NCBI GenBank assembly: GCA_017449415.1
Contig: JAFSJO010000045.1
Coordinates: 1 to 61,874, forward strand
Length of the DNA stretch: 61,874 nt
DNA from: Synergistaceae bacterium
GTDB lineage: Bacteria; Synergistota; Synergistia; Synergistales; Aminobacteriaceae
Direction: 5' to 3'
Part shown: positions 1 to 61,874 of the stretch, one piece after another
Numbering within the stretch: the first letter of the stretch is position 1
How the letters are laid out: every line of letters starts with the position of its first letter
Notes under the pieces: model-generated
Seen by the model: the letters and a program-made list of their open reading frames with translations, nothing else
Told to the model about the DNA's origin: nothing
Databases searched by the model: none
Program-made: the position numbers and the translations under genes

Positions 1-590
1 TTCGCCATGCTGTCAGGGTCGCCCGTGTAGGTCGTCTTTACAACGTCCATTCCAAGCTCGCAAGCACTTCTGACGCAGTAGGCAATGTTCTCCCACGCGG
101 CTCTCTTGTCCTTGGGAACGCTCTCGCCCTTCGGATAGACGTGGCCGATCAAAGGCATTCCGATTTTGTCGCAATACTCGCTGACCTCGCCGATCCTCGC
201 GAACTGTTCGTTCTGATAGTCGCCGAGCGTTATTGCGCCCATGGAGACAGCGTCCGCGCCCATTCTCACAGCTGCGTCAACAGATCCGAACACGCAGTCA
301 TTGGTCGGTGATGTCGGCGCATAGTTGGAAATCTTGTGAAGAATGCTGATGCCCGAACCCACGTAAGGCCCCCAACATCTTTTCTGGATTCCGCCGGTCA
401 TCGTCATGGCATCAGGACGGCCAATAACGATCTTGTCGATTGCTCCCTGAATGTCCTGAATACCTTTCATCGGGGCAATTCCTCGCGACGTGGCGTGATC
501 GACGGTGATCGCCATCATCTTTCCGCTCTCGGGGTTGACCATTCTCGAGAGTCTTACCGCTTTACCCATTGCATACATAGGCTGTACCAC
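1..590 (-). CDS. DhnA/LsrF-type class I aldolase family protein; the gene runs off the left edge, so the C-terminus is missing
   Basis: My own minus-strand translation from GTG 590 (AAGGAGGAG at 598-606, 7-nt spacer) reads VVQPMYAMGKAVRLSRMVNPESGKMMAITVDHATSRG...VRMGADAVSMGAITLG...GMDVVKTTYTGDP with no stop down to nt 1. The + ORF 336..608 is its antisense shadow. Confidence 0.6.
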   Translation of the reverse strand, partial: MVQPMYAMGKAVRLSRMVNPESGKMMAITVDHATSRGIAPMKGIQDIQGAIDKIVIGRPDAMTMTGGIQKRCWGPYVGSGISILHKISNYAPTSPTNDCVFGSVDAAVRMGADAVSMGAITLGDYQNEQFARIGEVSEYCDKIGMPLIGHVYPKGESVPKDKRAAWENIAYCVRSACELGMDVVKTTYTGDPDSMA

Positions 591-652
591 TTAAAAACTC
601 CTCCTTAATAACAAAATTTTTATATTGCAAGCCTAAAGGCGGCCTTGCTCCC

Positions 653-1708
653 TTAATTCTCAATAACGACTTTCAACGCTGTGCCGGCCATATGAAGATC
701 CAGCGCGCTTCTGAAATCGTCGAGCTTGAACTTCTGCGACACGATCGCGTCGAGATCAATCTTCCCTGACTTCACCATGTCGGCGGCCTGCAGGTAGTCG
801 ATCCTCTTGTAAGCCGTGCTGCCCGTGATGTTAAGCTCGTTGTAGTGAATGACGCTGGGATCGAACTCGCTCATCTTGCCTTTCGGGAAGCCCGCGAACA
901 GACAGACAGTTCCGCCGCGTTTTGCGAGTTTGAACGTCGAGTCGACGAGCGCATTAACGCCAATTGCCATGACGATCCTGTCGACACCCTCGCCGTTGGT
1001 CTCGTCCATGATGATCTTGTGAAGGTCTTCGTTCTTGGAGTCGACGACACGAGCCGCGCCGAGCTTCAAGGCAAGTTCACGCTTGTCAGCATCAAGCTCA
1101 CTGACGATGACTTTTCTTGCGCCAGCGATCAGCGAGAGTTCGAGGTGCATCAGTCCGATTGGCCCCGCGCCGATGATCAATACGGTGTCGTTGAAGCCTG
1201 TCCCGGTGTTGCGAAGTCCTCGGATACAGCAAGCCAACGGCTCAATCAAAGCTCCAGCCGCGTAGCTCACGGAGTCGGGAAGCTTCACGACGTTGCCGCT
1301 CTCGATGCAAATGTCCGGGATCAGCACGTACTCTTCGAAGCCGCCGTTGAACTCGTAGCCGATGGCCTTGCGGTTCAAGCACGCATTTTCACGACCTGAC
1401 AGACAAGCCGAGCAATGGCCGCATGGAATGACGTTGGCAACAGCGACACGCTCACCAACGGCGTAGCCTTTGACGTTGGCTCCGACTTCCTCGATGATCC
1501 CGCAGATCTCATGCCCGACGACAGAGTCAGGACGTACGCCCTTGGTCTTTCCACCCGTGAAAATTCTCTTGTCGGTTCCGCAGAGCGCGGCCGCTTTCAT
1601 CTTCAGAAGTATTTCGTTCTCTCCGCAGGTCGGCTTCTCAATCTCCATGACCTCGTAATTGTTCGGGTAATTCTCCGGGCCATGCAAAACAACAGCCTTC
1701 ATTTTCAT
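653..1708 (-). CDS. Zinc-dependent alcohol/polyol dehydrogenase (MDR superfamily, sorbitol/threonine dehydrogenase-like)
   Basis: 351 aa. It carries the catalytic-Zn motif GHEICGIIEEVG, the structural-Zn cysteines CGHCSACLSG and the Rossmann motif GAGPIGL. Confidence 0.85.
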   Translation of the reverse strand: MKMKAVVLHGPENYPNNYEVMEIEKPTCGENEILLKMKAAALCGTDKRIFTGGKTKGVRPDSVVGHEICGIIEEVGANVKGYAVGERVAVANVIPCGHCSACLSGRENACLNRKAIGYEFNGGFEEYVLIPDICIESGNVVKLPDSVSYAAGALIEPLACCIRGLRNTGTGFNDTVLIIGAGPIGLMHLELSLIAGARKVIVSELDADKRELALKLGAARVVDSKNEDLHKIIMDETNGEGVDRIVMAIGVNALVDSTFKLAKRGGTVCLFAGFPKGKMSEFDPSVIHYNELNITGSTAYKRIDYLQAADMVKSGKIDLDAIVSQKFKLDDFRSALDLHMAGTALKVVIEN

Positions 1709-1788
1709 AAAGTCTTCCCCCTAATAATGAGTGATAGATTTTTTCAAAAAAAATTGGAAATAATGAACTTAATTCAGCGCGGAAAGTG

Positions 1789-1821
1789 TAACGCAAAATT
1801 TTATAATTTTCTATTGCGTTA
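1789..1821. promoter_or_regulatory. 8-bp inverted repeat TAACGCAA-N17-TTGCGTTA, a possible TetR operator upstream of the dehydrogenase gene
   Basis: The arms lie at 1789-1796 and 1814-1821. The repeat spans the tetR stop codon (1811-1813) and sits about 80-110 nt upstream of the ADH start. No U-run follows, so it is not a good terminator. Confidence 0.25.
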
Positions 1822-2416
1822 AATACGGATTTAATGACGGCTTGATGATATGTTCGAGGAAATCTCGCGCGACCTTCTCTCTTGAAACTCTGTTGGGCGC
1901 GACACACAGATAGATGCTGCTGCCCCAAAGTCCGCAGACCAACATACGGACGATATCATCGAGCGGAATATTTTTATCGAGTTCCCCGGCCTCGAGAGCG
2001 TCGCTCAACAGTTCATGAATGTGAGAAGCTTCCATCTCGCCGCCCGGCATCTCGTTCGCTTCGTTGTCTCGTGCGTTGCTCATCATCAGGCGATGCCACT
2101 CGCGGATAAATCCCGGCTCAAGCTTGCCGCCGATCTTGTACCATTCCGAGAAATATTTATAAATTCTCTGGACACAGGTCAGCCCCTCCATAGCCTTGAC
2201 TTTCGCGAGGAGTTCCTTATGCTCCCGACGATCCAGACACCTGATAACGTCCTCTTTGGAGTCGAAATATAGATAGAAAGTTCCCGCCGCGACCCCGGCT
2301 CTGCTTGTGATGTCTCTGATCGAGGTGCCGTTCACGCCGTTCTTGGCAATGAGGTGGATCGCCGCCGCCAAAATCTTCGCTCTTGTCTCTTGCTTCTGCT
2401 CTTCTCTTGTCATCAT
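1811..2416 (-). CDS. TetR/AcrR family transcriptional regulator
   Basis: 201 aa. The N-terminal HTH reads TSIRDITSRAGVAAGTFYLYFDSKEDV. Confidence 0.85.
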   Translation of the reverse strand: MMTREEQKQETRAKILAAAIHLIAKNGVNGTSIRDITSRAGVAAGTFYLYFDSKEDVIRCLDRREHKELLAKVKAMEGLTCVQRIYKYFSEWYKIGGKLEPGFIREWHRLMMSNARDNEANEMPGGEMEASHIHELLSDALEAGELDKNIPLDDIVRMLVCGLWGSSIYLCVAPNRVSREKVARDFLEHIIKPSLNPYLTQ

Positions 2417-2427
2417 ATCCCTGTTAT

Positions 2428-2462
2428 AAAAAAAAGAGAGCTACGAAACTTCAAGCTCTCTT
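2428..2462 (-). terminator. Rho-independent terminator of the cold-shock gene
   Basis: On the minus strand, AAGAGAGCT (2462-2454) pairs with AGCTCTCTT (2442-2434) around an 11-nt loop. A T-run follows, seen as the A-run 2428-2435 on the + strand. Confidence 0.55.
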
Positions 2463-2532
2463 GGTTCTCTTTGTGTGTTCGAATCTTCTCTGCTGTGGAA
2501 ACTGGTTACGAGGCGGCAGGAGACTTACAGAA

Positions 2533-2733
2533 CTACATCTTGGCCACGTTAGCAGCCTGCGGACCTTTCTCCCCGTTGACGATGTCGAAGGACACTTTCT
2601 GACCTTCGTTGAGCGTCTTGAAGCCCTCACCCTGAATTGCGCTGTAGTGGACGAAAACGTCTTTGCCGTCATCAACGGTAATGAACCCGTAGCCCTTGCT
2701 CTCGTTAAACCACTTTACGGTACCCTGTGCCAT
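2533..2733 (-). CDS. csp: Cold-shock protein (CspA family)
   Basis: 66 aa, [34 protein letters not shown]..., with canonical RNP1 (KGYGFI) and RNP2 (VFVH) motifs. A CAGGAGG RBS lies upstream. Confidence 0.95.
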
Positions 2734-2905
2734 AAAAAAAGCCTCCTGAAAAAATAATAAAAATAAAAATTGTTTCGTGCCGACATGCCCATGACATTCA
2801 GCAACAGGGTAAAGATTACATTCTTACCTAATTAATGTCAAGCGTAAAAACATTCTAAAAACTTAATGCTATAATCAGCATAAAAAATCCAGGACGAAAA
2901 GAAAA

Positions 2906-3541
2906 TTGAAGAACAATTCATTACTAGCGATAATCTTTGACGCTGATGGAACATTGCTGAACTCGATGTATCTGTGGTACGAGCTTGGCGGGCGATACCT
3001 GCGCAGCATCAACATCGAGCCGGAGAGAGGACTTGCGGACATGCTCGCGCCTTTGAGCCTCGAAGAGAGCTGCGTGTACCTCAAAGACAGATACGCGCTC
3101 GAACAGAGTCTGGGCGACATTCGCGACGGCATCGTGAGGATCATTCAGGACTTCTACATCGACGAGGTCGGCTTGAAGGTCGGCGTTCGGGACTTCCTCG
3201 AGTCCATGAGCCGCAAGAATATCCCAATGGTGATAGCCACGTCGGGAGATCGAACGTTGCTCAATGCCGCGCTCGAACGCAACGGGATCGCGCGATACTT
3301 CGAGGCCGTGTTCACGTGTTCGGAGCTTAACACGACGAAGCGAGAGCCTACGATCTATTTAGCTTGCGCGGAGTTCCTGAAGCTCGACCCGGGGAACATA
3401 GCCGTCTTTGAAGACTCTCTGTTTGCCTTGGAGACGGCTAAGGCGGCGGGGTTCATCACGTTCGGCGTTGAGGACGACTCCAACATCAACGACCGAGAGA
3501 ACATTATCGCGGTCGCGGATTTCTACACGGACTTCCTATAG
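2906..3541 (+). CDS. HAD-superfamily hydrolase (beta-phosphoglucomutase/phosphatase-like)
   Basis: 211 aa with a TTG start. Motif I is FDADGTLLNS. ATSGDR and FEDS..A motifs lie downstream. Confidence 0.8.
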   Translation: MKNNSLLAIIFDADGTLLNSMYLWYELGGRYLRSINIEPERGLADMLAPLSLEESCVYLKDRYALEQSLGDIRDGIVRIIQDFYIDEVGLKVGVRDFLESMSRKNIPMVIATSGDRTLLNAALERNGIARYFEAVFTCSELNTTKREPTIYLACAEFLKLDPGNIAVFEDSLFALETAKAAGFITFGVEDDSNINDRENIIAVADFYTDFL

Positions 3542-3543
3542 AG

Positions 3544-4161
3544 ATGAGATGCGTTATAGTCGGCGGAGCTGAGATAAAGAATTACGAGCTGATCCGAAAA
3601 TATTTCGAACCGCGAGACTTCTTCATCTACTGCGACTGCGGCCTGAGGCACGAGGAGAGCCTGAGGGCGAGACCCGACCTCGTCATCGGGGACTTCGACT
3701 CGCACGAGAGGCCGGACAGCTTTGAGAATGTCATCACGCTGCCGCGTGTCAAAGATGACACTGACACGATCTTCGCGGTCAAGGAGGCGATACGGCGGGG
3801 CTTCGATGATGTCCTCATGGTCGGAGCGACTGGCGGACGGCAGGATCACAACCTCGGGAACATCTACGCGCTGTTGATGCTCTCCAACGCGAACGTGAAT
3901 GCCGTCATCGTTGACGATTACTCCGAGATGAGAATTATCAGAGCTAACGAGACTGTCGCAGTGAGACGCGGCTGGAAATTTTTCTCGCTGATAAACATCG
4001 CCGGGGTTGCACGAGGCATCACGATCACGGGCGCGAAGTACAACCTCAACGACGCAGAGATAACTCCCGAGTTCCAATACGGGATCAGCAACGAGGTCGA
4101 GGACGATTGCGCCGAAGTCTCGCTGCGTGAGGGGAGCTTGTTGCTCGTCTGCGTTCGATGA
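3544..4161 (+). CDS. thiN: Thiamine pyrophosphokinase
   Basis: 205 aa. It has the VIGDFDSH motif, a GATGGRQDHNLGN motif and a C-terminal thiamine-binding-like region. Confidence 0.8.
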   Translation: MRCVIVGGAEIKNYELIRKYFEPRDFFIYCDCGLRHEESLRARPDLVIGDFDSHERPDSFENVITLPRVKDDTDTIFAVKEAIRRGFDDVLMVGATGGRQDHNLGNIYALLMLSNANVNAVIVDDYSEMRIIRANETVAVRRGWKFFSLINIAGVARGITITGAKYNLNDAEITPEFQYGISNEVEDDCAEVSLREGSLLLVCVR

Positions 4162-4182
4162 GGTGGGAGACCCTTCGCCGCG

Positions 4183-4210
4183 TTGCAAGTTGAGAAGTTT
4201 GTGGTATAAT
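4183..4210 (+). promoter_or_regulatory. Near-consensus sigma70-like promoter: TTGCAA, 16-nt spacer, TATAAT preceded by TGG
   Basis: The -35 element lies at 4183-4188 and the -10 at 4205-4210. The only thing downstream before the convergent sbcC is a hairpin and a repeat element. Confidence 0.3.
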
Positions 4211-4218
4211 ACAGCTTA

Positions 4219-4253
4219 GACAGCTTTCGTGAGTCAGCGAAGGCTGTCTTTTT
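4219..4253 (+). terminator. Rho-independent terminator after thiN
   Basis: GACAGCTTTCG (4219-4229) pairs with CGAAGGCTGTC (4238-4248) with one G-U pair and an 8-nt loop. TTTTT follows at 4249-4253. Confidence 0.6.
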
Positions 4254-4412
4254 CAACTACCTTTGCAACTACAAAAACTCAAAAATTTTTCAAACCTCGC
4301 AACCCTCCACAGAGCAATCGCAAAAAATAAATCCGTGAGATTTCACGAGCTTCGCAGTTGGGAAAGTCAAAAAATTTTTGGAACTTCGCGACCCACGACA
4401 CAGTGAGCGAGG
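4254..4412 (+). repeat. Intergenic repeat element, copy 1, with an internal partial duplication (4278-4321 resembles 4366-4412)
   Basis: 4254-4378 aligns by eye at roughly 70% identity to the reverse complement of 57377-57487. Shared blocks are CAACTACnTTTnCAACTACAAAAA, CCTCGCAAC, AAAAATAAATCnGnGAGnTTTC and GTCAAAAAA. Confidence 0.6.
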
Positions 4413-4420
4413 TCAGCACT

Positions 4421-4441
4421 CCCTCACTCCTAACTCCTCAC
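4421..4441 (-). repeat. Heptamer array (GTGAGGA)(GTTAGGA)(GTGAGGG) overlapping the sbcC stop codon
   Basis: The + strand reads ccctcac tcctaac tcctcac. sbcC ends GTG AGG AGT TAG (..VRS*). Confidence 0.7.
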
Positions 4442-7096
4442 TGAGATGACGCTCACGCCCTCACGCTTGGGAATGACGTTGATCTGTGCGGCTATTCGAT
4501 CCCGCAAGGTCTGAACGTGCGAGATGATCCCGATCATTCTGCCGTCGCGTCGAAGTTCGCCAAGAGCATCAAGCGCCATGTTCAACGAGTCCTCGTCGAG
4601 AGAGCCGAAGCCCTCATCTAAGAACAGCGAGTCAATTCGCGATTTACGCCCCGATATCTGAGACAGGCCAAGCGCGAGCGCAAGACTGATTATGAACCTC
4701 TCGCCGCCCGAAAGATTATCCGTTGGACGAACCTCCCCGGCTTGTTCGCGATCAATGACGCTGAGTTCGAGGCCATTGCTGTCGGGTCGAGCCATCAGGA
4801 CGTAACGCCCGCTCATCTTTTCGAGCTGCGAGTTGGCAAGGTTTATCATCATGCCGAGCGTGATCCCCTGAGCGAAGACTCGAAACTTGTCTCCGCCAGC
4901 CGAGCCGATTAACTTGGAAAGCGCGTCCCAGTCGGCGAAAATTTTTTCCTGCTTTCGATATGCCGCGTCAAGCTCCTCGCGTCGTGATTGCATGGCTTGC
5001 CTGTCATCGAGCTTCGTCTTGAAGTAGTGAGCTTTCTCCGTCAGAGCCTTGATCGTCCTCTCGCAGCCTTTGAAGTCAGCTTCGACCTCCGCTAGCGTCT
5101 TTGAAGTTACGGCCTTGGCCTCCTCGGTCTCGAATTTCTTCGTGAGGCTGTCTTTCACTCCGATCAGTCTGTCGTGTTCGCTTTCGAGGGATTTTTTCCT
5201 TTCACGCAGCCTCTTCATTTCGTCATCGTCGACGATCGAGTCCGAGAAAGCCGCTTCGCTGTCAAAATTTTTTTCGCGAAGACGTTCAGCGAAATTCTTT
5301 TCGAGCCTCGCAAGCTCCTCCGCCGCAGTCCCAAGCTCCAAGACATCAGCCGCAAGAGTCTTTCTATTGGCCTCGACCTGAGCTTTCAAAGCTTCAGCAC
5401 GTTCGTGAGCGCGTCTGATCTTCTCTTCAAGCTCCTTGACGTTGGTGAGCCACGCATCAATACGCGGAGTGATCTCGTTGACTTTCTCGACGGAGATCCC
5501 CATGCGCTGAAGCAACCCGGAAATTTCCTCCTTAGCGTTTGCACGCTGCTCCGAGATTTCGTCGAAGCTCATGACGAGGTTGTCGAAGTTTGTCCGCGCC
5601 GCGGTCTCGTTGGCTCTTGCGATTGATAAGCTGTTCGAGGCCGCATCAAAATTTTTTTGAGCGATCCGGAATTGTTCTTGCGCGAGTTTAAGAGCGTCAT
5701 CGAGGCCGGAAATGTCGTGTGATGTTTCGAGCTGATGATTGGCCGCCGGGTGTTCAGTTGAGCCGCAGACGGGGCAGGGAGTTTGAGGCTGTAAATGTCT
5801 TCGAGCTTCCGCGAAGATCGCTTCGGTTCGTGCGGTCATGAGGTTCGAGAGTTTCTTGAAAGCCTCGTTGTATCGTTCGTGATGCGCCGTGCAGTTTCGT
5901 TCAGACGCTTGCAACGTCGCCTGAGCCTCTTGAAGCTGCCGGGCCGTCGCTCTCTTCTTGTGCTCAATGTCCTCCTTTTGACGCGCTAATGTCGCGAAGA
6001 CTTTGACGCGCTCCCCTGCCTTGGCGTAGAAAGTCTCGGGGCTGTCATCGTCGGGAATGTTCTGAGTAACGCGCTTCAATGTCTCCTCATATTGCGGAAG
6101 CTCCTGAGCTTCAAGCTGTGAGACGAACTCGCCGTAACGTTCAATCTCGCTCTTCAGCTTCTCGACGCGCTCAGAAATTTTTTTGAGGTTGGCTCGCTGA
6201 GCTTTCAGGCTCGAAAACTCCCCCGACAGTGCCGAAGCTCTCTCGCCGATATCGAGTTTCTCATCTTCCACGGCGAAAAGTTCGCGGCTCTTGTCATGCT
6301 GTTCGAGGTCGCGTTGATTTTCGGCAAGCTCGATTTGAAGTTTCCGAATAGTTTTGAGCCATTCGAGACCCCTCGCGGCTTCGGTGTATTCGACCTCGGC
6401 AGCCGAGATATTTTCCCGGACTTTCGCAAGCTCGTTCATGATCTCAGCTTCGGACTCGAAATTGTCGTTGGGTCTGAGGCTGTCGCGCTGAAATTTTATG
6501 TCGTTGAGCTTCGCCCTCTCGTCGGAGCATCGGCGATAGACAAGCTCAGAAATTTTTCCGTAAATCTCCGTCCCGGTGAGCAGCTCCAAGATTTGTGCGC
6601 GGTCGTTCTTGTCAGCTTTCAGGAACGCGTCGAAGCCTCCTTGTTCGAGCATCACAGCCTGACGGAAGCGTCTGAAGTCAAGCCCCGTGATCTCTTTGAT
6701 TACGTTGCGGGAGGTTGTGATCGTCTCGGCAAGGATCTTGCCCGTGTCAGCGTCAGAGACGATGTGCTTCTGTGGCTGTAGGTTGTTCGAGCGCGATCTA
6801 TGTTGGCTCCACATGCTGACGTATCGCCGGCCGCCTGACTCGAAGGTAACTTTGGCGTAACATTCACTCGTCTTGCGCGACATGATCTCGTTGGTCTTTT
6901 CGTTGATGCTCGACAGCCTCGGGGTCTGACCGTAGAGAGCGAGGCATATCGCGTCAAATATTGTAGTCTTGCCCGCGCCTGTCGGCCCAGTGATCGCGAA
7001 AATTCCGTTGGCTTCGTAGATGCTGTCGGATAACTTGATGCGCCACTGTCCGCGAAGTGAGTTCAGATTTTTAAGCTCGATCTCCAAAATCTTCAT
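4430..7096 (-). CDS. sbcC: SbcC/Rad50-like ATPase subunit of the SbcCD nuclease
   Basis: 888 aa. It has the Walker A motif GPTGAGKTT, a long coiled coil with a central CPVCGS zinc hook, a C-terminal LSGGE signature and the Walker B motif LFLDEGFG. Confidence 0.85.
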   Translation of the reverse strand: MKILEIELKNLNSLRGQWRIKLSDSIYEANGIFAITGPTGAGKTTIFDAICLALYGQTPRLSSINEKTNEIMSRKTSECYAKVTFESGGRRYVSMWSQHRSRSNNLQPQKHIVSDADTGKILAETITTSRNVIKEITGLDFRRFRQAVMLEQGGFDAFLKADKNDRAQILELLTGTEIYGKISELVYRRCSDERAKLNDIKFQRDSLRPNDNFESEAEIMNELAKVRENISAAEVEYTEAARGLEWLKTIRKLQIELAENQRDLEQHDKSRELFAVEDEKLDIGERASALSGEFSSLKAQRANLKKISERVEKLKSEIERYGEFVSQLEAQELPQYEETLKRVTQNIPDDDSPETFYAKAGERVKVFATLARQKEDIEHKKRATARQLQEAQATLQASERNCTAHHERYNEAFKKLSNLMTARTEAIFAEARRHLQPQTPCPVCGSTEHPAANHQLETSHDISGLDDALKLAQEQFRIAQKNFDAASNSLSIARANETAARTNFDNLVMSFDEISEQRANAKEEISGLLQRMGISVEKVNEITPRIDAWLTNVKELEEKIRRAHERAEALKAQVEANRKTLAADVLELGTAAEELARLEKNFAERLREKNFDSEAAFSDSIVDDDEMKRLRERKKSLESEHDRLIGVKDSLTKKFETEEAKAVTSKTLAEVEADFKGCERTIKALTEKAHYFKTKLDDRQAMQSRREELDAAYRKQEKIFADWDALSKLIGSAGGDKFRVFAQGITLGMMINLANSQLEKMSGRYVLMARPDSNGLELSVIDREQAGEVRPTDNLSGGERFIISLALALGLSQISGRKSRIDSLFLDEGFGSLDEDSLNMALDALGELRRDGRMIGIISHVQTLRDRIAAQINVIPKREGVSVISVRS

Positions 7097-7098
7097 GA

Positions 7099-8319
7099 CT
7101 AAAATTCCGCGCCCGCCTCTCTCAAAATTTCATGATACATTGGAATGAAGATTGCTTGCTGAGACTCCGGGATCTGGTAGTGTTCAAACAAGATATGAAG
7201 CATTTCGAGCGGCTTCACCTCATCGAGGCTCTTATAGCTCGCCACATCGGCCGCGTAACCTGTTCGCTTCGTCTCGTCGCGCAAGCTCAACACTTCGAGC
7301 AGCGGAAAATTTTTCACGTACTCGTCGATCTTGTCCTGCAACGCGCCCGGAGCTTCCTCGCCCGTGTAGGTTACGTCCAGCCATATGGACTCGTGCTGAC
7401 CCGCGAAAAATTCCAGCGATCGAAAGATCTCCGACATGTTGCCCTCGATCCTTTCGAGCCTCTGGAAGGTTGGAACGGAGATTTCTTTAACGTCAGTCAG
7501 CTTCGCTCCGTCAAGTTCGAGGACGCACACGGCTTTCCCCTGTCCGGCCTCCCCGAAGCCCATAGCCAAAGGCGAGCCACTGTAACGAACATTCTTGCGC
7601 GATATCACCTGAGGCGAGTGAAGATGTCCGAGTGCCGTGTAGGTCAGGAAGTCCGGGAAGAGATCGCTCCCGACCTCGACAGCCGTCCCAACGTACAGCG
7701 AGCGCACTCCGTCTCCCTCAACGACCCTGCCTCCTCTCGCGAAGAGATGCCCCATAGCCATGACCGGGACATCACGACCCGCAGCAGCCTCAGACGCGCA
7801 AGCGAAGACCCTTTCATAATGATCTCTTATGCCCGACAGTAGTGAAGCCTCCGCGGCGTTGGCATCATCTCCGGCTCGAAAGGTTCGGACATCTCTGTCG
7901 CGCAGGTAAGGCACAGCACACACGACAAGCTCAGGCTCGCCAGTCTCGTCGCGCAAGATTATGACCTCGTCCGAGGGGTCTTCGCAGGCTTGGCCGACGA
8001 TATGAATTTTGAAGAGCTTCAGCAAGTCTTTGGGAGCGTCAAGGAACGCCGGCGAGTCATGGTTGCCCGAGATGATCACGATGTGGCGGCACGACGATCG
8101 AGCAACGTTGCCGAGGAACGAGTAATAGATATCCTGAGCCTTGGCTGACGGTGTCGTGTTGTCGAAGACATCTCCGGCCACCAAAAGAGCCTCGACCTCC
8201 TCGGACTTGATCACGCCCTCGAGCCACGCGAAAAATTTTTTGAACTCGTCGTAACGTTCATGATTTTTTAATCTTCGGCCTATGTGCCAGTCGGAAGTGT
8301 GAAGAACTTTTCGTATCAT
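7099..8319 (-). CDS. sbcD: SbcD/Mre11-like nuclease subunit
   Basis: 406 aa with the calcineurin-like phosphoesterase motifs HTSDWHIG, AGDVFD and GNHD. It lies 2 nt upstream of sbcC. Confidence 0.9.
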   Translation of the reverse strand: MIRKVLHTSDWHIGRRLKNHERYDEFKKFFAWLEGVIKSEEVEALLVAGDVFDNTTPSAKAQDIYYSFLGNVARSSCRHIVIISGNHDSPAFLDAPKDLLKLFKIHIVGQACEDPSDEVIILRDETGEPELVVCAVPYLRDRDVRTFRAGDDANAAEASLLSGIRDHYERVFACASEAAAGRDVPVMAMGHLFARGGRVVEGDGVRSLYVGTAVEVGSDLFPDFLTYTALGHLHSPQVISRKNVRYSGSPLAMGFGEAGQGKAVCVLELDGAKLTDVKEISVPTFQRLERIEGNMSEIFRSLEFFAGQHESIWLDVTYTGEEAPGALQDKIDEYVKNFPLLEVLSLRDETKRTGYAADVASYKSLDEVKPLEMLHILFEHYQIPESQQAIFIPMYHEILREAGAEF

Positions 8320-8383
8320 GATGAAGAACTCCGTTAGTGTGTTATATTCTTACGGAAATTTTAGCATGAGGGTGAAATGAAAA

Positions 8384-9151
8384 TTGGAGTGGCAGCTCAC
8401 GCAGTTGTTGATTGTATGTCCGCTGACGTTCCTCGGCGGTTTGATTGACGCGATAGGAGGGGGCGGAGGTCTGGTATCGTTGCCGGCGTTCATGATCGCG
8501 GGCTTCCCTGTTCACTACGCGATAGGCACCAACAAGATAAGCTCGGCAATGGGGACATCAATCGCGTTCACGAAATTTTTGATTGACGGCTACATGCCAT
8601 TGAAGCTCTCGGCGTGCGGTGTCGTCTTCGCGTTGGTTGGCTCGTCGCTCGGAGCTAAGACGGCGTTACTGATCAGCGACCACGCATTCAAGATCATGAT
8701 GTTATTCATCGTGCCGATTACGGCTCTGTATGTCTTCAAGAGTCAAAGCCTCCTCACCGAGGGGAGAGACTCGCAAGCCATCACCTCGCGAACTTACGCT
8801 GTGTGTGTCTTGATAGCGTTCGTCCTTGGCTTCTACGATGGCTTCTACGGGCCGGGGGCGGGGACGTTCATGCTGTTGTTGCTCGCCGGGGTCGCGAAGC
8901 TGAGTGTTCAGAAAGCCAACGGAGTTACGAAGGCCATCAACTTCGCAACGAACCTCGCCGCCATAGCCGTGTATTTCGTGAACGGCAAAGCGATATTCAT
9001 TCCCGGAGCTGTCGCGGGGATCTTCTGCGTCGCAGGCAACTACATCGGCGCGAAGTTTTTCGAGAGGGGAGGCGCGAGGGCTGTCCGGCCTGTTATACTA
9101 GTAGTGTTGGCTTTATTCTTTGCGCGTGTAGTTTACGATTTATTTATTTAG
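8384..9151 (+). CDS. TauE/SafE (TSUP, DUF81) family membrane anion exporter
   Basis: 255 aa with a TTG start and a GAGGGTG RBS. It is polytopic and has the GGLIDAIGGGGGLVSLP motif. Confidence 0.8.
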   Translation: MEWQLTQLLIVCPLTFLGGLIDAIGGGGGLVSLPAFMIAGFPVHYAIGTNKISSAMGTSIAFTKFLIDGYMPLKLSACGVVFALVGSSLGAKTALLISDHAFKIMMLFIVPITALYVFKSQSLLTEGRDSQAITSRTYAVCVLIAFVLGFYDGFYGPGAGTFMLLLLAGVAKLSVQKANGVTKAINFATNLAAIAVYFVNGKAIFIPGAVAGIFCVAGNYIGAKFFERGGARAVRPVILVVLALFFARVVYDLFI

Positions 9152-9166
9152 AAAGGATTTGATTGA

Positions 9167-9811
9167 ATGTTTAAGCGCAGTTTAGTTTTGGTCTTGGCGA
9201 TCGCCTTGGCGGTCTCGTTGGCTTCGGTGGCTCTGGCTCACCCGGGCAAGCTCGACGCGAACGGCGGACACTTCGACAAGGAGACGGGCGAGTATCACTA
9301 TCACAAAGGCCCCAACGCACTCCAGAGCCTCGAGATCCGACGCAACACCGTCTACAAGGCCAAGATCGAGAGAGTTGTCGATGGCGATACTGCGATCGTC
9401 TCGTTCGTCTTCGATGACGGGAGCAAATACACCAAAGAGCGCGTCAGGTTTATTGGTGTCAACACCCCCGAGACCGTTCACCCGAACAAGCCCGTCGAGT
9501 ATTACGGCAAGGAAGCCAGCAACTTCACAAAGAAAGAGCTGACTGACAAGACCGTGTGGCTTCAGACTGATGTCGAAGTCAAAGACCGCTACGGGCGCAT
9601 GTTGGCCTACGTGTGGATGAGTGAGCCGACGAAAGACGATCTCGATAACGAGGACGCGATCCGCGAGAACATGTTCAACGCGAAATTATTGTTGGACGGC
9701 TACGCGCAGCTCATGACCGTACAGCCGAACTCACGCTATTCAAATCTGTTCGTACACTTCCAGAGGGAAGCCCGTCAGGAAAATCGCGGACTTTGGGGCA
9801 GTGAGGAGTGA
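9167..9811 (+). CDS. Secreted thermonuclease (SNase-like) with an N-terminal YHYH motif
   Basis: 214 aa with a signal peptide. It has HPGKLDANGGHFDKETGEYHYHKG and the SNase motifs VVDGDT, RFIGVNTPE, YGRMLAYV and GLW. Confidence 0.8.
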   Translation: MFKRSLVLVLAIALAVSLASVALAHPGKLDANGGHFDKETGEYHYHKGPNALQSLEIRRNTVYKAKIERVVDGDTAIVSFVFDDGSKYTKERVRFIGVNTPETVHPNKPVEYYGKEASNFTKKELTDKTVWLQTDVEVKDRYGRMLAYVWMSEPTKDDLDNEDAIRENMFNAKLLLDGYAQLMTVQPNSRYSNLFVHFQREARQENRGLWGSEE

Positions 9812-9814
9812 GGG
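9801..9814 (+). repeat. Heptamer pair (GTGAGGA)(GTGAGGG) at the nuclease / PP2C gene junction
   Basis: In gcaGTGAGGAGTGAGGGataag, the TGA stop of the nuclease (9809-9811) and the GTG start of the next gene (9808) both lie inside the repeat. Confidence 0.5.
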
Positions 9815-11553
9815 ATAAGAGTATCCTTACTCAGACGGCTTTAATCATCGCCGTGCTTTTCTGTGCCGCTGTTGCCACAAACGGACTCGCGATCTATCAC
9901 AGCGGCTCAGATCTTTATATGTCGGGACTCATTGCCAACAAGCGCAGGCTGACGCATTACGTCGAGAACATGATGAGCAGTTACGCCTCCATCGAGTGGC
10001 TTCTCGATTACTGGCTGGAGAATTACGAAATGATCGACACTGCCAGAGACTTCGGCGACATGCGCAAGTACAATCAGATCCCCTACGACTTTCTAATCAA
10101 TCGAAAGATCATCACGCCCCCCGAAATCGAAAATAATTTGTTGCCCGAGCAGCAGCTGCTCTTCGCTGAGTATTGCTATCGAGAGATCATGACGGAGTAC
10201 GACGAGATCAAGACGATGCTCCAGCCCAATATCCTGTATTGCGTCAGGCCGCTCGAAACTGAAATTAATTCCGCGTTCGTGTTCTTCAACGCCGTGGATA
10301 GGAACATCAACGACGAGTTCATCAAGGAGCAACTCGGGACGATATGGTCTCTTGACATGTCGAAGCACCCAGTCATACGCGACATGTACACGACGGGGCA
10401 GGAGAGCGACGAGTTCGAGCACGTAACCGTCAAGACGCAAGAGATTTTGTACGGCTACATGCCGCTGATCGTTCACGGGAAGATACTTTGCCACATCACG
10501 GCCGCCTTCTTGTGGGACGATGTCCGCAACGCAATCTATGACAGCCTCGTGTCGGTCGAGCTAAAGAATGCGCTCTTGTTGGTCGCGGCGGGGATCATAT
10601 TGACAGCTCTTCTCTACGTCGTGATGCTGAAGCCGCTTGCCAAGGTTCAAAGCAGCGTGAGGGAGTTCACGAGACGAAAGGACAGTGCCTCGATCGTCGA
10701 TGAGCTTGAAACTATCACGTCGCGCAACGAGATCGGGAGGTTGGCTGACGATGTCTCACTGCTCGCTGTAACTCTCGAACAATACAACGAGGAAGCCACG
10801 CGACTGTCCGCCGAGCAAGCTCGTAACAGCACAGAGCTATCTCTCGCGGCAACGATACAGGAGGGGATCCTGCCCAAGGACTTCCCAACCGTCAAAGAGT
10901 TCTCGCTCTACGCGTCAATGAGACCTGCCAAGGAGGTCGGCGGAGATCTCTACGACTTCTTCATGATTGATGACGATCATATCGCGCTGGTGATCGGCGA
11001 CGTGTCCGGCAAAGGGATTTCGGCGGCTCTGTTCATGATGACGGCCAAGACGACGCTGAAAGACTGCGCACTGTCGGGACACGACACAATACAGAACATC
11101 ATAAGGGAAGTTAATGACAAGCTGTGCGAGGGCAACGAAGCGATGTTATTCGTGACGTTGTGGTTTGGGGTCATGACCGTGTCGACGGGGGAGCTTCATT
11201 ACGTGAACGCGGGACACGAGTACCCGGTGTTGAGACGAAGCGGCGAGGAGTTCAAGATCATCAGCGACATTCACGCCCGACCGCTCGCGATCTTGCCCAA
11301 CCTGACATTCGTAACCGGGAGGCTGACGCTCAACGAGGGCGACACGATATTCCTTTACACTGACGGAGTGATCGAGGCGACTAACAAGCTCGATGAACAA
11401 TTCGGAGAGGGAGGACTCGTCGAGGCTCTTAACGAAGTCCCGGACGGCACCCCCGAGGAGCTTGAGAGCGTCGTGTTGAGGAAGCTGAACGAGTTCACGG
11501 GGACTTCATCACAGTTCGACGATGTAACGATGTTATGTTTGAAGCGCAACTAG
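9808..11553 (+). CDS. SpoIIE/PP2C-family serine phosphatase with an N-terminal sensor region, a TM segment and a HAMP-like linker (RsbU-like)
   Basis: 581 aa with two hydrophobic segments and a HAMP-like region after the second TM. The PP2C motifs GGDLYDF, GDVSGKG and LYTDGV are present. Confidence 0.8.
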   Translation: MRDKSILTQTALIIAVLFCAAVATNGLAIYHSGSDLYMSGLIANKRRLTHYVENMMSSYASIEWLLDYWLENYEMIDTARDFGDMRKYNQIPYDFLINRKIITPPEIENNLLPEQQLLFAEYCYREIMTEYDEIKTMLQPNILYCVRPLETEINSAFVFFNAVDRNINDEFIKEQLGTIWSLDMSKHPVIRDMYTTGQESDEFEHVTVKTQEILYGYMPLIVHGKILCHITAAFLWDDVRNAIYDSLVSVELKNALLLVAAGIILTALLYVVMLKPLAKVQSSVREFTRRKDSASIVDELETITSRNEIGRLADDVSLLAVTLEQYNEEATRLSAEQARNSTELSLAATIQEGILPKDFPTVKEFSLYASMRPAKEVGGDLYDFFMIDDDHIALVIGDVSGKGISAALFMMTAKTTLKDCALSGHDTIQNIIREVNDKLCEGNEAMLFVTLWFGVMTVSTGELHYVNAGHEYPVLRRSGEEFKIISDIHARPLAILPNLTFVTGRLTLNEGDTIFLYTDGVIEATNKLDEQFGEGGLVEALNEVPDGTPEELESVVLRKLNEFTGTSSQFDDVTMLCLKRN

Positions 11554-12266
11554 TCCGGCCTCAGCTCGCGCTCCTGAACGTCTTTCGATGAGGCTTCATC
11601 TGATACAAGTCTTCCATCTCGAAATCTCAAAATTCTTTCGCTCCATGTCGCGATATCCGGCTCGTGAGTTACGAGTATGACGGTCGTACCCTCGTCGTGA
11701 AGAGCCGAAAAGATTTGCATGATCTCGACGCTCGTCTTTGTGTCCAACGCTCCCGTAGGTTCGTCGGCCATCAAGATAGGAGCCTTGCCCACGATCGCGC
11801 GAGCTATTGCGACCCTCTGTTGTTGACCTCCGCTCATCTGAAGCGGCCTGTTGTGGATACGGTCTCCAAGCCCGACGCTTTCAAGAGCCTCTTTGGCCAT
11901 CTTCCGACGCTTCGACGACGGCACGCCGCGATACATCAAAGGCATCTCGACATTTTCAAGAGCGTCAGCTTTCTGAAGGAGGTTATATCCTTGGAACACG
12001 AAGCCGATCTTGTGGTTGCGAATGTCAGCGAGAGCCGCTTTGTTCTGATCCTTTATGCTCACGCCGTCGAGAGTGTACTTGCCCTCCGTCAGGACATCGA
12101 GACAGCCCAGAATGTTCATCATGGTGGACTTGCCCGAGCCGGACGGCCCCATTATGCACACGAACTCGCCCTTGTCTATTGAGCATGACACGCCATCGAG
12201 AGCGCGAAGCTCCACGTCGCCGGTCTTGTATACTTTCACGAGGTTTTCAACTTCGATTATCGCCAT
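11550..12266 (-). CDS. ABC transporter ATP-binding protein (MacB/LolD-like)
   Basis: 238 aa with Walker A GPSGSGKST, the signature MSGGQQQRVAIARA and Walker B ILMADEPTGALD. Confidence 0.9.
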   Translation of the reverse strand: MAIIEVENLVKVYKTGDVELRALDGVSCSIDKGEFVCIMGPSGSGKSTMMNILGCLDVLTEGKYTLDGVSIKDQNKAALADIRNHKIGFVFQGYNLLQKADALENVEMPLMYRGVPSSKRRKMAKEALESVGLGDRIHNRPLQMSGGQQQRVAIARAIVGKAPILMADEPTGALDTKTSVEIMQIFSALHDEGTTVILVTHEPDIATWSERILRFRDGRLVSDEASSKDVQERELRPD

Positions 12267-12268
12267 TG

Positions 12269-13546
12269 CTATTCCCTCACTTCCAACTCGACGGGCAAAT
12301 GTCCCATCGCCTGATCCAAATTCGTCCGCGCGATCTGAGCGTCATACAGTGCCTGATAGAGCGTGTAACGTGAGCTTGCGAGTGTCGAGACAGCGTCGCT
12401 GACCTCCAGCGCAGTTCCTACTCCGACCTCATAGCGGCCTCGTGCGAGAGTCAAATTCTCCTCGGCGTATTGGACGCTCAACTGCGAAGACTTTGCTCGC
12501 TGTGTCGCGTTGGTGAGGGTCAGAGCCGCGCTCCGCAGGTCGTGGGCTATCGTCTGTCGCAAGCTCTCCTCGTCAGCCATGTCCTGATCCAACTGCGCTC
12601 GAGCTGACTCGACTTTCGCCGCCGTCAGTCCGCCGTCATCGACAGGGACGTTGACATTCACAGCGACGGTGTAATCTCTGACTGGTGAAACTCCCTCGTA
12701 CTTTCCCCACTCGCTCCCAACCGAGCCGGTGATCGTCGGAGAGTTCGATCGAGCCGCGGCTTTGATTTCGAGTTCTCTTTGTCTTATCGTGTGAAGTATC
12801 TTTCGATAGTCGGCTCTGTCCGTCATGGCGGTATCCAAGATTTCTTTGATGTCTCCGGCAGGCTTGGGGAGCAGCAGCTCCGTCGAGAGAGCCAAGTCGA
12901 AATCTCCGTAATCGCTCACGCCCATCGCGACCTTCAAGGCTTCCTGCGAGGTCAGAATATCATTCTCGGCCTTTAACACTGACGTTCGAGCTGTCGCTGC
13001 GTCGGCTTCGGCTTTGGTCACGTCGATGAATGAGCTGTTGCCGACCTCATAGATGCCTTTCGCGGTCTCGAGATGTTCTTCGAGGTTAGCGAGTTTCTCG
13101 CGTTCCACGTCCCTGTTAAGAATTTTCAGCACGAGATCATAATAGGCTTTCTTGGCCTCGGCGGCTACGTTGATCTGAGTCTGTCGCTCGCTTTCGAGGA
13201 CCCCGGCTAAGTTTTCGTTTTGGATTTCTAGGTTCAGTTTGTTCACGCCCGTGTCATAGAGAGTCTTCGAGGCTGTGATCCCGAACGTCTGCGAGGTCGA
13301 GCGGCTGTCCCACGTCTGATAATCTCCGGCGAAGCTCGTCCGACCCGTGAGGTTGACCTTGACTCGGTTGGTCGTCTTCGTCTGTTCGATCATCGAGTTA
13401 GCTGCCCGGGTCGCGCCCTTCGACTTTTTCAACGACGGGTGATTAGCCAGAGCCGTATTCAGACACTCTTCGAGCGATAGCCCCGCCGCGCACGCAGACG
13501 ACGCACACAATATCATCATTAACAACGCTGCAATTATTTTTTTCAT
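12269..13546 (-). CDS. TolC-family outer-membrane efflux protein
   Basis: 425 aa with a signal peptide. It has LSLEECLNTALANHPSLK and the two-repeat OEP helical pattern. Confidence 0.85.
   Translation of the reverse strand: MKKIIAALLMMILCASSACAAGLSLEECLNTALANHPSLKKSKGATRAANSMIEQTKTTNRVKVNLTGRTSFAGDYQTWDSRSTSQTFGITASKTLYDTGVNKLNLEIQNENLAGVLESERQTQINVAAEAKKAYYDLVLKILNRDVEREKLANLEEHLETAKGIYEVGNSSFIDVTKAEADAATARTSVLKAENDILTSQEALKVAMGVSDYGDFDLALSTELLLPKPAGDIKEILDTAMTDRADYRKILHTIRQRELEIKAAARSNSPTITGSVGSEWGKYEGVSPVRDYTVAVNVNVPVDDGGLTAAKVESARAQLDQDMADEESLRQTIAHDLRSAALTLTNATQRAKSSQLSVQYAEENLTLARGRYEVGVGTALEVSDAVSTLASSRYTLYQALYDAQIARTNLDQAMGHLPVELEVRE
12274..12287 (-). repeat. Degenerate heptamer pair (GTTGGAA)(GTGAGGG) at the 3' end of the tolC-like gene
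   Basis: The gene ends GTT GGA AGT GAG GGA ATA G in the repeat register, read in frame as ..GAG TTG GAA GTG AGG GAA TAG (..ELEVRE*). Confidence 0.35.
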
Positions 13547-13556
13547 TTCTAGCTCC

Positions 13557-14780
13557 TTATTCCGATCTAAGTGCGACTATAGGGTCGAGGTTGGAGGCTT
13601 TCCACGCGGGCCAAAATCCAAAGAACACGCCGACGGCTGCCGAGAACCCCACGGCGATTACCACGGAGTTCATTGAGACGATCGAGTTGAACGACAGGAA
13701 CGACGACGCGACCGACGAGATCCCCGTGCCCATGATGATGCCGATCACTCCGCCGAGCAGCGACAGCACCACAGCCTCGGTCAGGAACTGCATACGGACG
13801 TTGGACGGCCGCGCACCGATTGCCATTCTGATGCCGATCTCGCGAGTTCGTTCGCTGACTGACACCAACATGATATTCATTATGCCGATGCCGCCGACTA
13901 TCAAGGAGATCGAAGCTATCGCGCCGAGCAGGAGGCTCATGACGTTGGCCATACTCGCGGCGTTCTCGAGCGTCTGTGTCAGGTCTCGAATGTCGAAATC
14001 GTTTTCGACCCCCTCAGTCAGACGATGACGTTGTCTCAGTATCGCGGTTACTTCCTCCTTGGCAGTGTCGAGAAGCTCTCGCGATTTTGCTTGAACGTTC
14101 ACGCGCCTGACAGTGTCGACCCTCGTCCCAAACCTGAATAAACGTCTCTGCGCCGTCGTGATTGGCACCAATATGAAGTCGTCCTGATCATCACCGAACG
14201 AGCTTGCGCCCTTGGCCTTCATGACACCGCAAACTCTAAAGGGAATGTTTCTAATTCTTATGGTGCTGTCTATCGGGTCAGTGTAGCCGAAGAGTTCTTT
14301 CGCGACCGTCGCTCCGATAACGCAGACTTTCGCGCCGCTTCGAACCTCCGAGTCTGAGAAGAAGACCCCCGAGCCGATCTCCCACGTTCGCACCGGCAAT
14401 ATGTCGGGCGTGCAGCCTGTTATACTCGTGCTCCAGTTGCTGTTGCCGAAGATCACCTGCGCCGAGCCGTTGACCTCCGGGGCCGTCCTCAAAACTGAAA
14501 AACATTCGTCAGCTATGGCGGTCGAGTCGTTCAGTGTGAGGTTCATTCCGCTGCCTGCGGCTCCTCTTGCTCCTGTTGTGTTCGGCGGTGCCGGCATGAC
14601 TATTATTAAATTCGCTCCGAAGCCGTCGATCAGTCCCTGCATTTGACTGGAAGCTCCGTTCCCTATCGCGACCATCGTGATGACCGCGCCGACTCCGATT
14701 ATTATTCCGAGCATCGTGAGAATAGAGCGCGTTCTGTTCGCGAGCAGCGACCTTATGGCGGTTCTGAAGATTTCGCTCAT
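13557..14780 (-). CDS. ABC transporter permease (FtsX/MacB type with a periplasmic domain)
   Basis: 407 aa. It has an N-terminal TM, a large periplasmic domain and three C-terminal TMs containing RTREIGIRMAIGA. Confidence 0.85.
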   Translation of the reverse strand: MSEIFRTAIRSLLANRTRSILTMLGIIIGVGAVITMVAIGNGASSQMQGLIDGFGANLIIVMPAPPNTTGARGAAGSGMNLTLNDSTAIADECFSVLRTAPEVNGSAQVIFGNSNWSTSITGCTPDILPVRTWEIGSGVFFSDSEVRSGAKVCVIGATVAKELFGYTDPIDSTIRIRNIPFRVCGVMKAKGASSFGDDQDDFILVPITTAQRRLFRFGTRVDTVRRVNVQAKSRELLDTAKEEVTAILRQRHRLTEGVENDFDIRDLTQTLENAASMANVMSLLLGAIASISLIVGGIGIMNIMLVSVSERTREIGIRMAIGARPSNVRMQFLTEAVVLSLLGGVIGIIMGTGISSVASSFLSFNSIVSMNSVVIAVGFSAAVGVFFGFWPAWKASNLDPIVALRSE

Positions 14781-14872
14781 TGATTTACCTCCGTGACTTT
14801 TCTAATTATTCTATACGACTTTGTGAATTTCTTATGAGGTTTGTATAATTCACGAGAAAGGAGCGAAGAATT

Positions 14873-15589
14873 TTGAGGCTTAACGCTTTTCTATCGTCGT
14901 GTGGTGTCGCGTCGCGTCGAAAGTCCGAGGTCGTAATTCTAGAGGGTCGCGTGCAGGTCAACGGTAAGATCGTTCTTGCGCCGTTCTTTCAAGTCGACCC
15001 GGACAACGACACCGTAACGCTGGACAAAAAAATCGTAAAAATTTCCGAGCACGTCTACTACGTCATCAACAAGCCCGTCGGCTATGTCTGCGCCGTCAGC
15101 GATAAGTATGACCCCGTCGTCGTTGACCTGATCCCGGAGCATCAAGGGCGGCTCTATCCCGTGGGACGGCTCGACCGAGAGAGCGAGGGTCTGTTGATCC
15201 TCACGAACGACGGAGATTTCACTCAAAGCGTCCTGCACCCGTCGAAAGAAATTCACAAAGAATACGAAGCTCTGTTGAACATTCCCATAAACAAAAAGCA
15301 GCTTGAACGTTGGCGAAAAGGTTTCGAGATTGTCGAAGGGCGGCTCGTCAAGCCGATAAATATAAAGGTCATGGAAAAGGAGCCTCGGGATCAATGGATC
15401 TCGATAACGATCGCTGAGGGATTGAAGCGCGAAGTCAGGTTGATGGCTCGGCAGGCCGGCTTTCGAGTTCAAAGGTTAATCAGGCGCAAGATCGGCGAGA
15501 TGACTCTCGAAACATTAAAGCCCGGCGAGTTTGTTCGTTTGTCTTTTTCAGACCTGTACACTAAAATATTCAATGGCGGAGTAGTTTAA
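14873..15589 (+). CDS. Pseudouridine synthase, RsuA/RluB family, with an S4 domain
   Basis: 238 aa with a TTG start 9 nt after GGAG. It has an S4 N-terminus (RLNAFLSSCGVASRR) and the catalytic motif GRLDRESEGLLILTNDG. Confidence 0.85.
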   Translation: MRLNAFLSSCGVASRRKSEVVILEGRVQVNGKIVLAPFFQVDPDNDTVTLDKKIVKISEHVYYVINKPVGYVCAVSDKYDPVVVDLIPEHQGRLYPVGRLDRESEGLLILTNDGDFTQSVLHPSKEIHKEYEALLNIPINKKQLERWRKGFEIVEGRLVKPINIKVMEKEPRDQWISITIAEGLKREVRLMARQAGFRVQRLIRRKIGEMTLETLKPGEFVRLSFSDLYTKIFNGGVV

Positions 15590-15607
15590 TTTTTCATAAA
15601 GGGGGTA

Positions 15608-16504
15608 ATGTCCGTGAGTGAAATTGACGAGAAATCGAGAGAATTAATAAAGACACGAATAATCAGCAAGATGCAGGATATAAAGTCATTCCCACAGTTC
15701 GTCATGGAGACGATGAGAAAGCTGAACGACCCTGAGAGCAATGCGGCGGACGTTGCAAAGAGTCTTTCGCGCGACGAGGGGCTTGTGTTGCGTATTCTGA
15801 AGCTGGCTAACTCGGCGGCATACGGCATGACGCGCAACATTTCAAACATTTCCGAAGCTATTGCGCTGCTGGGATACAAGAGCGTCAGCAACATCATACT
15901 AGCCGCGACTGTATATTCAGCTATGGATAAGGGACTTTCGGGTTACGCGCTCGATCGTGGCGAGCTTTGGCGGCACTCCTTGATGGTGGCGTACACGTCG
16001 CGTTATCTTGCGAAGATCACAGGCAAGGTCGGAACCGAGGACGCTTACGTCGGAGGTCTCCTGCACGATATAGGCAAAGTAATTCTGAATGATTATGTCC
16101 GCTTTGGCTACGGGATAATCGTGAAAATGGTTGAAGAGAAGCATATTCCGTTCACGGAAGCCGAACTTAGAGTCTTGGGCTTTGACCACGCAATGATCGG
16201 CGAGATACTCGTTGAGCGTTGGGACATGCCGGAAGCCTATCGCGTGGCTGTGGCCTATCATCACAAGCCTAATGAGCTGCCGGAGGACAAGAAAGAATTT
16301 CAGCCGCTTCTCGATGTCGTGACGGTCTCGAATACGATCTGCCTCATGCTCGGAATAGGTCTTGGCGCGGACGGCCTGCAGGCTTACATGTTCCCCGAAC
16401 CTTTAGAGAGGCTCGGCATAACGAACTTCGAGAGCCTCTTGGCGGAGATGATTGACTTCGCCGGCAACGTTGCGTCAGACATGGGCGACATGACAGGGCT
16501 ATGA
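15608..16504 (+). CDS. HDOD domain-containing signalling protein
   Basis: 298 aa with LRILKLANSAAYGMTRNISNISEAIALLG and GLLHDIGK. GTG 15614 is an alternative start with better RBS spacing. Confidence 0.75.
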   Translation: MSVSEIDEKSRELIKTRIISKMQDIKSFPQFVMETMRKLNDPESNAADVAKSLSRDEGLVLRILKLANSAAYGMTRNISNISEAIALLGYKSVSNIILAATVYSAMDKGLSGYALDRGELWRHSLMVAYTSRYLAKITGKVGTEDAYVGGLLHDIGKVILNDYVRFGYGIIVKMVEEKHIPFTEAELRVLGFDHAMIGEILVERWDMPEAYRVAVAYHHKPNELPEDKKEFQPLLDVVTVSNTICLMLGIGLGADGLQAYMFPEPLERLGITNFESLLAEMIDFAGNVASDMGDMTGL

Positions 16505-17160
16505 GTTATGTCGTAACGATCGACGGCCCGGCCGGAGCTGGAAAGAGTTCTGTAGCGCGGCGAGTCGCTCACGAGCTTGGAATAAAATATCTCGACACCG
16601 GAGCGATCTATCGAGCCATTGCCCTCATACTCGCGAGGTCGGAGATCGAGCCGGGGAGTGATGAATTTCTTCGCGAGGCTCTCAAAGACATCAAGATCGA
16701 GCTGAAAGAAAACTCCGTGCTTGTGAATGACTTCGATGTCAGCGGCGAGATCCGTACGCCCGAGGTCGATGTGCTTGCTTCGGTTTATTCGGCTGTCCCG
16801 GCTGTGCGCGAGGCTCTCTTGGGGCTTCAAAAGGCGCAAAAGAATTACGGCTCAATCATTGCTGAGGGTCGCGATGTCGGAAGCGTGGTGTTCCCTGACG
16901 CGAAAGTGAAATTTTTTTTGACCGCAAGCCCGGAGGCCAGAGCCAAGCGTCGCTGTCTTGAAAGGGTTTCCAAAGGCCAAGACGCGAATTACGACGAAAT
17001 ATTAAACTCCATCAAACAGCGCGACATCAACGACTCCACGAGGAAGCTCGCGCCATTGAGCGTCCCCGACGGTGCAATTTATTTAGACACTTCAGACATG
17101 ACCGAAGACGAGGTCATTAAATTCATAATTGACAGTGTTAATGAGGCTTTATCAAAATGA
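16501..17160 (+). CDS. cmk: Cytidylate kinase
   Basis: 219 aa with IDGPAGAGKSSVAR and YLDTGAIYRA. An ATGA overlap joins it to the upstream gene. Confidence 0.9.
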   Translation: MSYVVTIDGPAGAGKSSVARRVAHELGIKYLDTGAIYRAIALILARSEIEPGSDEFLREALKDIKIELKENSVLVNDFDVSGEIRTPEVDVLASVYSAVPAVREALLGLQKAQKNYGSIIAEGRDVGSVVFPDAKVKFFLTASPEARAKRRCLERVSKGQDANYDEILNSIKQRDINDSTRKLAPLSVPDGAIYLDTSDMTEDEVIKFIIDSVNEALSK

Positions 17161-17783
17161 GGCAAAACAAAATTTTTTACGCTGTAGTCAAATATCTTTT
17201 CAAATTTCTGCTAAAAATTTACAACAGATGTTCAGCTCACTGGCTCGAAAAATTCAATCCCGACGAAAAATTCATTGTTGCGTGCAATCACGTCAGCAAT
17301 TTGGATCCGCTCGTGGTCGGCTGCTTCTTTCCTCGGCGTTTGAAATATTTTGCGAAAGAGGAATTGTTTCACAACAAACTTTTCGGAGCTTGCATCAGAG
17401 CTTTGGGAGCTGTCCCCGTCTCACGCAACGATAACGCTTCGGCGGCTGGAGCTTTGCGCGGCTTCATGAAGCTGTATCAGGAGGGCAGCGACGTTCTGAT
17501 CTTCCCCGAGGGTGGCCGAAGCCTTGACGGCAAGCTGCAGCCTTTGGAGGGCGGAGTTGCTTTGATCGCGGCTCGGACTCAGGCTCCGATACTCCCGGCT
17601 TTCATAAAGGGTTCGTATGAGGCAATGCCGACTGGCTCGTCAATCGTGAAGCCCAAAAAGATAACATTAACTTTCGGAAAGCCTTTGAGGTTCTCGGAAG
17701 AGGTTTACAAAAGCAAAGAAGGCCGCGGCATCATCATGGCGGAGCTTGAAAAGACTATGAAAGAGCTTGCGGCTCTGAACTAA
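17157..17783 (+). CDS. plsC: 1-acyl-sn-glycerol-3-phosphate acyltransferase
   Basis: 208 aa with the HX4D motif NHVSNLDP and a FPEGGRS motif. Confidence 0.8.
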   Translation: MRQNKIFYAVVKYLFKFLLKIYNRCSAHWLEKFNPDEKFIVACNHVSNLDPLVVGCFFPRRLKYFAKEELFHNKLFGACIRALGAVPVSRNDNASAAGALRGFMKLYQEGSDVLIFPEGGRSLDGKLQPLEGGVALIAARTQAPILPAFIKGSYEAMPTGSSIVKPKKITLTFGKPLRFSEEVYKSKEGRGIIMAELEKTMKELAALN

Positions 17784-17798
17784 GGAGACAATCACAGA

Positions 17799-18686
17799 AT
17801 GTTTCTAAGCATGACGGGGTTCGGCAGCAAATCCTGCGACTTTCCGTGGGGCACTGCCGTTCTTGATGTAAGCTCAACGAACCACAAGTTTCAGGATTTT
17901 TCAATCAAACTTCCTCCAGAGCTGATTTCCCTTGAAAACAGAATGTTGAATATCTTGCGTTCAAAGATTGCACGCGGTAGGGTCAAGGTGTCCGTAACAA
18001 TGACGTGGCTCCCGGGCGCGGAAGTCCCAACGGTTAATGAAGACGCGCTGATGAGCCTGTACAATCAGGTGAAGCGCATAACCAAGCGCAACAGCCTCGA
18101 ATGTCCAAGCGATATTTCAAATCTCCTATTGATACCGGGACTGTTTGAGGCAAGCCACAACGTAGCCGAGCGAGCCGCCGTTGAAAATCCCGAGATATGG
18201 GACGAAATCACCGTCGAAGCTATAGAAGCTCTCATCGAGTCAAAGAGATCCGAGGGTGAGAAAATTAAATCAGCCATCGAAGAAGACGCGAAAGCTCTCG
18301 AAAAGATCCTCGCGGCCATGGCAGAACGTTGGAAGATCGCTCAGAATGACGCGCTAGACTCGATCAGGCTCAGGATTGAAAATGTATTGGAACATTACAA
18401 CCTCGAACTTGACGAGGCTCGAATAGCCGAAGAGGTTGCTTTAGCGTCGGATCGCTGGGACGTTTCCGAAGAGATTACGCGCATGAAGTCTCACATGGAA
18501 AAATTTCATCAGGTCATGGACGCTGAATTTTCATCAGGAAAAAAACTTGACTTTCTGATCCAGGAGATGATAAGGGAGATTAACACAATGGGATCGAAAG
18601 TTGCTGACGCGGAGTTTCGTTGGCTGGTGGTCGAGGCCAAGTCCGCTGTTGAGAAGATGCGCGAGCAGGTTCAAAATGTCGAGTAA
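17799..18686 (+). CDS. yicC: YicC-family stress-induced protein
   Basis: 295 aa starting MTGFG, with a C-terminal EMIREINTMGSK motif typical of YicC. Confidence 0.8.
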   Translation: MFLSMTGFGSKSCDFPWGTAVLDVSSTNHKFQDFSIKLPPELISLENRMLNILRSKIARGRVKVSVTMTWLPGAEVPTVNEDALMSLYNQVKRITKRNSLECPSDISNLLLIPGLFEASHNVAERAAVENPEIWDEITVEAIEALIESKRSEGEKIKSAIEEDAKALEKILAAMAERWKIAQNDALDSIRLRIENVLEHYNLELDEARIAEEVALASDRWDVSEEITRMKSHMEKFHQVMDAEFSSGKKLDFLIQEMIREINTMGSKVADAEFRWLVVEAKSAVEKMREQVQNVE

Positions 18687-19227
18687 TCTATTCGTCCTGT
18701 CCGGCCCCAGCGGCGTTGGCAAGGGAACTCTCAGAGAGAAAGCTCTTGACGGTGTCAAAAATCTGGTCTACTCAATTTCATGTACCACACGGCAGCCGCG
18801 AGACGGTGAAGTTGACGGCGTTCACTACAGATTCATAACACACGAGAAATTTCAAGAGGACATAAAAAAAGATTTATTCCTCGAATATGCGTACGTTCAT
18901 TCGGATTTTTACGGAACGCTGAAAGCCGACGTTATCAGGGAGCTGAACGCCGGTAATGATGTCTTGCTTGAAATTGACGTGCAGGGAGCTTTGCAGGTTC
19001 GCGACAAGATGCCCGAGGCGATTTTGATTTTCATCGCGCCTCCGTCAGTTGAGGAGTTGGAGAAGAGGCTCCGCAACAGACACACCGAGAGCGAAAAAGC
19101 GTTGAAAATTCGCCTCAGCAACGCCCTGAAAGAGCTTGAATTAAAAGATAAATACGACTACATAATCATCAATGACGATTTAGAGCGGGCTTCGATGGAA
19201 CTGAGAAAGATAATTCATGAGCATTGA
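18676..19227 (+). CDS. gmk: Guanylate kinase
   Basis: I place the start at ATG 18676 (MSSNLFVLSGPSGVGKGT..), inside the longer track ORF 18601..19227. TTRQPRDGEVDGVHYRF is also present. Confidence 0.9.
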   Translation: MSSNLFVLSGPSGVGKGTLREKALDGVKNLVYSISCTTRQPRDGEVDGVHYRFITHEKFQEDIKKDLFLEYAYVHSDFYGTLKADVIRELNAGNDVLLEIDVQGALQVRDKMPEAILIFIAPPSVEELEKRLRNRHTESEKALKIRLSNALKELELKDKYDYIIINDDLERASMELRKIIHEH

Positions 19228-19672
19228 CAGATTTTTCCGCTGGGCTTTGTTCTGCGCCGGGATCGTAACGAGCATCTTCGCGGGCTACATGTTCTACATA
19301 GACAATATCGCGGCGGGGGCGGCATGGCTGGCTATGGCGGTGGGGTTTCTGTGCTTTGCTACGAGGATCAGGAACGACTCCGACTCCGATGACTCAGAGA
19401 GCGACGCGCAGACCGACAAGGATCTTCACGATCTCGCTGTGTTGATAGCAGACCTCGCGGTCATGAGCTTGAAAAATATCGGGCGAACAGTTCCCCCGGG
19501 CACAAAGGAAATCGAAGCGATAGAGCATAAACTGAATAATTTTTTGGACTTAATGCCCGTAGAAAAATTAGAAAGGCAGGAGATCAACGAAGAATTTGAC
19601 CGCCTCAAAAACAGAACGAAGCGCAAAGAGAGCGGACGGGCAATCTTCAGTCAATTAGGGATTAGAAATTAA
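19217..19672 (+). CDS. Hypothetical small membrane protein
   Basis: 151 aa with two N-terminal hydrophobic helices, an acidic SDSDDSESD stretch and a charged C-terminus. I recognise no family. Confidence 0.5.
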   Translation: MSIDRFFRWALFCAGIVTSIFAGYMFYIDNIAAGAAWLAMAVGFLCFATRIRNDSDSDDSESDAQTDKDLHDLAVLIADLAVMSLKNIGRTVPPGTKEIEAIEHKLNNFLDLMPVEKLERQEINEEFDRLKNRTKRKESGRAIFSQLGIRN

Positions 19673-19674
19673 GA
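19654..19674 (+). repeat. Heptamer array, ATTAGGR variant: (ATTAGGG)(ATTAGAA)(ATTAAGA), overlapping a stop codon upstream of ftsH
   Basis: The sequence caATTAGGGATTAGAAATTAAGAat contains the TAA stop at 19670-19672. It closely resembles the array at the prfB stop. Confidence 0.55.
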
Positions 19675-19709
19675 ATCACAGAGAAAGGGAACGAACTAGC
19701 AAAATAAAA

Positions 19710-21590
19710 ATGGATAAGGGACAAAAATTTTCAATCTGGTATTTTTTCGTTGCTATGATTGTGGTGTGGCTCTTCGCCGAGTACATCTACAAGCCTTACG
19801 CCGAGAGCAGAGGCGAGGTGCCATACAGCGATTTTCTGGCCGACCTTGAGACCAAGACGATCGAGAACGTCGATATAACTGAGAACAGAATTACTTACAC
19901 CATCAAAGACGGCAAAAGCCCGGACAAACGCCCCATAGTCGGCGGTGTCATCTTCTCGAACAAGAAAGCCAAGACCCCGGATAACGTTAAAAGCGTCGTG
20001 AGACTTACAGATCCGTTCCTGATTGAACGGCTCGCCAGCGCGGATATAAAATTCGGCGGAATAGCTCAGCGCGACACTATAATAGACCTCTTCATGAGCA
20101 TCATGCTGCCACTGTTGCCGTTGCTGATAATCTGGTACTTGATTTTTAGGAACATGGGCGGCGCAGGTGCGGGCGGTATCGGCGGCATCTTCTCGTTCGG
20201 TCGGAGCCGAGCCAAGGAGCTGCAGGGAGAGATCACCGGCGTTCACTTCAGCGATATCGGAGGAGCAGGCGAAGCCGAAGTTGAACTGCGCGAGATAATT
20301 GACTTCCTCAAAGACCCCAAAAGGTTTGACAAGTTCGGCGCGAAACTCCCCAGAGGCGTTCTGCTCGTCGGCCCTCCCGGCACAGGAAAGACTCTTCTCG
20401 CAAAGGCTACAGCAGGTGAGGCCGGAGTCCCGTTCTTCTTTATAACGGGTTCGAGCTTCGTCGAGATGTTCGTAGGTGTCGGCGCGGCTCGCGTTCGTGA
20501 TTTATTCGATCAGGCGAAGAAGAAAGCTCCCTGCATTATCTTTGTTGACGAGATCGACGCGATAGGACAGTCGAGACTTCACAGCTTCAACAGCAACTCG
20601 GAGCAAGAGAACACGCTCAACCAGTTACTCGCGGAGATGGACGGCTTCGAGGACAACAACGGAGTTGTAATCATGGGCGCGACCAACAGACCCGAAATTT
20701 TGGATCAGGCTTTGATGAGGCCGGGACGCTTCGATCGACAGATACAAGTCGTTCTGCCAACGGAGGAGGGGCGCGAGGAGATTTTGAAGATACACACCAA
20801 GAAAGTCCCGTTAGCTCCTGAAATTGATCTGCGGGCGATCGCGAAGGTTACTCCGGGATTTTCGGGCGCGGATCTCGCTAACATTGCCAACGAAGCTGCG
20901 TTGCTGGCGGCTCGCCGAAAGGCTGACAAGGTTACGACCAACGATTTCGATTTAGCCATTGAGAGAGTTGTTGCGGGATTGCAGCGAAAGACTCCGCTAA
21001 CTCCCGAAGTCCGCAAGAAAGTCGCCTATCATGAGACAGGCCACGCCTTAGTCGCATGTTATCTGCCCGGCTCCGATCCTGTTCACAAGGTCAGCATAAT
21101 CCCAACGACCAAAGGCGCACTCGGCTACACCATGCAGATGCCAACAGAAGATCAATATCTCGTCGCTGAGAGTGAGCTAAAAACTCGAATGGCTGTGATG
21201 TTGGGAGGACGCGCGGCGGAGCTTCTTGTCTTCAATGAGGCTTCGACCGGGGCATCAAATGATCTCGAACGAGCGACCGAGACGGCTCGGCGGATGGTCA
21301 TAGAGTTCGGAATGTCTTCGGCTCTTGGCCCGGTTCGTTACGCTGCTCCGGCTATGATGTACCTGTCGGGCGCAACTCAGATCCGCGAGGATACCGGGGA
21401 CGCTACGGCCGAGACGATTGACGGCGAGATCAAGAGGCTCGTTACGGAGGCTCAGGATCACGCGCTGAACATATTGAAAGAACATGAGAAAGTTCTTCAC
21501 GAGGTCGCGGAGACGTTGCAAGCCAAAGAGGTCATCAACAACGAAGAGATTCAAGCATTCGTCAACAAGGAAAAAGAAACTACGATATAA
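19710..21590 (+). CDS. ftsH: ATP-dependent zinc metalloprotease FtsH
   Basis: 626 aa with two N-terminal TMs, the AAA motifs [13 protein letters not shown] and IIFVDEIDA, the SRH region and the HEXXH motif HETGHAL. Confidence 0.95.
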
Positions 21591-21639
21591 TATACGCACT
21601 TTCCAAATCAAAATTTTTATTCAGGGGGTAAATTTAGAA

Positions 21640-24015
21640 GTGAAAAGATTCATGTGTGTTTTTCTCACTGCGATTCTTGCGCTCTCGTTGTGTGCGTCCG
21701 TTTTGACAGCTGCTGATGTGTCCGAGCCGTCTCCGATGGCTGCACCAGCTCCGGAAGCTCCTGCAACTGAAGCTCCTGCACCAGCCCCGGAGGGGTTCAA
21801 GTTCGACCACAAGATCACGATCGTCTGCCCGTGGGGTGAAGGCGGCGGAGCTGACTCGACTCTTCGCGCTCTCGTGCCATTGCTTGCCAAGGAACTCGGG
21901 CAGGAAATTGAAGTTCTCAACGTTACGGGCGGCAACGGAACAAACGGAGCTTCCTACGTCAAAGAGCACGACGCTGACGGCTACATGTATATGCTCGGGA
22001 CTCAGAGTCTTTTGATTCAGGACGTTATGGGCGAGATGAAATTCAAGTTCCTTGATGAGTTTGTACCCGTAGCCAGACTTGTTCACGCCATCGACGTTAT
22101 AGCGACATCACGCAACGCAATGAACGAAAGAGGCTACAAAACTTTCTCGGAACTTCGCGATTACATCAAGGCTCACCCCTACAGCATCAGCATCGGAATG
22201 TTGACGAGGATCGGCGTTGACGGCCTTTCTTTCCAGCAGGCTACTGAAGGGCTGAACATTCTCGAGGTCGACTACCCGACCGGCGGCGGCATGACTGACG
22301 CTCTTATTCGCGGCCAGATTGATTTAATGGTAACGGGAACTCAGGAAATTACACCTCAGATCGAAGCTGGAGAAATTGTCCCGCTGTTAGTTCTCGCTGA
22401 GAAGAGAATGAACAGATACCCGCATGTTGAGTGCGCGAAAGATCTTGGAATTAATGCCTTCCTCGGCTCCGAGAGAGGAATTTTCGCGAAGAAGGGCACG
22501 CCTCAGGAGGCTCTCGACGCTATCGGCGCAGCTATCGCAAAAGTTACGCAGACTCCCGAATGGAACGACTTCCTTCAGCAGGGCGGATATGATGAAAGAC
22601 CCGGCTACGCCGACAGCGCGGAATATTCAAAAGTCCTTAGTGACGAATACAAGACCTTCACGGACATGTTGAAGCCCGCGAAAGCTCCCGCCAAGAAAGC
22701 TGCTGAACCTTCAATGAAGCTCGCAATTATCGGCTTCGTTATGGTTGTGGTGCTTATCTTCTGCCTGATTAAGAAAGTCGTTATTCCTCCGATCGCGTTC
22801 ATATTGCTTCCGACGATTGCGGCTCTCGTTGCAGGCTTCGATCCGATGGCAATCAACAAGTTCGCGGCCTCTGGAATTTCAAAGATGGTTTCGACGGTCT
22901 CGCTGTTCGTGTTCTCGATTTCGTTCTTCTCGCTCATGAGCGATCAGGGAGTTTTCGATCCAATAGTCAACTTCCTCATCAAGAAAGCCGGAACTAATGT
23001 AACTCTCGTCATGCTTGCCACGGCGGCGGTCGGTATCATCGGACACCTTGACGGCTCAGGCGCAACGACGTTCATCATCACGATTACGGCAATGTTGCCC
23101 ATGTTCAAGAAGTTGAAGATGGATAACAGAGCTTTGATGCTCTTAATCTGCGTCGCTATCGGAGTCATGAACGTGTGCCCGTGGGGCGGCCCGACGATCA
23201 GAGCGGCGACAGTCCTCGAAACAGACCCGAATATCCTTTGGCACAGACTGCTGCCGGTGCAGGGCGCGATGCTCGTAATAACTTTCGTCGTGGCGTTTAT
23301 GCTCAGCGGCATTCAGAAGAGAAGAATTAAGAAGCTCGGGCTTAGTGCTGATGATTCGGTTGAAGATGCCAAGGCCGACGACAAAGCTCCGAAAGTTTCC
23401 GGCGCACTTCAGGCTTACAACTTCATTCTCGTGGTCGCTGTGATCTGCGCGTTGATGTTCGGGAGCTTCAATCCGGCTTACGTGTTCATGATTGCGCTTG
23501 CGATCTCGCTGCCTTTCAACATCAAGTCATTGAAAGAACAGAACGCGAAACTTAAAAATTACGGTGTCGCGGCTATGTCGATGGTCGTTACGCTGTTCGC
23601 GGCTGGAATTTTCACGGGCGTTCTGAGCGGTACAGGAATGTTGAACGCGATGGCCTCGGCTGTCGTTACTGTCATTCCGCCGGATCTCGGTCGCTACACG
23701 CACTTCATCGTAGCCTGCTTCGCGGTGCCGTTGATCATGTGCCTTGGAACAGACAGCTTCTACTTCGGATTGCTGCCCGTCGTTGTCGGAATAGCTTCGC
23801 AGTTTGGTGTCAACCCTATGGATGTCGCCTGCGTGCTGCTCGTCGCTGAGAACGTCGGCGTTATGATCTCCCCGTTGTCGCCTGCGGCGTATCTTGGCCT
23901 CGGACTTCTCGAAATCGACGTTGGCGAACACATCAAGTACTCGCTCCCGTGGATTTGGGGCATCAGTCTCATCTCGATCGTCATGTGCATCGTGTTGGGA
24001 GTAACTCCGCTGTAG
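21640..24015 (+). CDS. Fusion protein: signal peptide + TctC/Bug-like periplasmic solute-binding domain + CitMHS-family citrate/divalent-cation symporter domain
   Basis: One open frame. I start it at GTG 21640 (VKRFMCVFLTAILALSLCASVLTA), after AGGGGG. The N-half (..IVCPWGEGGGADSTLRAL..NVTGGNGTNG..) looks Bug/TctC-like. A KPAKAPAKKAAEPS linker follows. The C-half (MKLAIIGFVMVV..HLDGSGATTF..CPWGGPT..) looks CitMHS-like. Confidence 0.7.
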   Translation: MKRFMCVFLTAILALSLCASVLTAADVSEPSPMAAPAPEAPATEAPAPAPEGFKFDHKITIVCPWGEGGGADSTLRALVPLLAKELGQEIEVLNVTGGNGTNGASYVKEHDADGYMYMLGTQSLLIQDVMGEMKFKFLDEFVPVARLVHAIDVIATSRNAMNERGYKTFSELRDYIKAHPYSISIGMLTRIGVDGLSFQQATEGLNILEVDYPTGGGMTDALIRGQIDLMVTGTQEITPQIEAGEIVPLLVLAEKRMNRYPHVECAKDLGINAFLGSERGIFAKKGTPQEALDAIGAAIAKVTQTPEWNDFLQQGGYDERPGYADSAEYSKVLSDEYKTFTDMLKPAKAPAKKAAEPSMKLAIIGFVMVVVLIFCLIKKVVIPPIAFILLPTIAALVAGFDPMAINKFAASGISKMVSTVSLFVFSISFFSLMSDQGVFDPIVNFLIKKAGTNVTLVMLATAAVGIIGHLDGSGATTFIITITAMLPMFKKLKMDNRALMLLICVAIGVMNVCPWGGPTIRAATVLETDPNILWHRLLPVQGAMLVITFVVAFMLSGIQKRRIKKLGLSADDSVEDAKADDKAPKVSGALQAYNFILVVAVICALMFGSFNPAYVFMIALAISLPFNIKSLKEQNAKLKNYGVAAMSMVVTLFAAGIFTGVLSGTGMLNAMASAVVTVIPPDLGRYTHFIVACFAVPLIMCLGTDSFYFGLLPVVVGIASQFGVNPMDVACVLLVAENVGVMISPLSPAAYLGLGLLEIDVGEHIKYSLPWIWGISLISIVMCIVLGVTPL

Positions 24016-24038
24016 AGTTCTTTGCTTGGTTGAAACTT

Positions 24039-24073
24039 TTTCCCGTTGGTTCGCGCCAGCGGGAAATTTTTTT
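24039..24073 (+). terminator. Rho-independent terminator
   Basis: TTTCCCGTTGG (24039-24049) pairs with CCAGCGGGAAA (24056-24066) with one G-U pair and a 6-nt loop. T7 follows at 24067-24073. Confidence 0.75.
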
Positions 24074-24123
24074 GTCTTTTCAGCGTGTATAATACGAAAC
24101 TAAAAAACGGAGTTGAGAATTTT

Positions 24124-24576
24124 ATGATACTTGGAACCATTCAATATCATTCACGCTATGCAGGACTTGGCGCGGGAGTCAGCCTAGGGTTACGCTACAT
24201 GGCCGAACATGACTTAGCTAGTCTCCCCGTGGGAAAATATCAGATCGACGGCGATAACGTTTGCTTTGAAGTCTCTGAAATTCAGACAGTCGCGACCAAC
24301 GAAAGACACTTTGAAACTCACAAAGAACATATCGACATTCACATAACTCTCGAGGGCGAGGAATGGTTCGGCTACGCTCCCGTCAACAACATGAAAGGCA
24401 AGCAGACCTACAACGCTGAAAAGGACTCGACATATTACGAAGGCGGCGAGGGCGTTTACCTCCAAGCTCCTAAAGGACAGTTCATTCTGTTCATGCCGGA
24501 GGACGCTCACAAGGCCGGAGTTTCTTTCAACGGTCAAGGGCGCGTCAAAAAAATCGTCATCAAAGTGAAAATATGA
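24124..24576 (+). CDS. YhcH/YjgK/YiaL (DUF386) family protein
   Basis: 150 aa from ATG 24124 (MILGTIQYHSRY..FETHKEHIDIHITLEGEE..). The track ORF start at 24046 lies inside the terminator. Confidence 0.7.
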   Translation: MILGTIQYHSRYAGLGAGVSLGLRYMAEHDLASLPVGKYQIDGDNVCFEVSEIQTVATNERHFETHKEHIDIHITLEGEEWFGYAPVNNMKGKQTYNAEKDSTYYEGGEGVYLQAPKGQFILFMPEDAHKAGVSFNGQGRVKKIVIKVKI

Positions 24577-25043
24577 TCCCCGACGATAATTATTTTATGG
24601 GAGCGGCTCTCGCGGAGGCCAGGAAAGCTTTCTCACGCGGCGATGTTCCCGTAGGAGCTTTGATCGTCCGGGAGAATGATATTCTAAGTTACGGCAGCGA
24701 CACGAAAGCAACTGACCCCACCGAACACGCCGAAGTTATCGCGATCCGTTCGTGCGCTCAGAGATTAAATCGCTGGAACTTGACGGGCTGCACCCTCTAT
24801 GTAACTCTCGAACCCTGCCCAATGTGCGCGGGGGCTTGTGTCAACGCTCGGATCTCCCGGGTCGTGTATGGCGCAAAGAATTACAAGTCCGGCGCGGGCG
24901 GAACTCTCTACAACATTCTCAGCGACTCGCGGCTAAATCACGTCTGCGAAGTTCAATCGGGTGTTATGGCTGTCGAGTGTCTGAAACTCTTGCAGGAATA
25001 TTTTTTCATCAGGAGGGCCAAGCAATGCTCCCGACGTGTCTGA
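24573..25043 (+). CDS. tadA: tRNA-specific adenosine deaminase
   Basis: 156 aa with the CDA zinc motifs HAEVIAIR and PCPMCAGA. Confidence 0.9.
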   Translation: MIPDDNYFMGAALAEARKAFSRGDVPVGALIVRENDILSYGSDTKATDPTEHAEVIAIRSCAQRLNRWNLTGCTLYVTLEPCPMCAGACVNARISRVVYGAKNYKSGAGGTLYNILSDSRLNHVCEVQSGVMAVECLKLLQEYFFIRRAKQCSRRV

Positions 25044-26725
25044 CTTCAGAGCTGAAAATTTTTCATATTGATGACGCAATACGCGAGCTTGCGAGTGATC
25101 TTAATTGTGATGAGCTTGCGGCGGTGGCCTTGAAGATCCTGCACGAGTGCGATAACGATGATATAGATCTGCTTCGTGGCTTGATGAGGCCGGATTTCCT
25201 GACTCAGCTGGCGAGTCTTCAGCTCGGATCGGGGAGCAGAGCCGCGAGAAGCCTTTGGGAGGCCAAGAGTTCATTCGGCAATGTTCTGGTCTACGGAGAT
25301 TATGACACGGACGGAATTTGCTCGACGGTGCTGGCCATGGAAATTTTCCGAAACAAGGCCGCGCAGGTTCGTTACTTCATTCCCCGCAGGGACGTTCACG
25401 GCTACGGGCTAAACTCCGAGATTTTAGACAAAGTCGTCTCATGGGGCTGTAACACTCTCGTAGTGGTTGACTGCGGCACGAATGACTCGGCGATGCTTGA
25501 AAAGCTTCAAGAGGCCGGGATAAATATTTTCGTCTTCGATCATCACTCCGTATCAAGTCCCATAACCATTCCGACAATCGTAAATCCCTCAGTTAACATG
25601 GAAGCCGGAGACCAGCAAAAAATCTGCGCGACCGCCGTATTGTGGTGTTGGGCATGTAAGGAGGGCGTAATCTCGCGAGACTTTCTGAAATATTCGATGG
25701 ATCTCGTGGCACTCGCGACCATAGCCGACTGTATGCCGCTTCATAACTTGAATAGATTGCTGGTTCGTTACGGCGTTGACCTTATGCGTGCCAATCCGCG
25801 GCGAGGTTTGGGCGCGTTGTTTGACTGCCTTGGGATAAATAAAGCTCAGCTATCGGAAGAACATCTCTCTATGAGGGTCATTCCGTGTCTGAACGCCCCC
25901 GGGAGGATCTCCACAGCCGACGTAGGGGTCAGGGCCTTATTGGGCGCAGGGAGCAACGATGCCGTCTACGCATGTGTCAACGAGCTGACGCGGATCAATC
26001 GCAAGCGTCAATCATTGACCGAAGAGATCGCAAAGAGAATAGACACCGGGATCACCAACGGAACGATAAAGCAAAAAGTTCTTTACGACTCAGAATGGCC
26101 GATCGGAGTTCTGAGCGGTGTCGCGAGCCGAATATGCGCCGAATATAACAGGCCGATAGCTTTGGCGGCTCCAGCAAATTCCGGAAAGATCATTCGAGGG
26201 ACTTTGAGAGTGCCTGAGGGCGGCGACGCGGTCGGAGTCCTCAAAGAGATTTCAGAGAAGCTCGACGCATGGGGAGGCCACAAGTACGCGGCAGGATTTT
26301 CAGTTTTGCCCGAGAATTGGCCGAAAGTCTGCGAAGATTTGGAGCGCGTCTTGACGGACATAAAGATAATCCCGGAAAAATTGATGCCCGTGATTGATAT
26401 CTCGCCGTCGGACGTGAATATTTCAGATTGGCAGGAGGTCTGTCAGCTTGGCCCATTCGGAAATAATAATCCAGCTCCGAAATTATTCGTCGGGTGCAAT
26501 CCCGGCGATATCGAGATAACCCCCCTCGGCAAAGAGAACAAACACAGCTGCGTCAAAATCGATGGGGCGAAGCTGTTGGCCTTCGGAGTCTCGCCCAAGG
26601 ACGTTTTAGCAATCACCAATGAGATTAAAGGTTTCGTATATCACCCGCGAATAGACTACTGGCGCAACGAAAAACAGCTTCAATTTATTCTCGACTGCGC
26701 CGTCATCGAAGACAGAAAGGAGTGA
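25025..26725 (+). CDS. recJ: Single-stranded-DNA-specific exonuclease RecJ (DHH family)
   Basis: Start chosen at ATG 25025 (MLPTCL..). It has the DHH motifs VYGDYDTDGICS, VVDCG and FDHH, and a DHHA1-like GGHKYAAG. Confidence 0.8.
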   Translation: MLPTCLTSELKIFHIDDAIRELASDLNCDELAAVALKILHECDNDDIDLLRGLMRPDFLTQLASLQLGSGSRAARSLWEAKSSFGNVLVYGDYDTDGICSTVLAMEIFRNKAAQVRYFIPRRDVHGYGLNSEILDKVVSWGCNTLVVVDCGTNDSAMLEKLQEAGINIFVFDHHSVSSPITIPTIVNPSVNMEAGDQQKICATAVLWCWACKEGVISRDFLKYSMDLVALATIADCMPLHNLNRLLVRYGVDLMRANPRRGLGALFDCLGINKAQLSEEHLSMRVIPCLNAPGRISTADVGVRALLGAGSNDAVYACVNELTRINRKRQSLTEEIAKRIDTGITNGTIKQKVLYDSEWPIGVLSGVASRICAEYNRPIALAAPANSGKIIRGTLRVPEGGDAVGVLKEISEKLDAWGGHKYAAGFSVLPENWPKVCEDLERVLTDIKIIPEKLMPVIDISPSDVNISDWQEVCQLGPFGNNNPAPKLFVGCNPGDIEITPLGKENKHSCVKIDGAKLLAFGVSPKDVLAITNEIKGFVYHPRIDYWRNEKQLQFILDCAVIEDRKE

Positions 26726-29049
26726 GTGAAGTGGCTGATGAAAATGAGAGCCTAGAGACAGGCAGCCAAACTTTTTCTTCGATTATGAACAGTATTCCCT
26801 CAATAGACAATTCATCAAATTTTTTGCATGACATGTACGCCTTGCGCGATGAATTTTTCTCGAAAATTCCTGAAAATTCTAAGCAGGAATGTGTCCGCAC
26901 AGTGTGGCAGGAGCTGTGGGGAAAGTCGATGCTCTCGCTTAACCCTGACCAGATGAACAAGCTTGGCGAGACTTTTGTCTTCGCGGCGAAAGCTCATGAG
27001 CATCAGCTTAGAAAATCCGGCGACCCCTATATCGTTCACACTCTCAGCGCGGCTCTGATCCTCGCGGGTATGCACCTCGATATGGCGACGCTCGAAGCGG
27101 CTCTGCTGCACGACACACTCGAAGACACTCCCGTAACGTCTCAGGAATTGATCGAAAAATTCGGAGCTGACGTTGAGACTCTCGTTAAAGGAGTAACGAA
27201 GCTCGCCGGCGAGGACGTGAAGGAGTTCATGTCTCGCGAAGACCTGACGAGCGAAAACCTGCGGCGAATGTTCATCGTGATGGCTCAGGATATTCGCGTG
27301 GTGCTGATAAAGCTCGCTGACCGGCTCCACAACATGCGGACTCTCGATGTCATGAGGCCGGATAAGCGGGAACGGATCGCACGCGAGACCATGGAAATTT
27401 ACGCGCCGCTGGCTCACAGGCTCGGGATCTATCAGATTAAGCGAGAGCTTGAAGACCTGTCATTCAAATATCTGCAGCCCGACATCTACGCCGAAGTCGA
27501 ACGCAGGGTCAAGAAGCGTATGCCCAAGATGGGCGAGGTCATCGAGAAGACACGCGAGATACTCGAACAGCGTCTTCAAAAGGAGAATATTCCGTGTCGA
27601 ATTAAAGGCCGCTCGAAACATTACTACAGCATCTACGAGAAGATGCAGCGCAAAAAAATTTCGTTCGATGAGCTTTATGACATTCTGGCTCTGCGTGTCC
27701 TCGTGTCCGACGTGTCGACGTGTTACGCGGTGCTGGGAGTCGTTCACGCTCTTTGGGTTCCGATCCCGGGACAGTTCGACGATTACATAGCCACACCCAA
27801 GAGCAACATGTATCAATCTCTTCACACCACGGTGATGGCGTTCGGCGTGCCCGTCGAGATCCAAATACGAACCTACGAGATGAACAACTTCGCGGAGTAT
27901 GGCATCGCGGCTCATTGGGTTTATAAGTCCGGCGGGAGCAGGAAGCTCAACAAGGAGATGGACGCGAAACTCAATTGGGTGAGTCAGGCTCTCGAAGCCG
28001 GGCAGAACGGAAACTCGCAGGAGTTCATGGAAGTGTTGAAGAGCGACATTCTGCTGACGAGCGAGCTGTACGTGTTCACGCCTGACGGCAAGCCGATGAT
28101 ACTGCCGAACGGTTCAACGACCCTCGATTTCGCCTACGCCGTTCACACTGAAGTCGGCAACCATTGCGCCGGAGCGACGATTAACGGGCGGATCGTGCCG
28201 CTCAACACTCAGCTTCATAACGGCGATATCGTTAAGATTTTAACGTCCCCGCAAAGCTCACCGTCCAAAGACTGGCTGAAGATCGTAAGCTCGGCCAAGA
28301 CGAGAAGCAAAATCCGAAGCTACTTCAGGCAGGCCGAGAAGTCCGAACGCGATGAGAAGCTCGAACGTGGCTGGAAGCTGATTGAGCGAGAACTAAAGAG
28401 GCGCGGACTCTCCGACGTAACCCGCGAGTCGTTCGGCAATATTGACGATCAATTAATCGCTGTCGGCTCTGGCTCGATCGGCCCGGGCGAAGCTGCTCAG
28501 AAGCTCGCGCTGTCGTACCTACAACATCACACTTCAAACCCTCAGGTCATGCCCACGCCCCTCGAAAGCGAACCGCCGAAGCGCAAGAAAGACTCGAAGT
28601 CCGATATCCTCGTCGAAGGTGAGAGCGGTGTCGATGTAACTCTCGCGAACTGCTGTGCACCTGTCCCGGGTGATGAGATCGTCGGCTACTCGTCAGCGCG
28701 TCGCGGCATAACGATACACCGAACCTGCTGCAAGAGCATCGCCGGGAAAAATTCCGAGAGGAAAATAAAAGTCTCGTGGGCCAACAACGACAAGGACAGC
28801 CGGAAGACAAATCTCTATGTCGCAAAGCTGAACGCGGAGGGCGAAGAGCGCGAGGAACTCATCAGCGACGTGAACAAGGCCGTATCATTCGAGGGAAGCA
28901 GCCTCGTAGGCTTCAAGGCCGTCATGGTCGGCAACAGCTTGATGAGGATCAAGATAGATTTGCGCGTGAGAAATCTTGAACATCTATACACGGTTATGGC
29001 AAGATTAAACGAAGTTCGAGGAATAATCGAAGTAGTGAGGAGGAATTAA
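26722..29049 (+). CDS. relA: Bifunctional (p)ppGpp synthetase/hydrolase RelA/SpoT homolog
   Basis: 775 aa with an HD domain (HQLRKSGDPYIVH, LHDTLEDT), a synthetase domain (YIATPKSNMYQSLHT, EIQIRT), a TGS domain and a C-terminal ACT-like region. Confidence 0.9.
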   Translation: MSEVADENESLETGSQTFSSIMNSIPSIDNSSNFLHDMYALRDEFFSKIPENSKQECVRTVWQELWGKSMLSLNPDQMNKLGETFVFAAKAHEHQLRKSGDPYIVHTLSAALILAGMHLDMATLEAALLHDTLEDTPVTSQELIEKFGADVETLVKGVTKLAGEDVKEFMSREDLTSENLRRMFIVMAQDIRVVLIKLADRLHNMRTLDVMRPDKRERIARETMEIYAPLAHRLGIYQIKRELEDLSFKYLQPDIYAEVERRVKKRMPKMGEVIEKTREILEQRLQKENIPCRIKGRSKHYYSIYEKMQRKKISFDELYDILALRVLVSDVSTCYAVLGVVHALWVPIPGQFDDYIATPKSNMYQSLHTTVMAFGVPVEIQIRTYEMNNFAEYGIAAHWVYKSGGSRKLNKEMDAKLNWVSQALEAGQNGNSQEFMEVLKSDILLTSELYVFTPDGKPMILPNGSTTLDFAYAVHTEVGNHCAGATINGRIVPLNTQLHNGDIVKILTSPQSSPSKDWLKIVSSAKTRSKIRSYFRQAEKSERDEKLERGWKLIERELKRRGLSDVTRESFGNIDDQLIAVGSGSIGPGEAAQKLALSYLQHHTSNPQVMPTPLESEPPKRKKDSKSDILVEGESGVDVTLANCCAPVPGDEIVGYSSARRGITIHRTCCKSIAGKNSERKIKVSWANNDKDSRKTNLYVAKLNAEGEEREELISDVNKAVSFEGSSLVGFKAVMVGNSLMRIKIDLRVRNLEHLYTVMARLNEVRGIIEVVRRN

Positions 29050-29051
29050 TT

Positions 29052-29501
29052 TTGAGGCTTTTGATACAGATAGTGAAGCGCGCTTCCGTCATCGTCAATG
29101 GCAACGTGAGCGACAAACGCACGATAGAGCAGGGCGTGTGTGTGTTCATTGGCGTTACTCACGGAGATAACGAGAAGAAAGCTGACTGGCTCGCGGAGAA
29201 GATGGTCGGGCTTCGGATCTTCAGCGACGCTGACGGTAAAATAAATCTTTCATTGAAAGACATCAACGGCGATGCGCTGCTCGTGTCGCAGTTCTCGCTC
29301 TACGCTTCAATGAAAGGACGCAGACCGGGCTTCACTGATGCCGCGAAACCTGACGAGGCCGAACGGCTTTATAATTATTTCGTCGAGAAAGTGAAAACTT
29401 TTGGGCTGAAAAAAATTTCGTGCGGAGAGTTCGGCGCGGATATGGAAGTCGAGATCATCAACGACGGGCCGTTGACTTTCATAGTGGACTCGCCGGAATA
29501 G
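29052..29501 (+). CDS. dtd: D-aminoacyl-tRNA deacylase
   Basis: 149 aa with a TTG start. It has MRLLIQIVKRASV, SQFSLYA and the C-terminal GPLTF motif. Confidence 0.9.
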   Translation: MRLLIQIVKRASVIVNGNVSDKRTIEQGVCVFIGVTHGDNEKKADWLAEKMVGLRIFSDADGKINLSLKDINGDALLVSQFSLYASMKGRRPGFTDAAKPDEAERLYNYFVEKVKTFGLKKISCGEFGADMEVEIINDGPLTFIVDSPE

Positions 29502-29531
29502 CACGAAGAGATATCGAAAGGAATTTCTATC

Positions 29532-30167
29532 ATGGAGTATAAACGATTCCCACTGGGAGCATTATGGACAAACGGATATTTATTTTGGGACGACGAGACG
29601 CGAGACGCGTTCTTTATCGACCCGGGCGGAAAGACGAAAGACGTTACAAAATTTCTGAGCGCGCATGATCTGAATTTGAAGATGGTTCTGCTCACGCATG
29701 GCCATATAGATCACATCGCGGGCGTTCATGAGTTTGTCCCGTTCGTCGGAGATAACATCTACATCGGCAAGAACGACGCGGCAATGTTGAAAAATCCGTC
29801 TCACCAGCTTCAGGCTCTCTTGGGCGTGAACTGCAACGGTCTCGACGAGTTCAAGACTGTTGAGGAGGGTCGCGTCATTGAGTTCCCCGGCTACAAAATC
29901 AAAGTCATGGAGACCCCCGGCCACACCGAGGGCAGCGTCTGCTACCTCATCGAAGACAAGAACGGACATAAAATTTTGGTCTCAGGCGATACGTTGTTCG
30001 CTCAGAGCGTCGGACGCACAGATCTGGAGGGCGGAGACAGCCTCAAGCTCGAGAACTCACTGCGGCGGCTTGCCGAACTCAGCGACGGCCTTCACGTCCT
30101 GCCCGGCCACGGCCCGGACACCAGCATAGGCGAGGAACGCGAGCTAAATCCCTACTGGCCAAGATAA
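29532..30167 (+). CDS. MBL-fold metallo-hydrolase (glyoxalase II-like)
   Basis: 211 aa with THGHIDH, TPGHTEG and GDTLF motifs. Confidence 0.8.
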   Translation: MEYKRFPLGALWTNGYLFWDDETRDAFFIDPGGKTKDVTKFLSAHDLNLKMVLLTHGHIDHIAGVHEFVPFVGDNIYIGKNDAAMLKNPSHQLQALLGVNCNGLDEFKTVEEGRVIEFPGYKIKVMETPGHTEGSVCYLIEDKNGHKILVSGDTLFAQSVGRTDLEGGDSLKLENSLRRLAELSDGLHVLPGHGPDTSIGEERELNPYWPR

Positions 30168-30181
30168 TCAGGAGCGAGGAA

Positions 30182-31237
30182 ATGTTCAAATATTTTTCGG
30201 GAATGTTGGGGCTTGATGTCGGCATCGACTTAGGCTCTTCAAATATTGTTGTCTATGTCAAGGACAAGGGCATAGTGTTCAGTGAACCGTCAGCGGTTGC
30301 GGCTCGAAAGCTCCCGCGCGGCGACGGCTACGAGATCATAGCGGTCGGCAACGAAGCTAAAGCAATGTCGGGTAAAGTCCCGGGCGGCATCGAAGCTGTC
30401 TGGCCTCTCGAAGGCGGCGTAATTGCGAATTTCGACATGACTCAGGAGCTGTTGCGATATTGCTTGAAGCGCGTGAGCGTCAACAGTGCCTTCGCAGTTC
30501 ACCCGCGTGTGGTGATCTCAATCCCCGCAGAGGTTACAGGAGTCGAACGCAAGGCGGCCATCGACGCAACATTAGGAGCGGGCGCGAGTGAAGCCTACGT
30601 CGTCGAGGAACCTATCAGCGCGGCTCTTGGCGTGGGGCTTCCGATCGACAAGCCCAACGGCTGCATGATCATCGACATCGGCGGCGGCACCAGCGAGGTC
30701 AGCGTAATCTCACTCGGCGGCGTGGTCGTAACAAGCTCATTGCGGACGGCAGGGCGAATGATGGACAACGCGATCATCAACATGGTGCGGCAGCGTTACG
30801 CGCTCTTGATCGGCGAGACCACCGCTGAGGAGGTCAAAAACACTATAGGCTCGGCCCTCCCAATGAACCCGGAGTTAGAGATGAGCGTCAAAGGTCGCGA
30901 CCTCTCAGGCGGACTCCCAAAGAGCGACACTGTCTCCTCAATTGAAGTTCGCGAGGCAATGGAACCTATCTTCGTTGGAATTGAAGACATGGTGAAAGTA
31001 GCCTTGGAAAAGATGCCCCCCGAGCTTGCTAAAGATGTCGTGGATCGTGGCGTGATCCTGTCCGGCGGGGTCGCCTTGATGAACGGCTTCGCGGAGAGGC
31101 TGTCCCGTGCAATCAACACGCCGGTCATAGTCGCTGAGAAGCCGCTGTATTCGGTCGCTTTGGGGCTTGGAAAAATTCTTGACAATCTCGGACAGATGCG
31201 CAGGGTCTTGATGTCGGTCGAGCGTGGCTCGCGCTAA
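30182..31237 (+). CDS. mreB: Rod-shape-determining protein MreB
   Basis: 351 aa with an actin-like fold. It has DLGSSNIVVY, DIGGGTSEVS and GGVALMNG. Confidence 0.95.
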   Translation: MFKYFSGMLGLDVGIDLGSSNIVVYVKDKGIVFSEPSAVAARKLPRGDGYEIIAVGNEAKAMSGKVPGGIEAVWPLEGGVIANFDMTQELLRYCLKRVSVNSAFAVHPRVVISIPAEVTGVERKAAIDATLGAGASEAYVVEEPISAALGVGLPIDKPNGCMIIDIGGGTSEVSVISLGGVVVTSSLRTAGRMMDNAIINMVRQRYALLIGETTAEEVKNTIGSALPMNPELEMSVKGRDLSGGLPKSDTVSSIEVREAMEPIFVGIEDMVKVALEKMPPELAKDVVDRGVILSGGVALMNGFAERLSRAINTPVIVAEKPLYSVALGLGKILDNLGQMRRVLMSVERGSR

Positions 31238-32008
31238 ATGGACAACAAACGAAACACAACCCGGGAATGGGTACACGGTCTCACGGCTCTGATACTCGCG
31301 TTGTTCTTGTTGGGCGTAAGCCCCGGGCTTGGTATCGTAAAGAACATCGTCGATCTTTGGGGCGCGCTGCTGTTTATCCCGGAGGCTCCGGCGGTGCTTA
31401 TGCGCGATGTCTTCATCGAATGGCGGTCGTGGTCGCGTAACAAAGACTCCCTCAACGAGGAGGTAACTCGCCTTCGAGAGGAGAACGCTCAGCTTCGGCT
31501 TGACCTCGCAAAGATAACCGGCGAGAAAATATATTCCAATGACGTTAAAAATAATCTTCGCACTGCCCGCGTCAGTCTTCGCGCTCCGCTGTCGTGGTGG
31601 AACGAGATCCGAATAGACAAAGGCGAGGTGGATAACATCACTCAGGGGATCCCTGTCTTCTATAATGGCTACCTGCTCGGGCGAGTTAGCTCCGTCTCGA
31701 CCGTCTCGGCGTGGGTTGAGCTGATAACTTCGCCGTCGTTCATGATCCCCGCCGTCATCGAAGAGACCCGCGAGCTTGGTGTCATTGCTGGGGACGGGAA
31801 TGGCTCTGTGGTCTTGCGTTACATTCCGGCCGGGCGCGGCATCAAATCCGGAATGAGGGTCAGCACCGCGATGATAGGCGAGCAGCTTTCACCCGGGCTT
31901 CCGATCGGGAAGATCGTTGGCGAAGTCTCCTCAGGCTCCGACGGCTACGCGACATACAAGGTCGAACCCGGCGCGGAACTTTCAAAATTTTACACGGTTG
32001 ATTATTAA
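31238..32008 (+). CDS. mreC: Rod-shape-determining protein MreC
   Basis: 256 aa with an N-terminal TM, a coiled coil (LREENAQLRLDL) and a beta-rich C-terminus. It lies directly after mreB. Confidence 0.8.
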   Translation: MDNKRNTTREWVHGLTALILALFLLGVSPGLGIVKNIVDLWGALLFIPEAPAVLMRDVFIEWRSWSRNKDSLNEEVTRLREENAQLRLDLAKITGEKIYSNDVKNNLRTARVSLRAPLSWWNEIRIDKGEVDNITQGIPVFYNGYLLGRVSSVSTVSAWVELITSPSFMIPAVIEETRELGVIAGDGNGSVVLRYIPAGRGIKSGMRVSTAMIGEQLSPGLPIGKIVGEVSSGSDGYATYKVEPGAELSKFYTVDY

Positions 32009-32011
32009 AAG

Positions 32012-32467
32012 ATGCTTTTAGTTATATTGTGGCTCATTCAGGATTTCCTGACGATCTTGCACGGCGGCGGTATGCAGATACCGGGTCTGTTTATTCTCGG
32101 GATCGTCTATAAGCTCCTGTTCGACGAGGACATCGACGGGAGTCTGTGGGCGATATGGAGCGCGTTCGCCGGAGGCATTCTGTGGGATCTGCGCTGGCTC
32201 GGGATCCCCGGCTTCTTCACGCTCGGCAATGTCGTCGTTGTCCTGATAGTGATTCAGATTTGGGGCGCGATACCTCCGCAGGGACGAACGAGAGGGACGG
32301 CCTTTTTGGTCTTCGTGTTGATGGAGGTCTCGCAGCTTCTGCCGCCGCTTCTTCCGACGATGATATTAGGAGGCAGCACAGGCTTGAATTTCTTCATACT
32401 GCGTCAAACTTACTCGCTGCCCGCGATCCTAGTAACGATGTATCTGTACCTCAAAAGAGTAAAATAA
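32012..32467 (+). CDS. mreD: Probable rod-shape-determining protein MreD
   Basis: 151 aa, a strongly hydrophobic multi-TM protein in the canonical position after mreBC. Confidence 0.55.
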   Translation: MLLVILWLIQDFLTILHGGGMQIPGLFILGIVYKLLFDEDIDGSLWAIWSAFAGGILWDLRWLGIPGFFTLGNVVVVLIVIQIWGAIPPQGRTRGTAFLVFVLMEVSQLLPPLLPTMILGGSTGLNFFILRQTYSLPAILVTMYLYLKRVK

Positions 32468-32491
32468 AAACTGAAAGAGGGAATTAACGAA

Positions 32492-33781
32492 ATGACTTCA
32501 CAAGGCAAATCCTACAAGGCCGGCATGGCTCTGTATAGATTTTGCGCGGCGATATTCTTCAACTTCGGCGGACTTAGATTTCTGCGGCGCAAATACAAGA
32601 ACGATATCTCAGAGAGGCTCGGCAATGTCTCCGGCGTTACGGAGGGCGCAATATGGATCCACGCTGTCTCGGTCGGCGAGGTTCAGTCGGCCAGCTCCCT
32701 CATACGCAGGATAAAGAGCAAAAGTCCAATGCGCTGCGTGCTATCGACAGTTACGGCGACGGGGCGCGACATGGCATATAGATTGCTGTCCGGGACGGTC
32801 GAGAAAATTTTCTATAGTCCGTTCGACTCAAAAAAATTCGTAACCCGCGCACTCGATAACATAAAGCCCGCTATGTATATCTCAATGGAGACGGAGCTGT
32901 GGCCGGAGATGTTCGCCCAGCTGAAAGCTCGAAACATTCCGTCATTCCTTGCCAACGGAAGAATTTCCGAGAAGAGCTTCAAGAGGCTTCGCCGCACGAG
33001 ATTTTTCTGGCGCGGTGTCCTTGACGCTCTCACGAAGTTGATGGTGCGCTTCAACGAGGATCGAGAGAAATTCATCGCGCTCGGAGTGCCGCCGGAAAAA
33101 ATTTTCGTCACGGGAGATTGCAAGGTCGATGCGCTGCTAGATCGCCGAAAGGTTACAGGCCCGGAGAAATGGGAGTGGCTGAAGAGAGACGAAGCTCCGC
33201 TGTTCGTGGCGGGAAGCACTCATCAGGGCGAGGACGAGATAGTGATCTCGGCGTTTCGTATCGTGAGGAGGAAATTCCCCGGCGCGAGGCTCATAATCGT
33301 TCCTCGACACCCCGAAAGAGCTTTGATGACCGTCGCGTCTGTCCTGCCGTATCCAGAACTGAACGCCGAGCTGTTATCCCGGATCGAAGCCGACAACGAG
33401 AAGTTGAAGACCGCCGACGTTATCGCCGTAGATCGGATCGGAATTTTGTTTGACCTCTACGCGGTTGCTGATGCTGTGTTCATTGGCGGGAGCCTCGTCG
33501 AGAAGGGCGGCCAAAATCCTTTCGAGCCTGCGTTGTTCGGCTTGCCTGCGATCCATGGCCCCTGCATGACGGATTTCCCCGACACTGACCGCATGGACTC
33601 GATGGGCGCGGCTGTCCGCGTGAGCAACGACACCGAACTCGCGAGAGCTTGGGAGGATCGCCTCGATGCCGGAGCTGTGAGCAAAGCTCTGAGGGACTGC
33701 GACGAGTATTTCAAGACCCTCGGGGGCGCGGCCAAGAGGACATGGAACGAGATCGAAGCCTCAATGAACAATGAGGAGTGA
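32492..33781 (+). CDS. waaA: 3-deoxy-D-manno-octulosonic acid (Kdo) transferase
   Basis: 429 aa with IWIHAVSVGEV, a STHQGEDE-type motif and GGSLVEKGGQNPFEPA. Confidence 0.85.
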   Translation: MTSQGKSYKAGMALYRFCAAIFFNFGGLRFLRRKYKNDISERLGNVSGVTEGAIWIHAVSVGEVQSASSLIRRIKSKSPMRCVLSTVTATGRDMAYRLLSGTVEKIFYSPFDSKKFVTRALDNIKPAMYISMETELWPEMFAQLKARNIPSFLANGRISEKSFKRLRRTRFFWRGVLDALTKLMVRFNEDREKFIALGVPPEKIFVTGDCKVDALLDRRKVTGPEKWEWLKRDEAPLFVAGSTHQGEDEIVISAFRIVRRKFPGARLIIVPRHPERALMTVASVLPYPELNAELLSRIEADNEKLKTADVIAVDRIGILFDLYAVADAVFIGGSLVEKGGQNPFEPALFGLPAIHGPCMTDFPDTDRMDSMGAAVRVSNDTELARAWEDRLDAGAVSKALRDCDEYFKTLGGAAKRTWNEIEASMNNEE

Positions 33782-33794
33782 GAAGCCTCACCCC
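33775..33794. terminator. Weak hairpin between the convergent waaA and the 1008-aa ORF
   Basis: GGAGTGAG (33775-33782) pairs with CTCACCCC (33787-33794) at 7 of 8 positions around the tetraloop AAGC. There is no U-run. The right arm is part of the heptamer array. Confidence 0.3.
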
Positions 33795-33805
33795 TAACCC
33801 CTCAC
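33785..33805 (-). repeat. Heptamer array (GTGAGGG)(GTTAGGG)(GTGAGGC) overlapping the stop of the 1008-aa ORF
   Basis: The + strand reads gcctcac ccctaac ccctcac. The ORF ends GTG AGG GGT TAG (..VRG*). Confidence 0.65.
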
Positions 33806-36800
33806 CAAGCAGTCGCTCAACTCCTGACAGATCGCCTTGACCTTGTCAATGTCCTCTTTCTTCACATACTCCGGGTGAGCATGGAAGAGAGGGTTTCTGA
33901 CCCAATGAAGTTTCTCAAAGCGTTCTTTCCAGTACGTCGCGAACGGCTTGCCATCAAAGAACGGCGAGAACGACACCCAATACTGCCCCATGATCGTCCC
34001 AAGCACGTTGATCGGCAGAATGTCAAGAAGCCCCGCGTCGGGGTTGTATTTTTTGCGCGTCTTCGTCAGTGAGTTCTGATACTCCTCAGTGTCGAGGATC
34101 GGGTTAGCTTTCTTCAGCGCGTCATCGAGGTTGTCCGGGCTCGTCCTGAGTATGCTCGGGAGTTCTCTCTTCATGAGGCGGACGATCGTGGACTGAACGC
34201 TCAATATCCTGAAGATCTCCGGCGAGAGCTTCACCTCCGGGTCCAATATGAAGATGTCCTTTCGCGTCGCGTACTCGTCAACGGCACTCTTGATAGCCTG
34301 TTGGAGGTTCGCGTAAATGTTCCCGTCGCTGAGGCTTATCCCGAGTTTTCCAACAGCCGCGCCGGCGTATTCGGGGTTGTATATCATCGAGCGCAGCGTC
34401 GAGTAGAGCATCGGAGCCCCGGCAACGTACCCGAGAGTTAAAAGCCCCTCGAAGAACTTGCTGAAGTCGTTACATTCAAGGAGGCTGCACCCCGCGAGCG
34501 AGACATCTTGCGGCGACCACTTGCCCGTCCTGCTGTGAAATCTCAGGCCGTTCACGAAGTACGAGTAAATATAAATCTTCAGCCACGTGTTATCGTCATC
34601 AATGCGTCGCGCGATCTGAATCTCCTCGGAAATTCTCAACAGGCAATAGCGTCGCGCTGTGTCGTAGTTCTCGTCGTTCTTCTTCGCGCCGTCGAGCTGC
34701 GCGTAGATCAGATACTCCAGACCCTTATACGCCATGATGCGAATGTTCTCTTCCTCGGCTGCTGAGAAAAATCTTATGTCCGTGTCGTCCGCGAGTGCGA
34801 AGAAGTTGTAGACGTAACGCGCAATCAGGAAACACCTGTCGGCTCGTTCGGCGTTGGAGAGGCTCGAGTCCTCGCTGTTGAACTTGCTGATTAGCTGAAG
34901 ATAGTTCGCCTTGACCTCCTTGAAGTGTCCGCGCCTGTAGAATGTGTCGCTCAAAAATTCCGTGCTGCATCGCCCGGCGACCGACACGCTCAAAATTTTA
35001 TCCTGCAGGAACTTCGGAAGCTCGTTGAACGTCTCGACACCTTTCTGACTCTGCTCGTGGATTTTATTCTGAGACGGCTGAACCTGTTGGCTCTCGCCCG
35101 GGTCGTAAGGCTCCAAAGGAACGTAGCCGCGGTTGATAAGCTCGTCGATCTCGGGAGATATGTTCCAGTCGTTGCCTTCGCCTTTGCCCTCTTCGTCAAG
35201 CGGCAAGTTCATTTTGATCTTGGCTTTCTCGATCAGTCCGCCGTCAGTCCAAGCCTTGACCTTGTCATCGGGGAATGGCACCGCCGACTCGATGTTATGG
35301 ATCTGTATCTTGTCGTTGAGTACGCCGCGAGTGAAGCGCACCGGGTGTCCCTCAGCCGACGGAGAATATTCAAGGAAGACCATGAGCAACGGATCCGAGA
35401 CGTTATTCTCGTTGAATGTGAACAGCTCGCCGGTCTTCGTCCTGACCTTGCCGAACGGGATATCGTCATGCCGCCGATAAAAATCTATCTCGCCCTCCTC
35501 CGACAGAGCCGACTGCATGTCGACCTTTAATACATTCTCGATGTCGTAATTCTTCTCGCGGACATCGAACGCCGCCGGGCCGAGCGTGTTGTTGCCGAGT
35601 CTGAACGTAACTTTCAACAGCGGGTGCATCTTCTTGCCAACGAGGAGCTTTCGTCTCAGCTCGCGATCCTGAATTTGATTGAAGTGTACGAAGACGGAGT
35701 TTTCAGAACTTAGCGGGATATTATATTTTTTCAGCAGAGGACACTTGATGAAGCCGAATAGTTTGTCTCTGTTGAGATTAAAAAATTCAAACTCGCCCTC
35801 AAATCTATGCGTGCTCCAATCTATCCGGGGCGCGGGGTCTTCGGCGGGCGCGGAGTTCTCTTTCTCGGAAAGTTTTATAGCGTCGGTGATGATCTTATCG
35901 TCAGACGGCCGTGTGTCGAGCCACTCACGCAACGCCTTGATGTTCTCCTCCGTGAACAGCCGCTCTTTATTCGGCCAAGCTGAGAAGCTCAGAACTTTCC
36001 ATGACAGCGCAGCGACGTGACTAAACTCAACCTCGCTATCGTCCTTTATCGCGTTGTCGAGTATCCACTTCAGCACCGAGACAAGCTGAGGCGGCTCGAG
36101 CTTCAGGAACGTAGCGAAATTCTTCGGGGTTAAAGGTTCGCTGACCGCGATACAGGCACTCGCTAGGAACTTCGACGCGGCAGTTGACGAAGCCATGAAC
36201 GCGCCGTGGAAGTCGTGAATTTTCATGTAAAGTTTCACGCTCTTCTCGCTCTCGCCGGTGAGATAAAGGACGAAGGCGTAAATCTCGGACGCGGCTATGA
36301 TAGTTTTATTGGCTTTCCATAGCTGGTGAGCTGTGTCGCGGATCTCGCGCATACGCATAGAGTACGGTCTGTCCTCGTGAGCTTTCACGGCGTACTGATA
36401 CTTCGTTAAGATACTCTCGATTATGCTCTGGATTTTGCTCTGTCCTTTCGTCCGGAATTTTCTCACGTAGTCGGCGTTGAGTGTGTAGGTCTCCAAGGTC
36501 TCGCGCATATCGCCAAAGATTTTTTCGAGGTTCTCGTTAAACATAACAACTTTAGGCTCGGGCTTGGCCTCAACGACTGGAGCAGGAGCTGTAGCTGTCG
36601 CTGGAGCTGAGACCGGGACAGGCGCGGGGGCTTTCTCCTCCGTTGCGGCTCCGGGTATCGGCTTAACGCCCCATATCATTGGATACACCCAAAGTTCATC
36701 GCCCAACGCTATATGATCATCTTCACAGCCTAAAAGGATCCCGGAGGTCTTTCTGCCGTCCGGCATCAGCATAATCTCAATGTTCTTTCCAAGATATTGT

Positions 36801-36820
36801 TCGAGATGTTTACGATCCAA
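33794..36820 (-). CDS. Large uncharacterised protein: Sm-like N-terminal barrel, Pro/Ala linker, helical region, two cold-shock-like OB folds, helical repeat region and a C-terminal Swt1-type HEPN domain
   Basis: 1008 aa with a TTG start at 36820, 9 nt after AAGGGAG. Residues 339-421 read GEFEFFNLNRDKLFGFIKCP..SVFVHFNQI..GPAAFDV. Residues 441-511 form a degenerate second copy. Residues 930-1005 contain HWVRNPLFHAHPEY (R975-N-x3-H980). There is no P-loop and no TM. Confidence 0.7.
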   Translation of the reverse strand: MDRKHLEQYLGKNIEIMLMPDGRKTSGILLGCEDDHIALGDELWVYPMIWGVKPIPGAATEEKAPAPVPVSAPATATAPAPVVEAKPEPKVVMFNENLEKIFGDMRETLETYTLNADYVRKFRTKGQSKIQSIIESILTKYQYAVKAHEDRPYSMRMREIRDTAHQLWKANKTIIAASEIYAFVLYLTGESEKSVKLYMKIHDFHGAFMASSTAASKFLASACIAVSEPLTPKNFATFLKLEPPQLVSVLKWILDNAIKDDSEVEFSHVAALSWKVLSFSAWPNKERLFTEENIKALREWLDTRPSDDKIITDAIKLSEKENSAPAEDPAPRIDWSTHRFEGEFEFFNLNRDKLFGFIKCPLLKKYNIPLSSENSVFVHFNQIQDRELRRKLLVGKKMHPLLKVTFRLGNNTLGPAAFDVREKNYDIENVLKVDMQSALSEEGEIDFYRRHDDIPFGKVRTKTGELFTFNENNVSDPLLMVFLEYSPSAEGHPVRFTRGVLNDKIQIHNIESAVPFPDDKVKAWTDGGLIEKAKIKMNLPLDEEGKGEGNDWNISPEIDELINRGYVPLEPYDPGESQQVQPSQNKIHEQSQKGVETFNELPKFLQDKILSVSVAGRCSTEFLSDTFYRRGHFKEVKANYLQLISKFNSEDSSLSNAERADRCFLIARYVYNFFALADDTDIRFFSAAEEENIRIMAYKGLEYLIYAQLDGAKKNDENYDTARRYCLLRISEEIQIARRIDDDNTWLKIYIYSYFVNGLRFHSRTGKWSPQDVSLAGCSLLECNDFSKFFEGLLTLGYVAGAPMLYSTLRSMIYNPEYAGAAVGKLGISLSDGNIYANLQQAIKSAVDEYATRKDIFILDPEVKLSPEIFRILSVQSTIVRLMKRELPSILRTSPDNLDDALKKANPILDTEEYQNSLTKTRKKYNPDAGLLDILPINVLGTIMGQYWVSFSPFFDGKPFATYWKERFEKLHWVRNPLFHAHPEYVKKEDIDKVKAICQELSDCLVRG

Positions 36821-36849
36821 AATTTAACACTCCCTTTGTGATTGATTAT

Positions 36850-36863
36850 GGAGTTAGGAATGA
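36850..36863 (+). repeat. Partial heptamer copy GGA(GTTAGGA)ATGA between purL and the 1008-aa ORF
   Basis: tatGGAGTTAGGAATGAtg lies in the 50-nt spacer, antisense to both flanking genes. Confidence 0.35.
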
Positions 36864-36870
36864 TGAATTG

Positions 36871-39800
36871 CTAACGAAAATATTCGACGGCTGAGTCAAA
36901 AAATTTCATTCCGTAGTTGCCCGGGACGTTCCGATAGAGGCCAAGGCCGACGCGCTCGACGTGTCCCATGCGCCCTATGATCCGTCCGTCCGGCGAAGTC
37001 AGACACTCAACAGCTCCGAAAGATCCCGAGGGATTGTATTGCGTCTCCATTGAGGGATTGCCATCGAGATCGACATATTGCCCTGCGACCTGTCCTGAAG
37101 TCATGAGCTGCTCGAACGTTGAAGCAGAACACGCAAAACGACCCTCGCCGTGCGAGATCGGGATTGAATACACCTCGCCGACGTTTGTCTGACGGAGCCA
37201 AGGCGAATAATTGGCAATGACACGCGAGTGAATTATCCTCGACTGGTGGCGGCCGATCCTGTTGAATGTCAGCGTCGTGGGCAGCTCGTCAGGCTCACAG
37301 AACTTTCCAAGCGGCAACAGTCCCGTCTTCACGAGAGCTTGAAAGCCGTTGCAGATCCCGCAGACTAGACCGCCGCGAGCGTCAATCAGACTTTCAAGAG
37401 CTTCACGGACGGCCGGGCTTCGTAGGAAGATCGCAATGAACTTCCCTGACCCGTCAGGCTCGTCGCCATTCGAGAAGCCTCCCGGCAACACGAGAGCCTG
37501 CGAACCTCTCAGAGCGTCGGCAAAATCTTCGGCGGATCTCTTCATCAGCTCGGGGGTCAGGCTCTTCACGACGAAGATTTCGGGCTTTCCCCCGGCTTTC
37601 TCAATCGCTTTCGCGGTCTCGTACTCGCAGTTCGTCCCGGCAAAGACGGGGATCAAAAATTTCGGAGCTGAAACGCGGGTTGGCGATGAATGATGCTGTG
37701 GCTCTCGCGTCGCTTCCACATTCGTTATCGTGTCTGCTGGCGCGACCGTCGGGAAAATTTTTTCGAGCGGAGCGTCGTAAGCCTTTTCGGCCTCGGCCAA
37801 GTCGATTGTCTCGCCGCCAAAAATTATTTCGGGTGTCGCGAGGACATGGCCAAGCTCTGGGAAATTTTCAGCTCCGTCGTCGGCAATTTCAATAATGAAT
37901 TTTCCGCGACCATCATCGAGATCGAGCCTCGAAAACTCGAAGCCGAGACCGTTGCCCAAGCACATTTTGAAGACGGCGGCTCTGACTCCCCCGAACGTCG
38001 GCACGGCGCACGCAAGGATCTTCCCACGAGAGTTCAGCTCGTTGACCGTGTCAAAAATTTTCAGCATGGAAGCTCTCTCGGGCAGTCCGCGCTCATCGTA
38101 ATCAGGTTCGAGCAAGATCACCTTCGAGCCTGCGCGTTTGAACTCCGGCGAAAGAATTTTCTTCACGTCCGTTACAGCCACCGCGAAAGATATCAACGTC
38201 GGCGGGACATCGAAATTTCTCCCCTCGCTGTCGGTGAATGAGCCGCTCATTGAGTCCTTACCGCCGATCGCCGCAACGTCGAAATCCAACTGAGCTTTCA
38301 AAGCTCCGAGCAACGCTCCGAACGGAAGCCCCCACCTCTCGGAATCGTCCCCGGGCTTGCCGAAATATTCTTGGAACGTCAGCCAGCAGTTAGCTAACCC
38401 GGCTCCCGCCGCCGCGACCTTACAAAGAGACTCGAGGACTGCGACATAAGCTCCCTCGAAAGTGGATCGCTCGGAGATATAAGGATCGAAGCCCCATGAC
38501 ATCACTGAGCAGGTTTCAGTCTCGTGAAGTCCGACGGGAATTTTCGCCGCCATCGCCTGAGCCGGGGTCTTCTGAAATTTTCCGCCGAACGGCATCAGTA
38601 CGCTGTGCGCTCCGACGGTCGAGTCGAACCTCTCAGCCAGCCCGCGCTTTGAACAGACATTGAGATCAGTGAGTGGTGAGGGGTTAGAGGTGATGGGGTC
38701 TCCGACTCTCACGCTGATGTGCCTCGAAGCTCCGTTGCTGTTGATGAACTCGCGGGATAAATTCACGATCTCACGGCCTCGCCATGTCATCTTCATTCGT
38801 CCTGAGGCATTGACGCGAGCTATGACGGTTGCTTGAACGTCTTCGGCGAGTGCCAAATCTTTCACGCGCTCCGTGTCCTCAGCCGCAACCACGACAGCCA
38901 TACGCTCCTGAGACTCGCTGACGGCGATTTCTGTTCCGTCGAGCCCGGCATATTTCAAGGGCACAGCGTCGAGATTTATATCGAGTCCGTCCGCAAGTTC
39001 GCCGACCGCGACACTGACTCCTCCTGCGCCGAAGTCGTTGCAGCGTTTGATTAGTTTCGTGAAGTTGGGATTTCTGAAAAGTCTTTGAAGCTTTCTCTCC
39101 TCGGGTGCGTTGCCTTTCTGAACCTCCGCGCCTCTGGTCTCGATGAAGCTCGAATTGTGCGAGACTGACGAGCCTGTCGCGCCTCCGATACCGTCCCGAC
39201 CCGTCCGGCCTCCCAACAGCAAGATTAAATCACCGTCCGAAGGTCTCTCGCGTATCACGTTAGCTTCCGGGACTGCCGCGATCACCGCCCCGACCTCCAT
39301 GCGCTTGGCCTTGTAACCCTCGTGATATATCTCGTCGACCAGCCCCGTAGGTATTCCGATCTGATTTCCGTATGAGCTGTAGCCTGCGGCGGCTTTGGTG
39401 ATGATTGCTCGCTGTGATAATTTCCCCGACATCGTTGGCTCGAAAGGACTTGCCGCGCCCGTGATCCTCATAGCCTGATAGACATAAGCGCGACCGGATA
39501 GAGGGTCTCGGATTGCCCCGCCGATACACGTAGCCGCGCCCCCGAAAGGTTCGATCTCGGTCGGGTGGTTGTGGGTCTCGTTCTTGAACAGCAACAGCCA
39601 CGACTCGATCGCGCCGTCGACATCGACGTTAATCCTGACTGTGCAGGCGTTGTTCTCCTCGGAGCTTACGAGAGCGGGGAGCTTGCCTTTCGACTTCAGA
39701 TACTTCGCGCCTATCGTAGCGATGTCCATGAGAGTTACGGGTCTGTCTTCGGGATAGCCAAGCTCCTTGCGGATCGACAAATAATTTTCGTAGACTTCCA

Positions 39801-40491
39801 AAACTTTTTCGTCTCTAAGCTCCGCGCTGTCGATGTGAGTTGAGAATGTCGTGTGGCGACAGTGGTCTGACCAGTAAGTATCGAGGACTTTTATTTCTGT
39901 CTCTGTTGGGTCGCGGCCTTCGGACTCGAAATATTTTCTGCAACATTCAAGATCCTCCGTGCTCATGGCGAGATTTTTTAATTCGGAAAGTTTTTCGGTT
40001 TCGATTGTCTTAACGTCTTCTGGGCGAGAGTATTCGGCTTCGAGGAATTGATATTCTTCTAACTGAGCTTCGCGGGCTTCGACGGGGTTGATTAAAAATT
40101 TCCTCACGCCGTCAAAATTTTTAACGTCGCCATAGAAAATATAAATTCGCGCAGTCCTCACGACGGGTCGGAAGCCAAGCAAGAGCATCGCGCACTGTTC
40201 GGCTGCGTCGGCTCGCTGGTCGTACTGTCCGGGCAGAGCCTCAACCGCCAGAATATTACTCGCGTCATCGGGGAGAGCTTCGAGTGTCTCGTCAGTGAAA
40301 CGCTCGGCGAAGATTAAATTTCTGCACGCCTCAAAGTCTCGAGCTTCAAGTCCCTCAACGTCGTAGCGATTTAATATTCTGAGCCTTGAAAGATTTTCGT
40401 TGCCGGGAATGTTTCGGAGTTCGTTCAATAAAGAGACAGCTTCAAAGTTCTCACGGTCTTTGCGCTCCGTGTAGAGTCTGAATACGGACAT
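36871..40491 (-). CDS. purL: Phosphoribosylformylglycinamidine (FGAM) synthase, large single-chain form with a glutaminase domain
   Basis: 1206 aa with ETHNHPTEIEPFGGAATCIGG, duplicated AIRS-type domains and a C-terminal GATase with GICNGFQ and a HGEGRF motif. Confidence 0.95.
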   Translation of the reverse strand: MSVFRLYTERKDRENFEAVSLLNELRNIPGNENLSRLRILNRYDVEGLEARDFEACRNLIFAERFTDETLEALPDDASNILAVEALPGQYDQRADAAEQCAMLLLGFRPVVRTARIYIFYGDVKNFDGVRKFLINPVEAREAQLEEYQFLEAEYSRPEDVKTIETEKLSELKNLAMSTEDLECCRKYFESEGRDPTETEIKVLDTYWSDHCRHTTFSTHIDSAELRDEKVLEVYENYLSIRKELGYPEDRPVTLMDIATIGAKYLKSKGKLPALVSSEENNACTVRINVDVDGAIESWLLLFKNETHNHPTEIEPFGGAATCIGGAIRDPLSGRAYVYQAMRITGAASPFEPTMSGKLSQRAIITKAAAGYSSYGNQIGIPTGLVDEIYHEGYKAKRMEVGAVIAAVPEANVIRERPSDGDLILLLGGRTGRDGIGGATGSSVSHNSSFIETRGAEVQKGNAPEERKLQRLFRNPNFTKLIKRCNDFGAGGVSVAVGELADGLDINLDAVPLKYAGLDGTEIAVSESQERMAVVVAAEDTERVKDLALAEDVQATVIARVNASGRMKMTWRGREIVNLSREFINSNGASRHISVRVGDPITSNPSPLTDLNVCSKRGLAERFDSTVGAHSVLMPFGGKFQKTPAQAMAAKIPVGLHETETCSVMSWGFDPYISERSTFEGAYVAVLESLCKVAAAGAGLANCWLTFQEYFGKPGDDSERWGLPFGALLGALKAQLDFDVAAIGGKDSMSGSFTDSEGRNFDVPPTLISFAVAVTDVKKILSPEFKRAGSKVILLEPDYDERGLPERASMLKIFDTVNELNSRGKILACAVPTFGGVRAAVFKMCLGNGLGFEFSRLDLDDGRGKFIIEIADDGAENFPELGHVLATPEIIFGGETIDLAEAEKAYDAPLEKIFPTVAPADTITNVEATREPQHHSSPTRVSAPKFLIPVFAGTNCEYETAKAIEKAGGKPEIFVVKSLTPELMKRSAEDFADALRGSQALVLPGGFSNGDEPDGSGKFIAIFLRSPAVREALESLIDARGGLVCGICNGFQALVKTGLLPLGKFCEPDELPTTLTFNRIGRHQSRIIHSRVIANYSPWLRQTNVGEVYSIPISHGEGRFACSASTFEQLMTSGQVAGQYVDLDGNPSMETQYNPSGSFGAVECLTSPDGRIIGRMGHVERVGLGLYRNVPGNYGMKFFDSAVEYFR
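38669..38696 (+). repeat. Heptamer array (GTGAGTG)(GTGAGGG)(GTTAGAG)(GTGATGG) inside purL, antisense to the gene
   Basis: On the purL sense strand it is read in frame as ..PITSNPSPLT.., in a linker segment of the protein. Confidence 0.5.
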
Positions 40492-40496
40492 AAAAA

Positions 40497-41375
40497 TTAA
40501 ATTCCTTTCTTCAAAAAGTTCTGAGGCGGCTGCCTTGTGTAGGTCAACAGCTCCTCGAACGGGTCGGACTTTTGCGAGGGCACGGGCTTGATGCGTTCAA
40601 AATTTGATATTGGGTAAGGTCTCGCGCTGCCGGTAACGCTCCGCAAAATTATGTGAGCTTTATCGTCGCCCACGAGCATCGGCACGACCGTCGAGGCATC
40701 GACCTCACACGCGAAGATGATATCGCGCCCGAAGCCGATATGTTTCAGATAGTCGGCGTGGTTGGACTTCTCGACGCACGAGAGCAGATTGCCGCCCCTG
40801 CTTCGCCACGTGGTCAGAGCTATCCTCGCGCTGTCGGAGAAGACAGTCTCGCCATGAGCCTGCAAACTCTCAATGACAGCTCCGGCACATAGAGTATCTT
40901 CCCACGATGGCCGGCTCTTTCGTCCCGAGCATAATATCCCGATCCGATCCCCGAGCGTCAGCGCGTGATCCAGACACGCCGAAATATTTCTGAAGCTCGC
41001 AGCTATGACGGGACTGCCTGACGAGAAAGCTTCGTTTAGCGCGACAGTTCCGTCGGTCGTGGACATGACACCGCAGTAATGTTCTTGGATAAGCTCGTAG
41101 CTCAGCTCTAAAGGAGAGTTACCCATGTCGAACCCCTCCGGGGGGATCCCGTTCACCTCACCCATGAGCAACGGAGACGAGCCGCGCTCCTGCAACTCAA
41201 GGACGAGCCGCCGAGCTTCGTCAGGACTCTTGACGGGATACAGCTCCGTGCCGCCAAGCTCAAACCATCGAGTCATAACAGTAGTGGCCCGCAACACATC
41301 GATCACGAGCCACACGTCAACAACGGGAAGAAAATTATTCTCCCCGCAAGAGAAAACTAAATCGGCCTCAAACAT
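40497..41375 (-). CDS. 2-phosphosulfolactate phosphatase (ComB) family protein
   Basis: 292 aa with the VIDVLRATT motif near the N-terminus and TTDGT downstream. Confidence 0.7.
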   Translation of the reverse strand: MFEADLVFSCGENNFLPVVDVWLVIDVLRATTVMTRWFELGGTELYPVKSPDEARRLVLELQERGSSPLLMGEVNGIPPEGFDMGNSPLELSYELIQEHYCGVMSTTDGTVALNEAFSSGSPVIAASFRNISACLDHALTLGDRIGILCSGRKSRPSWEDTLCAGAVIESLQAHGETVFSDSARIALTTWRSRGGNLLSCVEKSNHADYLKHIGFGRDIIFACEVDASTVVPMLVGDDKAHIILRSVTGSARPYPISNFERIKPVPSQKSDPFEELLTYTRQPPQNFLKKGI

Positions 41376-41400
41376 TCTTTAAGTCCTTAGATGTTCGTCA

Positions 41401-42837
41401 TTAGTAGGCTTTTGCGAAAATTGTGAGTTTTGCGTTGTCTTGGCCGGTCATGAAACATTTTCCGAGGTGTTCGCCCGGCACGATGCAACGAGGGGTCGCG
41501 CCCGTGTCCTCGCGTATCTTGACCTCGTCTTCGGGAGTCCCGGCGAAGTAAGCACGAACAAAGCCGCCTTTCGTCTCGATGATCTCTTTCAGCTCGTCGT
41601 AGCTTTGCGCGTCGTGAGTGTTCTCGTCTCTGAAAGTCTTCGCCCGCGTGAACATGTTGGCTTGAATGTCAGCAAGAATATTCTTCACCGTCGGGATCAC
41701 GTTCTCGGCCTTAACATCGAGCTTCTCGCCCGTGTCGCGACGAACGAGCCTGACGGTCCCGGCCTGCAGATCTTTCTCGCCAAGTTCGAGCCTCAACGGG
41801 ATCCCCTGCTGGAGGTGAGTGAAAAATCTGTCGCCCGGCCTCATATGGAAGTCCGTGTCGACCTTCGTGAACATGCCGCCGAGTTCTTCGTCTAGTTTAG
41901 CTGAAAGTTCTTTGGCTTTCGGGAGGATTTCATTCGCCGCGACGCTTTCATCTTTCGAGATTGGCAGGATCACGGCCTTGACGGGAGCGATATTCGGAGG
42001 GACGATCAAACCGTCGTTGTCGGAGTGAACCATGATAAGTGCGCCGATCAAACGCGTCGAGACACCCCAGCTCGATGTCCAGCAATATTGGAGGTTGCCT
42101 TCCTTGTCCTGATATTGAATCTCGAAAGCCTTTGCGAAGTTCTGACCGAGGAAGTGGCTCGTTCCGGCTTGCAAAGCTCGCGTGTCGCTCATCATGGCCT
42201 CACATGTGTAAGTGTGATCCGCGCCCGGGAACCTTTCGCCCTCAGTTTTCTCGCCGGCAATGACGGGGATAGCAAGCTCGTTCTCTATGATGTCGCGATA
42301 CACTCCGAGCATCTTCAAAGTTTCTTCCTGAGCTTCCTCGGCCGTGGCGTGGGCTGTGTGTCCCTCCTGCCAAAGAAATTCCGACGTTCGCAAGAACAAC
42401 CGCGGCCTCTTCTCCCAGCGCATGACGTTGCACCACTGATTAATCAGGACAGGCAGGTCGCGCCACGATTGAATCCATTTTGAATACATGTAACCTATGA
42501 CGGTCTCGGAGGTCGGACGGATCGCGAAAGGCTCTTCGAGTTCTTCGCCGCCCGCGTGGGTTACCATTGCAAGCTCGGGGGAGAAGCCCTCGACATGCTC
42601 AGCCTCTTTCTTAAAGAACGAATCAGGGATCAGCAGAGGGAAATAAGCGTTTACGTGCCCGGTTTTCTTGAAAGCGTCATCAAACTTCTTTTGAATACTC
42701 TCCCATATCGCGTAGCCTGTCGGCCTTATGACCATGCAGCCGCGCACGGGAGCGTAGTCCGCCATTCCGGCAGCCTTGATAACGTCGAGATACCACTGCG
42801 AATAATTTTCATCTTTCGGTGTTATGTTTCGTGCCAC
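41401..42837 (-). CDS. proS: Proline--tRNA ligase (short archaeal/eukaryote-like type)
   Basis: I place the start at GTG 42837 (VARNITPKDENYSQWY..), 8 nt after AAGGAGA. It is 478 aa, has class II motifs and ends ..FAKAY. Confidence 0.9.
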   Translation of the reverse strand: MARNITPKDENYSQWYLDVIKAAGMADYAPVRGCMVIRPTGYAIWESIQKKFDDAFKKTGHVNAYFPLLIPDSFFKKEAEHVEGFSPELAMVTHAGGEELEEPFAIRPTSETVIGYMYSKWIQSWRDLPVLINQWCNVMRWEKRPRLFLRTSEFLWQEGHTAHATAEEAQEETLKMLGVYRDIIENELAIPVIAGEKTEGERFPGADHTYTCEAMMSDTRALQAGTSHFLGQNFAKAFEIQYQDKEGNLQYCWTSSWGVSTRLIGALIMVHSDNDGLIVPPNIAPVKAVILPISKDESVAANEILPKAKELSAKLDEELGGMFTKVDTDFHMRPGDRFFTHLQQGIPLRLELGEKDLQAGTVRLVRRDTGEKLDVKAENVIPTVKNILADIQANMFTRAKTFRDENTHDAQSYDELKEIIETKGGFVRAYFAGTPEDEVKIREDTGATPRCIVPGEHLGKCFMTGQDNAKLTIFAKAY

Positions 42838-42872
42838 TTTTGAAGTCTCCTTTTGAAATAAAATTTGTGCGA

Positions 42873-43259
42873 TTACCAAAGAGTTTTAACTTCGGTATAT
42901 TTTATTATGTTTCTGTCGTTTGTAAGAAGCGTCAAATCTTCTTCAACGGCTGTCGCCGTTATGATGCGGTCGAAAGGGTCTCTATGAATGAGCGGGAGCT
43001 TTTGAATCCTCTCGAAATATTTGCTCTGAAGAAGAGGAAGAAGCTCGATTTTGTTTTCATCACACTTCTTTTCGAGGTCAAAACTTGTCATTTGAAGATT
43101 TAGCTTTCCGATGGTCTTTTTGATCGCTATCTCCCAAAAAGTGGCCTGACTCACTGAAATTTCCTCAGCGTTGTCAATAAGATCTCTCATAGCAAGCGGA
43201 AGTCTATCACTGGTTTCAATGTACAAGATGAACGTGCATGTATCCATTAAGTACTTCAC
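42873..43259 (-). CDS. vapC: PIN-domain toxin, VapC family (type II toxin-antitoxin)
   Basis: 128 aa with the acidic PIN residues MDT, WEIAIK and HRDPFDRIITATA. It overlaps the upstream antitoxin gene by 4 nt. Confidence 0.85.
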   Translation of the reverse strand: MKYLMDTCTFILYIETSDRLPLAMRDLIDNAEEISVSQATFWEIAIKKTIGKLNLQMTSFDLEKKCDENKIELLPLLQSKYFERIQKLPLIHRDPFDRIITATAVEEDLTLLTNDRNIIKYTEVKTLW

Positions 43260-43549
43260 ACAGCTACCTCCTGCAATTCAGCTTCCTCAAACGCAGTGTT
43301 TGTTGTACGCATGACCTGCAGAACCCGCATTTCCTTTTCAGAAACGATTTCAAGAGAATCATTGAAATCAGGGGACATGTAAATCTCGCCTTTTATCCAG
43401 CCTCCTCGGCGCAGTGGCTTTTCGACAAGCCTTTCCCCTGACTCTTTTTTCGGCGAATTATCCAGAAAGCGCGCAAACTCGATCAACATCGGCAGCTTGG
43501 CCTCCGGAACTTTCTCAACCGCCGCTATAGCTTCTTCACGTAGCGTCAT
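43256..43549 (-). CDS. Type II antitoxin partner of VapC (DUF2281-like)
   Basis: 97 aa. The N-terminus (AIAAVEKVPEAKLPMLIEFARFL) and the GWIKGEIYMSPDFNDSLE motif resemble antitoxins paired with PIN toxins. A TATAAT lies about 35 nt upstream. Confidence 0.65.
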   Translation of the reverse strand: MTLREEAIAAVEKVPEAKLPMLIEFARFLDNSPKKESGERLVEKPLRRGGWIKGEIYMSPDFNDSLEIVSEKEMRVLQVMRTTNTAFEEAELQEVAV

Positions 43550-43588
43550 TGTGATTATTTCCTCCTTCGATATCTAGTAACCCGATAA

Positions 43589-44167
43589 TTATACAGGCCG
43601 CCTCGCGCAAAGCTCAATCGAGCAATCCCCGCAAAGCCCCTTCGACCTCAGCCACTCTGACGCAGGGTGAAAGCCAAGCCCGAGATATGACGCTGTCTGT
43701 AGGTGCAGGCACTTCACGTTCACGCTTTCGCAGTCGTATCTCATGCCGCCGATGCCACCCCGGATTAAAGTTTTGAAAATTTTCCCGCGATACTTCCTCA
43801 TAAACCTGCTCACGTTCCTGTTGAGCAAGCTCAAGCGCACAGCCTGATGAATGAAGTTATATCTGCGCCACTCACGCTCAAGCCCGCGAGCCTTTATGTA
43901 CTCTTCAAGCTCTCGAACTCCGCCGTCAGACTCGACAGTCCCGGCTCTCCTTGCGAGATACGGACACATGAGCCAGAATGTCGTGGGGAATGGCCGAAGC
44001 TTATTCGAGAGCGGCTTGCATGTTATGACCTGAACATGATTGAAGCGGCATCTTTTCACGCCAACGATCAAAGATTTATCGAAGCGTCGCTGCCTGTCGG
44101 GCTGGATATCAAAAACGGGAGATGATCTTTCACACCTCCCGCTCTTCATAAAAAAAGGAGTATACAT
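43589..44167 (-). CDS. DUF501 domain-containing protein
   Basis: 192 aa with the PFPTTFWLMCPYL motif, which I associate with DUF501. Confidence 0.65.
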   Translation of the reverse strand: MYTPFFMKSGRCERSSPVFDIQPDRQRRFDKSLIVGVKRCRFNHVQVITCKPLSNKLRPFPTTFWLMCPYLARRAGTVESDGGVRELEEYIKARGLEREWRRYNFIHQAVRLSLLNRNVSRFMRKYRGKIFKTLIRGGIGGMRYDCESVNVKCLHLQTASYLGLGFHPASEWLRSKGLCGDCSIELCARRPV

Positions 44168-44173
44168 ACGCTG

Positions 44174-44764
44174 TCAGAAATCCCGGCTGTTTCTGCGTCT
44201 GGTGCTTCGGCCTGAGCGCGCGGACTTTCGGGTATTGAGATCCGTTATCTTGGCTTCGCTGGTCTTTAGGAACGAGGCCATCTTCTTCTCGAATGTGTCA
44301 GCCTCCTCGGGGTGGCTTTCCCTGTATGCCTCTCGTGCGTCAAAGAAATCTCTCGTCTCACGAAGCTCACGAGGCTCGCGTACGTTGCTTGCGTTCTGGT
44401 CTCTGTTGATGGTTCGCTGTGGTTTGAAATTTTCGCGCCGTTCATAGCTCGGCGAGGTTGCGGGCTTTGAAAATTTTTGTGGTTGAGGTGCTGGCGGCTC
44501 TGTGGTCTGCTTCAGGGATAAGTCGATGCGTCCCCGCTCGTCGATTTTGATCACTTTGGCTTTGACGCTGTCGTGAATTTTTACGATCTCGTTGATGTCC
44601 TTGACAAAGCCATAAGACAGCTCGGAAATGTGTATCATTCCTTTGCGGCCATTGGCGGCGATCCTCACGAACACGCCGTAAGGCATTATCTGCTCGACAG
44701 TGCAGTCGACTATATCTCCTGTGTTTAATCCGGCTGAAGGGTCTGTGTTATTAACCGTAGCCAT
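44174..44764 (-). CDS. S1 RNA-binding domain protein (general stress protein 13-like)
   Basis: 196 aa. The N-terminal S1 fold reads GDIVDCTVEQIMPYGVFVRIAANGRKGMIHISEL..VKAKVIKIDERGRIDLSLK. The tail is basic and charged. Confidence 0.8.
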   Translation of the reverse strand: MATVNNTDPSAGLNTGDIVDCTVEQIMPYGVFVRIAANGRKGMIHISELSYGFVKDINEIVKIHDSVKAKVIKIDERGRIDLSLKQTTEPPAPQPQKFSKPATSPSYERRENFKPQRTINRDQNASNVREPRELRETRDFFDAREAYRESHPEEADTFEKKMASFLKTSEAKITDLNTRKSARSGRSTRRRNSRDF

Positions 44765-44843
44765 ATGAAAACTTTACTCCCTCGAAAAAAATTTTTCTGA
44801 ATATTTTACCGCAAAACGATTTACGACGCTCTGAAACTTTCAG

Positions 44844-45440
44844 CTATATCCAACGCCATTCGGGCTTCGACCCCATGCCGAGGCGGCGGATCAGGTAGAC
44901 GCTTCGAGCCTTGAATTGTCTGCTGCCGGGCTTGTACCAGATTAGGAGAGTTCCGCGCTGTTTGTTCAACACGAGCTTCTCTACAGCACCTTCGACGATC
45001 GGCCCGTAGCACGCCAACAGCATTTCGTTATTCGCGACGTTCGGCCGCTTCTTTTGAAGCTTCAGCGTGTTCCCGCGCTCCTGTGGCAATGCCTGAACTT
45101 GTTTCAAGCCTGATGACGTTCGGATCTTCTTGTCGAATGACATCGTGTGAGTCTTCACGTCCTGCTTGACGAAGCGTTTTATCTTTACGTTCTTGGCGTG
45201 TACCGGCTCCGTCAGAAATTTCGCTTTCTTGGCCGTGCATCTCATCTTCAACCTTACGGACTCGAAATCAATAGTCTTTGAAACTTCGACCTTTATTTTG
45301 GGATACATTCGCTGAGTTGCGACCCTGCGCGGAGTCTTCACGATCTCAGGGCGATCCATTCGGAAATCGTCGATCCTGTAGACAGGCACGTCCTTGATGA
45401 CATGGCGGGCGATGAAATCACGCACTCCATCGAGCGGCAT
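44844..45440 (-). CDS. Hypothetical, strongly basic protein
   Basis: 198 aa from ATG 45440 (MPLDGVRDF..), 10 nt after GGAGG. It is Lys/Arg-rich throughout and I recognise no family. The longer track ORF to 45539 overlaps the upstream gene. Confidence 0.5.
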   Translation of the reverse strand: MPLDGVRDFIARHVIKDVPVYRIDDFRMDRPEIVKTPRRVATQRMYPKIKVEVSKTIDFESVRLKMRCTAKKAKFLTEPVHAKNVKIKRFVKQDVKTHTMSFDKKIRTSSGLKQVQALPQERGNTLKLQKKRPNVANNEMLLACYGPIVEGAVEKLVLNKQRGTLLIWYKPGSRQFKARSVYLIRRLGMGSKPEWRWI

Positions 45441-45445
45441 TGATA

Positions 45446-46000
45446 TTAACTCCTTCCGGTCGCTAAAAAGTTCAGAGCCTTCTGAAGCCTGTTGAACGGT
45501 TCGAGTATGACCATCGAGGCTGCCGCTTCTGCAAGACACGCCGCGACCTGCTGAACCTCTTCGGGGCGAGTGCCGTCGGGGAACTCAGCTCGTAACGGTG
45601 CACCGCTGGGGTCGGCCTGCATGAAGAACACTCCCGGCTCCGCTGTGGTCTCAACATGCCCGGGCGCGTCTAACGGAACATGAGGCGACTCGTCGAGCAT
45701 GACTGTCTTTATTTTGCTCGTTATTCGCAGTGGCGCGAGCAGATCGCCGTCGTTGCAGATCCATAACTGAGGCTGGATTTCGATAGCGTCGAGGAGGCTT
45801 TCAAGGATCAACTTCTCTTTCGCATATTTCCCGAAAGACTCCCCGTATAAAATCCTCGCCAGAGCGTCCGGCCTAAGCGGGTCAGTCCGTGCGAAGTCCA
45901 AAGGGAAGCCCTTAACGTCAGTAACCAGAGCCGCACCGCGTATCTGCGACTCAGTCCCCTCTATGATTATGTAGCCTAACGAATTGTTCTGTGAAGCCAT
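45446..46000 (-). CDS. Hypothetical protein
   Basis: 184 aa (MASQNNSLGYIIIEGTESQIRGAALVTDVKGFPLDF..). I recognise no family. It lies 5 nt upstream of the basic protein gene. Confidence 0.55.
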   Translation of the reverse strand: MASQNNSLGYIIIEGTESQIRGAALVTDVKGFPLDFARTDPLRPDALARILYGESFGKYAKEKLILESLLDAIEIQPQLWICNDGDLLAPLRITSKIKTVMLDESPHVPLDAPGHVETTAEPGVFFMQADPSGAPLRAEFPDGTRPEEVQQVAACLAEAAASMVILEPFNRLQKALNFLATGRS

Positions 46001-46022
46001 AAAAATTTTTCTCCTTTGTAAT

Positions 46023-46361
46023 CTAATCGTCGAGCTTGAACTTCAAGACCTCGCCTGTTACAGCGTCGATCTCGAAATCGTATTCACGGCCTCCGCTGAG
46101 ACATTCAAACTCATATACAGGTCTGAAGTCCGAGCCGTTCGGGTAATCGTCAGCTTCGTTGTCGAGGTCGAAATCTTTGAAGCGAACGTTCGCCGAGCCG
46201 AGACGCTTTACCGCGATATCTTTCGCCTGTTCGATGGTGAGCAGCTTCATATCTCTGCGGGCGGCTTCCTCGCGGACGTAACGGCCATCTTTCGCCAAAA
46301 CCTGACCGACTGACGCGAACATCAACACGACAGCGATTAAAGCGCAAATTCTCTTCTTCAT
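46023..46361 (-). CDS. PepSY domain-containing secreted protein
   Basis: 112 aa with a signal peptide. Its C-terminus, YEFECLSGGREYDFEIDAVTGEVLKFKLDD, is typical of PepSY. Confidence 0.7.
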   Translation of the reverse strand: MKKRICALIAVVLMFASVGQVLAKDGRYVREEAARRDMKLLTIEQAKDIAVKRLGSANVRFKDFDLDNEADDYPNGSDFRPVYEFECLSGGREYDFEIDAVTGEVLKFKLDD

Positions 46362-46849
46362 TAAAGGTCGCCTCCATTCAAAATTTTTTCCAACGCAAAC
46401 ACAACTGCGCTCTCTCTAATATCGGCGCGGTTGCCGGGGAAAATCTCTCGAAAAGTCTTCACACCGTCAGCCGACGCGAGACCGAAGCAGACAGTTCCGA
46501 CAGGCTTCTCGAGGCTCCCGCCGTCCGGGCCAGCTATGCCGGTTATAGAGACAGCTACGTCAGCGTCAAAGACCTTCAAAGCTCCCTGAGCCATCTCAGC
46601 GGCGCATTGCTCACTGACAGCTCCGAAATTTCTCAGAGTTTCGTCGCGAACGCCCAAAATATTTTTCTTGGCCTCGTTGCTGTAGGTTACGGCACTGCCG
46701 TTGAAGATTTCAGAGCTTCCGGGGATATCCGTCAACGCCGCCCCGACAAGTCCGCCAGTACATGACTCGGCGCAAGCTATCTTGATGCCGTTGGCCTTGG
46801 CTCGGATCAAAATTCTTTCGGCGAGCGACCTCTTCACTTCGTGATCCAT
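46361..46849 (-). CDS. pncC: CinA C-terminal domain protein / nicotinamide-nucleotide amidohydrolase
   Basis: 162 aa with [22 protein letters not shown] and [12 protein letters not shown]. Confidence 0.85.
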
Positions 46850-47334
46850 GTTATTAACTCCTCGATCCAGCCCGCGTGATGGAAATATGCGTTGTACGAC
46901 TGCAACAGCACGTTAGCCATCAGACCTCCGACGACATCATCGGCCATTATCCCCCAGCCGCCGGGCAGCCTCTCCATCGTGCAGACCGGGAACGGCTTCA
47001 GAATGTCAATCAGCCGGAACAGAAAGAAGCCCGGGATTATGAAGCTCTTTGGGAGCAGGAATATGCTCAGCCACATTCCGGGGACTTCGTCGATGTTGAG
47101 GAAGCTCGGGTCTTTCATGTTGAAGAATTTTTCGGACTTGTCAGTTACGTACACGCCCACGAGAGTTACGAGGACGATCGCCCACAACGGAACGTCGACG
47201 AAGACGCTCACGACGCACGCCGCCGCCGAGCTGACAGTGCCGGGCATACCCGAGGGCAGGAAGCCAAGTCCGAACACGCTCGCGAGCCACACGTAATAAG
47301 GATAATTCTTCATCTCGCTGATCTTTGGCATCAC
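46834..47334 (-). CDS. pgpA: Phosphatidylglycerophosphatase A
   Basis: 166 aa with [27 protein letters not shown] and a GWGIMADD motif. Confidence 0.85.
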
Positions 47335-48635
47335 TAATCAATCACCTTTCCGTATAAATCATTTTCAATTCCTTCCGCAATCTTTACGCGAACCATGTCG
47401 CCGGGCTTCAAGCTCTTCGCGTCGAAACCTTCAACGACAACGACACCATCAACCTCGGGCGCGTCACGGAAGCTTCGGCCATACGCTAAACCCTCTTCGC
47501 TGTCTATGCTCTCGATCAGGACATCAAGCTCGCGACCCTCGAATAATTCGCTCCTGTAGTAAGCTATCTCGCCATTTTGAAGAGCTAAGATCTCGCTGCA
47601 ACGTTCCTTGGCTGTCTTCTCGGAGACTTTCTTGTCAAGCGTCGCGGCCCTTGTGCCCTCCTCTGGTGAGTAGACGAAAGCTCCAACGCGGTCAAATTCA
47701 ATCTCGCGCATGAAGTCGAGGACTTTTTCAAATTTCTTGCGCGTCTCGCCAGGGAAGCCCGTCATTATGGTCGTCCTGAGCGTGAATAGCTCATCGAGGC
47801 TGCGAATGTATCTGAAAATTTTCATCATATGACCCTCGGGGCACGGCCTGTTCATTCGCGACAAAATTTCCGGGTCGACGTGCTGGATAGGGATATCCAA
47901 GTAACGCAGAACTTTCTCACGCGACATCAGGAAGTCGATAAGCTCCTCGCTGACTCTGTTTGGGTGAAGATAAAACAGCCGCAGCCATGTTCCTTTTGGA
48001 AGTTCGCGATCGAGCTCGCTGATTAGAGTTCTGAGGCTCGTGCCGTCGTTGAAGTCGCTCCCGTAGACGGTCAAGTCCTGACCCACGAGGCAGAGTTCTT
48101 TCGCGCCCGCGGCGCACAGCATCATAGCTTCATCTATGAGAGTCTTTAACGGAACGCTCCGAAGCCGCCCGCGTATTGACGGAATGGCGCAATATGAGCA
48201 GAGAGTGTTGCAGCCCTCGCTGATTTTGAGGTAGCGCGTCCAGAATTTTTTATCGAGCGCAGGAGACACAGCGCGGCAGTTGGAGTTGAACGTCCCGCCG
48301 AGAAAGTCGATGATCTTCTCCCACTGCTCGGAGCGCACAAACAAATCGACGCTTGGAAACTCTTCGCGCAGATCTTTCTCGTAACGGTTGACCAGACAGC
48401 CCAACACGATCAGCTTCTCGATCTTGCCGCTGGCTTTGAGGTCTTCGAGGTCGATTATAGCGTCAAGATTTTCTTTCACGGCATCGAGGATAAAGCCGCA
48501 TGTGTTGATGATGACGGCGGAGGCGTTGCCAGTCTCGTCGACGACCTCATGACCGGCCGCCTTCAACAGCGCGCTGAGATGTTCGCTGTCCGCGGTGTTC
48601 TTTGGGCAGCCCATGCTCACAATGAAGATTTTCAT
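47334..48635 (-). CDS. rimO: Ribosomal protein S12 methylthiotransferase RimO (radical SAM MTTase)
   Basis: 433 aa with an N-terminal MTTase cluster (SMGCPKN), the radical-SAM motif CNTLCSYCAIP and a C-terminal TRAM domain. Confidence 0.85.
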   Translation of the reverse strand: MKIFIVSMGCPKNTADSEHLSALLKAAGHEVVDETGNASAVIINTCGFILDAVKENLDAIIDLEDLKASGKIEKLIVLGCLVNRYEKDLREEFPSVDLFVRSEQWEKIIDFLGGTFNSNCRAVSPALDKKFWTRYLKISEGCNTLCSYCAIPSIRGRLRSVPLKTLIDEAMMLCAAGAKELCLVGQDLTVYGSDFNDGTSLRTLISELDRELPKGTWLRLFYLHPNRVSEELIDFLMSREKVLRYLDIPIQHVDPEILSRMNRPCPEGHMMKIFRYIRSLDELFTLRTTIMTGFPGETRKKFEKVLDFMREIEFDRVGAFVYSPEEGTRAATLDKKVSEKTAKERCSEILALQNGEIAYYRSELFEGRELDVLIESIDSEEGLAYGRSFRDAPEVDGVVVVEGFDAKSLKPGDMVRVKIAEGIENDLYGKVID

Positions 48636-48642
48636 GAAGTTT

Positions 48643-49797
48643 TTAATTTTCGTATTCGCCGAAGCTGTCTGTGTCTATGGCTTTAAGCTCAAAAATCTTT
48701 TCGGTGTTGACGCAGAAGTTGTTCGCTATCATGAGGCTTGCCAACTTCTTGCCGTCAAGCAGCATGATCCTTTCGTCGCGCGCACATATCTCGGCCTGCT
48801 CCGAGAAACTCCCGGTGGTCGCGAACATTCCCTTGCCGCCCTTGTCAGCGAGAGCGTCAACAAATTCCAACATATCGGACTTTCCGACTGTCTTTGACGG
48901 TGAGAGCTTACGCGCCTGAATGTAGATCGGAGTCATTCCGGCCTTGTTCTCTAAGATCACGCCGTGGATCAGATCGCTGCCCTCGGCCTCGTTGGTGTAG
49001 CGTGCGTTTTGGAAAGCGCGATATCCCATCTTCGAGAGCAGATCCATGACTAACGCGCAGAACATATCCTGATTGATCGCCGCGACCTTTTCAAGCACCT
49101 GCTCGGCAAGTCTCTCGTTGAAGTTCGCGAGGACTTCTTCGATGTCTCCGAGGCTCTCGGAATTTTTGACCGGCTGAGGCTCAGGCGCGGGGGTCGGCTC
49201 TGGCTCTGGGACGTGAACAGGTTCCGGCTCGACGGGCTGAGGTGGCTCCGGCTCTTCTGCGATCTCCGTATCCATTTCGGGCAGCGGCTCAGGCTCATTC
49301 AGCTCGGCCAACTCTTCTTCGGTGTCGATCGGATCGTCCGAGTCGAAAAATTCTTCGGCCTCCTCTTCAACAGGTTCTTCAATCTCGCCGGACTCTACGA
49401 CCTCGGGGACGACCTCTTCGGGCGCGTCTAAAAATTCCTGCTCCGCGAAGTCGACGGGGATCTCAGCGACAGGCTCAGGCTCAGGCTCGGGCTTGTTGAA
49501 GCAATCATCGTCGATGAACTCCGGGTTAGTCGCAAGGAGGTCAGCTCCGGCGCGTGTAATCATGTAAGTATTCCTTGAGGGGTGCGAGAGAAGTTTTTTG
49601 TTCCTCAGATATGACTTAGCTTCGTTGATGTTATTCCTGAGAGCTGTCTTTTCGGTCGATGACATTTCTTCGAGGTTCTCGCCCATACTCGCAGCGACCA
49701 TTTCAATAATTTCATTTATGGAGAAACTGTGAGGAGCTTCGTCTCGAAAGACCTCCAACAGCGGCTTGCGTATGTCCAAAGCGTCAGGGACAGGCAT
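48643..49797 (-). CDS. mrr: Mrr-like restriction endonuclease with an N-terminal winged-helix domain and a long Glu/Pro-rich acidic linker
   Basis: 384 aa from ATG 49797. It has an Mrr_N-like N-terminus. The linker spans about residues 95-215 (PEPEPEPVAE..EEPVEEEAEE..PEPEPTPAPEPQP). The C-terminal Mrr_cat-like core reads SDLIHGVI..IYIQARK..ATTGSFS. Confidence 0.7.
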   Translation of the reverse strand: MPVPDALDIRKPLLEVFRDEAPHSFSINEIIEMVAASMGENLEEMSSTEKTALRNNINEAKSYLRNKKLLSHPSRNTYMITRAGADLLATNPEFIDDDCFNKPEPEPEPVAEIPVDFAEQEFLDAPEEVVPEVVESGEIEEPVEEEAEEFFDSDDPIDTEEELAELNEPEPLPEMDTEIAEEPEPPQPVEPEPVHVPEPEPTPAPEPQPVKNSESLGDIEEVLANFNERLAEQVLEKVAAINQDMFCALVMDLLSKMGYRAFQNARYTNEAEGSDLIHGVILENKAGMTPIYIQARKLSPSKTVGKSDMLEFVDALADKGGKGMFATTGSFSEQAEICARDERIMLLDGKKLASLMIANNFCVNTEKIFELKAIDTDSFGEYEN

Positions 49798-49858
49798 GAT
49801 TTTTTCACCTTTCTTTATTATTATTACAGCATTATACTTCAAAGGTGGGATTTTTTTC

Positions 49859-50782
49859 GTGAAACGTTTTCTAATGATATTTCTGATCCTGATGTGGGCT
49901 TCCGCTCTGTACGCCGGAGAGTGGGACGCGGATCAGCTTGACGCGCGGCGCGCCATTCCCAACGACATAACACCGCCGGAAAGGCTTGAACCTCTCAACA
50001 TGCTCGAAGCTCTCGACACTGACGAGGGAGTTATAAGGCGCGTGAACGTCCGGGACGGTGAGAGGGTCGTAGCTCTGACATTCGACACTTGCGAGCTTGC
50101 GACGATCACGACAGGCTGCGACATGGCCATCATAAACTTTCTGAGGCTGAACAAGATCCCCGCGACCTTCTTCATGGGAGGCAAGTGGATGCGGACTCAT
50201 GCGCGGCGGGTCAAACAGATCATGAGCGAGGACGAACTGTTCGAGATCGGCAATCACAACTGGTCGCACGGCAACTGCGCTTTGCTCTCCGAAGACGCTC
50301 TGACAAAGCAAATATTATGGACGCAAGCTCAATATGAACTGTTGCGAGAGGACGCGAGGCTCAAAGATATTGCGCCTGTCCCGACGCTGTTCAGGCTTCC
50401 ATACGGCCGCAACAATGAGAGAGCCTTAAAGGTGATCGCGTCGCTTGGTCTCAGGGTCATTCAGTGGGACGTGGCCGCCGAGGTCGGAGACAACACCAAC
50501 GTAAAGCACGCTCAACGCTCGGCCAAGAAAGTCGCCGCAATGACGAGACCAGGCTCGATCCTGCTGTTCCATGCCAACTCAGTCCCCAAAGGAACGGCGA
50601 ACTTGCTGCGATATGTCGTAGAGGAGTTGACGAGCCGGGGCTACAGCTTCGTGAAAGTCAGTGAGCTTTTGAAGCTCGGTGAGCCTGAGACAGTCCGGAG
50701 CGGATACTTCACGACCCCGGGCGACAATCTGCAGCTCGATAAGGAATTCGGATTTGACGGGACGGGACGGAAATCAAAGTGA
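49859..50782 (+). CDS. Polysaccharide deacetylase (NodB homology domain), secreted
   Basis: 307 aa from GTG 49859, 8 nt after AAAGGTGGGA, with a signal peptide. It has LTFDTCE, HNWSH and RLPYG motifs. Confidence 0.8.
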   Translation: MKRFLMIFLILMWASALYAGEWDADQLDARRAIPNDITPPERLEPLNMLEALDTDEGVIRRVNVRDGERVVALTFDTCELATITTGCDMAIINFLRLNKIPATFFMGGKWMRTHARRVKQIMSEDELFEIGNHNWSHGNCALLSEDALTKQILWTQAQYELLREDARLKDIAPVPTLFRLPYGRNNERALKVIASLGLRVIQWDVAAEVGDNTNVKHAQRSAKKVAAMTRPGSILLFHANSVPKGTANLLRYVVEELTSRGYSFVKVSELLKLGEPETVRSGYFTTPGDNLQLDKEFGFDGTGRKSK

Positions 50783-51250
50783 AATGTATTTGTATATGAG
50801 AATGTATAGCGCGCTGCTGAGTCTGTTCAGCACGTGAATAATTTTGAGGGTGTCATTGTCGTCGAAGGCTCTGCACGCGCACAACTCAGTCTCCCGCACG
50901 AGGGCACGCAGAAGATTTATCTCGCTGGCCTCGCGTCCCATGCCGTGATGGAAGACTAAATGACCGCGACCATAAAATTTTTGGGGATTGTGCGAGCGTT
51001 CGTGAATTTCCTCCTCGTCCATTCCCCATAAGGTCATGACCCCCTCAAAGACTTTTTCGCGAGCCTCGAGACCTTGAAGACACCTCACAACCTCGCGGAC
51101 TTCTTCAAGGTCGCTGGTGTACTCGTCATTGTCCGAATGAGCTTGGAATAAAATTATCCGAGCGTTGAGGCTGTCGAGCCGTCCTCGAAGTTCGATCCTC
51201 GCGTGAGTTTTTGAGACCCTCTCGTGAGCGTTGAGACTTGTCTCAGTCAT
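50774..51250 (-). CDS. Cobalamin adenosyltransferase-like protein (EutT/PduO-related, COG4812-like C-terminal domain)
   Basis: 158 aa with HARIELRGRLDSLNARI, SHNPQKFYGRGH and LNRLSSALYIL. The N-terminal ATP-binding segment seen in full-length enzymes is absent. Confidence 0.5.
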   Translation of the reverse strand: MTETSLNAHERVSKTHARIELRGRLDSLNARIILFQAHSDNDEYTSDLEEVREVVRCLQGLEAREKVFEGVMTLWGMDEEEIHERSHNPQKFYGRGHLVFHHGMGREASEINLLRALVRETELCACRAFDDNDTLKIIHVLNRLSSALYILIYKYISL

Positions 51251-51253
51251 CTT

Positions 51254-52192
51254 TCAATTTCCGAGCGTCGCCACCATTACGGCTTTGATGGTGTGCATAC
51301 GGTTCTCGGCCTCGTCGAAGACTTTTGAAGCCTCGCTCTCGAAGACCTCCTCCGTAACCTCCGAACCTTTCACAGCCGGCAGACAATGAAGGAAGATTGT
51401 TGAAGGTTTGCCCGTCGCGTTCATGATCTCCGAGTTGACCTGCCAGCCCCGCAATAATTCGTAGCGTTGCTCCTTCAATGCTTCCTCGCCCATTGAGACC
51501 CACACGTCCGTATACAGAGCGTCAGCTCCCTTTACAGCTTCGCGAGGGTCGTTGATGATTTTTATCTCTGAATGTTTGGCGATCGCCCGGCATCTTTCGA
51601 GGAGGTCTCTATCCGGCTCAAGCTCTTTCGGTGAGCTTACGACGTAATTCACGCCCATCTTGGCACAGCCGATCATGAGAGCGTTGGACATGTTGTTGCG
51701 GCCGTCGCCGAGGTAGACGAGAGTCAGCCCCCGCAAAGTCCCGAAATTCTCGCGCAAGGTCAGGAAGTCCGCAAGAACCTGCGTCGGGTGGTCAACGTCC
51801 GTCAATCCGTTCCATACAGGCACGCCCGAATATTTCGCGAGCGTCTCGACCGTCTCCTGCTTGAAGCCGCGAAACTCTATCCCGTCGAACATTCGGCCTA
51901 GCACCCTCGCGGTGTCCTTTACGTCTTCTTTAGCTCCGAGATGAATATCATTCTTGCCGAGGAACTCTGGGAAAGCTCCCTCATCGTTGCAAGCCACTGT
52001 GAAAGCGCAGCGCGTTCGAGTTGATGACTTCTCAAACAGGAGCGCGATGTTCTTGCCAGCCAAAGAGTTCCCGCGGATCCCGGCACGCTTCTTGGCCTTT
52101 AGATCAGCCGAGAGAGTCAACAAATAATTTATTTCGTCGGGCGTGAAGTCCATGAGCGTCAGGAAGCTCCTGCCCCTCAGATTGATTGCCAT
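51254..52192 (-). CDS. argF: Ornithine carbamoyltransferase
   Basis: 312 aa with the STRTRCAF carbamoyl-phosphate motif, HPTQ and HCLP. Confidence 0.9.
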
Positions 52193-52210
52193 ATCATTTC
52201 TTCTCCTTTC

Positions 52211-52241
52211 AACTCCTAACTCCTCACTCCTAACTCCTCAC
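52211..52241 (-). repeat. Longest heptamer array: (GTGAGGA)(GTTAGGA)(GTGAGGA)(GTTAGGA)GTT between flagellin and argF
   Basis: The + strand reads aac tcctaac tcctcac tcctaac tcctcac. The flagellin TGA stop (52238-52240) lies in the first unit, and the array ends 18 nt before the argF ATG. Confidence 0.75.
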
Positions 52242-54082
52242 TGAAGCAGAAGTCCCATGATGTTCTGCGAGTTCTGGTTGGCTTGCGCGAGCATTGAGTT
52301 TCCCGTGCCGTTCAATATTTGAAGCTTTATGAACTCCATGTATTCTTTCGCCATGTCAGCATCTTTCAATCTGCTCTCAGCCTCTTGCATGTGCTTGCTT
52401 GTCTGGGTTAGGCTGTTGGCGTTGTATTCGAGTTCGTTCTGGTATGAGCCGATCTTCGCACGCTGTGAGCCGACCTTGTGGATCGCCGAGTCGAGCAGCG
52501 TTATGGACTCCGAAGCCCGCGCCCGCGTCGACACGTCAACACGATTAAGGCCAAGAGCTTTCGCTCTCATGTCGCCGATGTTGATGTAGATGTCCTCGCC
52601 GACGTTTTGGCCGATCTGGAATGACGTACTGCGATCATCAATATGAACGATCGTGCTGTAGTCCTCGGCTTCGTTTTGGATCACGTAACGCTTCGTTGTC
52701 TCGTCCCACACTGATCTGACGTTCGCCATAGCGTCGAATGTGATCCCGATGTTGGGGCTGATGACCCCGTCGACTCTGTTGCCGTCCGTCGCGAGATTTT
52801 CGGCGATAGCTTTGCCAGTGTGAGCGTCGTAGATCGACATTGAGAAAATATTTTCCTCGGCCTCCTGTATCGTGTTGAGGTTGAGGGCGTTTATGAGGTC
52901 GTTATTCTCGGACGTGAACGTGAGCTTTCCGTCAGCTCCGGCGATCGCGCTTCTGATTACAAGCGTAGCTTTCGTGGTCGTAACCTCGTCGCGGAATGAC
53001 AACAGCTCTTCGAGATCTTCAGCTTCGTAGTCGCCATAATCGCCCGGAGTGATCTCCTGCGGAGTCCCGAACTGATTTAATATTAATTGCCCGTAAGTCG
53101 CGCTTCGCGTGTCAATGTCTCGCAGATATGCCCGGCTGTAGACGGTCTCGGAGTATCTCACAGCCTCCGACGTGTCCGGCGCGCCGCTCGCAACAGAGCA
53201 GAAATTCTCGCGGTTATCGGCGTAGCTCAACTGTCCCAGATCGTCAGCTATGGCATTGTTGATCTTTCGGCTGACATCGTAGAGAGTGTCTTCAGCATAC
53301 AACACGACCTCGGCGGTCTTGCCGTCTCCCTGAATGATCTGAATTTTCTGAGGCTCGTTCATTATGAAAGCTCCGCTGTTGTCTTTCATGGCTGTCATGT
53401 CGCGCAAGGTTGCCGCCCTCTGTCGCGTCCTCATGACGTGAACAGTATCGCCGTCCGCCGCAGTCTCCTCGGTCAGGTACTCCTCCGACACTTCAAGCTC
53501 AAAGATATTTGACTTTTGAACTTCAGCCTTGCCGGCCTTCGCGGAGATTTCGATTTTGTAATTTCCGGCGGTGTTCTTTCTCTGTCCGAACTGGTCTAAA
53601 GATGTGACGGCTCCGCTGACGCTAAGCGAGACTTTCTCATCGTCCGACGACCATATAGCCGACGAGCTGCCGTCTAAGAGTCTTTTACAGTTGAATGTCG
53701 TGTTGGAAGCTATGTTGTCTATGTTGTCGCGAAGCTCATCAATTTCAAGCTGTATGTAGCTTCGATCCTGCGTGGTCAGAGAGTCGTTGGCCGACTGCAC
53801 AGCAAGCTCTCTCATTCGTTGAAGCATTGAGTTAATCTGATTCAAAGCCCCCTCCGCCGTCTGAAGCATTGAGATACCGTCCTGCGAGTTCCTGATGGCG
53901 CGGTCGACCCCGGCAATCTGCGCCGAGATGTTCATACCCATCGCGAACCCTGCGGCATCATCAGCGGCTGTGGCTGCCCTAAGCCCTGTTGAAAGCGCGC
54001 GCGAGGTGTTCTCAATCGCTTTATTAGTCGCGGTCAGGGCATTATAAGCCATTCTTATGGTGTTGCCCGTTCCTATCATCAT
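52238..54082 (-). CDS. fliC: Flagellin with a very large central variable domain
   Basis: 614 aa. The N-terminal domain (..LSTGLRAATAADDAAGFAMGMNISAQIAGVDRAIRNSQDGISMLQTAEGAL..) and the C-terminal domain (..RAKIGSYQNELEYNANSL..MAKEYMEFIKLQIL..) are conserved. About 385 residues in between are non-conserved. Confidence 0.85.
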   Translation of the reverse strand: MMIGTGNTIRMAYNALTATNKAIENTSRALSTGLRAATAADDAAGFAMGMNISAQIAGVDRAIRNSQDGISMLQTAEGALNQINSMLQRMRELAVQSANDSLTTQDRSYIQLEIDELRDNIDNIASNTTFNCKRLLDGSSSAIWSSDDEKVSLSVSGAVTSLDQFGQRKNTAGNYKIEISAKAGKAEVQKSNIFELEVSEEYLTEETAADGDTVHVMRTRQRAATLRDMTAMKDNSGAFIMNEPQKIQIIQGDGKTAEVVLYAEDTLYDVSRKINNAIADDLGQLSYADNRENFCSVASGAPDTSEAVRYSETVYSRAYLRDIDTRSATYGQLILNQFGTPQEITPGDYGDYEAEDLEELLSFRDEVTTTKATLVIRSAIAGADGKLTFTSENNDLINALNLNTIQEAEENIFSMSIYDAHTGKAIAENLATDGNRVDGVISPNIGITFDAMANVRSVWDETTKRYVIQNEAEDYSTIVHIDDRSTSFQIGQNVGEDIYINIGDMRAKALGLNRVDVSTRARASESITLLDSAIHKVGSQRAKIGSYQNELEYNANSLTQTSKHMQEAESRLKDADMAKEYMEFIKLQILNGTGNSMLAQANQNSQNIMGLLLQ

Positions 54083-54128
54083 GATAAAAAATTTGCCTCC
54101 TGCGTTGAGTTATGACTATTCCTTTTGA

Positions 54129-54156
54129 GTTTCGGCCCTCGGCTCTCGTGTAATTA
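54129..54156 (-). promoter_or_regulatory. Possible sigma28 (FliA/SigD)-type promoter for flagellin
   Basis: The minus strand reads TAAT-N16-GCCGAAAC (-10-like element at 54129-54136), against the textbook TAAA-N15-GCCGATAA. Confidence 0.3.
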
Positions 54157-54161
54157 ATTTC

Positions 54162-55109
54162 GTGCTAGAATTTTCCCGAGGAGTTGGAACAGTGCCGCAC
54201 ATAATAGCAATCGAACATTCAGACGCGCAACGCCGACAGCTGAGCGAGAAGCTAAAGGAGCTTTCAAAGGACGGCTGGCCGCTCAATGGCCGATACGAGG
54301 CTCAGGCTTTCGGGACGTGGGAAAAATTATTTGAGACCGTCATAACGCCGGGGCTATTCGTTCAGCGTGAGGCGATCGTCATTGAGAGCGCGGAGGCTCT
54401 TGGAGATTTTCCCGAGGCTCTAGTGTCGCTGGTCGAGGACGAGAAAGCTGACTGCGTTCTGATCTTGATCTTCGGTGTCGAGCTGAAGACCCTCAAAGCC
54501 ATCAAAAATTCAATTGAACTAATAAAGCCCGAGGCTCAGATCCCGCCGTGGGAGCGTCCTAAGTGGCTGATGACCCTCGCGAAAGAGTCGAAGTTCACGC
54601 TTGAGTCTGACGCGGCTCAACTTCTTGCGGACAGTGTCGAGTCGCAGGAGGAGCTTCGCTCGGAGATCGAGAAGTTCGCGCTCTACTCGGGGGGTCGCAA
54701 CATCAAGGTCGAAGATGTCGAAAATCTTTCGTTCGATGAGGGAGGCCGCTCGCTGTTGATCTTTCTTGACGGGCTGTGCGCTGGCAACGCGTCTGACGTT
54801 TCGAGGGCGTTGAAGTATCTCCGCAATGAGCCACTGCTCCCGACGCTGACGGCTCTGACCAACAGACTGAGGCCGGCTCTGATGCTCTCGTGCTTCAATA
54901 ACAGATACTCGGACGACGTTCTAAAGATGCTCGGAACGAAGAGCTACGCCGCTAAGAAAGCTCAGGCCGCGTTGAAGAACTTCGGAGCCGACAAAATCAA
55001 AATTTTCATGGCGAACGCCGCGCGGCTGTCCTACCTCGAAAAGACGAACATGGCCGAAGGCTGGCAAGGCTTCGAGTTAATAATCTGGGAATTAATGACG
55101 AAAACTTAA
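54162..55109 (+). CDS. holA: DNA polymerase III delta subunit
   Basis: 315 aa with a GTG start. Its length and helical C-terminal pattern (..EIEKFALYSGGRNIKVEDVENL..FLDGLCAGN..ALKYL..) match HolA-like proteins. Confidence 0.65.
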   Translation: MLEFSRGVGTVPHIIAIEHSDAQRRQLSEKLKELSKDGWPLNGRYEAQAFGTWEKLFETVITPGLFVQREAIVIESAEALGDFPEALVSLVEDEKADCVLILIFGVELKTLKAIKNSIELIKPEAQIPPWERPKWLMTLAKESKFTLESDAAQLLADSVESQEELRSEIEKFALYSGGRNIKVEDVENLSFDEGGRSLLIFLDGLCAGNASDVSRALKYLRNEPLLPTLTALTNRLRPALMLSCFNNRYSDDVLKMLGTKSYAAKKAQAALKNFGADKIKIFMANAARLSYLEKTNMAEGWQGFELIIWELMTKT

Positions 55110-55148
55110 CGTGAAGATACTTGAAAATCTGAACGGAGGTTTTAACAA

Positions 55149-55694
55149 ATGAGACACGAAAACACAAAGGGCTTTACGCTCGTTGAACTTTTGATAGTAA
55201 TTGCTATAACGACAACAATCGGCACCGTGATGACTTTGACGGGTGCCAAGGCTTCTGCTTCCCAAAGGGCTACCAATATTATACACGGTTTGGTGAATTG
55301 TAAAAGAGCAGTTTTATCTCTGTACGCCGACAACCCCGACTCGCTTCCCTGCGGCGACATGACCGAGGAGGTCGCGAAGTATCTCAAATCGGAGATCATA
55401 ACCCTCAAAGACGGCGTGAAACACATCAAAGGCAACAGCGCGGACGAAGGATATCTCACGAACGCCGTGTGCAACGTCGTGAAGCCTGACGGCCGAAAGG
55501 TCGATCAGTTGTTCATCGAGTATTACTCGCCAAGCGTGAACTTCGACGAGGACGTTCTGAAAGGACTCGCGCGCTACGCGAAGACATTGAAACTTTACAA
55601 AAGTCCCGAGGATCTCAGCGACGAAAATTTGATATCTGACGGCGATGTCCGAACTCCCTTCTATATGCTCGTGCGGGAAGTCCCGAGCGAATAA
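55149..55694 (+). CDS. Prepilin-type N-terminal cleavage/methylation domain protein (type IV pilin / pseudopilin-like)
   Basis: 181 aa with leader MRHENTKG followed by FTLVELLIVIAI. A GGAGG RBS is present. Confidence 0.75.
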   Translation: MRHENTKGFTLVELLIVIAITTTIGTVMTLTGAKASASQRATNIIHGLVNCKRAVLSLYADNPDSLPCGDMTEEVAKYLKSEIITLKDGVKHIKGNSADEGYLTNAVCNVVKPDGRKVDQLFIEYYSPSVNFDEDVLKGLARYAKTLKLYKSPEDLSDENLISDGDVRTPFYMLVREVPSE

Positions 55695-55716
55695 AAATTT
55701 TTTAAGTTTCAAAGCG

Positions 55717-55752
55717 AAGCTCTCGCGGAGGCGACTCCGTGGGAGCTTTTTT
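55717..55752 (+). terminator. Rho-independent terminator after the first pilin gene
   Basis: AAGCTCTCGCGGA (55717-55729) pairs with TCCGTGGGAGCTT (55736-55748) in 13 bp with two G-U pairs. A T-run extends to 55752, and TATAAT follows at 55754-55759. Confidence 0.65.
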
Positions 55753-55781
55753 GTATAATAAGCTCATCGGAGGTGTTCACA

Positions 55782-56339
55782 TTGACGTTAAGAAGAAGAC
55801 ACAAGGCGGGCTTTACGCTCGTCGAGGTTATGATCGTGATATTCGCGTTGGGAGTGTTGAGCGCGATGATAATGATCTCGAGTTCGGAGGCTGTCGCGAC
55901 GGCCAAGGCCACGAAGATACTCAACGACATGACGCAGATAAAGCTGGCCGTAATACAGTGGTACAGGGAGAACCCCTACAAGGTCGGCACGGACGGCAAG
56001 GTCGGGACTCAGACACTCGGCGATTACTTCAAGACTGACAAGGGCAAGGCGGAGCTTATGAAGCACATTGACTCGACTTCGATATCGCTCAACGATGACG
56101 CGGTCGGAAGCTACACCGTCAATACCAGCAATAATGGCAAGACGATTTATTGGTATGTCGCGTACAAAGTTCACGACGGTTCAAATAAAGATGAGTCCCT
56201 CATGAACAAGCTCGAAGCGAAAGCGGCGACGGCGGACTTGCGGAGAACTTCGAATTTTAAGAATACCAACGAAAAATATCACGCCGGTAACGAGACAAAC
56301 AAAAACATCTACATGCTCATAATGACATTCAACTATTGA
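55782..56339 (+). CDS. Prepilin-type N-terminal cleavage/methylation domain protein (second pilin-like gene)
   Basis: TTG 55782 lies 8 nt after GGAGG and gives leader MTLRRRHKAG followed by FTLVEVMIVIFA. The track start GTG 55773 overlaps the RBS. Confidence 0.7.
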   Translation: MTLRRRHKAGFTLVEVMIVIFALGVLSAMIMISSSEAVATAKATKILNDMTQIKLAVIQWYRENPYKVGTDGKVGTQTLGDYFKTDKGKAELMKHIDSTSISLNDDAVGSYTVNTSNNGKTIYWYVAYKVHDGSNKDESLMNKLEAKAATADLRRTSNFKNTNEKYHAGNETNKNIYMLIMTFNY

Positions 56340-56391
56340 GCGTCAATCTTGTATAATATTGGCAAATTCTTTCACAGGGAGGTGGAAAGTC

Positions 56392-57306
56392 ATGCAGGTT
56401 ACATCAATGCTGTCGGCAGGATACTTGGAGCCTGTCCAGAATATTGGGCGCGTCAAGAATATCAAAGACGTTGAAGAGGTCGACGAGTCCAAGCAACAAA
56501 AGGAACAGGAAATTTTAGCTGAAGAGCAAAGCCTAAAAGCCAAGCTCGGAAACGATGCCAAAGTCCACACGGTCTATCATTACTCGCTCGGGACTGACGG
56601 GAGGCGTTATATCGTCGGCGCGTCTGTTACCATGAAAGGCAGTGAAGAAGACCTCAACCGCGTAAGCGGCGGAGTTACTCAGGAGGATCTGCAGAGCAAG
56701 AAGCAAGAAGTTCAAGACGCTCTCAACGAGAACAAAACCGCCGAAAACACCCAGAACATCATCAAATCTGAAGCCGAACGCCGCGAAGCCTCGAAACAAG
56801 AGGAGAAAGCTGAAGATGAAAAGGAAGCTCAGGCCAAGGAACTTGAGAACATTCAGCGCGAGGTTATTGCACACGAGAACGCCCACAAGGCGACGGCCGG
56901 AGAATTTGGCGGCGAGATAAGTTACTCCTACACCGAAGGCCCGGACGGAAAAAGCTACATCATCGGCGGCGAAGTCCCCATCAAGTTCAAGGAGGGAAGC
57001 ACGCCCGAGGAAACTCTCAGGAACATGCAGCAGGTTCAGAGAGCCGCTAACGCTCCGGCGGATCCGTCAGGTCAGGATAGACAGGTCGCGGCCAAGGCGG
57101 CAGCTCTCGCGTCAAAGGCCAGACAGGAAATCATTCATGAAAAAACCGAGACCGAAGAGATCAAGGCCGAAGTCGCAAGAGGGACTCCGATTATCGACCC
57201 CGTGAGCCGTGAGGACGAGCAATATGACGTTGCTAAGGACGGCGTGCAGTCGGTGCGGGCTTCGATGAAGGAACTTGAAGTTCAGAGTCTGATGCCTGCC
57301 GCGTAA
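56392..57306 (+). CDS. SprA-related family protein (putative metalloprotease-like, Glu/Lys-rich)
   Basis: 304 aa from ATG 56392, 8 nt after GGGAGGTGG. It has two repeats of the Y..G.DG..Y..GG.V type and a HENAHKATAGEFGGE motif. Confidence 0.55.
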   Translation: MQVTSMLSAGYLEPVQNIGRVKNIKDVEEVDESKQQKEQEILAEEQSLKAKLGNDAKVHTVYHYSLGTDGRRYIVGASVTMKGSEEDLNRVSGGVTQEDLQSKKQEVQDALNENKTAENTQNIIKSEAERREASKQEEKAEDEKEAQAKELENIQREVIAHENAHKATAGEFGGEISYSYTEGPDGKSYIIGGEVPIKFKEGSTPEETLRNMQQVQRAANAPADPSGQDRQVAAKAAALASKARQEIIHEKTETEEIKAEVARGTPIIDPVSREDEQYDVAKDGVQSVRASMKELEVQSLMPAA

Positions 57307-57344
57307 TCATCAAGATGAAACGAATAATTCTGTATGAATGAATT

Positions 57345-57384
57345 TCCCCCCGGCTACTCGCGCAAAACCGGAGGGATTTTTTTT
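57345..57384 (+). terminator. Rho-independent terminator
   Basis: TCCCCCCGG (57345-57353) pairs with CCGGAGGGA (57368-57376) at 8 of 9 positions around a 14-nt loop. T8 follows at 57377-57384. Confidence 0.5.
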
Positions 57385-57487
57385 GACCGAGGGAGCGAAA
57401 ACTCGCCGATTTATTTTTAAAAGTTGCCTCGTGATGAGTTGCGAGGACTGAGAGATTTCGAGATTTTTGTAGTTGAAAATGTAGTTG
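57377..57487 (-). repeat. Intergenic repeat element, copy 2, inverted relative to copy 1 at 4254-4378
   Basis: The reverse complement reads CAACTACATTTTCAACTACAAAAATCTCGAAATCTCTCAGTCCTCGCAAC..AAAAATAAATCGGCGAGTTTTCGC..GGTCAAAAAAAA, colinear with copy 1. Confidence 0.6.
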
Positions 57488-57513
57488 ATAAATCGAGAGG
57501 GGAGACCACGAAC

Positions 57514-58425
57514 ATGAATATCTTTGAGAGAATGTTAAACACGCAAGCGTTGATGTTCGTCTACGTTGTTACGGGCATTATAATGGCAAAGACGAAAATT
57601 TTGAAGCACGAGGGACGCTCCAGCTTCATTAATCTTCTGTTGGACATCACGCTGCCGTGCATGATATTAAATTCCTTTAACGTTGACGCAGATATCAATC
57701 AGCTAATCGCCGCCGGCGAGATCATGATCATCTCTTCGGTGTGTTTCGTCATCGCGTGGCTGTCGGGAAAAATTTTTTGGCGCAAAGCTCCCAAGGAACG
57801 CCGAGCCGTCTTGGAGTTCGCAACGCAGTTCTCCAACGCAGGCAACGCAGGCTTGCCAATCGTCGCGGCTGTCTTCGGAGCTGAAGGAGTCTTCTACGCG
57901 TCGTTCTATCTCATGCCCGTGAGAATTTTAATTTGGACGGCGGGGCTGTCGCTGTTCGTCGAGGGCGAGAGCTTCAAAGACAAGATCAAAATCCTGTTGA
58001 AGACTCCAAGCCTCGATGTCGTGTTCGTGGGTCTGGTGCTGATGTTCCTGCCCTTCAAGCTCCCGAGCGTACTCTCCACGGCCATAAAGAACATGGGCGA
58101 CATGACCGGCCCTCTCTCGATGATGATCATCGGCGCGGCGTTGGGCGAGTCGAACCTCCGAGACGCTCTCGACGTTGACGCTTTCAAATTAACTTTCGTG
58201 AGGTTAGCTGTCCAGCCATTGATGTATCTCTTCTTGCTTCGAGCTGTCGGAGTGCCGGACATTCTGTGGCAGGTTACAGTGGTGCTGACGGCGATGCCTG
58301 CGGCGGCTAACACGGAGATCATAGCCGAGATGTATGGCAAAGATTACAAGTTCGCGGCTCGCTGCGTCGTGGTCTCGACGATCGTGTCGTTGGTCAGCGT
58401 CCCGCTCTTGACGTTGCTGTTCTGA
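57514..58425 (+). CDS. AEC (auxin efflux carrier) family transporter
   Basis: 303 aa from ATG 57514 (MNIFERMLNTQALMFVYVV..), polytopic. The track ORF from 57424 reads through the repeat element. Confidence 0.8.
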   Translation: MNIFERMLNTQALMFVYVVTGIIMAKTKILKHEGRSSFINLLLDITLPCMILNSFNVDADINQLIAAGEIMIISSVCFVIAWLSGKIFWRKAPKERRAVLEFATQFSNAGNAGLPIVAAVFGAEGVFYASFYLMPVRILIWTAGLSLFVEGESFKDKIKILLKTPSLDVVFVGLVLMFLPFKLPSVLSTAIKNMGDMTGPLSMMIIGAALGESNLRDALDVDAFKLTFVRLAVQPLMYLFLLRAVGVPDILWQVTVVLTAMPAAANTEIIAEMYGKDYKFAARCVVVSTIVSLVSVPLLTLLF

Positions 58426-58437
58426 GTCTCCAATCCC

Positions 58438-58462
58438 TCATTCCTAATTCCTAATCCCTAAT
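58438..58462 (-). repeat. Left arm of the 25-bp perfect inverted repeat (ATTAGGR heptamer array) upstream of prfB
   Basis: tcattcctaattcctaatccctaat is the exact reverse complement of 59617-59641. A further degenerate unit (ccctcat) extends the array leftwards. Confidence 0.8.
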
Positions 58463-58513
58463 CGAATATGTGCTATGATTTTGTGAAAAAATTTGAAAGG
58501 CAATATATTTTTC

Positions 58514-59621
58514 ATGTTAAACGACATCAACACAAAATCAGAACTGGAAGAACTGCGCGGCCTCGTTCAGACTGTGCAGGACAGCCTTTGACCTTGACGC
58601 TCTGAGCAGCCGCTCGAAAGAACTGACGGAGCAGACTTCCAAGCCGGACTTCTGGAACTCACAAGGGCGCGAGGATATCCTGAGGGAACTTTCGCAAGTC
58701 AACTCGCGGCTCGAGAACTGGAAGCGAATAAGCTCCGACTATGAAGACCTCCTGACACTCGAAGAGCTTCTTAATGAAAGCGGCGATCCCGAACTCGAAA
58801 CAGAATTTTCTCAAAACCTCACGAAGCTTCGCGAGGAGCTTGAACGTGCGAGCCTGCTCTTGCTTCTCAACGAGGAACACGACAACGCGAACGCCATCTT
58901 GATGATCCATGCGGGCAGCGGCGGACTCGACTCGCAAGACTGGGCGGGAATGTTGCTGCGAATGTACCTGCGTTACTGCGAGCGCGAGGGGTTCAAAGCC
59001 AACGTCATCGAGGCGACGGCTGACGAGGGCGAGGGCATCAAGAACGCTACCGTCATGATCACGGGCGATTACGCTTACGGATTTTTGAAGGCCGAACGGG
59101 GAGTTCACAGGCTCGTGAGGATCTCGCCATTCGACTCGGCGCACAGACGACACACGAGCTTCGCCTCCGTCCTCGTGTCCCCGGAGTTCTCCGACGATGT
59201 AGACATTGAGGTCAAGCCCGAAGATTTGAAGGTCGACACGTTCAGAGCCAGCGGCGCGGGAGGTCAATACGTCAACAGGACAGACTCGGCCGTAAGGATC
59301 ACGCACATACCGACGGGCATCGTCGTAACATGTCAGAACGAACGTTCACAGCTCATGAACCGTCAAACAGCTCTGCACGTTTTGAAGAGCCGGCTTTACG
59401 AGCTTGCGCTGCAGGAACGTCAGCAGGAGCTTGATTCGATCGTCGGCGACAAGAAAGAGTCAACGTGGGGCAGCCAGATCCGCAGCTACGTGCTTCACCC
59501 GTACACGCTCGTGAAAGATCACAGGACGAACTTCGAGAAAGGAAACATTCAAGCAGTCCTCGACGGAGACATCAACGAGTTCATCATGGAATTCTTGCGA
59601 CAGAAAGCCAGAAACAATTAG
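58514..59621 (+). CDS. prfB: Peptide chain release factor 2, requiring a programmed +1 frameshift (58514..58588 joined to 58590..59621)
   Basis: Frame 0 gives MLNDINTKSELEELRGLVQTVQDSL, then an in-frame TGA. The +1 frame continues DLDALSSRSKELTEQTSKPDFWN..HAGSGGLDSQDW..SPF..RASGAGGQYVNRTDSAVRITH.. Confidence 0.9.
58586..58592 (+). other. RF2 autoregulatory +1 frameshift site CTT TGA C
   Basis: CTT lies at 58586-58588, TGA at 58589-58591 and C at 58592. A weak SD-like AGGA lies 5 nt upstream. Confidence 0.85.
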
Positions 59622-59641
59622 GGATTAGGAATTAGGAATGA
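59617..59641 (+). repeat. Right arm of the 25-bp perfect inverted repeat: (ATTAGGG)(ATTAGGA)(ATTAGGA)ATGA
   Basis: It contains the prfB TAG stop (59619-59621) and the RBS-like AGGA plus the ATG (59638) of the next gene. Confidence 0.8.
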
Positions 59642-61323
59642 AAGCTCTGAAAAATTTTTGCTCATTAGTCTTTGTTATGTTGCTCGTGTGCGGCGCGGCC
59701 TGCGCTGAAAATTTTGTCCCCGAGCAGCCTTTGATGTATGCCGACGAGCTGAGACCCGGAATGACGGGTTACGCTCTCACCGTGTTGCGAGGCACTGAGC
59801 CGGAGAAGATGCCCGTGAAGATTGTAAGCGTTATCCCGCAGAGAGCCAGCGCGGTCATGACGGAAAAAATTTTGATAAAGTTCACGGGGAAGCACAGACT
59901 TGCGCAAGGCATGAGCGGCTCGCCCGTGTTCGTGAAGAATAAGCTCGTCGGAGCGATCCGAAGCGGCTGGGACAACAGCGATCAATCTTTCGCCATCGTA
60001 ACGCCGATCGAAGCCATGCTCAGAATTTTTAACGGTGAGGAGTTAGGAGTGAGGGGTGAGGAGTTGAAGAAGCTCAACGTCTCAGTGACGGGGCTTGGCG
60101 CGAACTCGCTGCCTCGGCTCAGCAAGGCTCTTGGCCTCAACGTAACTCAGGGTGTCGCGTCAGGAGCCGGGTCGCTCGAAGTCAGAAACGAAAATTTCAG
60201 GCCGGGCGAAGCTGTGGCGGCGTTGCTCGCGTGGGGTGATGTCGAGATCTCCGCGTCAGGTACGATAACCGCGACCGCTAAGGACGGAAAATTTTTGGCG
60301 TTCGGTCATGATTTTCTCAATCGCGGCAGGACAGTTTACCCGGCGGCGAAAGTTTTTGTTCATGAGACGGTCGACAGCTACTCGTTCCCTTTCAAGATCG
60401 CTAGCCCGGTCTCTATCAACGGGATCATCACGCAGGATCGCGAGGCGGCTATCGGAGGTCGCGCAGGAGTTTTCCCACCGTCATTTTCGGCGGAGCTTAA
60501 CTTCAAAAATCTCGACACCAACAGACAGAACAGATACAGCTTTCGAGTCGTGGCTGATGAGTTTCTGACGGCCAACCTGATCGAGGAGATTTACAAAGGT
60601 CTCATAGCTGAAGCATGGGGGCGCAAGGGTCAAGGCACGATGGACGTGAGCCTCCGTATCGAGGGCAGGAACATCAGGAACGGTTTCGCGAGGCGCGATA
60701 TATTCTTCTCGGACGAAGATATCGTTGAAGAGGCTTTCGGCGACACCGCCGAGATGATCGGAATGTACCTGACACAGCCATTCACTGAGACGATGCCGTC
60801 GGGATTTGTCTTGAACGTCGAAGCTACGGAGCGGCCAAAAGTTTTGAGGATCGAGGACGTTGAGACCGTCGCTAAGGCCAAGCCCGGAGATGAGATCGAC
60901 GTTAGAATAAAGCTGCGCGAGTGGCGAGCCGGGACAACTGAAAAGGTCGTGAAGATGAAGATCCCAGAGAGAGCCTCCGGAAGTCTAACTTTAATCGTGC
61001 GCGGCGGTAACGTTGAGCCAATGACTCAGCTTGCTATCGAGGACGGCTCGAAGTCCGTTGACAGCCTCGAAAGAATGTTGACGGAGCTAAAGGCCGCTGA
61101 TGCGGGCAACGAGTTAATAATCGAGCTTAACGGTGATCTCGTCGGCGAGGTGCTGAAAAAAGTTCTCAACGATGACGAGGCCAAGAACGAAGCTTCAGAG
61201 CCTGAGTCGGAGTTCCTCAGCGAGATGAAAGAGCGACGTATCGACGAGGGGACACTGAAAATTTTCGGGACTGATTTCTTCGTCGACGGCATGATGAGAC
61301 GGGTTATAGACGTGGAGAAGTGA
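59638..61323 (+). CDS. Secreted SpoIVB-type (peptidase S55-like) serine protease domain protein
   Basis: 561 aa with a signal peptide and a GMSGSPVFV serine motif near the N-terminus. The remainder is unassigned. Confidence 0.55.
   Translation: MKALKNFCSLVFVMLLVCGAACAENFVPEQPLMYADELRPGMTGYALTVLRGTEPEKMPVKIVSVIPQRASAVMTEKILIKFTGKHRLAQGMSGSPVFVKNKLVGAIRSGWDNSDQSFAIVTPIEAMLRIFNGEELGVRGEELKKLNVSVTGLGANSLPRLSKALGLNVTQGVASGAGSLEVRNENFRPGEAVAALLAWGDVEISASGTITATAKDGKFLAFGHDFLNRGRTVYPAAKVFVHETVDSYSFPFKIASPVSINGIITQDREAAIGGRAGVFPPSFSAELNFKNLDTNRQNRYSFRVVADEFLTANLIEEIYKGLIAEAWGRKGQGTMDVSLRIEGRNIRNGFARRDIFFSDEDIVEEAFGDTAEMIGMYLTQPFTETMPSGFVLNVEATERPKVLRIEDVETVAKAKPGDEIDVRIKLREWRAGTTEKVVKMKIPERASGSLTLIVRGGNVEPMTQLAIEDGSKSVDSLERMLTELKAADAGNELIIELNGDLVGEVLKKVLNDDEAKNEASEPESEFLSEMKERRIDEGTLKIFGTDFFVDGMMRRVIDVEK
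60035..60062 (+). repeat. Heptamer array (GTGAGGA)(GTTAGGA)(GTGAGGG)(GTGAGGA) inside the S55-like gene, sense orientation
   Basis: It is read in frame as ..GEELGVRGEEL... A variant fifth unit, GTTGAAG, avoids the TAG stop. Confidence 0.55.
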
Positions 61324-61326
61324 GAC

Positions 61327-61874
61327 ATGAACTCCAAAGGAATTTTCATAGTGATCGAGGGCGTTGACGGGTCAGGCAAGAGTACGCAGGCCGGAAAGCT
61401 CGCGGAGTGGCTGGAAGCTCACACGGGACGCAAGACAGTGAGAACTTTCGAGCCGTTCATGCTGCGCGAGTTGATTTTGGGACGAAAGGATCTCTGCGCC
61501 ACGACGGAGCTGTTGTTGTTCCTCGCCGACAGAGCCGAACACGTCAGCAAGGTCATAACGCCGACACTCAACGCCGGGGACAACGTGATCTGCGAACGCT
61601 ACAACGACTCGACACTCGCATATCAGGCCGGAGGGCACGCGCTGGAGCTGTCGTACGTCAGGAGCTTGATCGAGGCTTGCAAGTTTCCAGAGCCGGACGT
61701 AAAAATTTTTTTGGATATCAGCCCGGAGATCGCGTACTCGCGGGTCATGGCAAGACATAATCTCAACGACAAATTCGAGGCTGAGGGGTTGGAACTTATT
61801 AGAAAAGTCTCCGACTTTTATCGCGACTTCTTCGTAGGGCCCCCGCCCGCCCGCCCCAGTGTCGTGAAAACGAA
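61327..61874 (+). CDS. tmk: Thymidylate kinase; the 3' end lies beyond the window
   Basis: My own translation from ATG 61327 reads MNSKGIFIVIEGVDGSGKSTQA..LLFLADRAEH..ERYNDSTLAYQ.. and stays open to the last base. Confidence 0.85.
   Translation, partial: MNSKGIFIVIEGVDGSGKSTQAGKLAEWLEAHTGRKTVRTFEPFMLRELILGRKDLCATTELLLFLADRAEHVSKVITPTLNAGDNVICERYNDSTLAYQAGGHALELSYVRSLIEACKFPEPDVKIFLDISPEIAYSRVMARHNLNDKFEAEGLELIRKVSDFYRDFFVGPPPARPSVVKT

Follow-up and report, generated by a model that had tools for sequence, protein, structure and literature searches.

The question raised by this locus is what kind of protein is encoded by the long reading frame between purL and the convergent waaA in a Synergistaceae contig of 61,874 nucleotides (the window, i.e. 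the whole stretch analysed), and from what such a protein might derive. The ORF listing bore out the extent, length and TTG start originally proposed for this gene, here called gene X, and both its ribosome-binding sequence and its neighbours were found where they had been placed. The features of the locus are:

32492..33781, plus strand: waaA, convergent, the downstream neighbour of gene X
33786..33805, plus strand: three tandem CCT[AC]ACC heptamers, covering the stop codon of gene X and its final three codons
33794..36820, minus strand: gene X, a single ORF of 1008 aa with a TTG start and its stop codon at 33794-33796
36830..36836, minus strand: Shine-Dalgarno sequence AAGGGAG (sequence read), followed by a 9-nt spacer and the TTG at 36820
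36871..40491, minus strand: purL, adjoining gene X upstream on the same strand with a 50-nt gap

The start of gene X was also supported by its homologues, which align with the protein from residue 1. The heptamer CCT[AC]ACC occurred 13 times in the window, compared with 0.09 hits expected by chance. Copies had been reported at both ends of the gene; those at 33786-33805 are real, but those at 36850-36863 were not recovered with up to one mismatch.

The domain order of the original prediction, i.e. small barrel, linker, cold-shock domain, second barrel and C-terminal HEPN domain with an RNxxxH motif, was supported, and the protein was found to contain neither a P-loop nor a transmembrane segment, as had been stated. 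The domains, with the evidence for each in brackets, are:

36650..36820, minus strand: Sm/Hfq-like (RimP_C-like) small barrel, residues 1-57 (AF2, Foldseek, Pfam)
36548..36649, minus strand: Pro/Ala-rich disordered linker, residues 58-91 (pLDDT <50 over residues 58-89)
35846..36547, minus strand: helical domain A (HelA), residues 92-325 (all-helical in AF2, pLDDT ~90)
35546..35818, minus strand: cold-shock domain 1 (CSD1) with two insertions, residues 335-425 (Pfam, hhalign, Foldseek)
35276..35515, minus strand: second OB-like barrel (CSD2), residues 436-515 (AF2 only)
35021..35275, minus strand: linker of short helices and a disordered stretch, residues 516-600 (AF2; 42% mean orthologue identity)
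34247..35020, minus strand: helical domain B (HelB), residues 601-858 (homologous to residues 776-1063 of P0060)
33797..34246, minus strand: predicted Swt1-like HEPN domain, residues 859-1008 (all-helical in AF2, pLDDT 94.2, pTM 0.87; family matches)
33881..33898, minus strand: R975-N-P-L-F-H980, predicted catalytic Rx4H motif (conservation in relatives)

The small barrel, first proposed for residues 1-55, was modelled by AF2 over this range as a helix (residues 3-9) and five strands with a pLDDT of ~85. Foldseek with the whole model, for which match coordinates were not reported, returned Hfq at TM 0.71-0.76 and an rmsd of 1.4-2.6 over 57-61 columns, and the homologue P0068 scored 30.5 bits with Pfam RimP_C, whose cutoff is 26.3. 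The low pLDDT of the Pro/Ala linker agreed with the earlier reading of this segment, which showed only 25% mean identity among orthologues. Comparison of HelA with PDB profiles gave sub-threshold matches only, to Elp1, IFIT5, SRP72 and designed TPRs (E 0.01-0.9), and the domain is possibly TPR-like. HelB had no PDB or Pfam match and belongs to no known family.

CSD1, which had been recognised at residues 339-421, is a genuine cold-shock domain with invariant RNP1/RNP2 aromatics, and three methods agreed on it. Pfam CSD (PF00313) was matched by 27 of the 49 members of the X family; X of the window scored 19 bits, under the cutoff of 27, and its relative P0063 scored 29 bits, above it. Alignment by hhalign with the cold-shock protein of the window (Csp, 2533-2733, minus strand) gave an E value of 3e-6 and 34% identity, and Foldseek returned CspA/CspB with a probability of 1.0 and a TM of 0.71-0.82 (about 0.7-0.8). 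Compared with the canonical RNP1 K-G-F-G-F-I and RNP2 V-F-V-H-F, the two motifs read KL[FY]GFI and VFVH[LFI], with G356, I358, F377 and H379 invariant. The degenerate second copy suggested for residues 441-511 was not confirmed: the AF2 model showed a five-strand barrel of OB-like topology, in which a helix separates strand 3 from strand 4, but profile comparison gave no sequence link to cold-shock domains (hhalign probability 0.2% with Csp of the window and 13% with CSD1). CSD2 always accompanied CSD1 in relatives.

Transitive profile evidence supported the assignment of the C-terminus as a putative HEPN domain. X of the window did not itself match the Pfam HEPN models at its C-terminus, and the family consensus reached 13.8 bits. 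Among diverse members, HEPN_Swt1 (PF18731) was matched by 15 of 36 (best E 8.6e-7), and all remaining Pfam matches of these 36 were to HEPN or SWT1-related models. The relatives P0241 and P0242 scored 28.3 and 31.8 bits with HEPN_Swt1, above the gathering cutoff of 27.5, and the same region was matched both by an HMM built solely from the X family (E 1.8e-8 and 9e-8, respectively) and by the A2 profile, for which the E values were 7e-29 and 1e-22. R975 and H980, whose conservation the original prediction had singled out as a check, were invariant in 101/101 distant domain matches and formed the only invariant columns of A2, a diverse alignment of 36 sequences; position 976 was N in 79 of the 101 and D in 13. 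The structural check was successful for the cold-shock domain but yielded no confirmation of a HEPN fold from the PDB: Foldseek of the HEPN model found no significant match in the PDB or among the viral models of BFVD, the top PDB match being the HEPN toxin 7ae9_D (weak, E 1.5, TM 0.30), and the PDB profile match to HepS was weak as well (E 0.43).

This missing confirmation at the fold level would be in keeping with a non-catalytic RNA-binding scaffold or chaperone, in which the HEPN-like domain binds RNA or protein only. The HEPN domain of eukaryotic Swt1 is considered inactive (PMC3710099), and a HEPN-less paralogue of X exists. Such a role is very improbable, however, as R975 and H980 are the sole invariant columns across very divergent relatives, the residue after R is N or D as in active HEPN RNases, and bacterial Swt1-like versions have been rated mostly active (PMC3710099).

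The architecture had been regarded as one that fits no named family. A profile search of 1.84e9 proteins yielded 149 matches and placed X in a modular protein family that is linked with STAND NTPases. Two classes of relatives were distinguished, NTPase-HEPN proteins of ~500 aa and HelA-CSDx2-STAND proteins of ~1700 aa; HelA is common to X and the latter class. In contig L034, purL is followed by gene A (P0060, 1698 aa), an overlapping gene B (504 aa) and a convergent permease. Here purL is 67% identical to that of the window, the permease resembles the X-locus permease, and the translationally coupled genes A and B occupy the post-purL slot of X. Gene A encodes, in this order, Sm, HelA, CSDx2, HelB and a STAND NTPase, and gene B encodes a STAND NTPase followed by HEPN, the NTPases matching AAA_16, NB-ARC and nSTAND1/2. 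Residues 1-582 of X were 35% identical to residues 1-540 of A, residues 595-877 were 38% identical to residues 776-1063 of A, and residues 876-1005 were 39.7% identical to residues 363-493 of B. X lacks the P-loop [AG]xxxxGK[ST], and none of the 49 family members had an NTPase Pfam match.

A large gene-A relative lay directly upstream of an NTPase partner of ~500 aa in 7/7 contexts examined (L034, L036, L037, L038, L039, L040 and L043-independent checks), with gaps of 0-6 nt or overlaps. The A/B neighbours in L040 comprise a toxin, a NERD-helicase, WYL and an RdRP-like protein, i.e. a defence-island-like locus. X had no match in PADLOC 2.0 at E values up to 10; genes A and B had only weak matches there, to mad8 (1e-9), PDC-M34B (6e-5) and CSD_V, and the A/B cassette (paired STAND, CSD plus HEPN) is absent from this collection.

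X may accordingly be written as A(1-540) and A(776-1063) joined to B(363-504), both NTPase modules most likely having been lost by internal deletion. The direction of the fusion (deletion versus fission) we infer from parsimony and from one same-slot contig. If the polarity were reversed, the ancestor would be X itself or a shorter Sm-CSDx2 protein, which would have split and acquired two STAND NTPases by insertion to give the A/B pair. Short Sm-CSDx2 and Sm-HelA-CSDx2 proteins are indeed numerous among the relatives, and X is the commonest post-purL occupant. This polarity would, however, require two independent NTPase gains (the NTPases of A and B are only 22.6% identical), and the HEPN subtype of X occurs by far most often in an NTPase-HEPN context. 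It is also opposed by the distribution: L037-L040 have a GC content of 34-38% versus 52.7% for the window, and the A/B pair is therefore probably also present in other taxa, whereas the named loci with the architecture of X are all from Synergistaceae/Fretibacterium. The reverse polarity is for these reasons considered unlikely.

The label 'orphan' given to the protein proved wrong. Homologues of X numbered 59, with 43-78% identity, and 27 species-level genomes carried the gene (GTDB species loci); the named carriers, all of the clade just mentioned, came from the rumen and other gut compartments. The globular domains of X each showed 58-70% mean identity among orthologues, and the invariant fraction was largest in the HEPN domain (45 of 150 columns). 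X is a clade-specific multidomain protein under purifying selection. A position among defence genes had been raised as a possible check, but X itself is not in a defence island: at 33/33 loci examined it comes directly after purL, shares its strand and is separated from it by a short gap. No terminator was predicted in the 50-nt gap between purL and X, and X is probably transcribed together with the pur genes as the last gene of their operon. The downstream side is not conserved. waaA was present in only the two closest loci, and an ArsP permease replaced it in the five longer homologue loci examined. Beside X, where the neighbours are purL and either waaA or the permease, no MNT, CARF, cas or small antitoxin gene was found.

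The fixed post-purL site and the occurrence in 27 species form a pattern closer to that of a core gene passed on vertically than to that of a mobile defence gene. Both, together with the short gaps, the missing terminator and the purifying selection on all domains, would be expected of an RNase domesticated for housekeeping or regulation. Expressed together with the purine operon, such an enzyme would be a core factor of this Synergistaceae clade in RNA processing, RNA decay or post-transcriptional regulation, with no immune role; its CSD and Sm domains would target cellular RNAs and its HEPN domain would cleave site-specifically, in the manner of eukaryotic Las1 or Swt1. In line with such a role, X was not found in the phage collection, the gene-B relative P0094 was not found in the plasmid collection, and a stand-alone Sm-CSDx2 paralogue likewise closes an operon of housekeeping genes, dap/lysC. 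We nevertheless consider it rather unlikely. All detectable distant relatives of X are modules linked to STAND NTPases, of a kind that typifies conflict systems, and the post-purL slot is variable, containing X alone, a HEPN-less paralogue together with X (in L043 alone, with the paralogue upstream) or the A/B pair. X also diverges faster than purL (45-78% versus 64-81% identity), and its family is confined to one gut-bacterial clade and therefore does not represent a general housekeeping function.

The reading that we favour, and that we hold to be moderately likely, is that X descends from a STAND/HEPN conflict system as a single chain devoid of NTPases, predicted to bind and cleave RNA. Judging from the families of its domains, the Sm-like barrel and the CSD(s) would bind ssRNA, and HEPN would cleave RNA through the RNxxxH motif. 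Since HEPN active sites are normally built from two HEPN domains, the single HEPN domain of X would have to dimerise, and in a protein that lacks an NTPase switch this would have to be brought about by the Sm-like barrel or by several copies loaded on one RNA. The role would most likely be RNA cleavage in conflict or stress, inherited from a STAND-type immune system and now fixed. A bolder form of this proposal, which we put forward with low confidence, is that A/B is an undescribed immune system of two different STAND NTPases, one RNA-sensing and one a HEPN executor, the sensing partner consisting of Sm-TPR-like-CSDx2 and the executor carrying the HEPN RNase. X would then be an NTPase-free weld of the two halves, its HEPN RNase activated directly by RNA-templated or Sm-driven oligomerisation, and would have become fixed as a core gene closing the purine operon of rumen Synergistaceae. 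The division into sensor and executor could be likened to sensor/helper NLR pairs.

In the HEPN RNases of toxin-antitoxin (HepT/MNT) and CRISPR (Csm6/Csx1, Cas13) systems, the R of the Rx4-6H motif is followed by a polar residue, and the RNase site is a dimeric composite. Activity of HEPN RNases is metal-independent and endoribonucleolytic. X shares with them an Rx4H motif and the polar residue following R, and would be expected to form such a dimeric site, but lacks MNT, CARF and cas neighbours and belongs to a different HEPN clade. CSD1 has retained both the CspA fold and the aromatics of RNP1/RNP2, and the topology of the N-terminal barrel is that of Hfq/Sm; unlike CspA and Hfq, both are domains within a protein of 1008 aa, and CSD1 carries two insertions. 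Like the antiviral STAND/NLR-like systems Avs and bNACHT, genes A and B link STAND NTPases with repeats that resemble sensors and with a nuclease effector. They differ in being a two-NTPase gene pair with no significant PADLOC model and a putative defence function, and X differs in having no P-loop. Combinations of CSD/S1, TPR, STAND and Swt1-like HEPN were catalogued as early as 2013 (PMC3710099), among them Swt1-like HEPN fused to STAND ATPase, TPR and S1 in Npun_F6454, MED222_16016 and Desac_1927 (Anantharaman et al. 2013, PMC3710099). With these bacterial proteins X shares the HEPN clade (HEPN_Swt1), the conserved Rx4H motif and the association with STAND NTPases, helical/TPR repeats and OB-fold RNA-binding domains; in contrast to them, X has no NTPase, has CSDs instead of S1 and an additional N-terminal Sm-like barrel, and its relatives split the parts over two genes with paired NTPases. 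The HEPN-STAND-CSD proteins of the Bacillus cereus type (gi 229028907), predicted conflict proteins (PMC3710099), show the same combination of HEPN, STAND NTPase and cold-shock-like OB when compared by architecture. Their order is reversed relative to X, with HEPN at the N-terminus and CSD at the C-terminus, and they are single polypeptides that, unlike X, keep an NTPase.

In prokaryotic immunity, HEPN RNases and STAND NTPases have a central place, and effector gating in STAND systems is usually ascribed to NTP-driven oligomerisation. The significance of X rests on sequence inference, and the general combination of domains has been known since 2013. The analysis flags a two-gene, paired-STAND cassette with CSD and HEPN that is uncatalogued in PADLOC 2.0, and identifies X as a clade-marking gene of abundant rumen Synergistaceae/Fretibacterium. 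As a natural and conserved NTPase-less fusion of sensor-like and effector halves, X would allow one to ask what the NTPase adds.

X, the 1008-aa ORF under study, was recovered in the ORF listing just as the original prediction had it, with a TTG start and a position between purL and the convergent waaA:

33794-36820, minus strand, X
36871-40491, same strand as X, purL, 50 nt upstream of X
32492-33781, convergent with X, waaA
2533-2733, minus strand, bona fide cold-shock protein (Csp) of 66 aa

The sequence AAGGGAG was read 9 nt 5′ of the TTG, and the predicted lack of a P-loop motif and of transmembrane segments was likewise seen (no 19-residue window was hydrophobic enough for a TM helix). 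No terminator was predicted between purL and X, and the GC content of the X region did not differ from that of its flanks. Toxin-antitoxin and defence-island readings of the window locus were set aside because of the gene context. Heptamer copies had been placed at both ends of X; the one at 33786-33805 is real, but that at 36850-36863 was not recovered. The heptamer family is dispersed in the window (13 matches to a two-unit pattern versus 0.09 expected by chance), with tandem CCT[AC]AC[CT] units at 4422-4441, 9801-9813, 33786-33805, 38669-38688, 52215-52241 and 60035-60061; one copy lies within purL and one across the X stop codon.

X had been called an orphan, which did not hold: a word-indexed search yielded 59 homologues with 43-78% identity, and all those with names came from Synergistaceae MAGs and were annotated as hypothetical. 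X was found in 27 loci of the GTDB species collection, all from Synergistaceae/Fretibacterium MAGs, with goat, sheep, deer and reindeer as hosts where a source was given. No match was obtained by tblastn of X against a phage collection. Mean identity to the window protein in an alignment of 49 X homologues was 58-70% per globular domain and 25% in the Pro/Ala linker; all globular domains are under purifying selection. Across loci X has diverged more than purL (identities of 45-78% versus 64-81%).

When searched by itself, the C-terminus of the window protein matched none of the Pfam HEPN models. Among 1.84 billion representatives, the profile of the 49-sequence alignment picked out 149 relatives, the majority matching residues ~890-1008 alone. 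R975 and H980, the proposed motif residues, were invariant in 101 distant domain matches, with N at position 976 in 79 and D in 13 of them. R and H were also the only invariant columns of a diverse 36-sequence HEPN alignment, 15 members of which matched HEPN_Swt1 (best E 8.6e-7), while the remaining Pfam matches were without exception to HEPN or SWT1-related models. Two relatives, P0241 (28.3 bits) and P0242 (31.8 bits), passed the HEPN_Swt1 gathering threshold of 27.5, and an HMM from X orthologues alone matched both in the same HEPN_Swt1 region (E 1.8e-8 and 9e-8). Because of the Rx4H invariance, the HEPN_Swt1 matches in relatives and the region shared with the X-only HMM, the C-terminal domain was accepted, on sequence grounds and with high confidence, as a HEPN domain. 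A search seeded with the HEPN alignment gave only fragments. The AF2 model of residues 855-1008 was all-helical (pLDDT 94.2, pTM 0.87); Foldseek gave no significant match in PDB or BFVD (viral) that would confirm its fold as HEPN, the best PDB match being a HEPN toxin at E 1.5. A weak match of the HEPN profile, at window 33881-33898, to the segment 'RIPIAHG' of the PurQ glutaminase (3d54_D, E 0.012) was judged to be due to chance, the segment not being HEPN, although X adjoins purL.

The AF2 model of whole X, built with the 49-sequence alignment (pLDDT 76.5), was divided as follows:

residues 1-54, helix and five strands
residues 58-89, disordered
residues 95-323, helical, pLDDT ~90
residues 340-422, five-strand barrel
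residues 441-512, five-strand barrel
residues 596-1008, helical

In Foldseek this model matched cold-shock proteins with prob 1.0 and a target TM of 0.71-0.82, at 26-29% identity; Hfq was matched with a TM of 0.71-0.76 and an rmsd of 1.4-2.6, and the helical parts gave nothing. The first internal barrel, CSD1, is a genuine cold-shock domain. Its claimed resemblance to the window's own Csp was borne out by hhalign (E 3e-6, 34% identity), and the RNP1/RNP2 residues G356, I358, F377 and H379 were invariant. Pfam CSD scored a sub-threshold 19 bits in the window protein and 29 bits in the relative P0063, and matched 27 of the 49 family members; direct scans of X with Pfam, NCBIfam and PADLOC gave nothing beyond this sub-threshold match. 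The second barrel (CSD2), described originally as a degenerate copy, is OB-like only by the AF2 model and carried no sequence signal. The N-terminal (Sm) barrel reached the Pfam RimP_C cutoff in the relative P0068. Against PDB, the profile of helical domain A (HelA) gave TPR-like matches, all sub-threshold, that of helical domain B (HelB) gave none, and phmmer matches of X were confined to the low-complexity linker. Weak Pfam matches to Cyclin_C, Cullin and FokI_D3 were discarded as noise.

Domain-wise HMMs revealed modular architectures among relatives: Sm-CSDx2, Sm-HelA-CSDx2, Sm-HelA-CSDx2-HEPN, CSDx2-HEPN and Sm-TPR-HEPN. Many relatives of ~500 aa carried an N-terminal STAND NTPase (AAA_16, NB-ARC, nSTAND2) and an X-type HEPN domain (gene B), and in relatives of ~1700 aa (gene A) an N-terminal HelA-CSDx2 was combined with a STAND NTPase close to the C-terminal end. 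On contig L034 the C-terminus of purL (67% identical to the window purL) is followed by gene A (P0060, 1698 aa, Sm-HelA-CSDx2-HelB-STAND), an overlapping 504-aa NTPase-HEPN gene and a convergent permease of the type flanking X in five other X loci examined. BLASTP of X against these two genes gave:

X 1-582, gene A 1-540, 35% identity
X 595-877, gene A 776-1063, 38% identity
X 876-1005, gene B 363-493, 39.7% identity

As X maps onto A and then B with a gapless junction, it looks like a weld of the two, i.e. the N-terminal 1063 residues of gene A minus an insert, joined to the HEPN of gene B, with both NTPases lost. In every context checked (L034, L036, L037, L038, L039 and L040) the large gene and the small NTPase gene adjoined, either overlapping or lying 0-6 nt apart. 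The NTPases of A and B share only 22.6% identity. Several A/B contigs have 34-38% GC versus 52.7% for the window and are therefore probably from other taxa. The neighbourhood of the pair on L040 (1-25244) is defence-island-like, with genes for a YafQ-family toxin, an RdRP-like protein of 1146 aa, a NERD-helicase and a WYL protein. On L039 the small NTPase (15139-16575) paired with a 1711-aa homologue of gene A has another C-terminus in place of HEPN, which suggests effector swapping within the cassette. The gene B relative P0094 had no tblastn match in a plasmid collection. X is derived from, or tightly related to, this paired-STAND cassette.

X or its A/B counterpart lay directly after purL, on the same strand, in 33 of 33 loci, and purL was the last gene of the pur operon in longer contigs. 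This fixed linkage, together with the clade-wide presence of X, lends support to the main rival explanation, a domesticated housekeeping or regulatory RNase, which we consider rather unlikely. Downstream of X the gene varied (waaA in the window and the two closest relatives, ArsP permease in five other homologue loci examined). The slot held X alone, the A/B pair (L034), or a 570-aa HEPN-less paralogue together with X. In the last case (L043) the paralogue (1100-2812; Sm-HelA-CSD1-CSD2-linker, P0057-P0059 subfamily), which could be a regulator or decoy, comes after purL and before an X orthologue of full length (1024 aa; 2890-5964). A stand-alone 330-aa Sm-CSD1-CSD2 paralogue was also seen as the last gene of a dapA-dapB-dapH-M20-lysC operon (L041, 6001-6993) and on L042, a contig of run ERR1278072; the Fretibacterium MAG of L013, which carries X, came from the same run.

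Anantharaman et al. 2013 (PMC3710099) catalogued bacterial fusions of Swt1-like HEPN to STAND ATPase, TPR and S1, as well as HEPN-STAND proteins with cold-shock-like domains at the C-terminus, so that the general HEPN/STAND/OB theme is already known, as prediction only. Relative to the literature up to 2013, the Sm-HelA-CSDx2-HelB module, the arrangement of paired NTPases in two genes, and the fused form without NTPase that is fixed behind purL appear to be new. PADLOC 2.0 holds no model for the module, the A/B pair or fused X.

The active site of HEPN RNases is formed by two HEPN domains, and STAND NTPases normally supply ligand-triggered oligomerisation. A substitute for NTPase-driven oligomerisation would thus be required in X; self-association of the Sm barrel, or the loading of several X molecules together onto the same single-stranded RNA via the CSDs, would be the favoured candidates. 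X is a conserved protein with RNA-binding-type barrels and an intact HEPN motif, and we lean towards the reading that it is a predicted RNA-binding, HEPN-dependent RNase of conflict-system ancestry.

Follow-up and report, generated by a model that had tools for sequence, protein, structure and literature searches.

Tandem heptad arrays at gene 3' ends of a rumen Fretibacterium-like genome: probable arms of an intervening-sequence-type cassette

Arrays in the window

The window is the whole stretch of 61,874 nt that was analysed, and it is contig C25 of G000, a Fretibacterium-like metagenome-assembled genome (MAG) from the rumen with 1.9 Mb in 155 contigs. It carries the genes for flagellin, OTCase (argF), SbcC, PurL, an S55-like protein, RF2 (prfB) and SNase, all of which had been named correctly in a preliminary description made from the letters of the window. 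That description also pointed to tandem heptamers at several gene ends. TRF located arrays of period 7 at 4417-4442, 33786-33806, 52211-52242, 58432-58463, 59616-59639 and 60035-60064, of which the one at 52211-52242 was reported as a 14-nt unit with 2.2 copies and 100% matches. A search for three RTKAGGR units with at most one mismatch gave nine matches in six arrays, compared with 0.00 in 100 dinucleotide shuffles, and this confirms that the heptad arrays are real. The arrays and candidate arrays of the window are the following.

4421-4441, minus strand: three-unit G-rich arm with the sbcC stop codon within it
9801-9814, plus strand: two-unit stub, GTGAGGA GTGAGGG, which spans the TGA of the SNase gene and the GTG of the gene that follows; an uncertain member
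19654-19674, plus strand: weak look-alike, ATTAGGG ATTAGAA ATTAAGA, upstream of ftsH
33771-33805, both strands: two facing short arms between convergent genes
38669-38696, plus strand: degenerate four-unit arm, antisense inside purL, translated as PITSNPSPLT
52211-52241, minus strand: solo G-rich arm, twice GTGAGGA GTTAGGA and then GTT, from the flagellin stop towards argF
58435-58462, minus strand: four-unit ATTAGGR-type arm, antisense to both plus-strand neighbours
59617-59641, plus strand: three units followed by ATG, with the prfB TAG stop inside unit 1
60035-60065, plus strand: four units followed by GTT, in sense inside the S55-like ORF, translated as GEELGVRGEEL in a variable linker

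The array at 52211-52241 holds the flagellin stop (TGA) inside unit 1. The start of argF lies 21 nt past the last unit and has a ribosome-binding site of its own (AAAGGAG). As RNA, this array is unstructured (folding z +0.84). At 33771-33805, a two-unit arm (33771-33784, plus strand) ends a gene of 429 aa, and a three-unit arm (33785-33805, minus strand) contains the stop of the 1008-aa ORF. RNA folding of these facing arms gives only a weak GUGAG/CUCAC hairpin. The arm at 58435-58462 lies 9 nt past the stop of the Mem_trans gene and is just 5' of the promoter-like region of prfB; the related genome G010 has an arm at the equivalent position. The array on the other side of prfB (59617-59641) is the exact 25-nt inverted complement of 58438-58462. 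Its terminal ATG is the start codon of the S55-like gene, with AGGA 7 nt upstream. In G010 the counterpart of this array is an arm of 4.5 units, and RF2 is longer by 5 aa. The two intragenic arrays of the preliminary description, in purL and in the S55-like gene, are indeed translated arms. At the site of the latter, G010 has a degenerate copy and G011 has none, and the length of the linker is constant.

Several sites fared less well. The stub at 9801-9814 and a site in the spacer between purL and the 1008-aa ORF (36853-36866) were found again, but both have two units and are near chance level, two-unit matches with at most one mismatch per unit being only about 1.7 times as frequent as in simulated sequence. 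A degenerate array proposed at 12274-12287 was not recovered by the pattern scan. The sequence before ftsH (19654-19674), listed earlier as an ATTAGGR variant, is only a weak or proto member because it encodes the conserved C-terminus (QLGIRN*) of the upstream gene; its counterpart in a relative (L026) is extended and is a clearer array. It had further been stated that a GTGAGGAGTTAGGA dimer closes all three reading frames. Two frames are closed within the dimer, and the third is closed only in the next one.

Arrays across the genome

Exact (RTKAGGR)n arrays with at least two units occur 366 times in G000, as opposed to about once in third-order Markov simulations. The genome-wide comparison with random sequence that the preliminary description proposed thus comes out clearly in favour of the arrays, of which we estimate a total of about 350-360. 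Period 7 is the dominant class of TRF rows in G000 (414 of 1316), and period 14 accounts for a further 101. The arrays are 7-nt tandem direct repeats, far above chance and mostly intergenic.

The number of units is sharply distributed: 185 exact arrays have four units, 55 have three and 10 have five, so that the mode is four (about 31 nt). This is not a distribution produced by slippage; the broad range of lengths with homogeneous units typical of that process was not seen. The borders are fixed as well, with an A, then (GTKAGGR)4, then GTK and a run of A. No longer conserved element extends past these borders, with only about 3-fold enrichment of AAAGAC and AAAGCTC on the 3' side. Within the unit, positions 3 (G/T) and 7 (A/G) vary freely, the AGG core is 94-100% conserved, and the K/R variants are mixed within single arrays. 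Distinct sequences make up 154 of the 232 four-unit arrays, and pairs of identical arrays are in modest excess (170 compared with a null of 93±17); a recent burst from a master copy was rejected on these grounds.

Genes were called with our own hexamer-based caller (1865 genes, 93% coding). Since this caller has no ribosome-binding-site term, distances to start codons are approximate. Most arrays (308 of 361) are outside called genes, and an array is found at about 19% of gene ends. The upstream gene is on the same strand for 227 arrays and on the opposite strand for 76. The stop codon of the upstream gene is inside the array in 115 of the 227 sense cases and 0-12 nt before it in another 97 (212 together). 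The bias towards gene ends proposed in the preliminary description is therefore present in position and in orientation, but the rule that such arrays are always in the sense of the gene they terminate does not hold, as the antisense arm at 58435-58462 illustrates. Solo arrays that lie between co-directional genes are sense in 104 cases and antisense in 23 (p 2e-13). There are 62 arrays in 172 convergent gaps and 12 arrays in 167 divergent gaps. Of 157 co-directional cases, only 32 have the next start codon between -7 and +10 nt from the array.

An inverted partner of at least two units is found within 150 nt of 132 of the 361 arrays, with the G-rich arm first; the back-to-back arrangement occurs only twice. 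Paired arms are not exact complements of each other, and one may be of the GTKAGGR type and the other of the ATTAGGR type. About 37% of the arrays belong to such 'empty' arm-loop-arm hairpins and about 63% are solo. One empty module folds with -43 kcal/mol (z -5.7). Pairing is reported here as counts of exact complements and of partner arrays. These replaced the minimum free energy of the array plus 60 nt relative to shuffles, which was discarded because it carries no information for purine arrays, any sequence with pyrimidines being able to pair with them. Intrinsic terminators were also considered and rejected, with a T-rich tail after only about 20 of the 269 arrays that pair with downstream sequence.

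As a separate observation, single loci do fit an intrinsic terminator, with a GC-rich hairpin and a U-run (for example h264).

The gene-bearing cassette

G000 contains exactly one PF05635 gene (C32:11321-11683), which encodes a four-helix bundle of 120 aa. The match to the PF05635 profile covers C32:11366-11674 with 102.6 bits (cut-off 33.8). The protein also matches TIGR02436 with 114 bits (cut-off 24) and PDB entry 2RLD with an E value of 3e-39. Proteins of PF05635/TIGR02436 are Avd-like and are known as "23S rRNA intervening-sequence protein" or S23p; we call them IVP here. The gene is flanked by two arms, at C32:11691-11718 and C32:11278-11305. On the 5' side, the TAG of the upstream gene is within a four-unit G-rich arm, and the ATG of the cassette gene follows 4 nt later. 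On the 3' side, a four-unit C-rich arm is located 15 nt past the stop of the gene, and on its other strand it contains the stop of the convergent gene. When joined, the arms of this cassette fold with -49.2 kcal/mol (z -7.5).

The same architecture is observed elsewhere. The sister species G023 has one PF05635 orthologue (72% identity to that of G000), flanked by arms in the dialect of G023 with the termini CAGGTAGGA...TCCTACCTG. G003 and G006 have genes of another PF05635 clade, flanked by arms of 5-8 NNTAGTG heptads. In all four genomes the ORF is between inverted repeats with a possible stem of about 28 bp. We also collected metagenomic loci with homologues (57 distinct loci, proteins 64-73% identical), of which 52, representing about 11 independent site contexts, have both arms. 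These arms consist of 4-5 heptads, in which AATTAGG, AATGAGG or AGTTAGG is usually repeated 4.0-4.7 times. They are likewise inverted repeats with a possible stem of about 28 bp, and they abut the gene directly, on its ATG at the 5' side and at its stop codon on the 3' side. In all 52 two-armed loci, a sense ORF upstream has its stop between -11 and +21 nt from the 5' arm.

The family takes its name from intervening sequences (IVS) of 23S rRNA, but the cassette is located between protein-coding genes and not in a 23S rRNA helix. An IVS in 23S rRNA was set aside because the 23S gene of G023, which is assembled over model positions 15-2044, contains no insert and no array; this check is limited to that partial gene, since the 23S gene of G000 is not assembled and the MAGs lack rRNA operons. 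The 16S tail is ordinary (...CACCTCCTTTC). Contig C38 of G000 has an ORF that carries the RNase III signature ERLEFLGD.

Distribution and movement

Part of the genus is rich in four-fold AGG-N4 arrays, with 293 matches in G000, 234 in G023, 189 in G010, 164 in G063, 142 in G002 and 128 in G046. Most other genomes of the genus have none, or have long perfect repeats such as (AGGAGTC)n. In G023 (43% GC; 400 kb examined), the four-unit mode and the sense-at-stop placement are as in G000, and the dialect comprises GGTAGGA, GTTAGGA, ATTAGGA and AGTAGGA. TAGTG arrays were found in G006 (86), G003 (24), G049 (12) and G047 (5), and four other genomes have a few; of the 48 genomes of the genus that were searched, 38 have none. 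The six that have a PF05635 match, a degenerate one in G047 included, are all among the 14 array-rich genomes of the 48 (hypergeometric P ~2e-4), and the array dialect matches the PF05635 clade for the four intact gene copies. Several array-rich genomes have no PF05635 match, namely G010, G046, G002 and G011, which are 74-88% complete, and G051, which is 97% complete. Loci in Alistipes have the heptads AATTGAG and AAAACGG.

Comparison of orthologous loci, also proposed in the preliminary description, was carried out for G000 and G023 over 147 pairs of neighbouring genes in synteny, with a median amino-acid identity of 85%. Both species have an array in 14 pairs, only G023 in 10, only G000 in 7 and neither in 116. 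Array positions are thus conserved (odds ratio 23, p 1e-8), and 14 of the 24 G023 arrays are shared. Where the species disagree, the gaps differ in length by 30-76 nt. Whole arm-loop-arm modules of 60-95 nt, loops included, are present or absent at orthologous junctions, and complete modules are found in one species between genes that overlap (ATAATG) in the other. Orthologous arrays have species-specific unit variants and also differ in copy number.

The gene-bearing cassette is at different loci in the two sister species, although their PF05635 genes are reciprocal best hits. The G023 site orthologous to the G000 cassette has only a mini-hairpin with about 1.5 units per arm. Where G023 has its cassette, the orthologous site of G000 lacks an array, and the host stop (TTGA) takes the place of the arm TAG. 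With the orthologous sites empty or nearly so, one of the three alternatives of the preliminary description, a small mobile repeat, is borne out in essence. No target-site duplication was resolved at three filled/empty comparisons, the species being about 75% identical at the nucleotide level.

The linker between the domains of PurL records an older event. G010 translates both arms there, G023 retains the G-rich arm and G000 the C-rich arm only; array-free genomes have an unrelated linker. This pattern shows that a hairpin entered the linker in frame long ago and was passed on vertically, and that G000 and G023 have lost opposite arms. purL is the one locus that gives direct evidence for arm loss as the origin of solo arrays.

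Of the features that would mark a MITE-like non-autonomous transposon, terminal inverted repeats and a gene-bearing partner were observed; the partner protein is no known transposase. A search for RAYT (PF01797) found none in G000, G010, G046 or G023, the last being 100% complete, and neither G000 nor G023 has a reverse transcriptase (PF00078). No template/variable repeat pair was seen. Retro-mobility or a diversity-generating retroelement (DGR) was rejected because of the absence of PF00078 from these two genomes. G000 and G023 contain no known transposase, RAYT or reverse transcriptase to which the movement of the element could be ascribed.

Discussion

We consider it more likely than not that the arrays are the terminal inverted-repeat arms of an IVS-type hairpin cassette that lodges at gene 3' ends. 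A complete element comprises a G-rich arm of about four GTKAGGR heptads, the 120-aa PF05635/TIGR02436 gene and a complementary C-rich arm, and it sits right at the stop codon of a host gene with the same orientation. The 5' arm closes the host frame and supplies Shine-Dalgarno (SD) motifs and the ATG for the cassette gene, and as RNA both arms can pair into a stem of about 28 bp. Most of the approximately 350 copies would be gene-less derivatives, either 'empty' hairpins or solo arms left after the loss of one arm. The G-rich arm next to the stop would be kept preferentially because it now serves as the stop codon of the host gene or as the ribosome-binding site of the next gene, and this would lead to the sense-at-stop bias. 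The copies may have spread without a transposase or reverse transcriptase of known type. By analogy to 23S rRNA, RNase III may cut the array stems, and a pentameric protein may read the heptads.

Known IVS support this assignment. S23p-carrying IVS of 23S rRNA are present in Coxiella burnetii, Leptospira and Xanthomonas (PMC4990558). That of Coxiella has a 28-bp terminal stem in which RNase III cleaves, and three tandem GACAGAT heptamers with a degenerate fourth precede its S23p ORF, with a copy number that varies between strains (PMC4990558). The S23p of Xanthomonas is a homopentameric toroid (PMC4990558). The G000 cassette is similar to the 23S rRNA IVS in its four-helix-bundle ORF between terminal inverted repeats with a stem of about 28 bp, and to the Coxiella IVS in its 5' arm of tandem heptamers that ends at the start of the ORF. 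Unlike the 23S rRNA IVS, it sits on a stop codon between protein genes and not in a 23S helix, and about 350 gene-less hairpins or solo arms occur across G000, some of them translated inside ORFs. PF05635 is also the Avd-like family of DGRs (PMC10053308). The cassette protein is homologous to Avd, and the G003-type protein weakly matches NF033474 DivGenRetAVD (40 bits, cut-off 80); in contrast to a DGR, no reverse transcriptase is present in G000 or G023.

Other repeats share some of these features. TAACTGA heptamer repeats are found in marine Beggiatoaceae and in some Cyanobacteria and Bacteroidetes (MacGregor 2015, PMC4679880). They are mostly just 5' of start codons, where they replace the SD sequence, a single indirect repeat was reported in 169 sets, and the repeats were not connected with any gene (PMC4679880). 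Like these, the G000 arrays are genome-wide, lineage-specific and intergenic, with 2-6 heptamers, stop codons in the unit, an orientation set by the gene and a patchy distribution among close relatives. Unlike these, they are placed on stops, a third of them are in facing inverted pairs, and a cognate gene is found between arms. The cyanobacterial STRR are a further close system of this kind. REP/REPIN and Rickettsia palindromic elements (RPE) are short palindromic extragenic repeats that occur in hundreds of copies near gene 3' ends and persist vertically, and some RPE copies are in-frame and translated. The array copies in purL and the S55-like gene are in-frame and translated in the same way. 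The arms differ from REP and RPE in their tandem heptads, the lack of RAYT and the associated four-helix-bundle protein, which has no known catalytic role. With heptanucleotide simple sequence repeats (SSRs), to the extent that PMC4679880 relates the results of Mrazek 2007, the arrays have in common the period of 7, the over-representation and the mostly non-coding position; they differ in a copy number fixed at about four, K/R degeneracy and inverted pairs, the last not expected from slippage alone.

The conserved positions and the species-specific unit variants fit a host function or homogenisation as well as a selfish element. The arrays could instead be an RNA element under host selection, located between cistrons or at the 3' ends of genes, with the four-helix-bundle gene as one passenger. 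The purine-rich SD-like sequence, by itself or paired with its complement, would then work in the mRNA by closing all frames, holding the 30S subunit for re-initiation, stabilising the message, or ending or processing the transcript. Such an element would explain why 14 of 24 positions are shared, why arrays are tight on stops and sense-biased even when solo, why 32 of 157 abut the next start at SD spacing, why they are five times commoner in convergent than in divergent gaps, and why G023 has a canonical terminator at two loci where G000 has an array hairpin. We nevertheless regard it as unlikely. T-runs follow few array hairpins, the array at 52211-52241 is unstructured, arrays also occur in-frame inside genes, and the majority of downstream starts lie at a distance of more than 10 nt and have their own ribosome-binding sites. 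An SD-like sequence is not the common denominator, because the TAGTG heptads have no SD core and Alistipes loci have AATTGAG and AAAACGG. The invariable flanking of PF05635 genes would also be left unaccounted for. The related suggestion of a stop-and-restart cassette, made in the preliminary description, is right insofar as the 5' arm provides the host stop in about half of the sense arrays (115 of 227), gives the cassette gene its SD motif and ATG, and abuts the next start in some cases; it does not extend to the 62 arrays between convergent genes or to the majority of downstream starts, which are distant.

Slippage is harder to reconcile with the data, and we find it very unlikely that the arrays are SSRs seeded at stop-plus-SD junctions (TAGGAG, TGAGGAG) and tolerated there. 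The sharp peak at four units without decay, the mixed unit variants, the facing arrangement of inverted pairs (132 vs 2) and the gain or loss of whole modules with their loops all argue against it, as do the arrays between convergent genes and the association with PF05635 across taxa. In its favour, the unit is a stop codon overlapping an SD sequence, copy number differs between orthologous arrays, other genomes of the genus have long perfect (AGGAGTC)n, (AGGTCGC)n and similar repeats, and heptamers are the commonest long SSR class in prokaryotes as Mrazek 2007 is summarised in PMC4679880. The preliminary description had also suggested a platform for CsrA, by a parallel with the control of flagellin. 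Each array does offer four GGA motifs, and a csrA gene, for which that description recommended a search, is present in G000 (C143:12163-12315). However, csrA has the same score in the array-free genome G014, TAGTG-dialect genomes have arrays with no GGA, and the array of the flagellin gene is at its 3' end and not in its leader. The GGA motifs are spaced 7 nt apart in unstructured RNA and not in hairpin loops, known CsrA sites being spaced wider (PMC4679880), and a regulon would have to include the 19% of gene ends that carry an array, among which no functional theme is apparent. A post-transcriptional regulon of CsrA or another GGA-reading protein is therefore highly improbable. Hundreds of extragenic copies, hairpin-forming inverted pairs, species-specific variants and long positional persistence would be expected of REP/REPIN-type elements mobilised by RAYT, a Y1 HUH transposase, but with PF01797 absent from the four genomes searched and arms made of tandem heptads in place of imperfect palindromes, we give this explanation almost no credence.

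The reading of the arrays as cassette arms can be carried further. The homopentamer could be a sequence-specific reader of its own arms, and elements of this self-propagating class, so far unrecognised and working with no transposase or reverse transcriptase of a known type, could be the main source of the bacterial heptanucleotide excess; we put this forward as speculation that is rather doubtful at present. About one heptad per protomer would set a 'ruler' of 4-5 units, and such an element would take hold in many phyla, at stop codons, in rRNA helices and even in the linkers of ORFs. If this were true, the approximately 350 arms would be a protein-addressable tag on a fifth of G000 transcripts.

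To our knowledge, the over-representation of heptanucleotide repeats in many prokaryotes has been without an explanation for decades, and we know of no function or origin for the 23S rRNA intervening sequences and their S23p/Avd-like protein. The pieces (IVS, heptanucleotide repeats and TAACTGA repeats) are known; a connection between them was not found in the literature searched. In G000, the heptad repeats and the IVS protein appear as one thing, with four-heptad arms around the gene and gene-less arms on stops, and the dialect of the repeat follows the clade of the PF05635 gene. This raises testable questions about the binding of heptads, the mover of the cassette, and effects on termination, re-initiation and RNase III processing at about a fifth of genes. 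It also bears on annotation, as stop and start codons come from the arms, protein ends become longer or shorter through them, and arms inside genes are translated.

Arms around prfB

Two ATTAGGR arms (58438-58462 and 59617-59641), which are exact 25-nt inverted complements of each other, flank prfB in the window. They are spaced 1154 nt apart and stand in the rare back-to-back order, so that on the mRNA the C-rich arm comes first. It is conceivable that the two arms form a long-range stem, closing around the entire prfB message. Arms are found at both orthologous places in G010, a genome of the same genus. The prfB gene itself carries the usual programmed +1 frameshift site (CTT TGA C, 58580-58595), because of which it appears split in the ORF listing (start near 58515; second frame 58860-59621).

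G010 also differs from the window upstream of prfB, in the region of one gene:

57514-58425, Mem_trans gene (auxin-efflux-carrier type)

Both this gene and its upstream spacer are missing from the syntenic place in G010, where the region (57310-58463 in the window) measures 47 nt vs approximately 1155 nt in the window. One end of this indel coincides with the antisense array.

Hairpin modules and cassettes

Two hairpin modules of the source genome, C51:24717-24817 and C128:3396-3499, lie at unrelated loci and have a homologous loop of around 48 nt in common. The shared loop opens with ATG immediately 3' of the G-rich arm (MKRQKSHVADELNNH... and MTRQKSHVVDERTRAN..., respectively). This suggests duplication of the whole module, perhaps one carrying a mini-ORF.

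In G003, another genome of the genus, a 716-aa ORF for a Mod-type DNA methyltransferase (L137, contig C115, 156-2306) runs uninterrupted across a complete PF05635 cassette, arms and gene included. The same is observed at L138 in G006. At both loci the methyltransferase frame differs from that of the cassette gene. As the ORF is open through the whole cassette, the latter is lodged within a protein-coding gene that remains unbroken. The 1008-aa ORF of the window (33794-36820), whose stop sits in a 3-unit arm, gave no Pfam match at E≤1e-5.

Heptad repeats elsewhere

In the genus-wide comparison, the 4-unit degenerate arrays are missing from other genomes of the genus, in which long, perfect microsatellites with a heptamer unit occur in their place, for example (AGGAGTC)n with n of at least 10, (AGGTCGC)n and (AGGCACA)n. 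These are a separate, slippage-type regime with an identical period. Beyond the genus, the ftsH loci of Alistipes/Rikenellaceae (L067-L077; unrelated, Bacteroidota) have several distinct heptad-array families of approximately 4.5 copies inside 13 kb (AATTGAG, AAAACGG, GCCATTA and AGGAGAT). STRR-like heptamers are present at Coleofasciculus loci, and a TAATCCC x4 array at one Anaerolineaceae locus.
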